IMG/VR virus record: IMGVR_UViG_3300047383_000862
DNA length: 55,105 nt
Strand: one strand, 5' to 3'
Source: an uncultured virus (IMG/VR IMGVR_UViG_3300047383_000862)
Taxonomy: Duplodnaviria; Heunggongvirae; Uroviricota; Caudoviricetes
The notes under the pieces are model-generated. The model made no database searches. It was not told the DNA's origin and saw only the letters and a program-made list of their open reading frames with translations. Made by a program: the position numbers and the translations under genes. Positions 1 through 55,105 of this stretch are shown in pieces (the first letter of the stretch is position 1; each line of letters starts with the position of its first letter).

Positions 1-1
1 C

Positions 2-3000
2 ATCCCTCATGATTATGACCCAGGCCAAGATGGCGGACCTGGATTAGGGTTGAATAGATTTCAACAATTCACAGATAATTCTTTGAGAAGTGCTTTCGAG
101 CAAGGTATGCAGACGTTTTTTTTACCGATGAGAGATGCAAATAATTCTTACAATTGCTGGAAAATGCCTCCTTCAATCGCTGGTAAAACTAGATTTATAA
201 AAGTAACTAGAACGGGTAGAGAGTTGATATCTCCAATTATGCAATCGCAAATATCATTCAAGTCTTGCACTGAAATTATCGACGAAAAACTAGCCTATCC
301 ATATAGCGCTGTCATCCAGCAATCCTTTAACTCTAGATATTTTACATCTAAACCTGAAAGAAGTTATCATTTAAGATTAAAAAAGATTTTAATCCCCGCT
401 AATTATACTCCTGATAATAGAAACGTTCCAGGATCAAACGTTTATTCTGGTAATTGGGATGGGACATTCAAGTACGAATGGTCTGATAATCCAGCTTGGG
501 TATTATACGATTTAATGACTAATAACAGGTATGGAATTGGAGCTTATTTAGACATTAATAAAATAGATAAATGGACTCTTTACAAAATAGGAAGATATTG
601 TGATGCGGTAGATGATAGTGGGAATTTTGTAGGCGTAGATAATACTTATAATGGAAAAGAGCCTCGTTATACATTTAACGCAATAATTAGTAGAGAAGAA
701 GAAGCTTATAATTTACTTAAAACAATATCAGAAACTTTTCATGGAATGGCTTATTGGGATGGTAGGGGAGTTTCAATTTCTTTAGATGGTGGAGGAAATG
801 CTGTTTCATTTACGAGTTTTCAAAGTGGAACAAGTTATAGCGTCGGTCATGTTGTCGAATTTCCACACTCAACATTTAATTTTTATGAGAAAACAGCTTC
901 TGGGGGAAATAACATTAAGCCAGGTTATGATAATAATTGGCAGTCTTATTGGAAAAAAGTGCCTGGTTTGCAAATAGATGAGCCAGCTATAAATTTTACT
1001 AACACTAATGTAGAAGGAGGCACTTTTGCGTATTATACATCATCTAAAAGCACTAGATATACTGTCGCTAGAGTTGGTTATATGGATAAAAAAGATAATT
1101 TCCGCAAAAAATATGAATACGTAGAAGATAAACAAGGAGTCAAAGAATTAGGAATAATTAAAAAGAATTTAGAGCCATTGGGTTGTACCTCTAGAGGTCA
1201 AGCTAGGAGAATGGGTAGATGGTTTTTCTTAACTTCAGCGATGAACACGGAAACTATAACCTTCACGACAGATTATAGAGCAGTCTTTCTTAAGCCTGGT
1301 AACATCATTAGTGTTAGCGATAGTTTGAAAAACACTAATCAATCTATAGGGAAAATTATAGAAATAAAAAATCAAGATACTCTAGTTTTAACGCATCCAA
1401 TATCATTAAAAACTCAAGAAGCTGGAAATTTATCTAACAGAGAATATTTTAATATAATTATAGGTAATATAGATCCAAGCTTTGATGTAAATTTTTTAGA
1501 TCAAAAAGGAGCGGTTTCAGCTCAAGATATTGAAGACTTGAATAAAGCGCAAAGAATAGAAGGTACAGTTTATCCTGCTGACGGGTCTTCCGAAATTACA
1601 AACGAAATTAAAGTAAAAAACTCCAGTGGGTCTTTCATTAATTTTACAACAGATATTCAAGATAAATACAATAACGATAGTTTAGAAGTTGTTTTAAAGG
1701 GGGCTGATTGGGCTTTGGTTGCTCCAAGCGATGGAAAAGCATATGTAGATGCTTGGAAAGAAAGAAAGTATAGAGTGCAGTCTATAGAAGAATCTTCTCA
1801 AGGCAAGTACGTAATTTCTGCAGTTCATTTTGATGAAGAAAAGCTTTCTTCAATGGATCAAACATTTCCTGTGATAACTCCAGAGTTTGATATAGAAATC
1901 GGAAACGCCTCTGAAGCTGTTAATGTAGGATCACCTGTTATAGAAAAATTTACTTATAAAAAAACTGATCCATTGAGTTTTGATTGTAAATTTTATACAA
2001 ATGTTGATGAAAAAAATTTAACGAATGTCACAAGCACTCTTCAATTGATATCTCCATTGGGAGTTGTAACTGATTATAGTTATTTAGTTGGAGCGGGGGC
2101 TGGAGCAAAAAAAATTACTATACCTACTTCTGTCGCTAAATCGAGCTCTGCCGCCTCAGGGGTGTGGACAGTTATTGTCTCAACAAATGCTCAAGTTAAA
2201 TCAAGCGGACAAAATAAAAGCTCGGCAAGTAGCTCTCTGGCGACTTTAATAGAAGACCAGCAATTTTCTCCTAGCGCAAACCCTCAAGTTTCGAATTTTG
2301 GGCTTTATTTTGATGGGCAATATACAACTAGTGAAGCATTCGTCACTCAGGCCAACCAAACTTTTGGTTTGCAATGGTCATATACCGATATTAATTTAAA
2401 TTCTACTGTTTATACAAATTATGTAGAATTAATTAGCCAAAGTACATTTTTTCAAGGATTTAAAGTTGGCCTGACATATTTATCTGGCACTACGCCTCAA
2501 AGCAGCCAAATTAAATGGATACATGATAATAATAATTTATTGCGAAATTTATCTTTTAATTTTAAATATGACGAAAGATACAAATTAGTAACAGATTCTA
2601 GTAATAACTTTTTGTTTGCATTCCCAGCTCTCGAAGATAAAAGAGATATAGCAGTTGTTGTACAGGCAGTAGCTAAAGCTGGGGGTATACTGAGAAGATC
2701 AACTTATCAGTATTTTAAAATTTATAATCAACAATCTGCGTATACAAGTGAGTTAACCTCAACAGTGGGTAAATTTATATTAGATGACACTTTATTTTTT
2801 GATTTAGATAGAGATAAAAGTATTCATATTTTTACTACTAATGATGAGGGCGAGCAAGTGGAGCAGGAAATTACTAATCATCAGGATATTCCTGATGGCG
2901 CTAGATGGAATTATGTACAAGAATTGACAGATGCAGGTTATACCGATTTAATTGATATATATAGTCCAGATCAAACTACAGAACTATATGCTAGAATTAA

Positions 3001-4459
3001 AGATAGAACAATTAATGCATTTAGGCCTAACCGACTGACATCCAGAAGCTTTTCCTGGGGCTTTGGCAGAAAAATGAATATTTTTAACTTATTTAAAAAT
3101 AGGTCTTCAAATTATTTTGCTCCTATTTCATTCGATAATATAGCTTTAATAGCTGAAGAGTATGAGGAAAATGGCTCGCAATACTTTCCTCCCGCAGCTA
3201 CAGACGCAGTGAATACTCACTTCAATAATTATATAGCTATAGCAGCTCAAAAAGTTGATGGTGTTGGCGATTCAGAGATGGCAGCTCAATTAGGTACATG
3301 GAATCCAACCTCTCTTGTCATGAATGACAGTAACAAAGGAGTTTTTCAGGCCAATCTTCCCGAAGAAGCAGGCGCAAACACCTTAGTCGGCATTAACTCT
3401 ATTTCAATCGACGTAAGCGGTGACGCGGGTTCATATTTTACAAAAAATGTCGGCAAGAATATTTTGTTCGTAGGAGAATCTCCAGACTTTACTCCAACAG
3501 TTGATAATATATTAGCAGAAAATAATTCTTCTTCTTTTGAGATTAACTTTGATGATTCGGCAGAAGAGGGCATAAACAGTGACGCTTCATACTATTTCAA
3601 AATTAGAGTATATGATGCCCATGATTGGAAAAATAGTCTATTTGAAGAATTAGATAAATTAAATGAAGTTCCATATCAGGAAATTAATTTCGGCAATACA
3701 GGATACATGATCATTAGTGAGGATGACTTGCAAGTTGGAGACGAAGACGAAGAGGAAGCAGAGCAAATAGCTCAGTTAGGACAAAACTTTTTACCAATGG
3801 TTGGAGATCAAAGGCTTGTTGGGATGAAGCAATTTAGAGAAGGGATGATTATAGGAGGAACGAATACATGGGAAATTGATGATGGAGCATCAAGTCATCC
3901 AAATTCTTTTGTTAAATATCCGCTTGCTACTCATACTAACTATCAAGGTAGCCCCGTCGGCATTGGACAATATAATCTTGAAAGCTTAGTTAGTAAAACT
4001 TATTCTGATTTAAATGGAGAAGGTGACAGCTCTAATTCTCTTAGTTCTACTAAAGGCAGTCTAGATTCAGACATGCTAGATTTTTATGTGAATATTAAAG
4101 GAATGAACTTAAGATGTGTTGAAGGCGATGGAGGTAACTACGATGGTATAGGAGGAATGATATCTGGCTCTGTAATTAAAACAGCAGGTTTCGAGGCAGG
4201 CCAAATAGTAACTTTTGCAAATGAACCAATGATAGGGGACTCTCCAATGTCTAGTTATTTTTCTGAAGGAGAAGGTGTATCTGGAAAAATAGAAGATGCC
4301 TTAAACTCCACAACTATTTTTGATAATAAAATACAAGATACAGATTTTACTAAGGACTTAGTTATATCTGGAGATTCAAGATTAAAAGTTGAAGACGGTA
4401 ATCTTCATATAGAAGTTAATGGTATATGGTATAAAATTATACCTGATGGCACATCTTAA
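2..4459 (+). CDS. Tail tip / host-specificity protein (lambda gpJ/TipJ-like), 5'-truncated
   Basis: Frame is open from base 2 (IPHDYDPG...). gpJ motifs: YPYSA, YSGNWDGTFK..WSDNPAWVLYDLMTNNRYGIG, IDKWTLY.IGRYCD, EPRYTFN, GCTSRGQARRMGRW; long variable C-terminus. Confidence 0.9.
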   Translation: MPHDYDPGQDGGPGLGLNRFQQFTDNSLRSAFEQGMQTFFLPMRDANNSYNCWKMPPSIAGKTRFIKVTRTGRELISPIMQSQISFKSCTEIIDEKLAYPYSAVIQQSFNSRYFTSKPERSYHLRLKKILIPANYTPDNRNVPGSNVYSGNWDGTFKYEWSDNPAWVLYDLMTNNRYGIGAYLDINKIDKWTLYKIGRYCDAVDDSGNFVGVDNTYNGKEPRYTFNAIISREEEAYNLLKTISETFHGMAYWDGRGVSISLDGGGNAVSFTSFQSGTSYSVGHVVEFPHSTFNFYEKTASGGNNIKPGYDNNWQSYWKKVPGLQIDEPAINFTNTNVEGGTFAYYTSSKSTRYTVARVGYMDKKDNFRKKYEYVEDKQGVKELGIIKKNLEPLGCTSRGQARRMGRWFFLTSAMNTETITFTTDYRAVFLKPGNIISVSDSLKNTNQSIGKIIEIKNQDTLVLTHPISLKTQEAGNLSNREYFNIIIGNIDPSFDVNFLDQKGAVSAQDIEDLNKAQRIEGTVYPADGSSEITNEIKVKNSSGSFINFTTDIQDKYNNDSLEVVLKGADWALVAPSDGKAYVDAWKERKYRVQSIEESSQGKYVISAVHFDEEKLSSMDQTFPVITPEFDIEIGNASEAVNVGSPVIEKFTYKKTDPLSFDCKFYTNVDEKNLTNVTSTLQLISPLGVVTDYSYLVGAGAGAKKITIPTSVAKSSSAASGVWTVIVSTNAQVKSSGQNKSSASSSLATLIEDQQFSPSANPQVSNFGLYFDGQYTTSEAFVTQANQTFGLQWSYTDINLNSTVYTNYVELISQSTFFQGFKVGLTYLSGTTPQSSQIKWIHDNNNLLRNLSFNFKYDERYKLVTDSSNNFLFAFPALEDKRDIAVVVQAVAKAGGILRRSTYQYFKIYNQQSAYTSELTSTVGKFILDDTLFFDLDRDKSIHIFTTNDEGEQVEQEITNHQDIPDGARWNYVQELTDAGYTDLIDIYSPDQTTELYARIKDRTINAFRPNRLTSRSFSWGFGRKMNIFNLFKNRSSNYFAPISFDNIALIAEEYEENGSQYFPPAATDAVNTHFNNYIAIAAQKVDGVGDSEMAAQLGTWNPTSLVMNDSNKGVFQANLPEEAGANTLVGINSISIDVSGDAGSYFTKNVGKNILFVGESPDFTPTVDNILAENNSSSFEINFDDSAEEGINSDASYYFKIRVYDAHDWKNSLFEELDKLNEVPYQEINFGNTGYMIISEDDLQVGDEDEEEAEQIAQLGQNFLPMVGDQRLVGMKQFREGMIIGGTNTWEIDDGASSHPNSFVKYPLATHTNYQGSPVGIGQYNLESLVSKTYSDLNGEGDSSNSLSSTKGSLDSDMLDFYVNIKGMNLRCVEGDGGNYDGIGGMISGSVIKTAGFEAGQIVTFANEPMIGDSPMSSYFSEGEGVSGKIEDALNSTTIFDNKIQDTDFTKDLVISGDSRLKVEDGNLHIEVNGIWYKIIPDGTS

Positions 4460-4620
4460 CCTTTAAATGTAGATTCTATATCTTCTAATAATTTAATTTT
4501 TTCTGTTTTAGAAAGACTATTGTATTTCTTCTTTAGCTTTTTGAAAACTCTTTTATGTTCTTCTGAAGAGCCGTCGTAAGAAATTAATTTTTTAATTAAT
4601 AAAGCTTTTTGCTTATTCAC
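4456..4620 (-). CDS. Small basic hypothetical protein (54 aa, not in ORF track)
   Basis: GTG start overlapping the end of the upstream gene; MNKQKALLIKKLISYDG...STFKG*; fills the gap exactly. Confidence 0.65.
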   Translation of the reverse strand: MNKQKALLIKKLISYDGSSEEHKRVFKKLKKKYNSLSKTEKIKLLEDIESTFKG

Positions 4621-4834
4621 TCTTTTCTTCTTCTTTAGGAATTAAATTATTCAATGTAGAAATAAGAGAGTCATACTTATCGATTTCTTCGATAATTGCT
4701 TTAATTGTTTCACTCAAATCTCCATGCTCGCCGACACCTACAGGCGAATTAAGCATTACATTTAAGTCTGCAATTTTTTGATCCCTTAAACCAACGTATT
4801 GAGAGTAAATTCCTCTAAGGTAAACTTCTTTCAT
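4613..4834 (-). CDS. Small phage hypothetical protein (PVGVGEH motif)
   Basis: 73 aa helical protein; GGAGGA upstream; TAATG coupling to the previous ORF. Confidence 0.75.
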   Translation of the reverse strand: MKEVYLRGIYSQYVGLRDQKIADLNVMLNSPVGVGEHGDLSETIKAIIEEIDKYDSLISTLNNLIPKEEEKSE

Positions 4835-4932
4835 TATAACTTTCCTCCTTCTGAGTATTTAATACATAAACAAATGCAGTAAATTGCTGCACCAATTAAA
4901 ATCAAGTAACCTTCAAATTCTGAATTGTCCAT
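4834..4932 (-). CDS. 32-aa single-TM peptide (not in ORF track)
   Basis: MDNSEFEGYLILIGAAIYCICLCIKYSEGGKL*; ATG 7 nt after a perfect TATAAT; stop overlaps the next start. Confidence 0.65.
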   Translation of the reverse strand: MDNSEFEGYLILIGAAIYCICLCIKYSEGGKL

Positions 4933-4939
4933 GTATATA

Positions 4940-4968
4940 ATTATAGTAAAAATTATGTAGAATGTCAA
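4940..4968 (-). promoter_or_regulatory. Sigma70-type promoter
   Basis: TTGACA-17-TATAAT, perfect consensus. Confidence 0.85.
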
Positions 4969-4987
4969 GTAGTATTTTTAAAAAAAT

Positions 4988-4993
4988 GTGTAA
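4988..4993 (+). promoter_or_regulatory. GTGTAA putative late-promoter element
   Basis: Recurrent hexamer upstream of gene starts; here 37 nt before the ATG at 5031. Confidence 0.5.
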
Positions 4994-5030
4994 TAATACT
5001 TATATTAACTACTTTAAATTTTAAAATATT

Positions 5031-5465
5031 ATGCCAAGCGAAATATCAGCAGGAACAAGTTCAATAACAATTACTGTATCAAGCGCTACAATACCTAGCG
5101 ACACCGCACTAAGTAATATAAGCATAACTCCTTATATAAATTCACACTCAGTTGGAGCAATGAGCGTTTCAGATTATGCAACGTTCGACTCAAGCGTATT
5201 ATCGTCTACCAAACCTAGCGTCGGACATTGGTCAGGCAATGCAGGAGCGAGCAGTTATGTTGATTCAATATCTCTAGAAGCTACCGCAATTTCTGATGCT
5301 GGCGGAGGGCAGACAAGTATAACAGTAGCTATTGCTAATGACTTGGTTGCCGCTCCTTATTTCAGCAATAATCATAAAATTCAATTCGGAACTCCAAGCG
5401 TAAGTGCTGGTGGAGGTGGCGACCCTCATATGAAGCCTATTTTTGGAAAAGATTATACTATCTAA
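5031..5465 (+). CDS. Ser/Thr/Ala-rich beta protein ending in a GDPH autocleavage-type motif
   Basis: C-terminus GGGGDPHMKPIFGKDYTI* resembles the first beta-hairpin of VWD-like domains; virion-like composition. Confidence 0.7.
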   Translation: MPSEISAGTSSITITVSSATIPSDTALSNISITPYINSHSVGAMSVSDYATFDSSVLSSTKPSVGHWSGNAGASSYVDSISLEATAISDAGGGQTSITVAIANDLVAAPYFSNNHKIQFGTPSVSAGGGGDPHMKPIFGKDYTI

Positions 5466-5997
5466 ATTCATGCCTTAATAGGCGCCAGCGATCTGAGTCT
5501 ATAGTTTTTGACCCTTCATTGATAGCAAAAAGCATATCCACTATTTCTTCTACTGAATTGTAAATGTATTTATGAGGAAGCATTCCTAGCATCCAGAGTG
5601 GAGTTTGAGACTTGCCGCCTTCCATACTGATAAAGATAGGTTTTTTCATTCTTACCGCAGTAACAATTTCTTCGGCACTGCCCCAAGACGCAACCGTTGG
5701 AACTAAATGAGCAATAATAAAATCACTTCTATCGACCAAGTTTAAGTCATACGCTCGCACAGTCTTCATTCGTTGAGCAACTCTGTCATATTGCTTGGTT
5801 TTCATCCATGTTTCCATTTCGATTCTAGAAGCTTCATCTTCTTCAACATCTTTCATGAACGGCTTTTCGTATGGATCAAAACAAGTGACATCAATTTCAC
5901 TGAGTTTTTGAGTAATTTCAGATCTCCAATTGCGCCCACTAATATATTGCATGTGTCCAACCAAATAAGTTTTAGTTTTTTCTAGAATATTTTTCAT
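5458..5997 (-). CDS. Nucleoside 2-deoxyribosyltransferase-like / nucleotide N-hydrolase
   Basis: TYLVG.M, WR, FDP, DL.LVDRSDFIIA, SWGSAEEI...KPI. Start moved to ATG 5997 because the promoter lies in the upstream part of the listed ORF. Confidence 0.7.
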   Translation of the reverse strand: MKNILEKTKTYLVGHMQYISGRNWRSEITQKLSEIDVTCFDPYEKPFMKDVEEDEASRIEMETWMKTKQYDRVAQRMKTVRAYDLNLVDRSDFIIAHLVPTVASWGSAEEIVTAVRMKKPIFISMEGGKSQTPLWMLGMLPHKYIYNSVEEIVDMLFAINEGSKTIDSDRWRLLRHEFR

Positions 5998-6003
5998 ATT
6001 ATA

Positions 6004-6032
6004 AATATAATATATATACATACAATTGTCAA
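6004..6032 (-). promoter_or_regulatory. Sigma70-type promoter
   Basis: TTGACA-17-TATATT, 6 nt before ATG 5997. Confidence 0.75.
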
Positions 6033-6259
6033 GTAAAATGATTAATAGCAACCCAGAGGAAATGAATTTAATAACGATATTTATGGATGTGAGTAAAAGT
6101 CCAGAGCAGACTTGTAAAGAAATTAATTTTGAAGGTTGCGAACAAATGAAAAGAGATTATCTTTCTGAGGTTAATACTCCTGGAGGGTGCTCATCATGCA
6201 GAAAGGCTAGTGTGAGGAGGAAGTATACTTCTTTTATAAAACCTCGAATACAAAAATGA
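6026..6259 (+). CDS. Small Cys-containing hypothetical protein (CSSC); start uncertain
   Basis: ORF coupled by an ATGA-type overlap region to the next gene; GGCSSC motif. Confidence 0.6.
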   Translation: MSSKMINSNPEEMNLITIFMDVSKSPEQTCKEINFEGCEQMKRDYLSEVNTPGGCSSCRKASVRRKYTSFIKPRIQK

Positions 6260-6585
6260 TTAATTATTTATTAATTTATATAGCTTGTGTTTTGTTTGTT
6301 TCTAATGTTATTGCTGTATTAGAATATACTAATTTAAAGCTGTATATACTATCATTGTTTGTGAAAGAAGAAGTATATACATTAGATGATTTACATGATT
6401 ATATAATTGATAATTGGGGTAAGCTGGGAGAACTATTGAGCTGCCCCTTATGTTATGGCACTTGGTTGTCTTTGTTTGCTTCTTTGTTTTGTTGTTGGTT
6501 TTTTAATTTAAATATAATTTTTGCTGGCTTTAGTATGTTTTCTGTGCCTAGTCTAGCATGTTTAATAAATAAAAAAATAAAATAA
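6256..6585 (+). CDS. Membrane protein, DUF1360-like
   Basis: LGELLSCPLCYGTW motif plus about 3 hydrophobic segments. Confidence 0.6.
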   Translation: MINYLLIYIACVLFVSNVIAVLEYTNLKLYILSLFVKEEVYTLDDLHDYIIDNWGKLGELLSCPLCYGTWLSLFASLFCCWFFNLNIIFAGFSMFSVPSLACLINKKIK

Positions 6586-7023
6586 CTAAATTAAAATTTG
6601 CTTATAATTTTCTAGGTAGCGTAATTGATCTTTAGATATAACTCCGCCTAAGTATTCTTTAACTTTTGGGTTATTTTTAAAAAAGTTTTCTTTGAATTGC
6701 AAGTTGAGGCCTCTGTCGGGAAAATCAACTTTGAGTATTAAATCATCAAGATTAATTTTTGCAGTTTTAATGGGTCCGCTATTGCCTTTTTTAAAAGTTT
6801 TATTGACTAAATATGATTCATCTTTATTGAGGCATCCTACCCACCCTCTATTATAGTTCACTTCCCATTCTATACTTTTATATTGTATCCAAATTTTAAT
6901 AAAATATTGACCTGGTTGTTGTATATTGTTTTCGACATGTGCAGGAAGGTCGTCAATTTTTGCGTTTATAATGTAATCACCTCCTTGCATATAGGCGATA
7001 TAATGAGGATTAACGTCGGTCAT
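6586..7023 (-). CDS. Hypothetical protein resembling a VWD-like domain lacking its GDPH hairpin
   Basis: Beta-rich pattern Y..YMQ...YIINAKI...G.YF.KIWI.Y...YLGGVI; directly downstream of the tmRNA. Confidence 0.5.
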   Translation of the reverse strand: MTDVNPHYIAYMQGGDYIINAKIDDLPAHVENNIQQPGQYFIKIWIQYKSIEWEVNYNRGWVGCLNKDESYLVNKTFKKGNSGPIKTAKINLDDLILKVDFPDRGLNLQFKENFFKNNPKVKEYLGGVISKDQLRYLENYKQILI

Positions 7024-7068
7024 AGATAAAAATATTTACAGAGTTGGGTGTGGGTTATAAAATAAATT

Positions 7069-7432
7069 TGGTGGACGTGGCGGGAGTCGAACCCGCGTCT
7101 TTAAATTTTCTGTAGATATACGCCTACAAGTTTAGTTAATTTTTTTTACAGTTATGATATTAACATCCAACTTCTTGTTTCAATTATTTACAGTTTGTGA
7201 AGCAAGAAAACTTTTTCTGTTTTGCAGATTGATGACCCCGTAGTCCTTTTATCTGCGTCAAAGGTTACGAGGTAGCAGAACTAAGCTGCTAGGGCAAGCT
7301 TTTTAGCTTTAAGGCCGAAAGCTTTAACACGGTTTTTGTTGCCATGTAATTGTTTGCACCTTTTTGAGGAGCCAGATGCAACTCCTACTTGCAGTATACT
7401 AATCCAATTTAAATCGAATCCAGTACACGCCC
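7069..7432 (-). ncRNA. ssrA: tmRNA (one-piece, 364 nt)
   Basis: 5' GGGCGUG pairs with 3' CACGUCC-ACCA, including the G3.U70 Ala determinant; GGAUUCGA after the 5' stem; T-arm GCGGG-UUCGACU-CCCGC; encoded CCA; tag ORF 7281-7343 GNKNRVKAFGLKAKKLALAA*. Confidence 0.96.
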
Positions 7433-7458
7433 ATAAATTTATCAAAGAACTCTATAAA

Positions 7459-7464
7459 TTACAC
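7459..7464 (-). promoter_or_regulatory. GTGTAA element upstream of tmRNA
   Basis: 26 nt before the mature 5' end. Confidence 0.55.
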
Positions 7465-7468
7465 TTGA

Positions 7469-8257
7469 TTAAGAAGAATGAAGTGCTTTAAGTAAAGCTC
7501 TTGCTTCTTTAGGAGGAATATCTGAAAAGTCTGACCAATTTTTAGTATCAGCATTTTTGTATAAATCGTTTTGCCATAGCTCTCGGAGTTTGTTTTTGAA
7601 CTCGCTATAGTTATTGATTCCGAACTTATCTTTAGCTAGGCTTGCGAGTATTCCAGAAGGAGAGATATCTGAATTTGATTGCACTTCAGTCTCTCTCTGG
7701 GTGAGATTTTGTTGAGTATTGTTAGATTTGTCAATTTCATCATCTCCAACGATGTGAACATTTAAAAAGTTTCTTACGCAGCGAACAAAAGCTCTATTGC
7801 AAGCAATAGTTTCTAAAAATTTAGTTGCAAAGCTGCTTGTATTATTTAGTGTTGCGTTAGCCATATCTTCAAAAACAATTGGCTCGCTATTAGTTTCATA
7901 ATTTGCTAAAAAAGTTATTGAACAAGACACTGCTACGTGGTCTTCTTCACATTTTACTGTCTTATAGTTTACAGAAGAAAAACCTCTAAGTTTTGCCAAC
8001 TCTTTAATTCCGCTTAATTTTATAAGGAGCTGGTGGTCAGCTAATCCCTCTATCGTCTTGGGGTAATCTTTGCCTCTAGTTTGAAACCAAGATCTGTTAG
8101 GAAAAAGGTGCTCATCTTTAATCATAGCTCTCCAGTTTATAGAGCCGTCTTCATTAAACTCATACTGATGGTTTTGTAGTAATCCGTTTTCATCTCTGGC
8201 ATAAAGTGTTGGGCCAGAGCTATTATCTATTTTTGTTTGCTTAGTTGTTTTTTTCAT
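7469..8257 (-). CDS. Putative single-strand annealing protein (Rad52/Sak-like fold)
   Basis: IKLSGIKELA..RG, beta strands, then ETIACNRAFVRCVRNFL helix; low-complexity linker and small C-domain; own promoter TTGACT-17-TATTAT (8267-8295). Confidence 0.45.
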   Translation of the reverse strand: MKKTTKQTKIDNSSGPTLYARDENGLLQNHQYEFNEDGSINWRAMIKDEHLFPNRSWFQTRGKDYPKTIEGLADHQLLIKLSGIKELAKLRGFSSVNYKTVKCEEDHVAVSCSITFLANYETNSEPIVFEDMANATLNNTSSFATKFLETIACNRAFVRCVRNFLNVHIVGDDEIDKSNNTQQNLTQRETEVQSNSDISPSGILASLAKDKFGINNYSEFKNKLRELWQNDLYKNADTKNWSDFSDIPPKEARALLKALHSS

Positions 8258-8291
8258 TGTTTATATATAATAACATATATTATAAACTAAG

Positions 8292-9455
8292 TCAATTACT
8301 TTTTGAAATAATTCTATAATGATCTGACTCTGACCAGAATAGTTCACTATCTATAATCTGATTTACTCCTGAAGAGCTTTCAAGATCGTTTACAGCATGC
8401 TCAATAGAGGGATATTTTTTTCCATTAGAGAATATTAATTTGCCTGAATAGAAGAACAGATCTTTATTGTTTAAAATATTATCGTCAGGCCTGTTTTGAG
8501 ATAAGATTTCTACATTCCAATCAAAGTAGTGCAACCTAAGTTTTTCTATAGACTCGGTAGTTTTCCTGAATAAGCTAATGTTTATCCCAAGTTTTTTAAT
8601 AGTTTTAAAATACTGTTGATTTTCTGCGATGACTTCTTCGCTGCAATCATCTGATATTTCGAAATGAATAACCTGCAGAGAACTTTTAATGGCATTAATT
8701 AAATTTAAATTTATTTTTCTATCTGTAATTAAATTAACTTTTCTGCCTGAAGCCCAAGAAGGAATATGCTCATCTGATTTTTCGTAATCTGCTCTCATTG
8801 TAATAAATGAATTTTTTAGAAAATCAGGGTTGGGCGAAAAATTAGGTATTACTTCAAAAATTTTATTGTCATAAAGTTGACCTATGAATAGTGTGTTTTG
8901 ATCGCTTTCAAATGGAATTTTTAACCTTTTAAGTATAGCATTTGCTATTTTTTCAGGTTTAATTTTATCAATTGATTTTTCTAACTCTTTAGATGAATAA
9001 GAAAATTTTTCTGTTTCACACAAAATATCGAATTTATCTTTATGCCAAAAGGGCGCTGTACAGGATGGAGGAATCGGCCCGAATAAAAGCACTCCTGGTA
9101 CGCCAAAGTGAGACGCAATATTTGAATAAAAAATATCAGAACCAATGAATAACTCAGATCTATTAATTATATAAGCTCCTTGGTGTCTAGTTTGTATATG
9201 CCGAAAATCTTCACAACTGGGCAATAGTTGATCTTTTGGAGAGCCTATTTGGATGATTTTAATATTAGATTTATCAAGGTAGGGTTTAATTATATCGAAT
9301 ACATCAGACCAATAAGAGTAATTGAATGAACTAATAGCATGGTCATTATTGATGCAGATAAATTTATCATGAGCTACTGGAATAAAGTCTTCCTGTATAA
9401 ATGCTTCTGCGGATTTAATTCCGCAATTAAGAGAAAAGTGTTCAAGTATGTGCAT
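8292..9455 (-). CDS. GT9 (heptosyltransferase-like) C-terminal half plus unknown domain
   Basis: YSYW..V, IIQIG, AYIINRSELFIGSD....IASHFGVPGVLLFGP. Confidence 0.7.
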   Translation of the reverse strand: MHILEHFSLNCGIKSAEAFIQEDFIPVAHDKFICINNDHAISSFNYSYWSDVFDIIKPYLDKSNIKIIQIGSPKDQLLPSCEDFRHIQTRHQGAYIINRSELFIGSDIFYSNIASHFGVPGVLLFGPIPPSCTAPFWHKDKFDILCETEKFSYSSKELEKSIDKIKPEKIANAILKRLKIPFESDQNTLFIGQLYDNKIFEVIPNFSPNPDFLKNSFITMRADYEKSDEHIPSWASGRKVNLITDRKINLNLINAIKSSLQVIHFEISDDCSEEVIAENQQYFKTIKKLGINISLFRKTTESIEKLRLHYFDWNVEILSQNRPDDNILNNKDLFFYSGKLIFSNGKKYPSIEHAVNDLESSSGVNQIIDSELFWSESDHYRIISKSN

Positions 9456-11352
9456 GTTGTGTTTTATATTCTATTTTATCTCTTCCTTGGTGACAATAAC
9501 GAAATGCTCCTGAGGACGCATCTGATGGATAATAAACTACATCAAACAAATTCTTACCTTCTTTTTCTCTTTCTAGGGCAATGCAATCAAAAAGATCTTC
9601 CGAAACAGGTAAACTTTTGTATACGTATGGATTGCCCTTGAGTATGTCTAGACTGTTTTCAGGAGCAAAGAAATAAATGTTATAATCTTCATACAATCTA
9701 TTTATTGATGGTAGTAAAGATGTGCAAAGAAATGTTTCTGTAGCATTTTCGTTTACAACTATAGCAATTTTTTTAGAAGCATCTTCTCGCAGAATTCTAT
9801 CAATAGAGTCTACAATTTCTTGGTTTTCTTTATTTGCTACTGAAATGAAATAATTATGGATGCTTTTTCTTGAACCCCCTTGCTCCATTTTTGCCATCCA
9901 ATGTTTTACGCCGTCATTATTTTCATTAACGTCTCTAATTAAAATATTTTTATAAAGGTCTATAATCCACTCTAAATTATCTTCTATATTTTGTAATGGG
10001 TAATTGTTGTTTCTTTTTTTATTGTGAGGTTTAATGTCAAAATTGTATTCAATTTCAGGGCAAGAATCAATAAACTCTTCTACTTGCTTACCTATAACTT
10101 CTATTGAAAAGTTTTGCAAGACGAACTCGCGAGCAGCCTTACCTTTTTCAACTAAATCTTTGTCATTCATTTTATAAACTTTATTTAATTGTTTATAAAT
10201 ACTGAAAGGGTCTGTGGTAGCCTTAATAAATTGCGTACCAGGTTCTCTGTATTCTTTCCAGTTAAGGGGTAAGCCGCCGCTTTCTTCAGTGCAACAGTCT
10301 TCTCCACAGCTGTAATTAGTTACCAACGTAATCAATTCGGTTAATTTAGCTTCTTGAATAGGTATTTCTTGACCGCCAGATGTAAAGGGGTGGCAATAAA
10401 CATCCATTAAGTTATAAACTTGATTTAATTGATCCTCAGACACGCCAGCATTAACACTGGTAGTATTTTGAGTTTTTTCTGAGCCGCAAAACTTGCAATT
10501 TTGTTGTTGACCTACAAATGGTTTGACTTCATAGTTTTTGCATTTAGAGCAATAGTAGGTGGTTAAAACCAACGATGGATCTATTTCTTTTTCTTTCAAA
10601 AGCCTAGGTATATCCCAGCCTTCTGACCAGTTTGTATGAAGCAAAAGTTTAGCTTTAGATTCGGGATTTTTATCTCTGAATATTTTAAAGCCATCTAACA
10701 AATTAGGAACGCTTTTCCGTAATTGATTTCTAAATACGAAACCTATAATAAATTCTTTTTTGTCTATCCCGAATGCAGATCTTAACTTTAGTTTATCATC
10801 TTTATTTAATTTAAAAAATTGATCTGTTTCTAAAGATCCTCGTACCATTTTAACGTGATCATGTCCGAGCTCTTTCATAGCTTTTTCTGCGAAAGATGCC
10901 CAGACAAAATAGTTTTTAATTCTAGGAGCCGCATTAACTGCTTCGGGCAGAATAGGTAAACTATCAAGAGTTGTCCAAACTGCATGATTAATTTTATCCC
11001 ACCAGGGCTTTTCCCAATAGCCGCTAAAAGCCCATATATCTTCTATACCTATATAGACATCAGGCTTTTCTTTTTCTATAACTTCATCTATCATAATGCC
11101 CCCGTAACCCAACTGACGCTTTAACTTGGGGTCTCTTGCGGCTTTTTGGGTAGCTATGTCGCTATCAGGCGCAGAGCCATAAGTTTTCCAGGGCATTTTT
11201 GATAAAGAAGAGTCTGACCACTTTCTGCCGTTAGCAAATTCTACTAATTCATACTTGCCTGTTTTTTGCAAATAAATTAATAAATTTTTAGCATGCTTAC
11301 CAAAGCCTGTGAAAGCTTTTGAGTGATTGCTATGAATAAGAACTTTCTTCAT
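9442..11352 (-). CDS. GT4-like glycosyltransferase with Zn-ribbon insert, DUF4214-like domain and GT9 N-terminal half
   Basis: TGFG, VFRNQLRK, YNLMDVYCHPFTSGGQEIPIQEA; CSKC...CKFC; LYKNILIR...DGVKHW; KIAIV....ETFLCTSLL..I..LY....I.F......ILKGNPYV. Confidence 0.8.
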   Translation of the reverse strand: MKKVLIHSNHSKAFTGFGKHAKNLLIYLQKTGKYELVEFANGRKWSDSSLSKMPWKTYGSAPDSDIATQKAARDPKLKRQLGYGGIMIDEVIEKEKPDVYIGIEDIWAFSGYWEKPWWDKINHAVWTTLDSLPILPEAVNAAPRIKNYFVWASFAEKAMKELGHDHVKMVRGSLETDQFFKLNKDDKLKLRSAFGIDKKEFIIGFVFRNQLRKSVPNLLDGFKIFRDKNPESKAKLLLHTNWSEGWDIPRLLKEKEIDPSLVLTTYYCSKCKNYEVKPFVGQQQNCKFCGSEKTQNTTSVNAGVSEDQLNQVYNLMDVYCHPFTSGGQEIPIQEAKLTELITLVTNYSCGEDCCTEESGGLPLNWKEYREPGTQFIKATTDPFSIYKQLNKVYKMNDKDLVEKGKAAREFVLQNFSIEVIGKQVEEFIDSCPEIEYNFDIKPHNKKRNNNYPLQNIEDNLEWIIDLYKNILIRDVNENNDGVKHWMAKMEQGGSRKSIHNYFISVANKENQEIVDSIDRILREDASKKIAIVVNENATETFLCTSLLPSINRLYEDYNIYFFAPENSLDILKGNPYVYKSLPVSEDLFDCIALEREKEGKNLFDVVYYPSDASSGAFRYCHQGRDKIEYKTQHAHT

Positions 11353-11921
11353 TAAAAAGGAGGGTCTTCAGATAAATTTTCAGGAGGAGTATTGTTGGTT
11401 TTGTTTTTATCTAAATTTTCTGATTTTGATTTAAAGAAATCAATTAAATAATTTTTAAGAAACTCTTCAATTACTCTTACCTCCCCTGGTTCAATTGAGA
11501 TCTTGAAACTTTGATTTCCGTTTCTTGTAATTGTTAAGCCAAAAGCGCTGACTATTACGCTTGTTTCCTCAAAGGTTTTACTTTTAGGATTATATTTAGA
11601 AATTTTTCTTTGCTTGTCCCATGGGGTAAATTTAATTACTGTTTGATTGTCGTCGAATTTATGAAAAGTAGAATACTCTACCCGATCTTTTATTGAGTTT
11701 AAAATTTCGCCACACTCAAATTCATTTAACTTAATGTTAATTGTTTTATCTGGGTTTTTTGCATTTTCGCTAAAAGAACCTAGCTTCCTTGAGTCATCCC
11801 AGCTATGCTGTTGAATTGCGCCTATATAAAGGGCGGGTACATTATATTTTCCTGAACCGACCCTTAAGTTGACTGCGGTTCCAGTGTTTTTACTATTTGG
11901 TTTATAAAGCGCTATACTCAT
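11352..11921 (-). CDS. Putative Whirly-like ssDNA-binding protein
   Basis: LYK, KLNEFECGEIL, STFH, FKISIEPGEVRVI pattern; acidic tail EDPPF; promoter TTGAAT-16-TATAAT (11927-11954). Confidence 0.5.
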   Translation of the reverse strand: MSIALYKPNSKNTGTAVNLRVGSGKYNVPALYIGAIQQHSWDDSRKLGSFSENAKNPDKTINIKLNEFECGEILNSIKDRVEYSTFHKFDDNQTVIKFTPWDKQRKISKYNPKSKTFEETSVIVSAFGLTITRNGNQSFKISIEPGEVRVIEEFLKNYLIDFFKSKSENLDKNKTNNTPPENLSEDPPF

Positions 11922-11961
11922 GAATTATTATATATGAATCTAGCAAAAATTCAATATATAA

Positions 11962-13119
11962 TTAGCCGTATAATAATAACTCTTTAAAAGGTAAATCTTC
12001 AAATCCATTATACTCTTTAAATCTATTTTTAAAAGAAAAATCGTTATCCCTAATAATGTTCAAAAATCTACTTTTTAAATGATTTAGTTCAGAGCTTCGA
12101 CTTTTAAATTTTCGGATTGGGTTAGACTGAAACAAAACAACAGGTTGAAAATTATTTTCATAAAGGAGAAACATAATTCTTTGTACCGTGTTTAAAAATC
12201 TGATATCTACAGAATAATCAATTTCTTTGGAACTCAATTTTTCATATAAAGATTTAAGTTCATAAAAATTATTTAAATTAAAAAATCGCTGAATATCTTC
12301 CTTCTCTAGCGAAAGCCTATGATAGGAAGAAAGGAGGTCTATTGCTGGCGGGCCTATAATCGCTTTATGAAAATTTATGAATTTAAATTTTTCATCTGAA
12401 TTGGGTTCAAATAAAACGCTAGACTTACATAAATTATTATGTAATAAAACAAAATCATTTTTATCTAATTTAGAACATATTTCCAGGCATATTTCTTCAC
12501 ATTTAGTTATAAAATCAAAAGTAGATGTATCTACATCTTCTCTGAAGATAAAATCAAATAAATTTTCTTCATCAAAAAGAACATTTGAAATAAAATCATT
12601 TATAAGTATGTCTTCATGATTTGATATGCCTAATGCATTTTTAATGCTGTGTACATGTTGTAATTGTTTAACAAAAGATTCTTTGTTTTCGTCCCACCAG
12701 AATTGAGGATTAGAGCTGTTTAAGTTATTTAATGATCCTTCCATTGTTGTGAGCAAAAAACTTATGTCGGTCTCGGACTCGGCATCTTTAAAATATATAG
12801 GCCGAGGAGCAACACTTGTCGATTCTAATTGCCGCAAAATTTTATACTCTTTACTTAGATCAATCCCATCTTCAGTTAGGGAAAATTTTCCTACATAACT
12901 CTCATCTCCAGGCTTTGAAAAACAGACACTTAAGTAAGTTTTGTTTGTGGTGGGAGCGCTGACTCTAAAATTTTCTTCGAATAAAAATTTTATCTCTTTA
13001 GGTATATCATTCTCGGAGAAATTAGATTTAAAATAATCTACATATTGAGTTACGAAAGAGTATGAGTCTGGCTCAAATTCTTCTTCAAACGCTTTAATAT
13101 AATCTGATTGCTCGTCCAT
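11962..13119 (-). CDS. APH/choline-kinase-fold protein, apparently catalytically degenerate
   Basis: YVGK...KEYKILRQL...APRP, LLHNNL..SSVLF, FINF..A..GPP..DL. Confidence 0.6.
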   Translation of the reverse strand: MDEQSDYIKAFEEEFEPDSYSFVTQYVDYFKSNFSENDIPKEIKFLFEENFRVSAPTTNKTYLSVCFSKPGDESYVGKFSLTEDGIDLSKEYKILRQLESTSVAPRPIYFKDAESETDISFLLTTMEGSLNNLNSSNPQFWWDENKESFVKQLQHVHSIKNALGISNHEDILINDFISNVLFDEENLFDFIFREDVDTSTFDFITKCEEICLEICSKLDKNDFVLLHNNLCKSSVLFEPNSDEKFKFINFHKAIIGPPAIDLLSSYHRLSLEKEDIQRFFNLNNFYELKSLYEKLSSKEIDYSVDIRFLNTVQRIMFLLYENNFQPVVLFQSNPIRKFKSRSSELNHLKSRFLNIIRDNDFSFKNRFKEYNGFEDLPFKELLLYG

Positions 13120-15541
13120 TTTTGGTAGTAGTAATGTTAATTTTCTTTTGATCGTAATTTTTTAATATAAAATCAGACAAAGGGTTTTGTAGTTCGTTTT
13201 TTAATGTTCTCGATATGAATCTTGCTCCATATTTTTTATCAAAATTTAAATTATATAAATACTCTAAAGCTTTTTCTTCTACATTGATTTGTATTTTAGA
13301 GTGCTTGAGCATTGATTTAATTTTAGATACTTCTATATTTATAATTGATTTAAAGTCATCGTCCTTTAATTGATTGAATACTATAATTTCGTCAAATCTA
13401 TTGATTAGCTCTGGCCTCATTGATTTTTCTAAATCTTTAATAGCTAAAGACTCTGCGCTTTCTGGAGAAGACATAAAGCCTAGCGATTTATTTTCTATTA
13501 TTTTTTCGGAGCCGATATTGCTAGTTGCAATCACAATAGACTTCGAGAAATCTGCAGAGTATCCAGTGTTATCGGTTAAAGATCCCTCTTCTAAAATTTG
13601 TAATAGGATATTCAAGACATCAGGATGAGCTTTTTCTATCTCGTCAAAAAGTACAACTGCATGAGGGTTTGATCTCAATTTTTCAACTAACCCTCCTCCC
13701 TCTTCATAGCCTACATAACCAGGGGCTGACCCTATAAATTTAGATATTGAATTTTTTTCAGAATATTCTGACATATCTATCGAAATAAAAGAATCTTTTG
13801 ATTGAAATAAGTGAGATGAAAGAAGTTTTGATAGATACGTTTTACCTACCCCTGTGGACCCTAAAAATAAAAATGAACCTAAAGGTTTATTGGGCTCTTT
13901 TAGCCCGCATAAATTGCGCTTTAAACAATTGCATAAAGATTTTATTGCATCTTTTTGATTAATTAACTTTCTGGACAAAAATCTATTTAGTGATTTAGCT
14001 TTTTCAATAGTAGATTCATCCATGTCTTTTATTGATATATTGCACTTTTCGGAAACTATATCAAGTATTTCTTTTTTAGAAATTATAGGTAAATTTTTTT
14101 CATAATCTTCGTCCCACTCTTTGAGCATTGACTCATACTTTTCGAAAAGCTCTTCAAGGTCTCCTGTCATAGACCCATTATGAAGGTACGAGGTGGAGTC
14201 TATCCTCTCTGATATAGTTTTTTCCAAGTCTTTTATAGCGTCAGGTATGTTAAAGTTTTTAATTTTGCATTTTGATCCTGCATGATCTAGGATATCTATG
14301 GCCTTGTCTGGAAAGTTTCCTTCATTAACATATTTTTCAGCTAAGTTAACGCAATAAGTTAAAGCTTCATCTTGGTACTTAACTTTATGGTATTTTTCGT
14401 AAAACGGGCTAATGCCTTTTAGGATTTTGAGGGTTTCTTCTGTGGATGGCTCATCTACTTTAATAGGATGAAATCTTCTAGATAAAGCTCCATCCTTCCT
14501 GATAGTTTTTTTATATTCAGATAAAGTGGTGGCTCCAACGCAAGAGACTTCGCCCCTAGCTAAGGCTGGCTTTAGTATATTGCAGGCATCCATTGATCCT
14601 TCTGCCCCGCCTGCTCCTATAATAGTGTGTATCTCATCTATAAATAAGATAGAATTTTTAAAATTCTTAAACTCATTTAATAATTTTTTGAGGCGCTCTT
14701 CAAACTGGCCCCTGTACTTTGTGCCAGCGACTAATAACCCTAAATCTAAAGAGAATATACTTTTGTTTAATAGAATATTTGGGCAGGTTTGATTTACTAT
14801 TGAGGAAGCTAGGCCCTCGATGATAGCAGTTTTGCCAACTCCTGGTTCGCCTAGAAGTATCGGGTTGTTTTTATTTTTTCTGCAAAGTATTTCGCAGAGA
14901 ATCTTAAGCTCTGCATCTTTACTAACTAACTTGGCAAAACCATCTTGCTCCGCAATTTTATTTAAATTTTTGCAGTATTTTTCAATTGCAGGATAAGATG
15001 ATTGGGATTGATGTTTAGTACTTGAGCTACTCCCTTGACTGCCTGATGATTGGCTGGGGCTCCATCCGATATTGTCGAGTCCTGATGCTAGAAATAATTG
15101 ATTATGCAACAGCACATGAAACTCTTTGTAATTAATCGATAAAGAGTCTAAGACTGAAGAAATTAGGGAATTTTTTTGTTCGAGTATGGATATTAATAAA
15201 TGCTCTACCCCAACATAAGGATGTAATAATTGCTCTGAAATTTCAATAGCTGAAAATATAACTTCTTTGCAATCTTTAGAAAAATGTATATTAAAATTAC
15301 TATTTCTATCTATTGATTTTACCTTTTGAAGATTTGCAGAAACGCAAGTGATGGCTTCATCAATAGTTATAGAATAAGTCGCCAGTAAGTCGGGTATTAC
15401 GCTAAATTGATTACTAAGGATGCAGGAAAACAAATGAATCGGCTCTACTGAATCATGTCTTAATTTTGAGCATAATTTTTTAGACTCATTGATGATGGCT
15501 TGACACCTTGGTGTGAAATTGGCTTGAGGTTCTGCGCTCAT
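13094..15541 (-). CDS. clpC: ClpC/ClpA-type AAA+ unfoldase
   Basis: Two Clp-N repeats (HPYVGVEHLL); KNNPILLGEPGVGKT; FIDEIH; GSTGVGKT; GSAPGYVGY; FDEIEKAH; LGF ClpP-docking loop; GTGTAA at 15557-15562. Confidence 0.92.
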   Translation of the reverse strand: MSAEPQANFTPRCQAIINESKKLCSKLRHDSVEPIHLFSCILSNQFSVIPDLLATYSITIDEAITCVSANLQKVKSIDRNSNFNIHFSKDCKEVIFSAIEISEQLLHPYVGVEHLLISILEQKNSLISSVLDSLSINYKEFHVLLHNQLFLASGLDNIGWSPSQSSGSQGSSSSTKHQSQSSYPAIEKYCKNLNKIAEQDGFAKLVSKDAELKILCEILCRKNKNNPILLGEPGVGKTAIIEGLASSIVNQTCPNILLNKSIFSLDLGLLVAGTKYRGQFEERLKKLLNEFKNFKNSILFIDEIHTIIGAGGAEGSMDACNILKPALARGEVSCVGATTLSEYKKTIRKDGALSRRFHPIKVDEPSTEETLKILKGISPFYEKYHKVKYQDEALTYCVNLAEKYVNEGNFPDKAIDILDHAGSKCKIKNFNIPDAIKDLEKTISERIDSTSYLHNGSMTGDLEELFEKYESMLKEWDEDYEKNLPIISKKEILDIVSEKCNISIKDMDESTIEKAKSLNRFLSRKLINQKDAIKSLCNCLKRNLCGLKEPNKPLGSFLFLGSTGVGKTYLSKLLSSHLFQSKDSFISIDMSEYSEKNSISKFIGSAPGYVGYEEGGGLVEKLRSNPHAVVLFDEIEKAHPDVLNILLQILEEGSLTDNTGYSADFSKSIVIATSNIGSEKIIENKSLGFMSSPESAESLAIKDLEKSMRPELINRFDEIIVFNQLKDDDFKSIINIEVSKIKSMLKHSKIQINVEEKALEYLYNLNFDKKYGARFISRTLKNELQNPLSDFILKNYDQKKINITTTKNGRAIRLY

Positions 15542-15563
15542 AATATATTATATATATTACACT

Positions 15564-18140
15564 CTATTTTAAATCACTAAGTTTCATATAAATTCTATCA
15601 TCCATTATAGACATTCTGTCTACAAAGATAATATCATCACTCTTTTCTCCTACTATAATAACAATATTGTCTTTTTTAGGAGTAACACCTCCCGAATCTT
15701 TATACTTAGTTAAATTAGGGGTTCTGAAATCACCTATCATTGCTTGTGCTGAACCAATCTCATCATGCAAAGACATTTTGATATATTTATTACCATTCCG
15801 ACTAACTCCAGATAAGACATCTTCTACCACGCAAACCATTTTTACTCTTTCGCCCTTTTCGAAGGTCGAGTGTTCATAGGTATTGTAAAACCTGTTTTTG
15901 TCTGTAGTGAATACTTTTTGTAAAGTTGTAGAATAACTATAACCTAAGAGTTTGGTTTCAAAATACCAATTAGCAAACTGTTCGTAAGATTTGTTTTTCT
16001 CATAAATTTCTTTATAAGGGGCTAGTTTATTCTTGAAAGTTTGGAATCTTTTTTCTGACATAATTGGCTTGCCATTATCTCCTAGAAGATTTTTTGATAT
16101 GCATGTTGAGACTGCCGTTAATACATCATAATCAAAGTCAGGGCCAATTTGTGTAAATAAACGCTTTTCTCTGTCTGTTAAAATGTTGAAAGCTTGTGCT
16201 TCTAGTACCGTGCGGGCTCTAGATTTATTTTCTGTGTGCAAAGCTCCTGCTTGAATTAAACTGCATAATATTCCGATATTAATTCCGCATTCTTTTGCGC
16301 ATAAGAATAATTCAAACTTATTAGAAGTGCTTTCATTTTCTTTAATAAAAGAATTAATGTTGGATAGAGATTTATTGCTTACTCCCTTGATGCTATTCAA
16401 CCCAAATCTTATATTATCTTTCTCTATAGAGAAGTCCATGTTTGATCTTATTAAGTCAGGTTGTAAAAGTTTTATATTAAAAAACCCTAATTCTCTTGAG
16501 ACTTTACTTATTTCTTCTTGTGGAGATGGCTCGTATTCTGTCATCTTTAAAAGACTTAAAAAGAATTGTTTAGGATATTTAAATTTTAAATAAACCGTCC
16601 ATGCCGCAAGAGTTGCATAAGATATAGAGTGAGATTTGTTGAAAGAGTAATTGGCGCTATCTTCCGCGACTTTCCATAAAACTTCCCCTATTTCTTCTTC
16701 TAAATTTTTCTCTTGAATTTTTTCAGCAATTTTAGATTTCCATTGAGGCATTTCTTTAACCTTCTTTTTGCCAACTATTCTCCTCAACTGCTCTGCTTCG
16801 TCAAGGGTAAACCCAACCTTAACTGCCATTTTCATTAGCTGTTCTTGATAGAGAGGAATACCTCCTGTGTAATTCAAGACTTCATCAAAAAAAGGATGTA
16901 CGCTTTGGAAGTCACCTGTCCGAGTATAGTCTGAATAACTGTCCATAAACTCTAGGGCTCCTGGCCGAGCAATAGCAACAACAGCGCTAAGCTCTTCTAG
17001 GTTTGACGGTTTAATTTTTCTACACACTCGAAAGTTTGTATCAGCCTCAATTTGGAATAGGCCATGTGGGTTTTCTAGATTTTTCAGTGGTTTAAAAATT
17101 GCTTTTGAATCCAGATCAATGTTTTCTGGGGAAATATTTAACTGCTTACAAGTGTCGTGGATTACTGTTAATGTTCTTAGTCCTAGAATATCGAACTTAA
17201 CCATTAACTCTGCTACCCAATTCATATCATAGCCTGTAACGAGTGCTCCATCATTGGTTTTTTGTATGGGGCAAGCTCTACTGATTTCTTGGTGACAGAT
17301 TGCTATTCCTGAGGGATGAACTCCAGTGTTTTTATTGAGTCCTTCTATTTTTTTTGCGATTTTAAATATTTTACCATTGGAGTCCACCCATTCCTTAAAC
17401 TTTTGAGACTCATTGTAAGCTTCTCTTAAGGGAGCTACTTCGCCAAATCTTTTTGGTATATAAGAACTAACTAGATTGACGTCTTGTTCTGATAATTCTC
17501 TTACAATTTTACCGCACTCTTTAATGCAGAGTTTACCGCTCAATGTATTTAGTGTTAAAATCTTAGCAGTTCTACCTGGAAACCTATTCTCTATATAAGA
17601 AATAACGTCTTTTCTTCTTTCGTAGGAAATATCATTATCAATATCTGCCAATAAGCTGCCATCTAAATACGTGACTCCATTTTTTTCAATTTTCTTCGCT
17701 CGACTCTCGCTGACAAATCTCTCAAAAAATAAATCATATTTAACAGGGTCAATGTTGGTAACTCTGATGAGAAAAAGAACTAGAGAGCCTGCAGCAGAAC
17801 CTCTTCCTGGCCCTGTTGGAATATCATTTTCATGGCAATAATTAAGGATATCCCAATTCAATAAAATATAGTCAACGAATCCGAGTTTATCTAGAATTTC
17901 TAGCTCTGTTTTAGCTCTATCATAGTAGTCTTGTTTATTCTTAAGTTTATCTATACCTTTATCTCTAACTCCCTTCCAGCATAGAGCTTTAAGGTAATCT
18001 AAGTTTGAGCAATCAGGACTGCATTTGAGCTCTTTTTTTTGTCTTGAAGTAATATTTATCTCAGGCAGTTTTACTCCAGGATCAATACAGTCCTCGTAGT
18101 TTGAAAAGTTTTCTTTAAATTTTAAATATCTATTTGCCAT
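15564..18140 (-). CDS. dnaE: DNA polymerase III alpha catalytic part (no PHP domain)
   Basis: GPGRGSAAGSLV, FERF, DIDND, GVHPSG, KFDILGL, LFQ, YQEQLM, YSFNKSH, C-terminal OB fold. Confidence 0.95.
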   Translation of the reverse strand: MANRYLKFKENFSNYEDCIDPGVKLPEINITSRQKKELKCSPDCSNLDYLKALCWKGVRDKGIDKLKNKQDYYDRAKTELEILDKLGFVDYILLNWDILNYCHENDIPTGPGRGSAAGSLVLFLIRVTNIDPVKYDLFFERFVSESRAKKIEKNGVTYLDGSLLADIDNDISYERRKDVISYIENRFPGRTAKILTLNTLSGKLCIKECGKIVRELSEQDVNLVSSYIPKRFGEVAPLREAYNESQKFKEWVDSNGKIFKIAKKIEGLNKNTGVHPSGIAICHQEISRACPIQKTNDGALVTGYDMNWVAELMVKFDILGLRTLTVIHDTCKQLNISPENIDLDSKAIFKPLKNLENPHGLFQIEADTNFRVCRKIKPSNLEELSAVVAIARPGALEFMDSYSDYTRTGDFQSVHPFFDEVLNYTGGIPLYQEQLMKMAVKVGFTLDEAEQLRRIVGKKKVKEMPQWKSKIAEKIQEKNLEEEIGEVLWKVAEDSANYSFNKSHSISYATLAAWTVYLKFKYPKQFFLSLLKMTEYEPSPQEEISKVSRELGFFNIKLLQPDLIRSNMDFSIEKDNIRFGLNSIKGVSNKSLSNINSFIKENESTSNKFELFLCAKECGINIGILCSLIQAGALHTENKSRARTVLEAQAFNILTDREKRLFTQIGPDFDYDVLTAVSTCISKNLLGDNGKPIMSEKRFQTFKNKLAPYKEIYEKNKSYEQFANWYFETKLLGYSYSTTLQKVFTTDKNRFYNTYEHSTFEKGERVKMVCVVEDVLSGVSRNGNKYIKMSLHDEIGSAQAMIGDFRTPNLTKYKDSGGVTPKKDNIVIIVGEKSDDIIFVDRMSIMDDRIYMKLSDLK

Positions 18141-18763
18141 AATAATTTCTCGAATAATAGTTTGTTGATTCTGATATCATATAATGCATCATGCAGTTTT
18201 GATTCGTCAAAGGGTATATCGTACAATTTGCACATAACTTTTAAGCTACATTTCATTCCTCTTTCTCTAAAAGAGTTTAATCTGTATTGCCAATTAATTA
18301 AAGTTTGATTTTTATCAAATTTAATTTCTTTTAATTTAGCTTTCGATAAAGATAATGTATCTATGCATCTATTAATGTAGGAATAGTCTGTGTTCCTACC
18401 TAGTAGCTTTCTGAATATATTATGTATATAAACATCAAAACCTAGTATATTGTGTCCTATAATTAAATATTGATCGTCATAAATGTATTTCTCAAATTCA
18501 TCGAGAACCATTGTTGGGTCAACAGAAAGTTTGTTATATTTCGCTCTAGAGAATCCTGTTGTTTTTGCGGCTCCATCAGAAATATCAAGAGTGTCCCACT
18601 TGATTAAATAATCTTTTTCTGAAACAATCTTAGTTCCATCGGATACTATAAACGCAAGCTGCCAAGGTTTGTTTTCTTTTGAGGCTAAATTTAAGCCGCA
18701 AGTTTCGAAATCAAAATATATATATTTTTGTTTTTTATTAAATCTAAGAAGTTTGTCTGTCAT
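18122..18763 (-). CDS. DEDDh 3'-5' exonuclease (DnaQ-like)
   Basis: DFETCG, GHNILGFD, IDTL, HDALYD; probable start MTDKLL at 18763, overlapping the PHP gene end. Confidence 0.88.
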   Translation of the reverse strand: MTDKLLRFNKKQKYIYFDFETCGLNLASKENKPWQLAFIVSDGTKIVSEKDYLIKWDTLDISDGAAKTTGFSRAKYNKLSVDPTMVLDEFEKYIYDDQYLIIGHNILGFDVYIHNIFRKLLGRNTDYSYINRCIDTLSLSKAKLKEIKFDKNQTLINWQYRLNSFRERGMKCSLKVMCKLYDIPFDESKLHDALYDIRINKLLFEKLLWQIDI

Positions 18764-19481
18764 TTTTATTGAGGTAAGATTCAAAGCAAAATTCATCACT
18801 ACCAAGGTGATCAAAATTAGGGCAATATAATGATTGGTTCTTTCCGAAGCGTCTATTTGTTGCAATTTTATAAGTTAACCAAGCATCAAAATCAGATTTG
18901 TTTTTATAATAAATACTTTTAGCTTCTAATGTTTCAAGTTGGTTTGTGTCGCAATAATCTAGTACTTTTTTTCTTATTATATGGTCAAATGGTAAGCCAT
19001 TATCTTCTAATAAAAAAGATGGATTTGTGAAATTAAAATCAGGCATGCATCCCGCAAAAGACAATGTGTTGTTAAATATAAAAGAATCGTAAAAAGGCAT
19101 AACTAGCAGAAGATTATCTGTCCATAAAGATTTAAGTGAATTTATAGAAAATTTTTCTTCTGAACAAAATTTGTCACTATATATACTGTTTAAGTCTTTG
19201 ATGCCTTCGCTGTTTTTGGCGAAGATAATCACCTTATAGGAACTACCATTCTCAATTTCTATCCTAAGGCCGAAATATAAATTAACACCTAGCTCTTCAG
19301 AGGTTTTTTTCGCCTCTAAAAAACCGACTAAAGAGTCTTCCACTAAGCAAACTTGTTTGAGCTTGTGCTCTTGAGCGATTGAAAAAATACTGTCTGGACC
19401 CCCATCTTCTACTTTTTCGGGATTCTTTAAGGTAAGTATTGATTTACCTATAGAATAGTGGCTTTTAAATAAAGGTATCAT
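18744..19481 (-). CDS. Stand-alone PHP domain of DNA Pol III alpha
   Basis: FKSHYSIGKSI, CLVEDSLVGF, YFGLRI, IIFAKNSEG.KDL; promoter TTGACA-17-TATTAT (19491-19519). Confidence 0.85.
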   Translation of the reverse strand: MIPLFKSHYSIGKSILTLKNPEKVEDGGPDSIFSIAQEHKLKQVCLVEDSLVGFLEAKKTSEELGVNLYFGLRIEIENGSSYKVIIFAKNSEGIKDLNSIYSDKFCSEEKFSINSLKSLWTDNLLLVMPFYDSFIFNNTLSFAGCMPDFNFTNPSFLLEDNGLPFDHIIRKKVLDYCDTNQLETLEAKSIYYKNKSDFDAWLTYKIATNRRFGKNQSLYCPNFDHLGSDEFCFESYLNKNDRQTS

Positions 19482-19545
19482 ATGAGTATAATAATAGCAT
19501 GTTTAAAATAAAATGTCAAGATGAAATAGTGTAATAAATATTGAA

Positions 19546-20415
19546 ATGGTAGATAAATTAAACTCTGATCAAACTCAAGTAGATCTTAATGAAACAAGAA
19601 ATAAAGTGAATGAAATTCTTGATGCATTAAATAGACAAATTATTATTCCTTGGTCCCCTAGTGAGATTCCTACTCTTGCTTGGTGGGATGCAAGCGATGC
19701 TTCAACGATTCAGCATACATCAAATACTGTAAGTCAATGGAATGACAAAAGCGGTAACGGGGTTAATTTAACAGTACCAAGTGCCAAGACTGCGCCTACA
19801 ACAAATACGAGAACTTTAAATAATTTAAATGTTATGGAATATGCGGGTACTACTAGCGGTTTGAGTAATTCAAATTTCAGTTATAATAGAAGTAGTAAAA
19901 GTTTTTGCATAAGTTTTATTTGCAATATTATTGAAGCTCCTACAAATGTTGAACATTTTTACTTTTCTGGAACGAATTCTGTATCATCTGGAAAAAGACT
20001 AATGGCTAGATCTATAAGTTCGAGTACATCTCTTCAGATATTTGGTGGAGTTGGATCGAGCAATAAAGTAGTTGGCGCTAGTGAATTAACCTTAAACACT
20101 AGTGTATTAATCTCAATCGAGTTTACTCCAACAGGCCCTAATTCTCCAATTAGAGTAAATGGAGATGAAAAGAATACTGGGGATACTGGAAATAATCATC
20201 TTAATTATTTCAATTTGGGAATAAATGAAGGCGGCTCTTTTTCTGTAGAAGGCTTTTTTGGCGAATGTATTTTGCATAACGATAATACTATGATTGAAAA
20301 AATAGAAGGATATTTGGCTCATAAATGGGGCCTAGAAGGCTCTCTGGATAGCGCTCACCCTTATAAGGATTGGAACGCATTTTTGCGTTCTTCTTGGGGT
20401 TATAATCGCCTATGA
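19546..20415 (+). CDS. LamG/concanavalin-like virion-associated protein
   Basis: WSPS....AWWDASD....VSQWNDKSGNG, IRVNG, G.FGECI, EKIEGYLAHKWGL...L...HPYK; GTGTAA at 19529-19534. Confidence 0.8.
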   Translation: MVDKLNSDQTQVDLNETRNKVNEILDALNRQIIIPWSPSEIPTLAWWDASDASTIQHTSNTVSQWNDKSGNGVNLTVPSAKTAPTTNTRTLNNLNVMEYAGTTSGLSNSNFSYNRSSKSFCISFICNIIEAPTNVEHFYFSGTNSVSSGKRLMARSISSSTSLQIFGGVGSSNKVVGASELTLNTSVLISIEFTPTGPNSPIRVNGDEKNTGDTGNNHLNYFNLGINEGGSFSVEGFFGECILHNDNTMIEKIEGYLAHKWGLEGSLDSAHPYKDWNAFLRSSWGYNRL

Positions 20416-21444
20416 GTTAATCCATTTAGGGCACCCTTTGTATTCTCTTAGTTCGATAGTCTCACCCTCTTTTGGGATAAGTTTTTCTTTTTCATCTCCA
20501 AAAGAACTTTTGATTATTTTATTTTCCGAATTAATTAATACATAATAATTAAAACCTTTTCTAAAGGGACATATGAATGCTTTTATTGGTTCTCCATTCT
20601 CGTCTAAAACTGGGGAACCTCGACTCATTTTAAAGCCGTCTTTACCACAAGCTAATAAACCTCCGAAGCTTCCATCTTTAGGGAATCCTTGATCGGCTGC
20701 AAAATTAGACATAGCATCTTTCTCTGAAAAGTTCTCCAAGTAGTCTTGAATTTGCGTAAGTTCATATTCAAATCCATCTAGTTCATCATCAAGAATTGTA
20801 GGCATCATTACTTTTCCTTTTGACTCTAGATTAAATTTGAGAAACAGAAACTCCATTACTCTATTTTTGTATTCAGGAAACATTCTTTTGACTGCCAAGC
20901 AGTAAATTAAGTCTTGCAGGTTATCTTCAAGATCTTTACCTTTAAAAACACTCTTGCTACTTTTAAAATCTCTGATTAAGGCTTTACTGGCAGATCTATA
21001 AAGAAATAATTTATCAATAAACCCTAAAACTTTATACCTTTTCCCATCTTCATTCACATCAAGTAAGAATTCTTTTTCAGAAATAGCTAAGTCGGGTTTT
21101 GCGAATGTGTCCCCAAAGAAATCAAAGTTTAAGCCAGCCATTGTCATGTCACTAATAAGCTGAAGATTTTCTGCATCGTCAACATTCATTTTACGAGCAT
21201 GATACATTACAAGCCTCTTGATTGATTCAACCTCAAAAATATCTTTAGCTACTAAAAGCCGATCATAAACTTTTTTGTGTCGCGGCTCACCAAGAATTTC
21301 AAAGATCAAGTGGCAGATCCAACCTCTACTTGCTCCAGCATTGGTTGTGTCAGGGAGCTTGAGTACGTACTTTACCCAATATGTCCAACTGCATTTTTTT
21401 AATGTACTAATTCTACTGGCGGATAATCTAACATCACGTTTCAT
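20410..21444 (-). CDS. PD-(D/E)XK exonuclease (RecB/AddB/Cas4-like)
   Basis: LSASRI..LKKC, G..CH..FE, E..F, GFIDK, IRDFKSS, Q...Y; C-terminal Cys residues. Confidence 0.85.
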   Translation of the reverse strand: MKRDVRLSASRISTLKKCSWTYWVKYVLKLPDTTNAGASRGWICHLIFEILGEPRHKKVYDRLLVAKDIFEVESIKRLVMYHARKMNVDDAENLQLISDMTMAGLNFDFFGDTFAKPDLAISEKEFLLDVNEDGKRYKVLGFIDKLFLYRSASKALIRDFKSSKSVFKGKDLEDNLQDLIYCLAVKRMFPEYKNRVMEFLFLKFNLESKGKVMMPTILDDELDGFEYELTQIQDYLENFSEKDAMSNFAADQGFPKDGSFGGLLACGKDGFKMSRGSPVLDENGEPIKAFICPFRKGFNYYVLINSENKIIKSSFGDEKEKLIPKEGETIELREYKGCPKWINS

Positions 21445-22499
21445 AATTTTATTTTTTTTGTTTTTTTGTATAAGCTTTCAGCTAATTTTTTATTAGATCT
21501 TAATTCGCTTGATCTTTTTAAAATATATTGTTGTTGTTTTGGTTGGTCTATATTGGATAATTTAATTTGCCATTGTGATACTTCGTCTATATTCATATCT
21601 CCAAAATCATTTTTTGTAGGCAAACATATGCATAGTGAATTTTGGTCAAAATAATCTAATAGCTTTAAATAGTTTTTGACGCAGGCATCTGCACCTCTAT
21701 TCTCTTCTTTGTCCGAGTCATTATTAAAAGATAATATTATTTTTTTAGGAGCTAGAGAGACTAAGGCGCATATCATTTTAGGAGAAACAGAGAGACCAAA
21801 AGTTACAAGGCAATTATATATACCTGACTCATGCAAGGATAATAAGTCCCCTATACTTTCAACTAAAATAACTTCCTCTTTGTTGTTTATATGCTCCCTG
21901 GCTAAAGAATCTTCGTCATATAAGGGATATATCCAGTTGTTTTTCTGCCCCATGTGTTTCCATTTAGGTCTATTTGGGGCATCTTTAAGCATGTCTCTGC
22001 CAGCTAATCCATGGATCATTCCGCTTTCATTAAAAACAGGAAATACAAATCGATTGTGCATCTTGCCTTCTGTGCAAAAGCCTGACTTTAGTTTTTGTAG
22101 GATAGATTTAGATATACCTTTATTTTCGTAAAATTTATAATGAGGTAAAAATTTATCTATATCTGATTTAGGATATATTTCTTCTGACATAATTTTTTGA
22201 GTCGGTTTATATTGACGTTCGACACTATCTAAGTCAAGGGTGTCAACATTTTTTAAATATTTATTTATGATTTCTTTATCATTAGTTTTAAGCGTGGCTT
22301 GAACTAAGGTTTTAAAAGGCATGAAAGAAGTGCCTGAAACGTAATCCTTCCATACTCCAGAGTTTTTATATATCTGAATAGCGGTAGAATTATCTCCATT
22401 GCGAAAGATAGCATTAGTTTGCCAATAAGAGCCTCGATCAACTAGGTTGTAGCCTAGCTCATTTAAAACAGATTTAATGGTATCTGGACTCATTATCAA
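21441..22499 (-). CDS. dnaG: DNA primase (TOPRIM)
   Basis: RFVFPV...G.AGR, PKW, VILVES.GD, FNNDSD, NDFGD; adjacent to the helicase. Confidence 0.85.
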   Translation of the reverse strand: MIMSPDTIKSVLNELGYNLVDRGSYWQTNAIFRNGDNSTAIQIYKNSGVWKDYVSGTSFMPFKTLVQATLKTNDKEIINKYLKNVDTLDLDSVERQYKPTQKIMSEEIYPKSDIDKFLPHYKFYENKGISKSILQKLKSGFCTEGKMHNRFVFPVFNESGMIHGLAGRDMLKDAPNRPKWKHMGQKNNWIYPLYDEDSLAREHINNKEEVILVESIGDLLSLHESGIYNCLVTFGLSVSPKMICALVSLAPKKIILSFNNDSDKEENRGADACVKNYLKLLDYFDQNSLCICLPTKNDFGDMNIDEVSQWQIKLSNIDQPKQQQYILKRSSELRSNKKLAESLYKKTKKIKL

Positions 22500-24010
22500 G
22501 AAAATAGATCAGGTAGTTCTGAATCTCCGTCCATCATTGGCTCTCCTGCAGCTTCCAGATGTTCGACTAAATCTCGCAAGTCTCCTACTTCTGTTATACC
22601 GAAGTTGTCAAAATTTAAGTTTATATAATTCTTCTTTAATCTTCCGTCAGGCATCTTCACGGGCTCTAGAGCTCCGAATACATCGTCACCTAAGTGTCTC
22701 GATTTTAAATTAATTAATTTATGAGTTCCAAATCCCATGTCTGACTCAACTTCATCGGTGGTTTTAGGCCTTAAGAAAAACATATGAGAACAAAATTGAG
22801 TAATTCTATCTGATAATGATACTACACTTTCATCTTCTACGACAGCATCTGAGTTTCTATTTTGGCTAATTCCCATTCGATTGGTTTGAACGCTAGTAAT
22901 CATAGGGATAACTGGCTTTCCATCGACAACAATATCTCGCTGGATGCATTTCTTGAAATCATTAACCATTTTGCCTATTTGCTCCCATTCTTTCATGTTA
23001 GAACTATTTTCTGAATAAGAAGTCTTGATGTAATCAAAGCTTAATATTAGTGGATTGCCCCTACCGATTTTGCCATAGTAAAACCTTTTAACTAAACTAA
23101 TCATTTCGTTGACAGAAAGGCCTCCAACGTTTTGATAATAAAACTGTAGACCTTTAACTTTAGGGAATACTGATCTGATTTTATTACATACTTCTTCTCC
23201 AGCAGTTCTCCATTTGCCTGTCTCGCAGAGATGTAAAGGTACTCCACTTAGTGCTGCACACTGCCTCATTGTAAGCTCTTCAAAACTCATTTCTCCATTA
23301 TCGAAGTGTAAAACGGGTACATTATGCTGGGCTGATACTTTAGTGCAAAAGTCCATACAAAATTGAGTCTTACCTACTCCAGATCTAGCCGTTATGACAG
23401 TAATGTTCCCTGGTCTAAGAAGTGATCCATAAAGATCATGTAATTTCTTGTGAGGCCCTTTCATTCCAAAATCAGTTACAGGATTATTCCCAAGCTCTTC
23501 AACCATAGATTCCATGTTTTCATAGATGTTAATGGGAGCATCTTGTCCTGAGTCGAATACATTAATGGTTTTATTAAATACCGCATCAGCTTCTCCTACT
23601 ATTTCTGAATAGGATGATTCTGCTGGCATTCTTTTGACCGAAGAAATAACTTCTTTAGCTGAGTTACAAATTTCTCTTTTAACTGTTAACTTCTTGAGTT
23701 CTTTACAAGAAGACATGACTTGATTTTTAGCGACTCTACGCATTGACAGAGCTTGCACATAATCAGACACATTTATATTATCTTCAAAACTAATTCCGAT
23801 TGAATTAATTCTTTCTGCTATAATGACTGGGTCTATAGGCTCAGATGCATTCGCTAATTGTTTTATGATTTTAAATATAGTTTTATGTACTATAGAATCT
23901 TCATCATAAAAGTCTTTTTCATCTATAAAATATTCGATGTCGTGGAATATATCTGGATACCTTATTAATCCAGCCAATACATGTTGTTCTAGTTCGTTTG
24001 ACGATATCAT
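22496..24010 (-). CDS. dnaB: Replicative helicase
   Basis: N-domain EQHVL...DFY...HK.IF; ARSGVGKT; EMS; FDYI; Q.NR; KSRH; promoter TTGACT-17-TATCAT (24018-24046). Confidence 0.92.
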   Translation of the reverse strand: MISSNELEQHVLAGLIRYPDIFHDIEYFIDEKDFYDEDSIVHKTIFKIIKQLANASEPIDPVIIAERINSIGISFEDNINVSDYVQALSMRRVAKNQVMSSCKELKKLTVKREICNSAKEVISSVKRMPAESSYSEIVGEADAVFNKTINVFDSGQDAPINIYENMESMVEELGNNPVTDFGMKGPHKKLHDLYGSLLRPGNITVITARSGVGKTQFCMDFCTKVSAQHNVPVLHFDNGEMSFEELTMRQCAALSGVPLHLCETGKWRTAGEEVCNKIRSVFPKVKGLQFYYQNVGGLSVNEMISLVKRFYYGKIGRGNPLILSFDYIKTSYSENSSNMKEWEQIGKMVNDFKKCIQRDIVVDGKPVIPMITSVQTNRMGISQNRNSDAVVEDESVVSLSDRITQFCSHMFFLRPKTTDEVESDMGFGTHKLINLKSRHLGDDVFGALEPVKMPDGRLKKNYINLNFDNFGITEVGDLRDLVEHLEAAGEPMMDGDSELPDLFS

Positions 24011-24048
24011 ATTTTAAATGATATCAATAAACTCTTTAAAAGTCAAGA

Positions 24049-24306
24049 TTAATCTTCTGATGGAGGTGGCATATCTTCTTGCGACTCCATCTGAATAAGG
24101 AATTGCTCGATAGCCTTAATTAAGCCCATATGCACTATTTGGTTTGGGGCTTTAGAATGTATTATTGGTTCTCCTTCACTGTTTACATAAGCCAAAAGAA
24201 AACCTTTGGAAGACTCTTCTACGCCTCCAGAAAGCTCATATATTTTTTCAAATATTTCGTCAGGCATATCAAAATGCCCTAAATTGTTTGGATCGAAATC
24301 TCTCAT
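24049..24306 (-). CDS. Acidic hypothetical protein
   Basis: 85-aa ORF; GTGTAA (24315-24320) 8 nt before ATG. Confidence 0.7.
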   Translation of the reverse strand: MRDFDPNNLGHFDMPDEIFEKIYELSGGVEESSKGFLLAYVNSEGEPIIHSKAPNQIVHMGLIKAIEQFLIQMESQEDMPPPSED

Positions 24307-24319
24307 AAAAAACTTTACA

Positions 24320-24727
24320 CTATAAATCTATATTATACTTTTTAAATAAATCTTTAGATACAATATCATCAGTAAATATTTCTACTAAAATTATATCATT
24401 TATTTTACAGAAATTTTCTTTATCTTTATCTTTCCTTAATTGATGTAAGTAATTGCCTTTTGTTTGATGAAAATAAGGCACATACTTAATATGCTGATCC
24501 CCTTGAACTTCGACTGCAATTTTTTTATTTACATTGAAAAAGTCTATTGAAAGCCTACTTCCAGGAATAGGGAATTCTTCAAGCACTACATCGTAGCGCC
24601 AAAAATCAAAAAGAAAATCTTTTACGTTTTTTTGGAATTTACTTTTGCTTTCTGCGCCCCAATTAATAAAATATTTTTTAGGAGTTTTTGCTCGCTTAAT
24701 AACTCCAGAGGTAGTTTTAAACTTCAC
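24320..24727 (-). CDS. Vsr/DUF559-like endonuclease
   Basis: EEF......IDFF, IAVEVQGDQH, D..K...C..N.I.LVEI. Confidence 0.75.
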   Translation of the reverse strand: MKFKTTSGVIKRAKTPKKYFINWGAESKSKFQKNVKDFLFDFWRYDVVLEEFPIPGSRLSIDFFNVNKKIAVEVQGDQHIKYVPYFHQTKGNYLHQLRKDKDKENFCKINDIILVEIFTDDIVSKDLFKKYNIDL

Positions 24728-25830
24728 TTAGATATAACTTCTTTAAAATGATTAATTAAAAATGTGACTAGTTCAGGATTCTCCTCTAGGTGGTTATTTA
24801 ATTTAGAATCTCCTTGTATTTTTTCAGGAAAATCAAAATTATTATCTTTTAAAATATTAATAAAATCTTCTTCGACACTAATCCATGCTCCTTTTTTATT
24901 TACATAACCCCATAAATAAAGCATATCTATGATCTCTCTCTCAACCCACACTGAATTACCTCCCTGTCTTCCATATTTAATTGGGTAGTTTAATGTATAG
25001 TTTGTTTTTTCGTTGGGAGATTTTTTAACTGCGATACTTACTAGATGCCCGAGCATAGGATTTTTATCTGGACAAACTGGTTTAGCTTGATCTTCTAATA
25101 TAATATCTTTTTTAAACCTAGGCTGAAATTCTAATATAAAATTTGCAAAGTGTAATAAAGCATTACCTCCAGTTGCGCTAGTTTGCCTTACTGGTGCTTT
25201 TGAGTATGGGTCTATCTTGATGTCTGCTCTCACTTGAGATATGAATATCGCCATGTGACCTCTTTTCGCTAAAGATATACTCATTCTTTGCATGAACTTT
25301 GCGCCAAGCAGCGCTCCTCCAGCAACTTTATGAGCATCTTCAAAAGATTTATTTAAGTCATCTTTAGTGATTAGTCCATCTAGAGAATCAAGTACAAAGC
25401 AGTATTTGTTTCCGTCGTCATTGTTTAATATTAGCATCTTCATGACCTCTAAAACTGTTTCATAAACGTTACTTTCGAAAACAAAACAAGTTCCTTCTAC
25501 CCATTCATCTTCAGAAAATACAAAATTTATTCCTGAGCGTAACCTCATTTCAGGACTTAACCGCCCTTCCGCTTTAATGAAGAAACCTTTACTTTTTTCT
25601 TGCGTATTTAAAAAGTTTTTCATAACTTCTAGAGATTCGGATGTTTTGCCCCCTTCATTCATTCCTACAAACCTGTGCAGCCCTGGGCCGAATCCTCCTC
25701 CAAGCTCAAAGTCCATCCTAAGACTGCCGCTTGAGACTTTATAATCTATCTCTTCTTCAAAATTATAGTGATACTCTTTATTGTTTTTAAGAAAAGATTT
25801 TAAAAATGTATTTGATTGTGTTTCTGTCAT
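24724..25830 (-). CDS. recA: RecA/UvsX-like recombinase
   Basis: SSGS..MD..LGGG, GMNEGGKT, VLDSL, FISQVR, GGNALLHFA, KKGAW. Confidence 0.9.
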   Translation of the reverse strand: MTETQSNTFLKSFLKNNKEYHYNFEEEIDYKVSSGSLRMDFELGGGFGPGLHRFVGMNEGGKTSESLEVMKNFLNTQEKSKGFFIKAEGRLSPEMRLRSGINFVFSEDEWVEGTCFVFESNVYETVLEVMKMLILNNDDGNKYCFVLDSLDGLITKDDLNKSFEDAHKVAGGALLGAKFMQRMSISLAKRGHMAIFISQVRADIKIDPYSKAPVRQTSATGGNALLHFANFILEFQPRFKKDIILEDQAKPVCPDKNPMLGHLVSIAVKKSPNEKTNYTLNYPIKYGRQGGNSVWVEREIIDMLYLWGYVNKKGAWISVEEDFINILKDNNFDFPEKIQGDSKLNNHLEENPELVTFLINHFKEVISK

Positions 25831-26168
25831 TATGATAAAAAGTTTTTAATTGTGTTTTTATTGCTTGATATAATCTTATCTTCACCAAATTTTTCGCCTA
25901 ACTCAATTTTAGGAGTGACTCTAGGTTGATAATTATATTCATTATATAATGTTTTAAGTACTTTTATTCCGTGTTCTGATTTATAAAATATCAAAGAATC
26001 TTTTTTTTCTTTAAAGTTAATTAGATTCCAGAAAGACTCGCTCGGGAATAAGTTCATTAAGTCATTTAAGATCTTAAATTCACGCGCCCAAAATGCTCGT
26101 TTTTGAGTTTTAGGAATATCTACTATGTTGGCAAGAATGTCTTTTTTATTTTTATTTTTAATCACCAT
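25830..26168 (-). CDS. Hypothetical protein
   Basis: First gene behind TTGACT-17-TATAAT (26172-26200); TAATG coupling to recA. Confidence 0.7.
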   Translation of the reverse strand: MVIKNKNKKDILANIVDIPKTQKRAFWAREFKILNDLMNLFPSESFWNLINFKEKKDSLIFYKSEHGIKVLKTLYNEYNYQPRVTPKIELGEKFGEDKIISSNKNTIKNFLS

Positions 26169-26202
26169 ATGATTATAGGTGATCTTTGCATAAAAGTCAA
26201 GA

Positions 26203-26598
26203 CTAAACTATATAATAACAAAGTGTAAGGTCAGATCCAGCTCTAAAATTAACAAATTTACCTGCAGGTACTAAAATCGGAGTAAAAAAAGCGTGTGTTG
26301 TCCTTGCTGGCATAACTAAGAAGACTACTCTGGTTGAAGCTAAAGAGGATTTTGAGTCTTTGTAACAAAGTTCTAAATCAGTGCTATCTCCAGTCGTGCC
26401 TCCTGTAGCTCCATGAATTACGTCAGTTATTACAATAGATCTACCTTCTGGCGCCTGTATTCCTATTGTATCTCCGCAAGTTGAAAAATAAGCAGATTGA
26501 ATTCTTTGCCCCTTAAACTCAGTGACTTCTCCAAGATTAGCTGAAGCTACTTGAGTATTAATGAGTTTGCCTGGTACTCCTTGTTTACTGTATTCCAT
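26203..26598 (-). CDS. Small beta-rich hypothetical (possibly virion) protein
   Basis: Likely start ATG 26598, 8 nt after GTGTAA (26607-26612). Confidence 0.65.
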   Translation of the reverse strand: MEYSKQGVPGKLINTQVASANLGEVTEFKGQRIQSAYFSTCGDTIGIQAPEGRSIVITDVIHGATGGTTGDSTDLELCYKDSKSSLASTRVVFLVMPARTTHAFFTPILVPAGKFVNFRAGSDLTLCYYIV

Positions 26599-26664
26599 AG
26601 TCAATATTACACACAAAAATATAAAAAGTTTTATTTATTAAATAAATAATGTGTAAAACTTAGT

Positions 26665-27351
26665 ATGAAAGAATTAGATTTTACTCAACAAATTAAGGAT
26701 CAATTATTAGCACAACAAGGTAATGAAGAATTAATTACTGAAGAAGCATGGGCTGCTGAAAAAAATAAAGGCAAGAAATTAAATAAGCCATTTAGAACTC
26801 CTGGAGGGCCTAAAAAGTTTTCTGTTTATGTGAAAAATGATAAGGGGAATGTTGTTAAGGTTAATTTCGGCGATCCGAATATGTCCATCAAGCGAGACGA
26901 TCCTGCAAGGCGTAAGAGTTTTAGAGCTAGACATGGTTGCGATAATCCTGGACCTAAGACAAAAGCTAAATATTGGAGTTGTAAAATGTGGAGTAAAAAA
27001 AGCGTCACTAAAATGACTAAAGGAGAACAACAGGCTGAAGAAGAAATGGTGTCTTTTCTAGATGAATCAGATGCCGAACTAACAAAAGAGCAAAAAAAAT
27101 TACCTCCAGCTCTTCAAAAGAAAATTTTACAAAAAAAGGGTAAAAACACTAAGGACGATAAAAAAGATAAAACTCCTAGTAAGGAAAAAGAATCAGATGC
27201 TTCAAAACCTGGGCTTTGGGAAAATATTAGAAACAAGAAAAAAAGAATGGGTAAAAACTATAAACCAGCAAAACCTGGAGATAAAGACTACCCAGACCCC
27301 AAATCCTTAAAAAAAGCTCAAGAATCTAGTAAGAAAAAGAAAGAAAAGTAA
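26665..27351 (+). CDS. Very basic phage protein (DUF6321/DUF5754-like)
   Basis: LNKPFR.PGGPKKF.VYV, VNFGDPNM, RRKSFRARH.C, A.YWSC..W, GLWENIR; GTGTAA (26651-26656) 8 nt before ATG. Confidence 0.7.
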   Translation: MKELDFTQQIKDQLLAQQGNEELITEEAWAAEKNKGKKLNKPFRTPGGPKKFSVYVKNDKGNVVKVNFGDPNMSIKRDDPARRKSFRARHGCDNPGPKTKAKYWSCKMWSKKSVTKMTKGEQQAEEEMVSFLDESDAELTKEQKKLPPALQKKILQKKGKNTKDDKKDKTPSKEKESDASKPGLWENIRNKKKRMGKNYKPAKPGDKDYPDPKSLKKAQESSKKKKEK

Positions 27352-27352
27352 T

Positions 27353-28366
27353 TTAGAAGTCGTCTTCTAACGATCCACTTTGTTGGTACTCTCTTACTCT
27401 TCTCTCAAAGAAGTTGCCCATAGCTTGAACGTCAACAACTTCTCCTAGCCAAGGAAATGGGTTTTTGTCACTAGGAAAGCGATAGTCTAAGCCTATTGCC
27501 TCTAGCCTTCTGTTGCCTATATAGTGCATGTAATCGACGAACATTTCTGCATTCAATCCTAAAATTCCAGTTGGAAGTACATCATGTGCATATGCAATTT
27601 CTAGCTCTACAGCTTTCTTTATATGCTCGATAAATTCATCTTGAATTGCTTTAGTCCATATTGATGGATTTTGCTCAATTAATGTGTTAATTAAATAAGT
27701 TCCAAATGCAATGTGAGAACTTTCATCTCTCAGTGTGTATTTTATTTGATCTGAGATTCCTTGGAGTTTGTTTTGTCTGCCAAGAGCTAGTAACATAGCG
27801 AAGCCGCTAAAGAAAAATGTACCTTCACATACAATCCAATAAGTAAGAAAGTTTCTTAATATTTCTTGCTTACCTTCTTTCGTGTGTGGATTGAAGTCTT
27901 GACGACTAATATCGTTCGTGATAGACATTAAGAAGTCATCTTTAGCCTTGATGCTTGGTATATTTTCATATGCAGCAAATACTTCTTCTATTTCTAGGTC
28001 TAAACTGTCACATATATAGACTACCGTAAGATTGTGAAGGCTCTCTTCAAAAGCTTGACGAAGTATGTATTGGCGGCACTCAGCATCTGTGATAAAGCGG
28101 AAAGCAGATAACAAAAGGTTATTACCAACCAAAGACTCAGATCCAGCAAAAAATCCAAGACAGCGTTTAACAAGTAGTTTTTCATCTTCTGTAATTTCAT
28201 TGTTTTTCCATTGTTGAATATCATTCTGCATTGAGATTTCTGTTGGCATCCAATTATTGGCGCAACTTTTAAGAAATAAATCCCAAGCGTATTTATGTTT
28301 ATGAGGTAAAATTCTATTTACTCCTGCAATATTTTTTGTTAGTAGTTCTCCTGTTTTATCTTTCAT
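27353..28366 (-). CDS. nrdB: Ribonucleotide reductase beta subunit, class Ic-like
   Basis: NNWMPTE, FFAGSESLV, EESLH, EG.FFFSGF, RDESSH, NFFERRV.EY; promoter TTGACT-17-TATAAT (28382-28410). Confidence 0.95.
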   Translation of the reverse strand: MKDKTGELLTKNIAGVNRILPHKHKYAWDLFLKSCANNWMPTEISMQNDIQQWKNNEITEDEKLLVKRCLGFFAGSESLVGNNLLLSAFRFITDAECRQYILRQAFEESLHNLTVVYICDSLDLEIEEVFAAYENIPSIKAKDDFLMSITNDISRQDFNPHTKEGKQEILRNFLTYWIVCEGTFFFSGFAMLLALGRQNKLQGISDQIKYTLRDESSHIAFGTYLINTLIEQNPSIWTKAIQDEFIEHIKKAVELEIAYAHDVLPTGILGLNAEMFVDYMHYIGNRRLEAIGLDYRFPSDKNPFPWLGEVVDVQAMGNFFERRVREYQQSGSLEDDF

Positions 28367-28426
28367 AATTTATATATAACGATTATAGATTGAATAAAGA
28401 TCAAAGTCAATATTAAATTGTGTTAA

Positions 28427-31400
28427 TTAAAAGACTGAGGGTAGTTTATACCCTTTGCTTTCGATTGCGTCAAGCATCTTGTTTCTGAAATAAAGCGTAG
28501 ATTCATTTTCATCTAAGTCATAAGAGAATCCAAACATTTGAGACCAGGGTTCTGTTTCTAGAGTGAAGTTAGAACTTAATCCAGCTACTCCACTTTCTAT
28601 GCCTTGTAGGTAGCTCTTGAAGGCTGGCGTACCTGTTACATGGAAAGAGTGAGCAAAGAATAATACGCCAGCTGGTAAGGCGGAAACATCTGCTTTTAGT
28701 TGAGTAATATCGGCTTGACTCTGTGTGTTGGTAGGATTATTAGAATAGGGCGAAGACTCGTCTTGGAATGCTAAAGATATAATAGCTTTGGCTCCTTCGA
28801 AATCATCTCCTGTTCCTACCCCTAACCCTCCTGTTCCATAAGCATTTCTTATATATTCCCAGTGTCTTTCACTGCCGTTCGCAAGGAATTTAACTTTTTT
28901 ATCATACTCATCTCTTCCGTTAGTAGCAGGATTTGTGTTTCCAGAAAATTCTGTTCCAGCTGTTGCATAAAAATCTTGTAAAATTGCTCTGAGTGATTCT
29001 GGGTTTCGTTCAGTAGTACTTCCAGATTTAAAGTATCCTCCAGAAAGGGCAGCTAATATTTCAGGCTCTGCACCACTCATTGAGCCTGAGGAGTCAAAAG
29101 TCACTAGTATGAATGTGTCTCTATTAAATTGAACTAAGGGAGTTTTTCTAATCGCTAGCCTAAAACCAACAGCCCTACTTTTAGCAATAGATTCTGCTTT
29201 AGATCTATATCCAAACTTTAATTTATCGCTTTCACTGTTCCATGCTCCGCCTCTAATAATTTTTTCTACGTCAGAAGCAAAAGAAAAAGGATTAACTACA
29301 GAATTTGGAGGGTATTCTTCTGCAACTATGACAGGATCGATGGTTGACTCGCCTGGATATTGCTCTTGGGCTGAATCGAGCACCCATTCTGAAACATTTC
29401 CATGTATATCATATATTCCTGAATTATTAGGGCTATAACCTGTTACATCTACCGTTTGATTTTCATCAGCTCCATCGTTTTGTCCTTCATCCCAATTGTA
29501 ATTGGCGTCTGAAGATGAGATGCTATTACCCCAGTGGTAGTAACCTGTAGAGCCAGCTCTTCCAGCAAATTCCCATTCTGCTTCAGATGGTAAGCTAAAG
29601 CTCCATCCCACAGGTATCAATCCTGTAAATTCTGTATTCATTATGCCTATAAACTTTTCAGTATCAAACCAAGAGACTGTTTCAACTGGTAAATTCGGAC
29701 CTGTGAATGTGCTTGGGTTTGTTGCAAGATTTATTGAATTGTTGCGAGCGATAAGTTCATATTGAGCTTGAGTCACTTCTGTTTTAGCTAGATAAAATTC
29801 TTCTGTTATAAAAACTTCTTGAGTTTCTTCGCTTCCGAGACAGTCTATGCATCCAGTAGTCATATTAGCTTCAAAGCTGCCAGTCTCTATTAAAACAAAT
29901 TCAATATCAGTTCCACCATAAGAGGCGTCAACGGTAGATAAATCGAGCACAATGTCATCAAATATAATTTCATTACTTGGGGACGATCCGTCGCCAAAGC
30001 CGTTTTCTACAATTTCACTTTTTATTGATGAGCCATCTGAAGTATTTATTATACCATCCCTGAAATATAAAATGTTGCTATTAACGTTATTCAGTTTAAT
30101 TGCTGGAGATAAATCGCTTACTGTGCTGAATGTAATTTCGACATTATAATTGTAATCAGTATTTAATTTTGCTTGATTTTTATTTATGATTTCATAAGCA
30201 CCAAATAAAACATGAATACCAATTTCCGTAGTCACCTCACTAAGATACCAAGCAATGAATCTTTCAACGAACGTTTCATCATTAGAGTCGTCTATTTTTA
30301 TTTGATAAGCAGGAGGGCTATTTCTGACTTTATTTAGAGAAAACTCATTTACTGCAGATCCGTCTACACCTATCTCTGTGTAAACTGAGGAGGATTCTGG
30401 GTTCATTGCGATATTTAATCCAGGATAGCTTAATTCAACTATTTTTTCTTGCGGAAGCTCGGCGCTAGACCCATTATTGAAAGATACTCTTATTCTTAAT
30501 AAGTCTCCTTCTTGTATTTCAGAGGAAACAAAATTATCAACAAGTGAAGTTGAATTTACTATATCGTTGTAAAGTTCATAATAACGAGTCAAGTTAAAAA
30601 CTTGAACTCTCGAGCCTGGAGTAATATTCGAGATTGTATATTCTAAATTTAGATCACAGTTAATACCCCAGTCTGGCTCTTTAAACATGATGTATGATAC
30701 ATTATCTTTGGTAATCTCGTGTTCGAGTGTTGTCTGGTTTGCAAAAGAAAAACGACTTGGTCTGGATGTTCCTTCTGTGCACCAATCTGATAAGTCTATT
30801 GTATGCAGTAATGCAGTGTTGAATGAGCCTATTGTAGCTATTGGGCCATTCGTGGCGTTTGCTGTATTGTTATAGACTCTAGTAGCTTCTTCGTGGTATG
30901 TTCTGAACCCGTAAAACATATTTGAGAGTTGATAATTTGCGAAACCTTGAACATTTCTTATATCAAAATTGATGTCATTTATTCCTTTAATCCCTTTTAC
31001 TGAAATAAAATAAAACATATAACGCCAATCTATGGTCGAATAGGTGGATTTTCTAAATCCTCCCATATTGAGAGGGCTTATATCTAATATATAATCTTGG
31101 TTTGAAAGGTCTTCTAAATTATCGTTATAAAAGAAATTTCCATTGGTTGTATATCTATGCGAGTATTCTTGACTTAAAAAATCATCACGTGACGCATAAT
31201 TTGGATTTACTGCCGTATTATAATCACTTTGATTTTCATTTAAAGATGTAAGTCTTCCGTAAATAAAAGATACGGTGCTCCCTAAAGAAGGGAATGCGCT
31301 ATAAAATAACCCAGAAACAAAGAAAAGGTCAGAAGTGTCTCCTTTTGATAAATTCGCTATTAAAGAGTTGATTTTGTCAATTTTTTCTTTAATGTTATTA

Positions 31401-34400
31401 TGGTGGACCGATTCGCTAGGACTTACTCCCTCAGTAGTTTGCCTAAAAGCATTACTTATGTTTATTAAATTAGTATCACTGCTAGTTTTGAATAAATTTG
31501 AATAAGTAGGAATTGTTACGATATTAATGTTAGTGTTTTCGAATATTCCTTGAATATTCGTGACATTTTTAAAACTTAGAGAAGATAAATCTAATGCAGA
31601 AGGTATTGCTGTTTGCGAACTATGATCTTTGATCTCAGAGAACATATAACTCATCGTGCGCGCGCTAGACGTATCCATATTAGATAGAACTAGAGGATTT
31701 AAACTTAAGTCCCAATAGTTAAACATATATGAGAGGTCAAGACCTTTAGATGTATTTAGCGTCGATAAGTCTAAATTTTCGAGCATTGCTTTTGAAAAGG
31801 CTCTATGAAAAAATACGACTGAGCTTGTGTTTAGTTTTGAAAAGTTGGTTGAATTTGTTTTAATTGCCCCACCGAGTATTTGCCCAGGCGAATATTCTTC
31901 ATACGACCAATGTTCGTTGATATTTCTAGAGGATGCAGAATTAAATAGGTTAGTTATATCTCTAGTCGCCGATAAACTTTCTAAAAAATTATCGGAAATA
32001 TTTAATTCATTTGCTCTAAGGTCTTCAAATAGATTGTCGCAAGAAGGTGAAAGGGCTATCTCGAAAGATCCGTACAGAGGGTTAGGGTTATTCGACGTGC
32101 CAATATTCTGTATATCCTCATAATTAGGGTCATTCATGAAATTTAAAATTTCATCTTGAGTATAAAATAATTTAGAACTTGCGTTTTGCATTAACTGTTT
32201 AATGAATCCTACTGAGCTGCCCACTAAATTTGAATTTATAAATTTTTTAGAATGATTGCTTATTTTGAAATTTTCGGGTATGGTTAAGGTATTTATAGAT
32301 AAATTATTAAACATGTCTGATACTCCCCCTCTTAATCTACCTCTAAAACTAAAAAAAAGTTGACTGTAGGGATCGGCTAGAAAATTAAAATTTCGACTGT
32401 AAATTTCTTCATCTCCTTCGTAAGCTTTTTCGAATTCATTAAATAGTCGATCAGTATAATCAAGTGGATGATCTGACTCGTTAATTTTTTCGAAATAATA
32501 TAGATTAGCTGACTCTTTCGCTTTTAAGAAAAATGGACTTAATGCTATATTAGTCGTTGGTGGCTGTTGCATAACGGAGGAGGAGACGCTAAGTCTCGGT
32601 AAGTATTTATCGCCAAAAAACTCACGGTAAGTCGTATTTATAGCGGGAGTCATACTGTAACTACTATAGTTATAGTGGCTGGTTTCACAGGCATTGGAAA
32701 TATCGAAACTTGTTAGGTCTATAGAATCTAAACCTTCTGAGTTGTCCCATTTGCCATTGATGTAGGCATCGTATTCTGCTTGCGTAGGCATAGTTGATTG
32801 AGCTTCTGTGAAGAAGTTGTCTCTTAGGAAATCAAAATATAAATAAGCTGATGGACTTTCGTATGGTTGTGACATGTCGTATGTCGCGAATGATCCAAAA
32901 AAGAGAGAATACCAACTTAGGTAAGTTATATCTTGGTAAACATTTAATGTAAAATCAGAGCTTGGAGGAATTATATTGTTAGAATTATCTCTTATATAAT
33001 TATTCATGAAATATGTATAAATTCCTCTAGCATGACGATAAAGATGATCGGGCTGGCGATTTGATACTGTACCAGAACTGCCTTCTGGGCCATATGGTTC
33101 GTATATAAATTCCCATACAGGATAAGCTCCCCCTACCCCTTCAAACATTTGCGAAAAATCAATCCCCAATTTAGTTGAAAAATTATTTAAGTTTAATTCA
33201 TTTATTGAATTGCATTCATAAAATGCCTGTGCAAAAGATAAGCAATTTTCTGGATTTAATTTAGAGAGATTAATGGATTCAATGGAGTGGCAATTCGAAA
33301 AAACATAACGCATTGTATACAGTTTATCACCTATCCAATTGCTACTGTTTATAGATTGTAGGAAATAACAATTATAAAACATAAATGAAATGTCGATGGT
33401 TGCGTTGTCTTCGCTTAAAAATGTATCGTCAAAATATATATTTTTAATATGATAACAATCTCTAAAAACAGAATCCGCTGACTCTACAGACTTTAAATTA
33501 AACCCTCTTAAATCTATGAAGTCTCTCAATCTTCTGCAAATATTAAAAGAATTTGAAATATTATTAATTTTATTTTTGAAATTTGGGTTTTTTAAGAACC
33601 TAACGCTTTCAATATTTTCATTCATTATAAAAACACTTTTTAAAGAAATTTCAGAATCTATTTCTCTATCATAAAAATTAAAGAAAAAAGATTTATGCTC
33701 TGGGATAACATCAAATGCTTCACTTTGTAAAACTGATAAAGCAGTGTCAATGCTTTCATCTGGGATGGTTGAGCTTGAGGAATTTTTACTCCACGCAATT
33801 ATATCATTTGCTTGGCCAGCGTTAATTGCGGAATATAATCGCTTGGGCGAACCTAAACTTTCAACTCCTAGGGAACTGTAAAATAAAGACGTTGCAGTAT
33901 TTATAGCAGGAAGATCTAAGGGATCGTCAAGATCGAAATATATAGACATAAGTTCTTCTATTTCTTGTGTCGTCTCAACTTCAAACATTTGTCTAATTTC
34001 TACATAATATGTTGAAGATCCAAAGATCCTGAAATTTTGCTGCATTGCTTTAACGTCACTTATAAAATTAGATAAATAATCGGAAAAGACTGAAGAAAAC
34101 ATCTGTTCTAAGTTTACCGCACTCTTATAATTGAATGCTAAGGAATCAAAAATTTTGTCATCAATTATGCCAAAAACATCATTTGATGATGAGAGCTCAG
34201 GAGTCGGGAGTAGTTTGCCGCCAAAATGATTTAACATCAGGCAATTTTGGAACATTGAACTAAAATCTCTACATTCTCTAGTATCAAAGAAGCCATTAAC
34301 ATTGTAAATTTGTATTTCTCTTTCTTTTCTAGTTCGAACTACTGCATCAGATGACTGTATTGATATTGTGTTGTCTCCTGAGTAATCCATATCTATCGAA

Positions 34401-37400
34401 ACTTCTTTTGTGGAAGAAATTATGTGAGATTCTGAATGTTGCTCGATCCATTCACTATTAATTTCTTTAAAAATTCTAAAGTTTCTTTTATTTATTCCTC
34501 CAGTAATTATTATGTTTCCGACCTTGTTGATAGAAACTAAACCTTCTTTAGCTAATGACTCGTGCCCATTTATGGTGGTGCCTACTTGAGTCCATTCAGT
34601 GCCGTTGTAATCAAAAATTTTAACTAAGCCAGAGTCTTCTCCAACCTCTGTATTGCTATGAGTAGCGCCGACAATAACCCTGTTGCCATTAAAATTTATG
34701 TCATTGTAGCCAAACCTATTATCGTCTGCATCTGTGTAAGATTTTACAATATCAGATCTGTCTTGAGGTCTTAAAAACTGATCTAGTTCAATACCTGAGT
34801 TTGTTTCACTATCATAAGGAACTGTAATTCTGGCAGAGATATTTTCAACTGAATTATTGATCCAATTTACAAATTGTTCAACATAGGGGCCTTGACCTTC
34901 TCCAGAATAAGTAGAATTGTATGTTCCTTGCAATGTTCCAGGAGGAGATCGGTTTTCAAACGATGTCGCTGCTGTAGTTGTCGCGCTAAATCCACTCTGA
35001 TTATTTATAAAATTAACCAAACTTATCACAGAGGGATCTTTGCCCATGCTTAAATACGTTGAACCTCCACCTGTAGTCCAGACTCTAAAAGTCTGATTAG
35101 ATGAAAACCTTGGGTATGTTAGGGTTACTGTATTATTGTCAATATCATGATCGAAGGTTGCTGGGGTTCCTGCTGCAGTAAATGTTAGTGTGAAAGTGGT
35201 GTTTACGTTCAGTCCAGCCCCAGAAACTGTAATGGTACCTCCACGCTGATAGACATAATTTGGTCCCCACCATTGTGGGCCGCTCTCTCTTCTTTGAACA
35301 GGTATTGTAAAGAAAAAGTCTTCACTAACATCTGCCGCAGAAAAATCTACATTGATTGCTAAATCTAATCCTCCATTACTTAAGACTGCCTCACTTGCAT
35401 TTTGATAAAAATTCAAAGAAAAATTTTCTACATTTAAATATTCTTCTGTTAAGTCTAATTCAATGACTCTCGCTGGATCTTCGGAAGCTCCGCCGTCAGT
35501 TGTAGCAATATTAGCAACTGTTTTTGTTAATACGGGGCTAGTGTCGGGCCCTGTAATTGTTGAGCCTAATTTAATCCATGTGCTTGAATCAAATTCAAAA
35601 ACCTCGACTTTGCCGACATTATTAGCCGAGTCTGTATTATATTCTGGATCTCCTATTGAAATGATGCTTCCATTATTATTTAAATTTATTGATTGTCCAG
35701 CGGATATAGTTTCACCTAACTGCACCCAGTTTGAATCTTCCAGAGAAAAGATTTTTGTGCCTTTAGTAAGGGTGATGGGCGAAATGTAGGCTGTCTGCCC
35801 TGATTCACTTTGCTCTAATCCTGAGTTATTTAAGTTTACGGCGCTGGATGCTTCTGCGCTAATGCCTGGCTGAAGGTTGAGCCAGTTTATTATATCGATT
35901 ATGTAAGGGTAGTAGACGCCATAGTTATTATATGGGAAGTTTAAAGTTAAGGTAGTGTCATTTTGCGTTATTGTTGGATCTGTTTCGGGCGCAGAAAATT
36001 CAATAACAAAGGTTGTGTATGAAGAATATGTCTCAGATAAATATAAAGTTAAAAATCCGCCTGGTTGATTGGCGAATGTTAGTACTTGGAATTCGACTTG
36101 GTGCGATGCGTTTCGAGTTAATGGATCTCCCTCTGTGGATATTGCAACTATATTACCATCTTTACTTATCGATACATCTGCTCCGAAGGTATCATTTGAA
36201 CTTTCTTCAGATACTATAGTGTCGCCTAACTGACCCCAGGAACCGCCACTCCATTCAAATATTTGAACATAACCTGAGCCTGTGGAGCCAGAATCTGGAA
36301 AATCTGATACAATAATTCTTTCTCCATTTTCATCGATTTCGATTGCATGACCAAATTTATTATAAGAATTTGATGGAGCATTAATTGTTTCACCTCTTTG
36401 ATTCCATTGATCTAGTGCCGCATCATATTCAAAAACTTTAACTCCTGCTCCTCCGATTGACTCTGCGTAAACATTCCCTTTCCCATTTATTTTTACATTA
36501 CCCTTGCCGCTGGAGCCAAAAGATGCCCCAAAATCAATAGACTCTGCAGGAACTGCAGCATTATCCCAGTATTCTTGTATATTATGTCTATCTGTGGCAA
36601 TAACTCCATTTCTGTAGTTATTAGTATGATACTCTAGCCCTATTCTAATTTCACGCAATGTTCGACAATTTGAAAATGCCTTACTCAAGTTTTTGGCTTT
36701 GTTTGTAGATAAACCGCTAAAAACTAATTTTCTAATTCTCTCACAATTGTTGAAAGCTAGTGATAGGCTGCGTAAATTTTTAGTATTGCAAGTTTGTAAA
36801 TGAAGATTATTTTCAATAATCCAGTCCATTTCTTCGGCTTCATTCATTCCATCAAGCTCTCCATCGGCTTTTTTAGCTAAATATATAATTTTAGGATTAT
36901 TTTCTGCGTGAGTAGAGAAGCCTTCAACTTTTGATAAGCTTCTACAATTTTGAGCAAACTGAGCTAAGTTTATTATGTTTGTAAACCTAGGTATTGATAT
37001 ATTTGTTATTACATAGCAGTTTTGAAATGTAGAGCTCGCATCCACGCAGTGATCAAGGTTAAAAAATGAAAATCCATCTATAAATGACTTATGATTTTCA
37101 AACTGAGCGTACTGCCCTGCGAAAGTCTGAATGCCTAAATTTTCTAAAAATAAGCAATCTTGAAACATGCTACGCGTACTGTAAGCTAAACTTTCAGTAG
37201 GTTTTATTGGTGTAGCCTCAGGAAATTCTACGAATCTTAAAAATTCTGAATTATAAAAAAAATAACTTAAATCAAATTTTCGAGTAAAGTTTAAATTTCT
37301 AATTTTAATTTTTTCGACATTAGAAGCGTAGAACATATTTTTTGATGCGCAACACAAATCTAATTCAAAGCAATTTAAATTCAATTCTGTATTTAAAAAA

Positions 37401-40400
37401 CAATCTAAATTACCTAGCTCTTCATACTCATAATTTATTTGGTTTAGAACAGTTGCAGCGTATCTAGAATATAACTCAGGTGTTCGAGTTGCAACAAGAT
37501 AATCTGTTCCATTTTTATTTTTAGTTGGAGTATTATCTATCGTGATGTGCCTGGTGGGTTGGTGCACATCGGTAGTAGTTAATGTTTGTGATGAAATTAT
37601 AATGTTGCGAAAACATTCTCTGGCGCTTCTTATTTTTTTGGTATAAAAAGTTGAATTCATTATGCCATTAAAATAGGTTATATATGAATTGTTTGGCAGA
37701 TATGAATCGGGCTCTACATCATCAAAATCATTCGAAGAGCCATAATGTCTTGGCGGAGTTATGGTATTGATATCTTCGGATAAAAATTTTAATTGACATT
37801 GATAGAATTTAGAATCTTCAAACATCTTGTCAATTATTTGAAGATTCCAAGTGTTCCAGTTCGAGAGATTTAAATCACTAGTACCTGTGAAGTGGGACAT
37901 TCTGAAACACTTTTCAGCTGTAATTAAGTTTTCGAAAGATAATGAGCTTAAAAAATTCTTAATATTATCATTAATGGCGTCGTTTCTGATTATATTGGCG
38001 AATGCATCATGTAAAGTAATTACATTTTTAGTATTAAAGTTTATTTTTTCAATTTCATTACAAGCTCCTAAATTGTTGAAAAAAGACCTTAAGCTAATTA
38101 ATTGATCTGTTTCACAATCTAATGTTAATTTATTTATAAAGGATTGCGTGGGAGAGTCGCTCGTGTAGCCAAATGACAAGTGTTGCAGAAAGGAATCTTG
38201 ATCGGCTTTTATTTTAATATCGGGAGGCGTTGATGAATTTGAAGATTTTATTGAAAGTGAAACTGTCTTGAGCCTAATCTTACATGGCTTATTGTTTTGG
38301 TTAGAGGATGTATAGATCCTGAAGATTCGATGAGTATTATTCGCAATAGAAAAATCTGGAGGATCTACTGAGTATGGGTTACTATCAGCGATATATTTTA
38401 AGTTATCTAAAACTTTTTTACAGGCAGCAAGCTCGGTATTTTCAATTATTGATGATTCAAAATAGGTGGAAGAGTTAGGTTGTTCTGAATCGAATTTATT
38501 ATTAGTTAAGTGGATTCTAAGTTCTGTTGGGTTGTCATAGTAATATGACGGGTTATCGGATTCTTCAAAGGCGTTAATGTAGCCTGAAACATATTGATCA
38601 TAACTTTGGGGATTTGATGAGTTAGCGCTTAATGTTTCACTATCTAGATAAGAATGCTCTGAGTTTGTAGAGGTTATAGGGTTTAAGGCACTCCTATAAC
38701 TTAAGTTGTCGGAATCATAAAAATCATAAAGAGGATGTGAGTATCGAGATGTTCTTGGGGTATTAAAACTTGATTCCGTCCTTAAACTATTTGAATTTAT
38801 GAGATAAGTGAAAACGCCATTATTGGTTGGAAGAGGGAAAATTTCTGATTCTCCTTCTGATTCAAACTCTATCCATGTAGAATTCGGTAAAAATATAGTC
38901 TCAATATCAATGTAGTTATTTGATCTAGGGGTAAATTCTATCTCTGTATGACCATCTAAATTAACTATTTCCACCGTATGGGTTGTTGATGTTATGTTCT
39001 CTTGATAATCTGTGGCTGAAATTACAAAACTAAAAGAGCTTACCCCTTCTGAGACATCTTCTGCTAGTTCAATATATCCTGAAGAGGTAATAGAGATACT
39101 GGCGTCTGTACTTGAAAAAATTGACCAGTCTACAGCTTCGGTTGTTGTTACTCGGCCTAATTGTTTCCCCGCGGATTTATTTCCTGAAGAGATATACTTT
39201 GTTAGGTTGGAGGTGTCAATAATTGCGATGATGTTATCTATTTGAACATAACTTATAAAACTAACCGTTTCACTTAGATCAGAGTCTTCATCTTCGACTA
39301 ATATTGTAAATGTATACGCTTCTGTTTCTCTATCCGCTGGTGATGTTAACGAAATATAACCATCTGAATTTATAGTAAAGTCATCACTATCTACAATAGA
39401 GAAAATTGGATTCTGTAAATCACATTTAAGTCTGCCAAGAGATGTGGTGCCTTCTCCGATAGTTTGATTTAATTCTTTAAGATCAAAAAGTATTGAAGGG
39501 GTTTCATCATCATATATATAATCTACTGGATAGCCTGGATGTATTGAATTATACTTGCATGAAAAATATTCCAATATATTAGGATCTGAATAGTTTTTGT
39601 TTAAAAGTACTTCAGATAACAAGCCGTTAAAAGTAATAAGCTCATTGTTAAAGTCATAATAAAATTTACCTAAAGATAAAGGGGTTTTAGCAAAATTAGT
39701 TTGTAGCCCTGTTTTGTGTAAAACTCTGGGACTGGATGAAAGTCTGGAATTATTAATTGTTATAAATAACTTTTCTTTATGCACGTTCCATTCAAGAGAA
39801 ACTACGTTAATATTTCTAATGAAATTTTCTTCTTTTAAAATTAATTCTTCTCCATTAACTAAAAGTTTTAGTTCGCCAAGGTACTCTTGACCTGGAGTAT
39901 CTTTCCAAAGTATCGATAAACCTTCAGATTCGGAATTTGAGAAATCAATGATGGGAGCAAAATCATTGTTTTGGCCTAAGCTTTGGAAGCAGAAATAAAG
40001 AGTAAAGCTACTGACGAAATCTAACTCAAAATTAGAATCTAAAAAAGATAAATTATCTTTATCAAATTCGATGCTTGGTAGGCTGTTTATGCCAGAAATT
40101 TTATATGTAGGTCTATTGCCAGACATGTTAAAAAGTAGGTTATCCCCTCCAGTTATTTTGCCTAAAAATATTTCAGATCCATCATCGATTGACTCTAATT
40201 TTTTTCTGCCTTCGACGATAGAAAATGCTGACGAAGAAGATAAGTTTTTATTACCATTAACATCGTTTATTGAGCCTTCGCTAAAATCAAACCAAGCGAT
40301 TAAGTCTCTATTAAAGTTTGTATTATTTTCGTCATATGTTATTCCAACTCCTGAGTTCCAGAAATTTTGAACATCTATGAATGAAAAAGTTCTATGGGAG

Positions 40401-43273
40401 AAAAATAATTGACTGAGCGATAAATCTAAGAAAGTGTTGCTAGACTCTGTATGTTTTACTCCATTTATTTGGAAATCATCTCGCCTTGATATTGTGAAGA
40501 ATGAGTTAACTTTCATGCTTGTGGAGCCTATGTATTCTGTATCGTTATACAAATACATATTTAGAGATTTATCATCTTCATTATATGTAATTGAGGTAAA
40601 GTACCAGGTTTCGGGCGAAATTATATTATTTTCTAACTTAGCGGTTTTAACTGATCTAAAATTGGTGCCGTCTTCGGAAGCTAGAAAGACTAAAGTATTA
40701 ACTTGGTTTCTAAAATTTTTAACATATCTTAATGCGTAACTATGACTGTACCCTCCTTCATCATTCCACGACCCTAATACAAACCCCGATTTATTTAAGT
40801 TTTCTAATCGAAACCAAAGACAAATAGAAAAACTTCTCTTGTGGAAGTTAAAAGCTTTATGATCATTGGCGGTTTCTAGGTAATGTCCTTGTGGTATATA
40901 TATTCCCCGACTATCGCTCATGGTTACTGATTCATGTAGAGGGTAATGAGAAGTTGTATATAAATTATGTCTTTCAGTAAATTGGTTGTCTAACCTTTTA
41001 TAAAAATCATCTATATATAAATTAGGCTCATATAAAGCAGAATCTTGAATGATTCTCAAGTCTTGAATATACCCATGAAGCCCATCTGATATATATAACC
41101 CATTTTGTGTATCAGAAATCGGAACATAGAATGGAAGTTCTGCTACGCCACATAAGGATTGATTGAAAAATAAGTTAATTGTATTTCTGTTTCTACATAC
41201 AGCTATATGGTAGTATTGGTTGGTTGATATATTTAGCTTTTCACTTTCTATAGTTATAATTTTATTATCTAATTGATAAATATCAAAATACATTTTGTCA
41301 TTCATGAAGTAATACTCCATGGATGTACTATCTGACTGGAAATTTTTTGAAGATAATATAGTTTGCTTATTATTTGGCGCTGTAGAAAAGTTTATAAAGC
41401 ACTCTATTGTAAAATTAGACTGAAAGTCCATCTCTCTGCCTCCTGGATCAAATAAATAAGTTGACCCATTAAAGAAGGCGGCGTATCCTGGAAACTTAAC
41501 CACCTCCGTCGAAAAACTTAGATCGCCGAAAAGTTCGGGTTTTATAGCATAAGGGCTGGAATCTTCTCTTGTATTATTAAAATTGTAAAGTCTGACTAAT
41601 TGTTCGGTTGTGACTTTGCTATGTCTATCCCACCCAATTATATTAGTGTTAGAAAAATCATACCATGAAATAAGTTTTAGTTCATCGGCCAGTTCGCTGC
41701 TATATGAGATCGAATCTCTTTCTGAGTAGAAAGAATCTATTTCGTCTTGCGTTAATGTTTTGTCAGAAAGTAATATTTGATCTATCGATCCATTAAGAAA
41801 ATTTGTTTTATTTTCTGAAGCTGTTGAGCCTATTGTGAGGTTAAATGATTTATTGTGATTAGATACTAGGCCGCTAAAACCATTTAGTGGTGAGGTCTCT
41901 AGTAAATTATATTCGCTATTTTTTAAGTACAAGCCAAACTCTATAATTCTAGAGAAATCCATTCCGAATGTTGCGTTTTCTGTTGTACTAGGAGAATATT
42001 TATAACGGAAACCTATGATTTCTTTGTCTAGGAATTGGGTGGTATCCCAATCTCTACCGTAAAGAAATGGAGCGTATGTCTGCCATGTGTTGAAGTTTGC
42101 TTTAATATTCTTCGGTTCATTTTCGATAATGTCGCCATTTGAATCGGTTTCGTAATCTATTTCATCCTGGGGCCTTAAGGGGTAGAACCCTCTGTTGTAT
42201 GTGTTTTCATGGTTATAATCTATATTATATTCTTGTAAAGGGAACCACGTCTTATTTTGTAAGTTAAAATAAGTACAGTCTGTTGGGCAGCCAGTTGAAA
42301 AAAGAAAATTAACAGGACTATAGGAAATTCCATATTCGGGTATAGCGTTAGGGGCTGGAGTTTGTGTTTTAGCGATAGTACTTATATTACTAACCCCTTT
42401 GTTACTGTCGAAATTTGAAGATACAAAAGATTGAAAATCAAATATTGATACCTCTTCAGTTATTTTGTCTTTGAGTATTAGTGACGCTTTAACTTCGCCA
42501 TAGGCAGCGCTGTCATTTATAGCTCTATATCTAATTTTATCTATACCGCCTGTTATTGGATTCGAGAAGTAAAAGTCGGATTCGTCTTGACTTCCAGACA
42601 TTTCTATATAAGTGGCGTGGTCTTTATCGAAAAGTTTGTATAGTTGACTTTTTTGAGAATTAAAAGATCCGCTTGTTTCTATATTATCTAGCTCTATGAA
42701 TCCTGTTATGTTTTTTGAGTTTTGTAATTTTGAGTCAATATATATTTCGATACTAGAATTTTTGGTGTTTTGGTCGCATGAAAAATTTACATTTAGGAAG
42801 TGCCAATCATTGTCATTGATGCCAGAGTTTCCTGTAACGGATATAAATCCAGTACCATCAAAAACGGAAAATTCTGGCCTATTGTTTTCATTGTTAGACT
42901 TTAATTGAAAAGAACCGCTGTTTTCATAATTTGTGTCGGTTATTAAGACTTCTTCTAGATTCGAGCTTGTTTTGACCCAGGCAGATATTGAAAAATTATT
43001 TTTATCAACCAAGCTAATTTCATTGGTTTCTAGGAACTCATTACCATTAAATTTAACGGCTGAGCTTGTTAGAAAAGACGTGTCTTGATTATGATGAAAA
43101 GATGGCTCTGAATATAGGCCATAGTTTGTTTCGCCGCAATAACCTAAGTGATAAGGGAAATCATGGTCAGGTATTTCACTTTTTAAATATTTAGGAATGG
43201 ATTTAAATATTTTTAAATTAGAGCCTTCTTTAATCTCTAAGAAATTATTCCTTCTGTTTATTCTTAAAGACAT
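28427..43273 (-). CDS. Giant 4948-aa mosaic adhesin-like protein: LamG x3-4, cadherin-like x2, BspA/DUF285 repeats, FG-GAP-like propeller, FGE-sulfatase domain, vWA
   Basis: FSISAWVK/WHF/G.ID and FTIECF..YHIAVCR (LamG); DRE...YTFTI (cadherin); NTS....MSYMF repeats; W.Q.G.TI repeats; TEVTQAQY, LPSEAEWEFA, DIHGNVSEW, RGGAW, GFR (FGE); terminal DSSGS MIDAS motif. Confidence 0.85.
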   Translation of the reverse strand: MSLRINRRNNFLEIKEGSNLKIFKSIPKYLKSEIPDHDFPYHLGYCGETNYGLYSEPSFHHNQDTSFLTSSAVKFNGNEFLETNEISLVDKNNFSISAWVKTSSNLEEVLITDTNYENSGSFQLKSNNENNRPEFSVFDGTGFISVTGNSGINDNDWHFLNVNFSCDQNTKNSSIEIYIDSKLQNSKNITGFIELDNIETSGSFNSQKSQLYKLFDKDHATYIEMSGSQDESDFYFSNPITGGIDKIRYRAINDSAAYGEVKASLILKDKITEEVSIFDFQSFVSSNFDSNKGVSNISTIAKTQTPAPNAIPEYGISYSPVNFLFSTGCPTDCTYFNLQNKTWFPLQEYNIDYNHENTYNRGFYPLRPQDEIDYETDSNGDIIENEPKNIKANFNTWQTYAPFLYGRDWDTTQFLDKEIIGFRYKYSPSTTENATFGMDFSRIIEFGLYLKNSEYNLLETSPLNGFSGLVSNHNKSFNLTIGSTASENKTNFLNGSIDQILLSDKTLTQDEIDSFYSERDSISYSSELADELKLISWYDFSNTNIIGWDRHSKVTTEQLVRLYNFNNTREDSSPYAIKPELFGDLSFSTEVVKFPGYAAFFNGSTYLFDPGGREMDFQSNFTIECFINFSTAPNNKQTILSSKNFQSDSTSMEYYFMNDKMYFDIYQLDNKIITIESEKLNISTNQYYHIAVCRNRNTINLFFNQSLCGVAELPFYVPISDTQNGLYISDGLHGYIQDLRIIQDSALYEPNLYIDDFYKRLDNQFTERHNLYTTSHYPLHESVTMSDSRGIYIPQGHYLETANDHKAFNFHKRSFSICLWFRLENLNKSGFVLGSWNDEGGYSHSYALRYVKNFRNQVNTLVFLASEDGTNFRSVKTAKLENNIISPETWYFTSITYNEDDKSLNMYLYNDTEYIGSTSMKVNSFFTISRRDDFQINGVKHTESSNTFLDLSLSQLFFSHRTFSFIDVQNFWNSGVGITYDENNTNFNRDLIAWFDFSEGSINDVNGNKNLSSSSAFSIVEGRKKLESIDDGSEIFLGKITGGDNLLFNMSGNRPTYKISGINSLPSIEFDKDNLSFLDSNFELDFVSSFTLYFCFQSLGQNNDFAPIIDFSNSESEGLSILWKDTPGQEYLGELKLLVNGEELILKEENFIRNINVVSLEWNVHKEKLFITINNSRLSSSPRVLHKTGLQTNFAKTPLSLGKFYYDFNNELITFNGLLSEVLLNKNYSDPNILEYFSCKYNSIHPGYPVDYIYDDETPSILFDLKELNQTIGEGTTSLGRLKCDLQNPIFSIVDSDDFTINSDGYISLTSPADRETEAYTFTILVEDEDSDLSETVSFISYVQIDNIIAIIDTSNLTKYISSGNKSAGKQLGRVTTTEAVDWSIFSSTDASISITSSGYIELAEDVSEGVSSFSFVISATDYQENITSTTHTVEIVNLDGHTEIEFTPRSNNYIDIETIFLPNSTWIEFESEGESEIFPLPTNNGVFTYLINSNSLRTESSFNTPRTSRYSHPLYDFYDSDNLSYRSALNPITSTNSEHSYLDSETLSANSSNPQSYDQYVSGYINAFEESDNPSYYYDNPTELRIHLTNNKFDSEQPNSSTYFESSIIENTELAACKKVLDNLKYIADSNPYSVDPPDFSIANNTHRIFRIYTSSNQNNKPCKIRLKTVSLSIKSSNSSTPPDIKIKADQDSFLQHLSFGYTSDSPTQSFINKLTLDCETDQLISLRSFFNNLGACNEIEKINFNTKNVITLHDAFANIIRNDAINDNIKNFLSSLSFENLITAEKCFRMSHFTGTSDLNLSNWNTWNLQIIDKMFEDSKFYQCQLKFLSEDINTITPPRHYGSSNDFDDVEPDSYLPNNSYITYFNGIMNSTFYTKKIRSARECFRNIIISSQTLTTTDVHQPTRHITIDNTPTKNKNGTDYLVATRTPELYSRYAATVLNQINYEYEELGNLDCFLNTELNLNCFELDLCCASKNMFYASNVEKIKIRNLNFTRKFDLSYFFYNSEFLRFVEFPEATPIKPTESLAYSTRSMFQDCLFLENLGIQTFAGQYAQFENHKSFIDGFSFFNLDHCVDASSTFQNCYVITNISIPRFTNIINLAQFAQNCRSLSKVEGFSTHAENNPKIIYLAKKADGELDGMNEAEEMDWIIENNLHLQTCNTKNLRSLSLAFNNCERIRKLVFSGLSTNKAKNLSKAFSNCRTLREIRIGLEYHTNNYRNGVIATDRHNIQEYWDNAAVPAESIDFGASFGSSGKGNVKINGKGNVYAESIGGAGVKVFEYDAALDQWNQRGETINAPSNSYNKFGHAIEIDENGERIIVSDFPDSGSTGSGYVQIFEWSGGSWGQLGDTIVSEESSNDTFGADVSISKDGNIVAISTEGDPLTRNASHQVEFQVLTFANQPGGFLTLYLSETYSSYTTFVIEFSAPETDPTITQNDTTLTLNFPYNNYGVYYPYIIDIINWLNLQPGISAEASSAVNLNNSGLEQSESGQTAYISPITLTKGTKIFSLEDSNWVQLGETISAGQSINLNNNGSIISIGDPEYNTDSANNVGKVEVFEFDSSTWIKLGSTITGPDTSPVLTKTVANIATTDGGASEDPARVIELDLTEEYLNVENFSLNFYQNASEAVLSNGGLDLAINVDFSAADVSEDFFFTIPVQRRESGPQWWGPNYVYQRGGTITVSGAGLNVNTTFTLTFTAAGTPATFDHDIDNNTVTLTYPRFSSNQTFRVWTTGGGSTYLSMGKDPSVISLVNFINNQSGFSATTTAATSFENRSPPGTLQGTYNSTYSGEGQGPYVEQFVNWINNSVENISARITVPYDSETNSGIELDQFLRPQDRSDIVKSYTDADDNRFGYNDINFNGNRVIVGATHSNTEVGEDSGLVKIFDYNGTEWTQVGTTINGHESLAKEGLVSINKVGNIIITGGINKRNFRIFKEINSEWIEQHSESHIISSTKEVSIDMDYSGDNTISIQSSDAVVRTRKEREIQIYNVNGFFDTRECRDFSSMFQNCLMLNHFGGKLLPTPELSSSNDVFGIIDDKIFDSLAFNYKSAVNLEQMFSSVFSDYLSNFISDVKAMQQNFRIFGSSTYYVEIRQMFEVETTQEIEELMSIYFDLDDPLDLPAINTATSLFYSSLGVESLGSPKRLYSAINAGQANDIIAWSKNSSSSTIPDESIDTALSVLQSEAFDVIPEHKSFFFNFYDREIDSEISLKSVFIMNENIESVRFLKNPNFKNKINNISNSFNICRRLRDFIDLRGFNLKSVESADSVFRDCYHIKNIYFDDTFLSEDNATIDISFMFYNCYFLQSINSSNWIGDKLYTMRYVFSNCHSIESINLSKLNPENCLSFAQAFYECNSINELNLNNFSTKLGIDFSQMFEGVGGAYPVWEFIYEPYGPEGSSGTVSNRQPDHLYRHARGIYTYFMNNYIRDNSNNIIPPSSDFTLNVYQDITYLSWYSLFFGSFATYDMSQPYESPSAYLYFDFLRDNFFTEAQSTMPTQAEYDAYINGKWDNSEGLDSIDLTSFDISNACETSHYNYSSYSMTPAINTTYREFFGDKYLPRLSVSSSVMQQPPTTNIALSPFFLKAKESANLYYFEKINESDHPLDYTDRLFNEFEKAYEGDEEIYSRNFNFLADPYSQLFFSFRGRLRGGVSDMFNNLSINTLTIPENFKISNHSKKFINSNLVGSSVGFIKQLMQNASSKLFYTQDEILNFMNDPNYEDIQNIGTSNNPNPLYGSFEIALSPSCDNLFEDLRANELNISDNFLESLSATRDITNLFNSASSRNINEHWSYEEYSPGQILGGAIKTNSTNFSKLNTSSVVFFHRAFSKAMLENLDLSTLNTSKGLDLSYMFNYWDLSLNPLVLSNMDTSSARTMSYMFSEIKDHSSQTAIPSALDLSSLSFKNVTNIQGIFENTNINIVTIPTYSNLFKTSSDTNLINISNAFRQTTEGVSPSESVHHNNIKEKIDKINSLIANLSKGDTSDLFFVSGLFYSAFPSLGSTVSFIYGRLTSLNENQSDYNTAVNPNYASRDDFLSQEYSHRYTTNGNFFYNDNLEDLSNQDYILDISPLNMGGFRKSTYSTIDWRYMFYFISVKGIKGINDINFDIRNVQGFANYQLSNMFYGFRTYHEEATRVYNNTANATNGPIATIGSFNTALLHTIDLSDWCTEGTSRPSRFSFANQTTLEHEITKDNVSYIMFKEPDWGINCDLNLEYTISNITPGSRVQVFNLTRYYELYNDIVNSTSLVDNFVSSEIQEGDLLRIRVSFNNGSSAELPQEKIVELSYPGLNIAMNPESSSVYTEIGVDGSAVNEFSLNKVRNSPPAYQIKIDDSNDETFVERFIAWYLSEVTTEIGIHVLFGAYEIINKNQAKLNTDYNYNVEITFSTVSDLSPAIKLNNVNSNILYFRDGIINTSDGSSIKSEIVENGFGDGSSPSNEIIFDDIVLDLSTVDASYGGTDIEFVLIETGSFEANMTTGCIDCLGSEETQEVFITEEFYLAKTEVTQAQYELIARNNSINLATNPSTFTGPNLPVETVSWFDTEKFIGIMNTEFTGLIPVGWSFSLPSEAEWEFAGRAGSTGYYHWGNSISSSDANYNWDEGQNDGADENQTVDVTGYSPNNSGIYDIHGNVSEWVLDSAQEQYPGESTIDPVIVAEEYPPNSVVNPFSFASDVEKIIRGGAWNSESDKLKFGYRSKAESIAKSRAVGFRLAIRKTPLVQFNRDTFILVTFDSSGSMSGAEPEILAALSGGYFKSGSTTERNPESLRAILQDFYATAGTEFSGNTNPATNGRDEYDKKVKFLANGSERHWEYIRNAYGTGGLGVGTGDDFEGAKAIISLAFQDESSPYSNNPTNTQSQADITQLKADVSALPAGVLFFAHSFHVTGTPAFKSYLQGIESGVAGLSSNFTLETEPWSQMFGFSYDLDENESTLYFRNKMLDAIESKGYKLPSVF

Positions 43274-43556
43274 TTTTATTTTGAATTACGTTTAGCAGGT
43301 AAGGGCTTGCTGATATAAAAAGTACAGAAATCATTAATATAATAAAAACTTTAAAAGGTGTTGTTTTTTCTGTATCTATTTTATTTAAGTTTTTCGTTTT
43401 GAATGAATTTATTTCTGATATAGATATATTGCCATCGCTATTAGTGTCTATTTTTTGTATTGGAATTATTTTTTTACTATCATAATGGTTGCTATTTTTT
43501 ATGTTAGCTGAAAAACAAGATGAAAGTAATAATGTTATAATAATTAAATATTTCAT
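43245..43556 (-). CDS. Lipoprotein with EF-hand-like loop and C-terminal TM helix (u-spanin topology)
   Basis: MKYLIIITLLLSSC lipobox; DTNSDGNISISE; FKVFIILMISVLFISA followed by a basic tail. Confidence 0.6.
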   Translation of the reverse strand: MKYLIIITLLLSSCFSANIKNSNHYDSKKIIPIQKIDTNSDGNISISEINSFKTKNLNKIDTEKTTPFKVFIILMISVLFISASPYLLNVIQNKNVFKNKQKE

Positions 43557-43987
43557 CTCATTTTACTGGGTACTGCATAAAAACCTACCACCATAAAACA
43601 AAGATCGAAAAAAGAGCTTAATAGTAAGCCTCCTGTCATCTGAACCATTTCCCATTCTTTCCCTCCGAATATCCAGGAAAATATGCCCCATCTGGCACCT
43701 TCGCCTTTTGGGACAATTACGTCGTATGATATATCTGGATTGAATGCATAATATATCATTAGGAAGCACATTGTAAAAGTAATACTCATAAATAGTATTC
43801 TTCGAGTTATTTTCACAAAAGGATCTTTTGCTTGTTCTGATTGGTTTTTTAATAAAGCATCTATAATTGACTTATCTCTAGCGGCCATTAATAACTGCGC
43901 TTGATGTTTTTGCATTAACCAAGCATTTAAAAGGTTTACTCCTATTTTAATTCCTGCTCCTAATATAGTATTTAATATTGGACCCAT
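43553..43987 (-). CDS. Holin-like membrane protein
   Basis: Amphipathic N-helix, FVK.TRR + TM, C-terminal TM ending VVGFY; resembles 3TM-holin-family layout. Confidence 0.5.
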   Translation of the reverse strand: MGPILNTILGAGIKIGVNLLNAWLMQKHQAQLLMAARDKSIIDALLKNQSEQAKDPFVKITRRILFMSITFTMCFLMIYYAFNPDISYDVIVPKGEGARWGIFSWIFGGKEWEMVQMTGGLLLSSFFDLCFMVVGFYAVPSKMR

Positions 43988-43989
43988 AA

Positions 43990-45141
43990 TTAATCTCTTA
44001 AATCTGTTGGTTTTACCATTAAGTGGTGGCCACTTCTATATAAAGTATTTGGAGGTATTTCATGAAAATCTAATTCGGATGGTAAATTTTCTATTCTGAC
44101 AATTGTATTTCTATGTTCTCCATAATGACCTGAATCTGGTCCATAAATTAATAAATTACCTTCTGCAGTTATTCCGCCTTTTACATGTAATGTATCTAAT
44201 GGATGCTTTGTATTTACTCCTAATCTTGATTCTAGAGGTTTTTTATCTACATCCCCGTCTATGAATCTAAAACCTTGATCGTGGTTTAAGTAACCACTGG
44301 TTTCGGTTTGGCTTAAAGTGGGGAATCTCCATTCGAAGTCAGAATATCTGTTGCCTGTTCCAAACAATTGTAGTGTTCTTAAATCTTCACACAAAATTTC
44401 TTGCATATCTGGATCTTGATGTACAATTATGTCGTGCGATCTTAATCCTGAAGCTGGGCCATCTTTTCCTACAAACGATAATTGGTGTCCGCTACCTTCA
44501 TAACTAATTAGTTGTATGATTTTTTCTCCAGACTGCTCATAGTCATATACCAATGCAAATCCGTAATCCTTGTCATTTGATAGACCACTCATTGGGGCTA
44601 TTTCAAAACCAAAGTCGCCTACTTGATTTGAGAATACGTCTCCTGTTAATGTATATGTTAGGGGTTGCGGCTCTAGGCAGCCATCTTTTTCGCAGAAATC
44701 AGGTAATCTATGCATATATCCATCAGAGTTATAATGTATAATTGTGAGCCTTTTTGGATCTACTCCTGTGTGGCCACAAACTTCAACAAACTCTTTAACG
44801 TCTATACATCTATTATCGTAGTGTATTTCATTTATCCATACTCTGGGGGTAGAATGGTCTCCAGGGCTACCTATAAATTCTATAGGGTTTCTTTTAATTA
44901 TTGAAGAGACTTGTTTTTCAATACCAGAAATATTATCTATAGTGAGACCTCCTGCATATTCTATGTCGTGAAAAATTCTTTTACCAGAAACCTCTTGATC
45001 TAGCGCTGAGTATAAAGAAAAAATATCTTTGATTGAATATTTTTTTTCATCAACAAAAGATGTATTCTCGTGACCAACTAGAAAATCTCCTGTCTCAGGA
45101 TTATTTTTTTGCGGCAAGTCGCTAAATCTCACAATACTCAT
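43990..45141 (-). CDS. Fibre-like protein carrying a lamin-tail-type domain
   Basis: N-term VRFSDLP....GDFLVG; VWINEIHYDN...EFVEV...SYEG...GPA.G..S.DI...LQL.GTG..YSDF.W; LGVNT..P...LHV.G; GTGTAA (45150-45155) 8 nt before ATG. Confidence 0.7.
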   Translation of the reverse strand: MSIVRFSDLPQKNNPETGDFLVGHENTSFVDEKKYSIKDIFSLYSALDQEVSGKRIFHDIEYAGGLTIDNISGIEKQVSSIIKRNPIEFIGSPGDHSTPRVWINEIHYDNRCIDVKEFVEVCGHTGVDPKRLTIIHYNSDGYMHRLPDFCEKDGCLEPQPLTYTLTGDVFSNQVGDFGFEIAPMSGLSNDKDYGFALVYDYEQSGEKIIQLISYEGSGHQLSFVGKDGPASGLRSHDIIVHQDPDMQEILCEDLRTLQLFGTGNRYSDFEWRFPTLSQTETSGYLNHDQGFRFIDGDVDKKPLESRLGVNTKHPLDTLHVKGGITAEGNLLIYGPDSGHYGEHRNTIVRIENLPSELDFHEIPPNTLYRSGHHLMVKPTDLRD

Positions 45142-45156
45142 ATAGAATATTACACT

Positions 45157-45279
45157 TTATGAGAAGAGACTGTTAATTTCTTTTACTAAAATGCTTATGC
45201 CTATAACTGCTGTGTAAAAACTTAATAAGGAAAGTAGAAAAATTAATAAACTAAAAAATATTCTTACCCATTCCTTCAT
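45157..45279 (-). CDS. 40-aa single-TM peptide (not in ORF track)
   Basis: MKEWVRIFFSLLIFLLSLLSFYTAVIGISILVKEINSLFS*; GAGGT upstream; fills the gap. Confidence 0.65.
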   Translation of the reverse strand: MKEWVRIFFSLLIFLLSLLSFYTAVIGISILVKEINSLFS

Positions 45280-45280
45280 A

Positions 45281-45305
45281 ATAATTAACCTCGGTGGTTA
45301 ATTAT
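45281..45305 (-). promoter_or_regulatory. 10-bp perfect hairpin overlapping the RBS of the 40-aa ORF
   Basis: Minus strand ATAATTAACC-accga-GGTTAATTAT, ending 1 nt before ATG. Confidence 0.65.
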
Positions 45306-45309
45306 ACAC

Positions 45310-46425
45310 TTAAAAATCTAGAATCCAGTTATTTAGCTTGTAATCGTAAACCATTGTGGAACCTTCTCCAGTTTTATAGCAATACCATGATTGAGTTTTA
45401 TTTAACCAGAAATATGGATAGATCTGGGAATTAGTAAAAATCCATCCATGCTTAGGGGAGTAAAGCCATCCGCCACTTAAGAAAAACCCTGATTTTTTTT
45501 CTACTGGAGTATACTTAGGGTCGGCTATTACTTCTTGATTTTTATTTTGTGATTTATACCCATAATATGGTGATCGTATTTCATTGCTAAAGTATGTTTT
45601 AATTAAATCTGCGTATTGAGAAGAATCAACTTCATTCTCATTTATTCTTACGTTTAATTTTGGATTATAATATTCGTTTCCAAATTTATACCAAGAAGTA
45701 TCTTTATTTAAAATCATATTAACTTCTTCTGGAGACATTTTGAATACATTATTGAAATTCCCTTCTGTATAATCTTCTATTGTCAGATATATATCGTTAG
45801 CTTGTTGCCAATAATATTCATTAGCAAACTTATACCACCTTAAATGATCTGCTGGAATAGTAGTGTCATTTATTATCTTTCTCTCATTTGGTTTAATATA
45901 ATTTTCTCCATTTAAAAATGTATCCTTATGTACATACTTATTAGATGAAGGTTGATGCCAGTAATTTCCTAAGAGATACCAGTTATTAGGATTATTTGTA
46001 TCTAGTGGTTGGGAGAATGTAAAATAGGACTCATAGCTGGCGGCAATCTCTTTTGATACAAAAAACTCATTAGAAGAAAAAGAGCCTTTTGTTTCCTTGT
46101 CGAAAGTGAGGGTGCCTTCTATTGTTGTATCGTAAGTGGTGAAAATCGTTATGGAGGCGGACGTATTACTTTGTTTTTGGTAATTATAATCATATGTGTA
46201 TGTGAAAGAATTTGGTACTATTAAGGATATTTTGTTCTGACTAAATTCTGCGGAGTATTCAAAATCAACACCTTCTGTTATTACATCATAATAATCTGGA
46301 TGTAAAATATGTATAAAAGTATAAGAGCCTTTAACTTTAAATTTAGATCCATTTAACGATTCAGGAGCGAAGCCAAATACTAGCTGAGCTGTAAGAAAAA
46401 ATAATAATACATTAATTAACTTCAT
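45310..46425 (-). CDS. Secreted protein with three WY..(G/A)N repeats and a Trp-rich C-terminal domain
   Basis: Signal peptide; APESLNG domain; GWLYSPKHGWIFT...YPYFW.....WY; promoter TTGACT-17-TATTCT (46432-46460). Confidence 0.75.
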   Translation of the reverse strand: MKLINVLLFFLTAQLVFGFAPESLNGSKFKVKGSYTFIHILHPDYYDVITEGVDFEYSAEFSQNKISLIVPNSFTYTYDYNYQKQSNTSASITIFTTYDTTIEGTLTFDKETKGSFSSNEFFVSKEIAASYESYFTFSQPLDTNNPNNWYLLGNYWHQPSSNKYVHKDTFLNGENYIKPNERKIINDTTIPADHLRWYKFANEYYWQQANDIYLTIEDYTEGNFNNVFKMSPEEVNMILNKDTSWYKFGNEYYNPKLNVRINENEVDSSQYADLIKTYFSNEIRSPYYGYKSQNKNQEVIADPKYTPVEKKSGFFLSGGWLYSPKHGWIFTNSQIYPYFWLNKTQSWYCYKTGEGSTMVYDYKLNNWILDF

Positions 46426-46498
46426 ATTATAAGAATAACATGGAGGTAATAAAAAGTCAATTTAAATTTATAATATTTTTAATTTTTTTACAAATACA

Positions 46499-46912
46499 TT
46501 ACTTGCTCATATCATGCCATTTTTTAATACAAAACCTTATTTCTTCATCTAATTTATAAGGAAAGCTTTTTAAGTCTTTAATGACAAACCAACCGTATTC
46601 TGTATGTTCTTCATTTAATATGGGGAAAATCATATCATTAGATTTAATAAAGAAAATGTCTAGATCTAAATCTTTTCTTTTGATTGTATGAACAAAATTT
46701 AAATCTTTTGCATTAACCTTAATCTGGGCCTCTTCCCATAATTCTCTAGAGGCACATTCACTTGATTTTTCTGCACCTTCTATGCTACCACTAAATATAG
46801 ACCAATAACCGCCGAATGCAATTTTTTGCCCTTCATAGTACTTTACCCTTTTGGCTAAAAGAACGTTTCCATTATGAGTTATGCCAACTCCTGCAGCTCG
46901 GCGTCTAATCAT
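46499..46912 (-). CDS. NUDIX hydrolase
   Basis: GSIEGAE....CASRELWEE box; LNEEHTEYGW. Confidence 0.88.
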   Translation of the reverse strand: MIRRRAAGVGITHNGNVLLAKRVKYYEGQKIAFGGYWSIFSGSIEGAEKSSECASRELWEEAQIKVNAKDLNFVHTIKRKDLDLDIFFIKSNDMIFPILNEEHTEYGWFVIKDLKSFPYKLDEEIRFCIKKWHDMSK

Positions 46913-49362
46913 TATTGGCAGCTTTCACAAGCTTCACCATTTTTCATTGCTTCGATACTGCAAGCTGATGGCTCTTTTGATTCTTCTGTTGATTTTTCGA
47001 CTTTACTTGCAGCCCTATTCCTTAGATAATATGTTGTTTTGAGTCCAGCTTCCCAGGACGCCATATATATATCATTCAGATATTTAAGAGATGTAGTTTT
47101 GTTGTATAAATTAAAGCTGACCGCTTGATCTATCCATTTTTGACGGACAGAGTTACATTCGATTAGTTTAATCATATCTCTATCAAACGCAGTTTTGTAT
47201 TTAGTCTTTAAATCTTCAGGGATTGATCCGTTTAGTAAAGAAAGATCACCATCTACATTTTTAACTAGAGCTGATATTTCTGGAGACCAGAGATCTCGAT
47301 CTTTCATGTCTTTAACGAAATGAGGGTTGGTGATGTAAAAGTTGCCACTTTTATTTTCATAAACAAAAAGTACAGAAAAATTAGGCTCAATGCTTTGTTC
47401 AATTCCATTAATATAACCAATTGTTGCTGTCGGAGCTATAGCCATAACATTTGAATTCCTCATTCCAAATTCAGAGATATGCTTTCTGACTTTTTCCCAA
47501 TCCTTAATTGTTTCAGAGCTTTTTTTCTGGCTCTTTCTGTATTCCATTAAATTATTAAAAGAATCGATTGGTAGGATGTTCTGGCTCCATAGGGAGCCTT
47601 CATAGGTTTTGTAACAACCTTTTTCTTTTGCTAATTTTGAACTAGCATAAATGGCATGGCAGGAGTAGAACTCGAATAATTTATCGTTGAATTTAATAGC
47701 TTCATCGCTATCAATTTGGATATTCAGTGCATGAAGTATATCATGTAGTCCCATCATACCTAATCCAATTGGCCGATGTCTGAGGTTGGAATTTTCCGCC
47801 TCTTTAGTTGGATAAAAATTTATATCAATTACATTATCTAAAATTCTGATTGCGGTATGAATGGTTGATTTAAGTTTATTGTAGTCAATTGCATAACTAG
47901 AAGCACCGTGGGTTGTTTTTTCGATTAAGTGATTAGTTAAATTAACTGAACCTAAATTACAAACTGCGGTTTCGCCAACTTCAGTTTTTTCTCCACTTTT
48001 GTATTTAGAAGATTTAGTGTGCAGGGTAATTTCAGTGCATAAATTAGAGCTCCTGACTGTTCCTTCATGTTGGTTTGTATATCGAATATTGCATGGATCT
48101 TTAAATGTATTCCATGGGTGAGAGGTTTCGAACAAAACTTTAAGCATCTTTTTCCATAATTCTTTTGCAGGAATAACTCTGTAGTTTTTAATTAAACCTT
48201 CGTCAGCTTGCTTACATAGTTTATTATAGCGATCATCGAAGTCTTGACCGAAGCAATCATGTAAGGTTTTACCGTCTTTACCAACTGTATCTCTAGGGTC
48301 AAAGAAATACCAAGCGCCTTCATTTTGAACTCTACGCATAAATTCATCTGGAACCCAAGATGCTGTATTCATGTCATGACAACGCAACCTATCATCTCCA
48401 GTGTTTCTTCTTAAGTTTAAGAAATCTTCAAAGTCTAAGTGCCAAGGTTCTAGATAAGCGCATCCTGCACCTGGTCTCTTGCCGCCTTGATTGACAGCAA
48501 CTAAAAGATCGTTATATATTTTAAGCCAAGGTACAAGCCCGCTAGAGATACCATTAGTTCCCTGAATATGAGAGCCTGTAGAGCGAAAAGGGGTAACATC
48601 AAGGCCAAGGCCACCAGCGTATTTTGACTTGCGAGCTTCTTGCCAAGCACCGTCAAAGATACCGTCAATACTGTCATCAAAAGTGTTAAGGTAGCAAGAG
48701 CTGAGTTGGGAATGAGTTGTGCCACTGTTAAATAAAGTTGGGGTTGAGGGGGTATACAGCATACTGCTGATTAAATTATAAAACTCGATAGCTTTTTCGT
48801 TTTTGTCTTGTTCGTTAACAGCTAATCCCATTGCTACTCTCATCCAGAAACTTTGAGGGGCTTCCATTATTTTTTTATCTTCCCTTATAAAATATCTGTC
48901 AGCTAGTATTTGGATACCTAAATATTTAAAGTTCTTGTCTCGACGTATTTTAATAGCTTCTGATAGTTTAATTAAGTCGAAGTCTAATAATCTTTCGTCT
49001 AACCTATTTAGTTTAACTAATTTTTTAATATTTTGTATAAAGTTTTTTCTGTATTGAAGTTTGAAAGTATCTGAATCTACACCCTCTTTAAAGACTTCTT
49101 TATATACAGTATTTAATAATAGTTGGGCTGCCGCGAATGAATAATTAGGTTCTTTTTCAATTTTTTCTCTAGCTGAGAGAATTAATGCTGTATCTATCTC
49201 CTTTGTTGTTATTTTATCATAAAGCTGTAATTGTGCATCCAGTATGATTTCGCTAGGAGATACATCTGAGATATCTTTACACGCTCTCTCTGCGCTTACG
49301 TTGATTTTTTCTACTTCAAAATTTTCAAGTCTGCCGTTTCTTTTCTTAACCTTTATTTCCAT
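46912..49362 (-). CDS. nrdA: Ribonucleotide reductase class I alpha subunit with ATP cone
   Basis: VKKRNG ATP cone; TPTLFN; LSSC; NQGGKRPG; SNLCTE; VCNL; APTAT; TTYY; C-terminal CESC. Preceded by both TTGACT-17-TAGAAT (49415-49443) and GTGTAA (49373-49378). Confidence 0.96.
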   Translation of the reverse strand: MEIKVKKRNGRLENFEVEKINVSAERACKDISDVSPSEIILDAQLQLYDKITTKEIDTALILSAREKIEKEPNYSFAAAQLLLNTVYKEVFKEGVDSDTFKLQYRKNFIQNIKKLVKLNRLDERLLDFDLIKLSEAIKIRRDKNFKYLGIQILADRYFIREDKKIMEAPQSFWMRVAMGLAVNEQDKNEKAIEFYNLISSMLYTPSTPTLFNSGTTHSQLSSCYLNTFDDSIDGIFDGAWQEARKSKYAGGLGLDVTPFRSTGSHIQGTNGISSGLVPWLKIYNDLLVAVNQGGKRPGAGCAYLEPWHLDFEDFLNLRRNTGDDRLRCHDMNTASWVPDEFMRRVQNEGAWYFFDPRDTVGKDGKTLHDCFGQDFDDRYNKLCKQADEGLIKNYRVIPAKELWKKMLKVLFETSHPWNTFKDPCNIRYTNQHEGTVRSSNLCTEITLHTKSSKYKSGEKTEVGETAVCNLGSVNLTNHLIEKTTHGASSYAIDYNKLKSTIHTAIRILDNVIDINFYPTKEAENSNLRHRPIGLGMMGLHDILHALNIQIDSDEAIKFNDKLFEFYSCHAIYASSKLAKEKGCYKTYEGSLWSQNILPIDSFNNLMEYRKSQKKSSETIKDWEKVRKHISEFGMRNSNVMAIAPTATIGYINGIEQSIEPNFSVLFVYENKSGNFYITNPHFVKDMKDRDLWSPEISALVKNVDGDLSLLNGSIPEDLKTKYKTAFDRDMIKLIECNSVRQKWIDQAVSFNLYNKTTSLKYLNDIYMASWEAGLKTTYYLRNRAASKVEKSTEESKEPSACSIEAMKNGEACESCQ

Positions 49363-49462
49363 GAATATTATTTTACACGATTGTTTTGTATTTTTCTTTT
49401 CAAATTAAAAATAAATTCTAGCAGGTAATGTTACTAAAGTCAATAAGTAAATAAGTAAGTTG

Positions 49463-50362
49463 TTAACATTTTTCTATATCCATCTGTAGGTCAGGGAAGA
49501 AATCCTCATACTCTTTACTAATGAATAGGGAGGCAAGGTGTGAGTTGCGATTGTAGACTTTTGTGTTTATGTTGCTTTTTGCGAAATCTAATTCATTAAA
49601 TTTTTTAAATTTTTTATTACTGCACATAATGAAGCAATATCTGTTTCCAGGAAAATAAGGTATGTTCGAGCAAAAGGGAAGTGTGTATGCTATTTTTTGA
49701 GATAGAAACGTTTCCTTGACATAAAGAGAGTGGATGTGTGTGGAGAAGTCATGGTTGAATGTAAGAATTCCGCCTTCATTTAATAAATCAATCGCCAAAT
49801 TAATATTGTCTAAATCTCTTAGGTTCGCTTCTTTTGACTGCGGGCAGGAAGGTTGGGTGATTGTAGTTTCGTTTTTGTGTTTAAAGTTAAAATCTGTTGA
49901 ATCTATGAAAATTAGATCATATTTTTTATCGTGATTTTTTACCCAAGAACACCCATTATCATGAATTATATTAACTCTTGGATCTAATAATCCAAAAGAT
50001 ATTCCAGGGAAATATTTTTTAGATAAATTTACCACATCTTTTGAGATATCAATAATTGTAATTTCTTCTACAGATGGGTATTTTACTAGCTCTGTCGCAA
50101 TACCTCCGTCTCCCCCTCCTAATATTAGAATAGATTTGAAGTTATCTATGTACTTGCACGGAGTGTGAGTAATTACTTCATGATAACTTTCGTGATGCGA
50201 TTCCAAGAACTGTATGTCATCTTCTATAACCATGCATAATCCGTTATCTTTTATTTTGATAATTTCAATTTTGGGCGGGCCATCTATAGTTTCGAGAGTT
50301 TTTAAGGTCTGAAAGGAAATATCGATAGCATGATTTAATGAAGAGAGTCTTCGGTGTTTCAT
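49463..50362 (-). CDS. speE: Spermidine synthase / aminopropyltransferase
   Basis: IQ...E..YHE...H, LILGGGDGG...E, DPRV, YDLIFIDSTD, L.EGG. Confidence 0.85.
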   Translation of the reverse strand: MKHRRLSSLNHAIDISFQTLKTLETIDGPPKIEIIKIKDNGLCMVIEDDIQFLESHHESYHEVITHTPCKYIDNFKSILILGGGDGGIATELVKYPSVEEITIIDISKDVVNLSKKYFPGISFGLLDPRVNIIHDNGCSWVKNHDKKYDLIFIDSTDFNFKHKNETTITQPSCPQSKEANLRDLDNINLAIDLLNEGGILTFNHDFSTHIHSLYVKETFLSQKIAYTLPFCSNIPYFPGNRYCFIMCSNKKFKKFNELDFAKSNINTKVYNRNSHLASLFISKEYEDFFPDLQMDIEKC

Positions 50363-50518
50363 AAATATATTGTTTAATTCATAATTATTTTTTCAAATTT
50401 ATTTTTTTTTCTTGATTTTTAATTATGACTATATATAATCTTTACCGTAGTATATAATATAAATAATATATTGTATTGCATAACTTCGAATAACCAATAT
50501 ATATATAATTATTTAGTA

Positions 50519-50547
50519 TTGACTTGGAGTTAATTTTCGTATATGAT
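50519..50547 (+). promoter_or_regulatory. Sigma70-type promoter
   Basis: TTGACT-17-TATGAT, 6 nt before ATG 50554. Confidence 0.75.
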
Positions 50548-50553
50548 TTAATC

Positions 50554-50871
50554 ATGACATTTAGAAATTCAGAAAAAGAAAAACGTAAAAAATTATATTT
50601 AGTAAGTTCGGCAAACTGGGAGTCTGTAGTTAAGTCAGGAAGTGAAGTGGAGGCTGCAACTAAAGCTGTAACTGAAATGTACAATAAAGATTTGGACATG
50701 AAAATATCTCCGACAATTATGGTCACAAATTTATCAGAATTTTCAAAAAGTGATCAAAATATGGATATATGTTCATTTTGTTATTCTCCTAAAATTTTAT
50801 CAAACGCAGGTCTTCATGATCTATCTAAGGATCTTGACCAAATCATAAATCAAATTCAAAATGAATCTTAA
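50554..50871 (+). CDS. Hypothetical protein
   Basis: Start reassigned to ATG 50554, downstream of the promoter; overlaps the dut start. Confidence 0.7.
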   Translation: MTFRNSEKEKRKKLYLVSSANWESVVKSGSEVEAATKAVTEMYNKDLDMKISPTIMVTNLSEFSKSDQNMDICSFCYSPKILSNAGLHDLSKDLDQIINQIQNES

Positions 50872-51388
50872 AATCAAAAATTCTCACAATATTTTAGCTC
50901 CTCAAAATCATGGAGATGCTGGATATGATATAATCGCAGCGAGCCAACCTAAAATAACAGGAGATCTATGGATGGCAAATCTGTATAAAAGCATATCTTA
51001 TATAGAATATGATACTGCAGTAGAATTTGACTTTCGAGATGTATGGGGAGAGTATGAGTTCTACGCCAATGTATTCCCTAGGTCTAGCGTCAGTAAATAT
51101 AATCTATTGCTATGTAATAGTGTTGGAGTTATAGACTCTGGTTATAAAAACTCAATTAAATTAAGATTTAAATATATATATCAACCAGAAGACATTCGTA
51201 CGATAAAAAACGACGATGGTAATTCAGTAAGTTTAACAAGCATAAATAAAGAAAAAATATATCAGAAGGGCGACAAAATAGGACAGATTATATTCTCAAA
51301 ACATAATTCAGTAAAAATTGAGGGCATGAATGATAACAAGAAAAGAGCAAGAAGAAACATGGGAGGCTTTGGTAGCACAGGATTATGA
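50861..51388 (+). CDS. dut: Trimeric dUTPase
   Basis: DAGYD, PRSS, GVIDSGY, IGQ, R..GGFGSTG. Confidence 0.93.
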   Translation: MNLKIKNSHNILAPQNHGDAGYDIIAASQPKITGDLWMANLYKSISYIEYDTAVEFDFRDVWGEYEFYANVFPRSSVSKYNLLLCNSVGVIDSGYKNSIKLRFKYIYQPEDIRTIKNDDGNSVSLTSINKEKIYQKGDKIGQIIFSKHNSVKIEGMNDNKKRARRNMGGFGSTGL

Positions 51389-51981
51389 TTGATGATAATA
51401 TAGTAATAAAAGAAATCCAAGAAGAAAAAAATGTGGAGTCCAATCTACTAAAACTAATCGATAGGCATTCAGGAATTTTCATAGAAATGGTCAAGCACTA
51501 TGTGCCTCAGAACAGTGAATATTCAAACCGAGATGATTTACTATCAGAAAAAAACTACCACATCTATAAGGCTGTTAAAAGTTTTGATTTTACAAAGAAC
51601 GTAAAGTTTGTAACTCATCTAGGTAATCAGGCTAAATACCTATGTTTAAATACTTATAATAAAAATAAGAAAAAGCTCGAAATAAATTGCGAAGAAATAA
51701 AACTAGACTGGATTTCTTTTTTAAGCGAAGAAGAACACGTGTCCAATATAATTAAATCAGATAGCAAAGAATTATTAAAAAAAATAAATTATTATCTTGA
51801 AAAACATAAAGATGAAAGAGTTAAAAAGATTTTTGAATTAAGATATTTTTCCTATAAAGATAATAAAATAAAGCCATGGCGCTTAATTTATAGAGAAATA
51901 GGAATGTCAATACAAGGTTGCATCAACCTTCATAAAAAAACGATTAAAGAATTAAGGAGAATAGTAAAAGTAAATGAATAG
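51385..51981 (+). CDS. Sigma70-family sigma factor-like protein
   Basis: Region 2: DDLLSE....IYKAVKSFD.TK.VKF.T; region 4-like HTH: IFELRY......W..I.REIGMS.Q....L....IK.LR. Confidence 0.8.
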   Translation: MIDDNIVIKEIQEEKNVESNLLKLIDRHSGIFIEMVKHYVPQNSEYSNRDDLLSEKNYHIYKAVKSFDFTKNVKFVTHLGNQAKYLCLNTYNKNKKKLEINCEEIKLDWISFLSEEEHVSNIIKSDSKELLKKINYYLEKHKDERVKKIFELRYFSYKDNKIKPWRLIYREIGMSIQGCINLHKKTIKELRRIVKVNE

Positions 51982-52387
51982 ATATTCAGGAATGGGCAAT
52001 CTAACAAAAGATGCCGTGGGTAAAAGAGTTAAAGGGGACATGTTGGTTGTCAACTTTACAATTGCAATTAATGACATGGATACAGTAACCTACATAGATG
52101 CTGAAGTCTGGGGCAAAAAAGCTGAATACTGCCTGCCTCAACTCAAGAAAGGTAAACCCGTATTAATTGATGGTAAAATGAGATATAACTCTTGGAAGGC
52201 TAAAGATAATCAAGCGCGATCAAGATTATATTGCTTAGTAGACTATATAAAATTACTTAAGTATGATTTAAAGGATAATACAGAAACTAAACCTAATAAA
52301 GTAGAAGCTGAAAAACCTAAAGATGATTCAGTATTTATTGAAGATGATGCGGAAGATTATGCTCAAATGGAAGACATACCTTTTTAA
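51974..52387 (+). CDS. ssb: Single-stranded DNA-binding protein
   Basis: GNLTKD, F.IA.N, VWGK.AE, L.KG..V.I.G, acidic tail EDIPF. Confidence 0.92.
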   Translation: MNRYSGMGNLTKDAVGKRVKGDMLVVNFTIAINDMDTVTYIDAEVWGKKAEYCLPQLKKGKPVLIDGKMRYNSWKAKDNQARSRLYCLVDYIKLLKYDLKDNTETKPNKVEAEKPKDDSVFIEDDAEDYAQMEDIPF

Positions 52388-52731
52388 TGTATTACTATAA
52401 AATAAAATCAATAATCAAAGTCCTCGATGGAGATACTGTAGATGCCGTAATAGATCTAGGGTTTAATACTTCTGTAGAAAAGAGAATACGCTTCTTTGGG
52501 GTTAATGCTCCAGAGACAAGAACTAGAGATAAAAAAGAAAAAGAGTTAGGGTTGAAATCTAAAGATTTTTTAAAAAATATTATTTCATCAAATAAAGAAA
52601 TATACCTTGATTCTTTTGGCTGTGGTAAGTTTGGTAGAGTTCTTGGCATTCTTTACACAGACGAAAACAAAAATAATAGCATAAATGAAATGATGCTTGC
52701 TAGAGGTCATTTGCATAAAAAAAGCTATTGA
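52387..52731 (+). CDS. Thermonuclease (SNase-like)
   Basis: KVLDGDT..A.IDLGF, RIRF.GVNAPE, GKFGRVLG, SINE.ML..G. Confidence 0.88.
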   Translation: MYYYKIKSIIKVLDGDTVDAVIDLGFNTSVEKRIRFFGVNAPETRTRDKKEKELGLKSKDFLKNIISSNKEIYLDSFGCGKFGRVLGILYTDENKNNSINEMMLARGHLHKKSY

Positions 52732-52759
52732 ATAATATAATAGATAGCTTATAATAAAT

Positions 52760-53836
52760 ATGAGTTTAATTTTTAAAACCCCAATCAATTCACTTTCATT
52801 TGGAAATGTAGCTTATAATATAATAAGGCAATTGCATAAAAAAAATATTGATACTAAAATATTTCCGCATGGAAATGTAGATATATCTGCTTTTAATAAA
52901 ATGGAGGAAGAGCTTAAAAACTGGGTACAGGAATCTATAAACAATAGATACTCAAACCTAGATAAAGATTTGCCTACGCTATCACTTTGGCATATCAACG
53001 GCTCCGAAAATAGAATCTCCAAAAATCAAAATTTATTAACTTTTTACGAAACTGACGAGCCTACAGAGCAAGAAAAAGCCTTAGTGAATTTTCAAGACCA
53101 TGTATTCTTTAGCTCTTCCCATGCTGTTGACTGCTTTAAAGATTCATGCGAAAACATATCTTTTTGCCCAATAGGTTTTGATGAAGACTTTCATGTAACA
53201 GATAAACAGTATTTATCTAATGACATAATTCACTTTGGCTTAATGGGTAAATATGAAAAAAGAAAAAATCATGATTTAATATTAAAAGCCTGGGCAGACA
53301 GATACGGTAATAATAATAAATTTAGATTAACTTGCGTAATCGAAAATCCATTCTTCAAAAAAGGCGAACTTAATCAAAGATTAAACATTCTTTTCGGCGG
53401 AAAAACTTTTTCAAACATTTCTTTTTTACCTAGATTAAAAACCAATTCAGAAGTTAATGATTTTCTCAATGCAATTGATGTAGATTTGTCAGGGATGAGT
53501 GGAGCAGAAGGATGGAATCTTCCTGCGTTTAATTCTACATGCCTAGGAAAGTGGAGTTTAGTTTTAAATCACACCAGTCACAAGGATTGGGCTAATTCAG
53601 AAAACGCAATTATTGTCGAGCCGTCCAATAAAGCTCTCGCTCATGACGGACAATTCTTCAACAAAGGAGCCCCATATAATCAAGGCTCAATAAATCTTTT
53701 TGAACAGGATGCTATAAATGAAGCTTTCGAGAAGGTTGAGTCGCTTGCTAAACAAAAAAATGAAAAGGGTTTAGATACAGCGAAAAAATTTACATACTCA
53801 AATACAGTTGACATTTTACTTAATTCTATAATGTAA
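52760..53836 (+). CDS. GT4-like glycosyltransferase
   Basis: FYET, GK.EKRKN, SGAEGWNLP; promoter TTGAAT-16-TATAAT (52728-52755). Confidence 0.8.
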   Translation: MSLIFKTPINSLSFGNVAYNIIRQLHKKNIDTKIFPHGNVDISAFNKMEEELKNWVQESINNRYSNLDKDLPTLSLWHINGSENRISKNQNLLTFYETDEPTEQEKALVNFQDHVFFSSSHAVDCFKDSCENISFCPIGFDEDFHVTDKQYLSNDIIHFGLMGKYEKRKNHDLILKAWADRYGNNNKFRLTCVIENPFFKKGELNQRLNILFGGKTFSNISFLPRLKTNSEVNDFLNAIDVDLSGMSGAEGWNLPAFNSTCLGKWSLVLNHTSHKDWANSENAIIVEPSNKALAHDGQFFNKGAPYNQGSINLFEQDAINEAFEKVESLAKQKNEKGLDTAKKFTYSNTVDILLNSIM

Positions 53837-54213
53837 TGCCCATTTACTTATTCAAGCACCCTAAGAAAGAAAAGTACAAAGAAGCCTTTTTCCATATGGA
53901 CGAAGAAAAAATATTAGAAATTGACGGCGTTAAATGGCAGCGAGTATACCACTCTCCGAACTTAAATACTGAGGCGCCCATAAACCCTTGGGATAATAAT
54001 GATTTTGTAAATAAAACAAAAAACAAAAAAGGCACTATTGGAGATATGATGGATGCTAGTGCAGAACTTTCAGCAAAAAGAGCAGATCAAAACGGAGGAG
54101 TTGATCCAGTTAAGCAGAAATACTTCAAGGATTATGCGAAAAAACGAAACGGCACAAAACATCACTTAGATAAAAAAACAATAGATACTAAAAACTTTAA
54201 AATTGATTTCTAA
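53836..54213 (+). CDS. FmdB-like phage protein lacking Zn ligands
   Basis: MPIY.F N-terminus, W.RVY..P. Confidence 0.55.
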   Translation: MPIYLFKHPKKEKYKEAFFHMDEEKILEIDGVKWQRVYHSPNLNTEAPINPWDNNDFVNKTKNKKGTIGDMMDASAELSAKRADQNGGVDPVKQKYFKDYAKKRNGTKHHLDKKTIDTKNFKIDF

Positions 54214-55103
54214 ATAACTTTATATTTTATATCTACATAAACTTTATCAGATATTTCTAAAGCATCATCTAGATCCACTACTTTAACAGTTGTACCACTA
54301 TAAGATATCTCAAAATTATATCCTGGGCCATCAGGAGACTGAGAAGGATTAGCTACAGAGTAAACAGAATACGCTATACTATCTACATTTCTATATACGC
54401 TTGCATTCATTGATATAATATCACTAGCGTTTGGACCATTTACCAATAATTCGCTAAATGATTTATTGACAGTATCTGGCTGTATGATATCGTGCTCAAT
54501 AATCCAATCATTAATTCTTATACCTGTGCCGACTCCGTTTATTGCTGCTATAGCGAGCCCGCTTTGACTATTTTCCAGTAAGACATCATCTCCATATCTA
54601 CCAGCGCCACTGACATTTAAGTCTCCAGTTATATAGCCAGTTTGACCAACATGGAGATCGCTTTGTAAAAATGTTTCTCCAGTGACATCAAGAGTACCGC
54701 TGACATCAAGTTTATCCTCGATCCTAGTTGCTCCAGTGATCGTAGTTTGCCCTGAGATATCTACATTACCAGAAACGTCAAGATCTTTGAGTATATTAAG
54801 ATCGCCAAGTATATAACCTGTTTGATCTAATTGAGTATCACTACGTAAAAATGTTTTTCCAGTGACATCAAGAGTACCGCTGACATCAAGTTTATCCTCG
54901 ATCCTAGTTGCTCCAGTGATCGTAGTTTGCCCTGAGATATCTACATTACCAGAAACGTCAAGATCTTTGAGTATATTGAGATCGCCAAGTATATAACCTG
55001 TTTGATCTAATTGAGTATCACTACGTAAAAATGTTTTTCCAGTGACATCAAGAGTACCGCTGACATCAAGTTTATCCTCGATCCTAGTTGCTCCAGTGAT
55101 CGT
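54210..55103 (-). CDS. Fibre / beta-helix repeat protein, 5'-truncated by the window end
   Basis: Frame is open from 55103 to the stop at 54210 (the listed 78-aa ORF is only its C-terminus); hexapeptide periodicity LDVSGT/LDVTGK. Confidence 0.85.
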   Translation of the reverse strand, partial: TITGATRIEDKLDVSGTLDVTGKTFLRSDTQLDQTGYILGDLNILKDLDVSGNVDISGQTTITGATRIEDKLDVSGTLDVTGKTFLRSDTQLDQTGYILGDLNILKDLDVSGNVDISGQTTITGATRIEDKLDVSGTLDVTGETFLQSDLHVGQTGYITGDLNVSGAGRYGDDVLLENSQSGLAIAAINGVGTGIRINDWIIEHDIIQPDTVNKSFSELLVNGPNASDIISMNASVYRNVDSIAYSVYSVANPSQSPDGPGYNFEISYSGTTVKVVDLDDALEISDKVYVDIKYKVI

Positions 55104-55105
55104 AG
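54665..55105. repeat. 180-bp coding tandem repeat, at least 2.4 copies
   Basis: Lines 54721/54901 and 54841/55021 are identical; 54781/54961 differ at one base. Confidence 0.95.

Follow-up and report, generated by a model that had tools for sequence, protein, structure and literature searches.

The window, that is, the whole stretch of 55,105 nucleotides analyzed here, belongs to a large phage and contains two small genes of opposite polarity, ORF 5031 (5031..5465, plus strand) and ORF 6586 (6586..7023, minus strand), which we denote the tag gene and the acceptor gene, respectively. The tag protein (144 amino acids; delineated from the ORF and a family of 7 sequences) comprises a passenger domain, a glycine linker, the G-D-P-H motif and an 11-residue C-terminal segment that presumably forms a strand. 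The passenger domain (residues 1-126; 5031..5408, plus strand) is beta-rich in the AF2 model and is of no assigned fold or function. It is followed by the tag proper, GGG-GDPH-MKPIFGKDYTI (residues 127-144; 5409..5462, plus strand), recognized by hhalign alignment to fused viral VWD-like proteins and by its conservation in the family, with a putative scissile bond, Asp131-Pro132, at 5421-5426 (plus strand). The C-terminus reads GGGGDPHMKPIFGKDYTI followed by the stop codon (a tag of 15 residues), and the first-pass annotation was correct in that the protein, ending in SAGGGGDPHMKPIFGKDYTI, stops 11 residues past the His and 13 residues past the Asp. The following in-frame stop lies only 12 codons beyond, so that readthrough of ORF 5031 would add nothing. 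The AF2 model (pLDDT 68.9 overall) is ordered up to approximately residue 126, and residues 127-144 have a pLDDT below 50 when the protein is modelled without a partner. In the 7-sequence family, with identity down to 43%, all proteins end at the same position, and G, D, P, G139 and Y142 are invariant. We found no Pfam or PHROG family for ORF 5031, and comparison of the passenger fold with PDB using Foldseek (best E 0.76) and with the Atlas gave no usable match; searches of Pfam and PHROGs with 4 passengers and 3 acceptors likewise yielded nothing. In the window, the tag gene comes after a tail-fibre J-like gene.

The acceptor gene was originally described as a stand-alone ORF of 145 amino acids encoded opposite to ORF 5031, and this description holds. 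From the AF2 model, structure alignment and family, its product is predicted to be a VWD-fold beta-sandwich lacking the GDPH turn and the subsequent strand. The stop-to-stop frame (6586-7035) allows an N-terminal extension of at most 4 codons, which leaves no room for a hidden GDPH motif. A candidate copy of the tag strand within ORF 6586 itself (the NPHY...GGDYII start) was rejected given that both profile and structure alignments place this segment after the tag position. The acceptor has 12 relatives among 1.84 billion representatives, with a GDPH segment fused to none of the 12, and all 9 full-length members of the family are stand-alone proteins of 140-157 amino acids; a locus search with the single protein P0021 gave no match, and the sole match of the acceptor profile among the sequences of solved structures was at chance level (E 8.1). 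Between lineages, the acceptors are 27-43% identical. At the C-terminus, the family has a conserved stretch, ISKxxLRYLxxxKxILI (R135 and Y136 are invariant), which lies outside the VWD core and is modelled with low pLDDT. There is no Cys in ORF 5031 and a single one in ORF 6586, and neither N-terminus resembles a signal peptide, by eye.

Three ORFs separate the two genes, the same number as counted at first pass: 5458-6051 (minus), 6026-6259 (plus) and 6256-6585 (plus). The first of these (5458..6051, minus strand) is a nucleoside 2-deoxyribosyltransferase-like gene (Pfam PF15891, E 5.5e-6, below the gathering score); in another phage record, L016, the product of the gene adjoining the acceptor gene (7903-8481) is, by eye, a close homologue. 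This gene is a neighbor in two of the lineages and is probably not a part of the mechanism. The initial claim that both genes lie downstream of GTGTAA-type elements holds only in part: such an element precedes ORF 5031 (4988-4995), but the sequence upstream of ORF 6586 reads CTGTAAAT. Over the entire window, GTGTAAWA is present in 11 copies, a count that 3 of 100 shuffles attain, with 4.8 expected.

The AF2 model of ORF 6586 (pLDDT 79.1, pTM 0.75) was aligned using VIA, with no prefilter, against 48,161 solved chains. Rows 1-19 were all VWD-type domains, namely, those of MUC5B, RGMB, MUC2, VWF, MUC5AC, FCGBP, vitellogenin, Cypridina luciferase and a Tettigonia pigment protein, with Z of 6.2-9.7 over 107-116 aligned residues, and the next row had Z of 4.9. 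A second VIA alignment of the model produced 29 VWD rows with Z of 7.2-9.7. As models that lack a clear match commonly have best scores of Z 7-8, the argument for VWD is the occupation of the top ranks by one fold family together with the gap to the next row. Foldseek returned nothing at E<=0.001 for this model (best, 9.9e-3), and neither ORF 5031 nor ORF 6586 matched Pfam VWD (PF00094) at E<=1. An unrelated fold of ORF 6586, which was anticipated as an outcome that would undermine the split-domain proposal, was not encountered; VWD domains are the only good matches of the model, and, as judged from it, the acceptor is confidently predicted to adopt the VWD beta-sandwich.

The structural match also bears on the point of the split. 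In VWD domains, GDPH lies at the start of the fold, ahead of the post-cleavage strand (PMC10880436), and the motif on ORF 5031 is in the same position relative to the acceptor. Residue 4 of the ORF 6586 model aligns with residue 4094 of the FCGBP D10 domain, in which cleavage occurs after D4080 (PMC10880436). The match thus begins 14 residues past D4080, leaving 13 residues, 4081-4093, without a counterpart, and as 13 residues also follow the Asp of the tag, the tag would supply exactly the missing stretch. In the model, accordingly aligned, the predicted split point between tag and acceptor fits to the residue. In none of the window, G002, G003 and L016 records is the whole VWD domain located on one polypeptide; the tag and the remainder are encoded by separate genes.

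Fused homologues, which the first-pass annotation proposed to look for, do exist, albeit as remote relatives only. These are viral proteins of 593-632 amino acids, in which GGGGDPH is followed by a VWD-like domain of 200-215 amino acids, collinear with the tag and the acceptor. The tag aligned to the GDPH start of this domain with an hhalign probability of 91% (E 1.2e-6), so that by profile alignment it appears clearly homologous to the start of VWD domains. In the fused protein P0011, the tag aligns to residues 409-432 and residues 8-72 of ORF 6586 to residues 437-501, which makes both collinear with the fused protein; the latter alignment is a weak link (hhalign E 3.2e-4, probability 39%). 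Among 3,334 ORFs searched with the acceptor HMM, P0011 (residues 438-524) was the only match below E 0.01 outside the family. In the converse comparison, positions 3-25 of the fused-domain HMM match the tags and positions 41-137 match the G003 acceptor; the window acceptor matches this HMM only at E 8.3. P0011 itself weakly matched Pfam VWD, at E 0.001 (19.8 bits; cut-off, 22.9), and the fused viral domain gave a similarly weak match to human MUC2 (phmmer E 0.0048) with GDPH in register, as is the pattern that consists of GDPH followed by x5-G-x2-Y-x-hydrophobic. The P0011-family contig is metagenomic and, by eye only, resembles a giant virus.

Tags of this type are not confined to the window. 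All 10 tag-only proteins end exactly 13 residues past the Asp, and G-D-P is invariant in 10/10, followed by His in 6 and forming GDPI in the other 4. A single instance of the codon-level tag pattern, G-D-P-x6-G-x2-Y-x2-stop, was found in the 55-kb window, and none of 100 shuffles contained it. Further C-terminal tags in related genomes, another suggestion made at first pass, were detected, one in G002 (203 kb) and two in G003 (194.5 kb), each forming the C-terminus of a small ORF product. No tag is present in G001 (28 kb), the nearest record; the GDPI-tag pattern has no match in IMG/VR; and blastn and tblastn searches of a phage GenBank collection with the region and both proteins gave no match. 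Across lineages, 11-13 of the 15 tag residues are identical even though BLASTP comparison of the window passenger with the G003 and L016 passengers finds nothing at E<=10. At the codon level, the tags of the window and of G003_A differ by 9 synonymous and 2 non-synonymous changes among the 15 codons, and those of the two G003 paralogues by 6 synonymous and 0 non-synonymous changes.

The tag gene and the acceptor gene co-occur in all 4 phage records in which both could be examined (the window, G002, G003 and L016), in agreement with the coupling initially proposed. In three diverged phage lineages, the tag gene lies 20 bp to 1.1 kb from the acceptor gene: the spacing is 1.1 kb in the window; in L016, the genes are divergent and 0.8 kb apart; and in G003, two tag genes come 20 bp behind a single acceptor gene, all on the same strand and each with its own start and stop. 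A metagenome contig, L004, carries the tag gene of the window at 100% identity along with an acceptor gene. The opposite strands in the window and the 9-kb spacing in its close relative G002 indicate that the two genes do not form one operon everywhere. At L006, the only GDPI locus seen, there is no clear acceptor within 10 kb on either side; a 208-amino-acid gene upstream was considered as a distant acceptor (hmmsearch E 0.066; hhalign probability 13%), with weak Atlas pointers to ankyrin-like clusters.

We are moderately inclined to the reading that ORF 5031 and ORF 6586 are separately encoded halves of one VWD-type (GDPH) domain that would assemble in trans and then self-cleave at Asp131-Pro132. 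Under this scenario, the disordered tail of the tag protein would insert into the acceptor as its missing strand or strands, by donor-strand complementation; this insertion would restore the strained GDPH turn; and the Asp131-Pro132 bond would then self-cleave, as in mucins, FCGBP and RGM. The putative products are a 13-residue peptide retained in the acceptor and a passenger ending in Asp. For any tagged protein, the acceptor would then act in trans as a pro-domain or docking module that can be detached. With regard to the role, the position of ORF 5031 behind the tail-fibre J-like gene leads us to lean towards a part in maturing small accessory proteins or in attaching them to the virion. 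Some observations do not help the cleavage step. A His-to-Asn change blocked cleavage in FCGBP (PMC10880436), which counts against cleavage for the 4 of 10 tags with GDPI, and the cysteine complement of the two proteins (0 and 1) provides no means to join the fragments as in FCGBP. Furthermore, ORF 6586 folds confidently alone (pTM 0.75), such that an incomplete sheet could not be demonstrated, and complex prediction from the ORF 6586 and ORF 5031 alignments scored 0.00 in two runs without controls, which weighs neither way.

The most serious competitor, although we consider it unlikely, is that the tag serves for docking only, that is, as a donor strand in the acceptor, with no cleavage, the acceptor being an adaptor by which various small proteins with the tag would be anchored to a structure of the phage, perhaps via its conserved C-terminal segment. 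The evidence of a split fold and of co-occurrence fits this version equally well, the His required for FCGBP cleavage is missing from the GDPI variants, the C-terminal segment with its invariant R135 and Y136 lies outside the VWD core, and G003 encodes two tag proteins per one acceptor, all of which would be compatible with an adaptor. The invariance of G-D-P in 10/10 tags speaks for cleavage, however: the motif precedes the strand, whose pairing does not require it, so a pure docking strand would have no use for it. Non-cleaving VWD domains are not known to retain the G-D-P motif.

A more ambitious version, which we regard as rather improbable, extends cleavage to covalent transfer. A free VWD-type acceptor would capture any protein ending in the approximately 18-residue tag (Gly linker, GDPH and hairpin), and cleavage through a cyclic Asp anhydride, captured by a nucleophile of the virion or the host surface, would attach the passenger covalently; the pair would then amount to a phage-encoded, enzyme-free ligation device. 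An exposed tag behind a Gly linker would lend itself to this chemistry, and Lidell and colleagues (2003) reportedly observed reactivity of the newly formed C-terminus of MUC2; beyond this, the shared GDPH chemistry is the only support. No candidate target is evident at the locus, and no computed result favors ligation. Moreover, the FCGBP study describes hydrolytic cleavage and stabilization, and its main text includes neither the word 'anhydride' nor a passage on covalent crosslinks to other molecules (PMC10880436).

It is also conceivable, at a low probability, that the two genes are not coupled at all, with ORF 6586 encoding a VWD-like protein of its own whose proximity is fortuitous, and the tail of ORF 5031 either left over from a VWD domain since lost or acting as a C-terminal signal of an unrelated kind. 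The opposite strands, the 9-kb separation in G002, the weak resemblance of the acceptor to the fused domain in sequence, and the L006 locus with no clear acceptor would all be accommodated by such independence. A relic, however, would not hold one length in 10/10 proteins or change mostly synonymously, nor would it be common to passengers without detectable similarity; a relic with an acceptor gene no more than 1.1 kb away would be unexpected in three lineages whose acceptors are only 27-43% identical; and the fold of the acceptor begins exactly where the tag ends. Least probable by far, in our assessment, is the disruption of one original gene through misassembly, recent rearrangement or an invertible segment: the acceptor gene, on the opposite strand, does point at the end of the tag gene, as expected of an inversion, but none of the 25 longest inverted-repeat pairs links 5420-5465 with 6960-7060 (on these pairs, an inversion or shufflon acting between the two gene ends, 3' in ORF 5031 and 5' in ORF 6586, was rejected), the L004 contig repeats the tag gene at 100% identity, also with an acceptor gene, the G003 genes are on the same strand with separate starts and stops, and the full-length acceptor relatives are stand-alone in 9 of 9 cases.

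Returning to the split, self-cleaving domain, its closest known counterparts are the VWD domains with GDPH autocleavage (FCGBP, MUC2 D4, MUC5AC, MUC4 and the RGM family), which have the same beta-sandwich fold as is predicted for the phage acceptor. The differences are that the phage domain is distributed over two polypeptides, neither of which reaches Pfam VWD, that its cleavage is putative, and that the pair lacks the conserved disulfides and signal peptides, being apparently intracellular or virion proteins. The fused viral P0011 family shares the Gly-rich linker and the GDPH tag, and its subsequent domain is collinear with the acceptor family; with a single chain, 200-215 residues past the Asp and a large repeat-protein passenger, it seems to represent the unsplit state. 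Bacterial GDPH/VWD-like proteins (from cyanobacteria, Chloroflexia, Desulfobacteraceae and Flavobacteriaceae) contain GDPH-x-K-T-x-D-G-K-x-Y-x-F followed by the continuing domain in 5 of the 10 pattern loci and, unlike the phage tag, all are fused, with 193-705 residues past the Asp. None of the 10 bacterial pattern loci has the 13-residue tail, and no match to the acceptor family was detected among their 1,364 ORFs. At three of the ten prokaryote pattern loci (L023, L024 and L025), the motif lies 18-28 residues before the stop and the VWD-like signal is absent or has E of at least 0.11; we take these as chance occurrences.

Several other systems are comparable in mechanism or architecture. 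In chaperone-usher pili, a strand of another polypeptide completes an incomplete beta-sandwich; their fold is unrelated, they are periplasmic and involve no Asp-Pro chemistry, so that the analogy is one of mechanism only. Naturally split inteins and the engineered SpyTag/SpyCatcher pair each consist of a short tag and a larger partner, into which a self-processing domain has been cut and which react only upon reassembly. Here, the analogy is limited to architecture: the folds differ, as do the chemistries (Hint-domain splicing and CnaB2 isopeptide formation, respectively), and no Hint, intein or CnaB family was found in the Pfam scan of ORF 5031 and ORF 6586. The C-terminal Peptidase_S74 domain of phage tail spikes is an intramolecular chaperone that cleaves itself off once the passenger has folded. 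Functionally, the fused viral proteins may parallel this domain, which differs in fold, in its catalytic Ser-Lys chemistry and in acting in cis; there was no Pfam match to Peptidase_S74. Finally, the bacterial MIIA domain (DUF1521; NopE1 and VIC_001052 of Vibrio coralliilyticus) self-cleaves after the Asp of GDPH (PMC6506597). It is calcium-induced and largely disordered, with the motif in the interior, in contrast to the VWD fold predicted for the phage acceptor, and neither ORF 5031 nor ORF 6586 matched DUF1521 in the Pfam scan at E<=1.

VWD domains and GDPH self-cleavage are known chiefly from animal mucins, VWF, FCGBP and RGM, and our full-text literature search, mainly of open-access papers and preprints, retrieved nothing on phage GDPH or VWD domains. 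The phage tag and acceptor resemble a natural tag-and-catcher pair, for which we found no prior description in print. The purpose of GDPH cleavage is still considered open in the discussion of the FCGBP study (PMC10880436). Should the proposed reading hold, the 15-residue tag and the 145-residue acceptor would demonstrate that the VWD fold can be completed in trans, and the pair would provide a minimal, disulfide-free system for studying the trigger of Asp-Pro cleavage and, possibly, a genetically encoded tool, in which a small C-terminal tag is recognized, and perhaps removed or activated, by its partner. For the phages themselves, the sharing of one tag by unrelated passengers points to modular docking or maturation of small accessory phage proteins.

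The region of interest lies in part of a large phage; the related IMG/VR records are 194.5-203 kb long and carry a completeness rating of 100%. The window contains a central tail fibre J-like gene (50-4459; phrog_31, E 1.4e-98) and, on the minus strand, one 4,948-aa open reading frame (28427-43273) and a tmRNA gene (7069-7432) found by both ARAGORN and Rfam (RF00023, 133 bits; gathering score 47), with the ARAGORN tag peptide GNKNRVKAFGLKAKKLALAA. The first-pass annotation read two small genes here as the halves of a split GDPH autoproteolytic domain, and the layout that it described is borne out. ORF 5031-5465 (plus strand, 144 residues) ends soon after the GDPH motif, in SAGGGGDPHMKPIFGKDYTI followed by the stop codon; ORF 6586-7023 (minus strand, 145 residues), the proposed acceptor, is a separate gene, with three ORFs between the two. 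The following in-frame stop of ORF 5031 is 12 codons downstream and its 3' end overlaps an opposite-strand gene, so there is no hidden continuation; the stop-to-stop frame of ORF 6586 has just 4 extra codons upstream. The window has a single occurrence of the codon pattern G-D-P-x6-G-x2-Y-x2-stop, and none of 100 shuffles contains it. Pfam and PHROG yielded only sub-threshold noise for both proteins, and the GenBank phage collection contains nothing resembling this region.

Several features surround the pair. ORF 6586 is directly preceded, on its own strand, by the phage-encoded tmRNA gene, and a nucleoside 2-deoxyribosyltransferase-like gene (5458-6051, minus strand; Pfam PF15891 at E 5.5e-6, short of the cut-off) shares the final 8 bases of ORF 5031. 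The sequence GTGTAAWA is weakly enriched in the window (11 copies versus 4.8 expected, with 3 of 100 shuffles reaching 11); one copy, at 4988-4995, precedes the start of ORF 5031 by 36 nt, and the motif may be a promoter-like element.

In a collection of 5.8 billion proteins, ORF 5031 has six relatives (88-43% identity, 144-148 aa); in the family alignment, G127, G128, G130, D131, P132, G139 and Y142 are invariant, and all sequences terminate at one column. Searches with the family profile and a tag DNA pattern added three proteins with the same ending and different N-terminal parts; the related phage record G003 encodes tag proteins of 108 and 111 aa in adjacent genes, and the L016 record one of 91 aa. 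All ten tag-only proteins stop exactly 13 residues past the Asp (GDPH in six, GDPI in four). At E<=10, BLASTP detects no similarity between the N-terminal passenger domain of the window protein and those of G003 or L016; identity between the two G003 passengers is 32%. Nevertheless, the tags of the window, G003 and L016 have 11-13 of 15 residues in common, and their codon differences are mostly synonymous (9 synonymous and 2 non-synonymous between the window and the first G003 tag; 6 and 0 between the two G003 tags). Thus, by these comparisons, the tag is a module that purifying selection has conserved and that can be carried by different proteins; the fixed ending, the mostly synonymous changes and the unrelated passengers speak against a relic.

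Searched exhaustively with phmmer, 1.84 billion representatives yielded 12 relatives of ORF 6586 at E<=0.001: nine full-length proteins (140-157 aa), two fragments (66 and 85 aa), and a 177-aa protein from a 914-bp contig whose match is confined to its first 92 residues. None of the 12 has an N-terminal GDPH segment. The AlphaFold2 model of ORF 6586 (14-sequence alignment) is all-beta, with pLDDT 79.1 and pTM 0.75. Foldseek returned nothing at E<=0.001; its list (lowest E 9.9e-3, probability as high as 1.00) consists mostly of D assemblies of FCGBP, MUC5AC, VWF and MUC2. After re-alignment, 29 rows, all from MUC5B, RGMB, MUC5AC, VWF, MUC2, FCGBP or Cypridina luciferase, had Z of 7.2-9.7 (a Z of 7-8 being common by itself), followed by one row at 6.5 and the next at 4.6. 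In a Foldseek-independent search of 48,161 chains, rows 1-19 (Z 6.2-9.7, alignments of 107-116 residues) came from the same families together with honey-bee vitellogenin; row 20 had Z 4.9, and just 21 chains reached Z>=5. Because one fold family tops the unfiltered list and a gap in Z lies beneath it, we conclude that the modelled ORF 6586 has the VWD fold. The C-terminal segment of the acceptor, which is conserved (R135 and Y136 are invariant) and for the most part beyond the aligned VWD core, could serve as an attachment site of its own.

Fused homologues of the tag exist, namely P0011 and three relatives, in which GDPH is followed by 200-215 residues. P0011 is a 619-aa protein encoded on a metagenome contig (L007, 2194-4053, plus strand), with a repeat-rich N-terminal part, a Gly-rich linker and a C-terminal GGGGDPH that continues for 200 residues as a VWD-like domain; its relatives (593-632 aa) extend 210-215 residues past the Asp. 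In hhalign, ORF 5031 residues 121-144 align with P0011 409-432 (probability 91%, E 1.2e-6). The P0011 C-terminal domain matches Pfam VWD at E 0.001 (19.8 bits; cut-off 22.9) and, in phmmer, the human MUC2 C-terminal region (7qcl_A) at E 0.0048, with the GDPH motifs in register; it may serve a fibre-like protein as a C-terminal module that removes itself. By eye only, neighbours of this gene resemble PCNA and eIF4E, suggesting that the contig comes from a giant virus. A scan for the tag pattern in one genome per prokaryote species returned ten loci, none with the 13-residue tail. Five encode fused GDPH proteins, with 193-705 residues past the Asp and a VWD-like continuation; three short-tailed matches have no VWD-like signal and look like chance, one locus (L022) has the motif 112 residues ahead of the stop without such a signal, and one (L027) has no in-frame motif. 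By these sequence criteria, the fused GDPH domain is the normal state and the split form is particular to this phage group.

Three independent alignments place the acceptor start directly after the tag end. The tag alignment ends at P0011 residue 432, and a weak profile-profile match (probability 39%, E 3.2e-4) puts ORF 6586 residues 8-72 on P0011 437-501. Across the 3,334 ORFs of the retrieved DNA, the acceptor HMM has one non-family match below E 0.01, P0011 438-524. In a fused-domain HMM, the segment 3-25 matches the tags (E 0.0014-0.041) and the segment 41-137 the G003 acceptor (E 0.032); the match to the window acceptor is not significant (E 8.3). Structurally, residue 4 of the ORF 6586 model aligns with residue 4094 of FCGBP D10 (8qci_B). 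The paper describing that structure (PMC10880436) places GDPH in the turn joining strands beta1 and beta2 and cleavage after D4080, with cleavage blocked by D4080A, D4080N and H4082N and partial in Q4094 mutants. FCGBP residues 4081-4093 number 13, equal to the residue count past the Asp in every tag, so that the domain would be split without overlap or gap. ORF 5031 and ORF 6586 are very probably halves of one VWD-type domain.

The two genes also travel together, being present in all four distinct phage records examinable for both (the 1.2-kb L005 was too short for scoring). In the window, they lie on opposite strands with 1.1 kb between them; a metagenome contig with a 100% identical tag gene (L004) has both; and in the related record G002 (tag 86%, acceptor 82% identical) they are again on opposite strands, separated by 9.0 kb. 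In G003 (acceptor 43% identical), one strand carries the acceptor, 20 bp, and the two tag genes, the second overlapping the first by 4 bases; in L016 (acceptor 27% identical), the genes are divergent and separated by 0.8 kb that include a 275-aa gene. One tag locus departs from this pattern: L006, a 41-kb contig with a GDPI-type true ORF 5031 homologue (43-44% identity) and no clear acceptor in 10 kb either side, about half of the contig; as an acceptor, the 208-aa gene immediately upstream reaches no more than E 0.066 in hmmsearch and a probability of 13% in hhalign. This contig also carries two large genes (6017-9336, plus strand; 679 and 440 aa, with signal-like N-termini) that look bacterial by eye; it may be a chimera or span the edge of a prophage. 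Elsewhere, a Peptidase_C92 (YiiX/YaeF-like permuted papain) gene follows the G003 row (11136-11735 of the locus, plus strand; Pfam E 8.3e-14), and an apparent close homologue, by eye, of the window deoxyribosyltransferase-like protein adjoins the L016 acceptor gene (7903-8481, minus strand).

The tag, then, is the GDPH turn and next strand segment of a VWD-type domain, and the acceptor is the remaining fold. The ORF 5031 tail, of low confidence when the protein is folded alone (residues 127-144, pLDDT below 50), would complete the acceptor sandwich in trans; the rebuilt turn would cleave at Asp131-Pro132, yielding a passenger ending in GGGGD and a 13-residue peptide kept in the acceptor. The main rival is a docking-only role of tag and acceptor. 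Three points call for caution: the four GDPI tags, given that a His-to-Asn change blocks cleavage in FCGBP (PMC10880436), the lack of cysteines tying the fragments together, and an acceptor model that is confident without the tag. In favor of cleavage, all 10 tags keep G-D-P unchanged, even though the motif falls outside the strand that would pair. On balance, we slightly favor the full mechanism, cleavage included. Covalent transfer of the passenger, the ligation raised in the first-pass annotation, is possible but unsupported. The place of ORF 5031 after the tail-fibre J-like gene, the same in G002, suggests a putative virion accessory protein.

The pair resembles known VWD/GDPH domains in fold and motif but differs from the canonical ones in Pfam score, single-chain architecture, disulfides and cellular location; its likeness to donor-strand complementation, split inteins and SpyTag/SpyCatcher is one of analogy only. 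The bacterial MIIA (DUF1521) domain, which also undergoes GDPH cleavage according to one report (PMC6506597), is unrelated by sequence scan and different in character; a preprint mentions 'GDPH domains' in diatom adhesive proteins (10.1101/2023.03.06.531300). Full-text literature, mainly open-access papers and preprints, yielded nothing on GDPH/VWD domains in phages or on a split VWD domain. We rate ORF 5031 and ORF 6586 as a naturally split, probably trans-acting VWD GDPH domain; to our knowledge, no VWD-fold protein has been noted in a tailed phage before.
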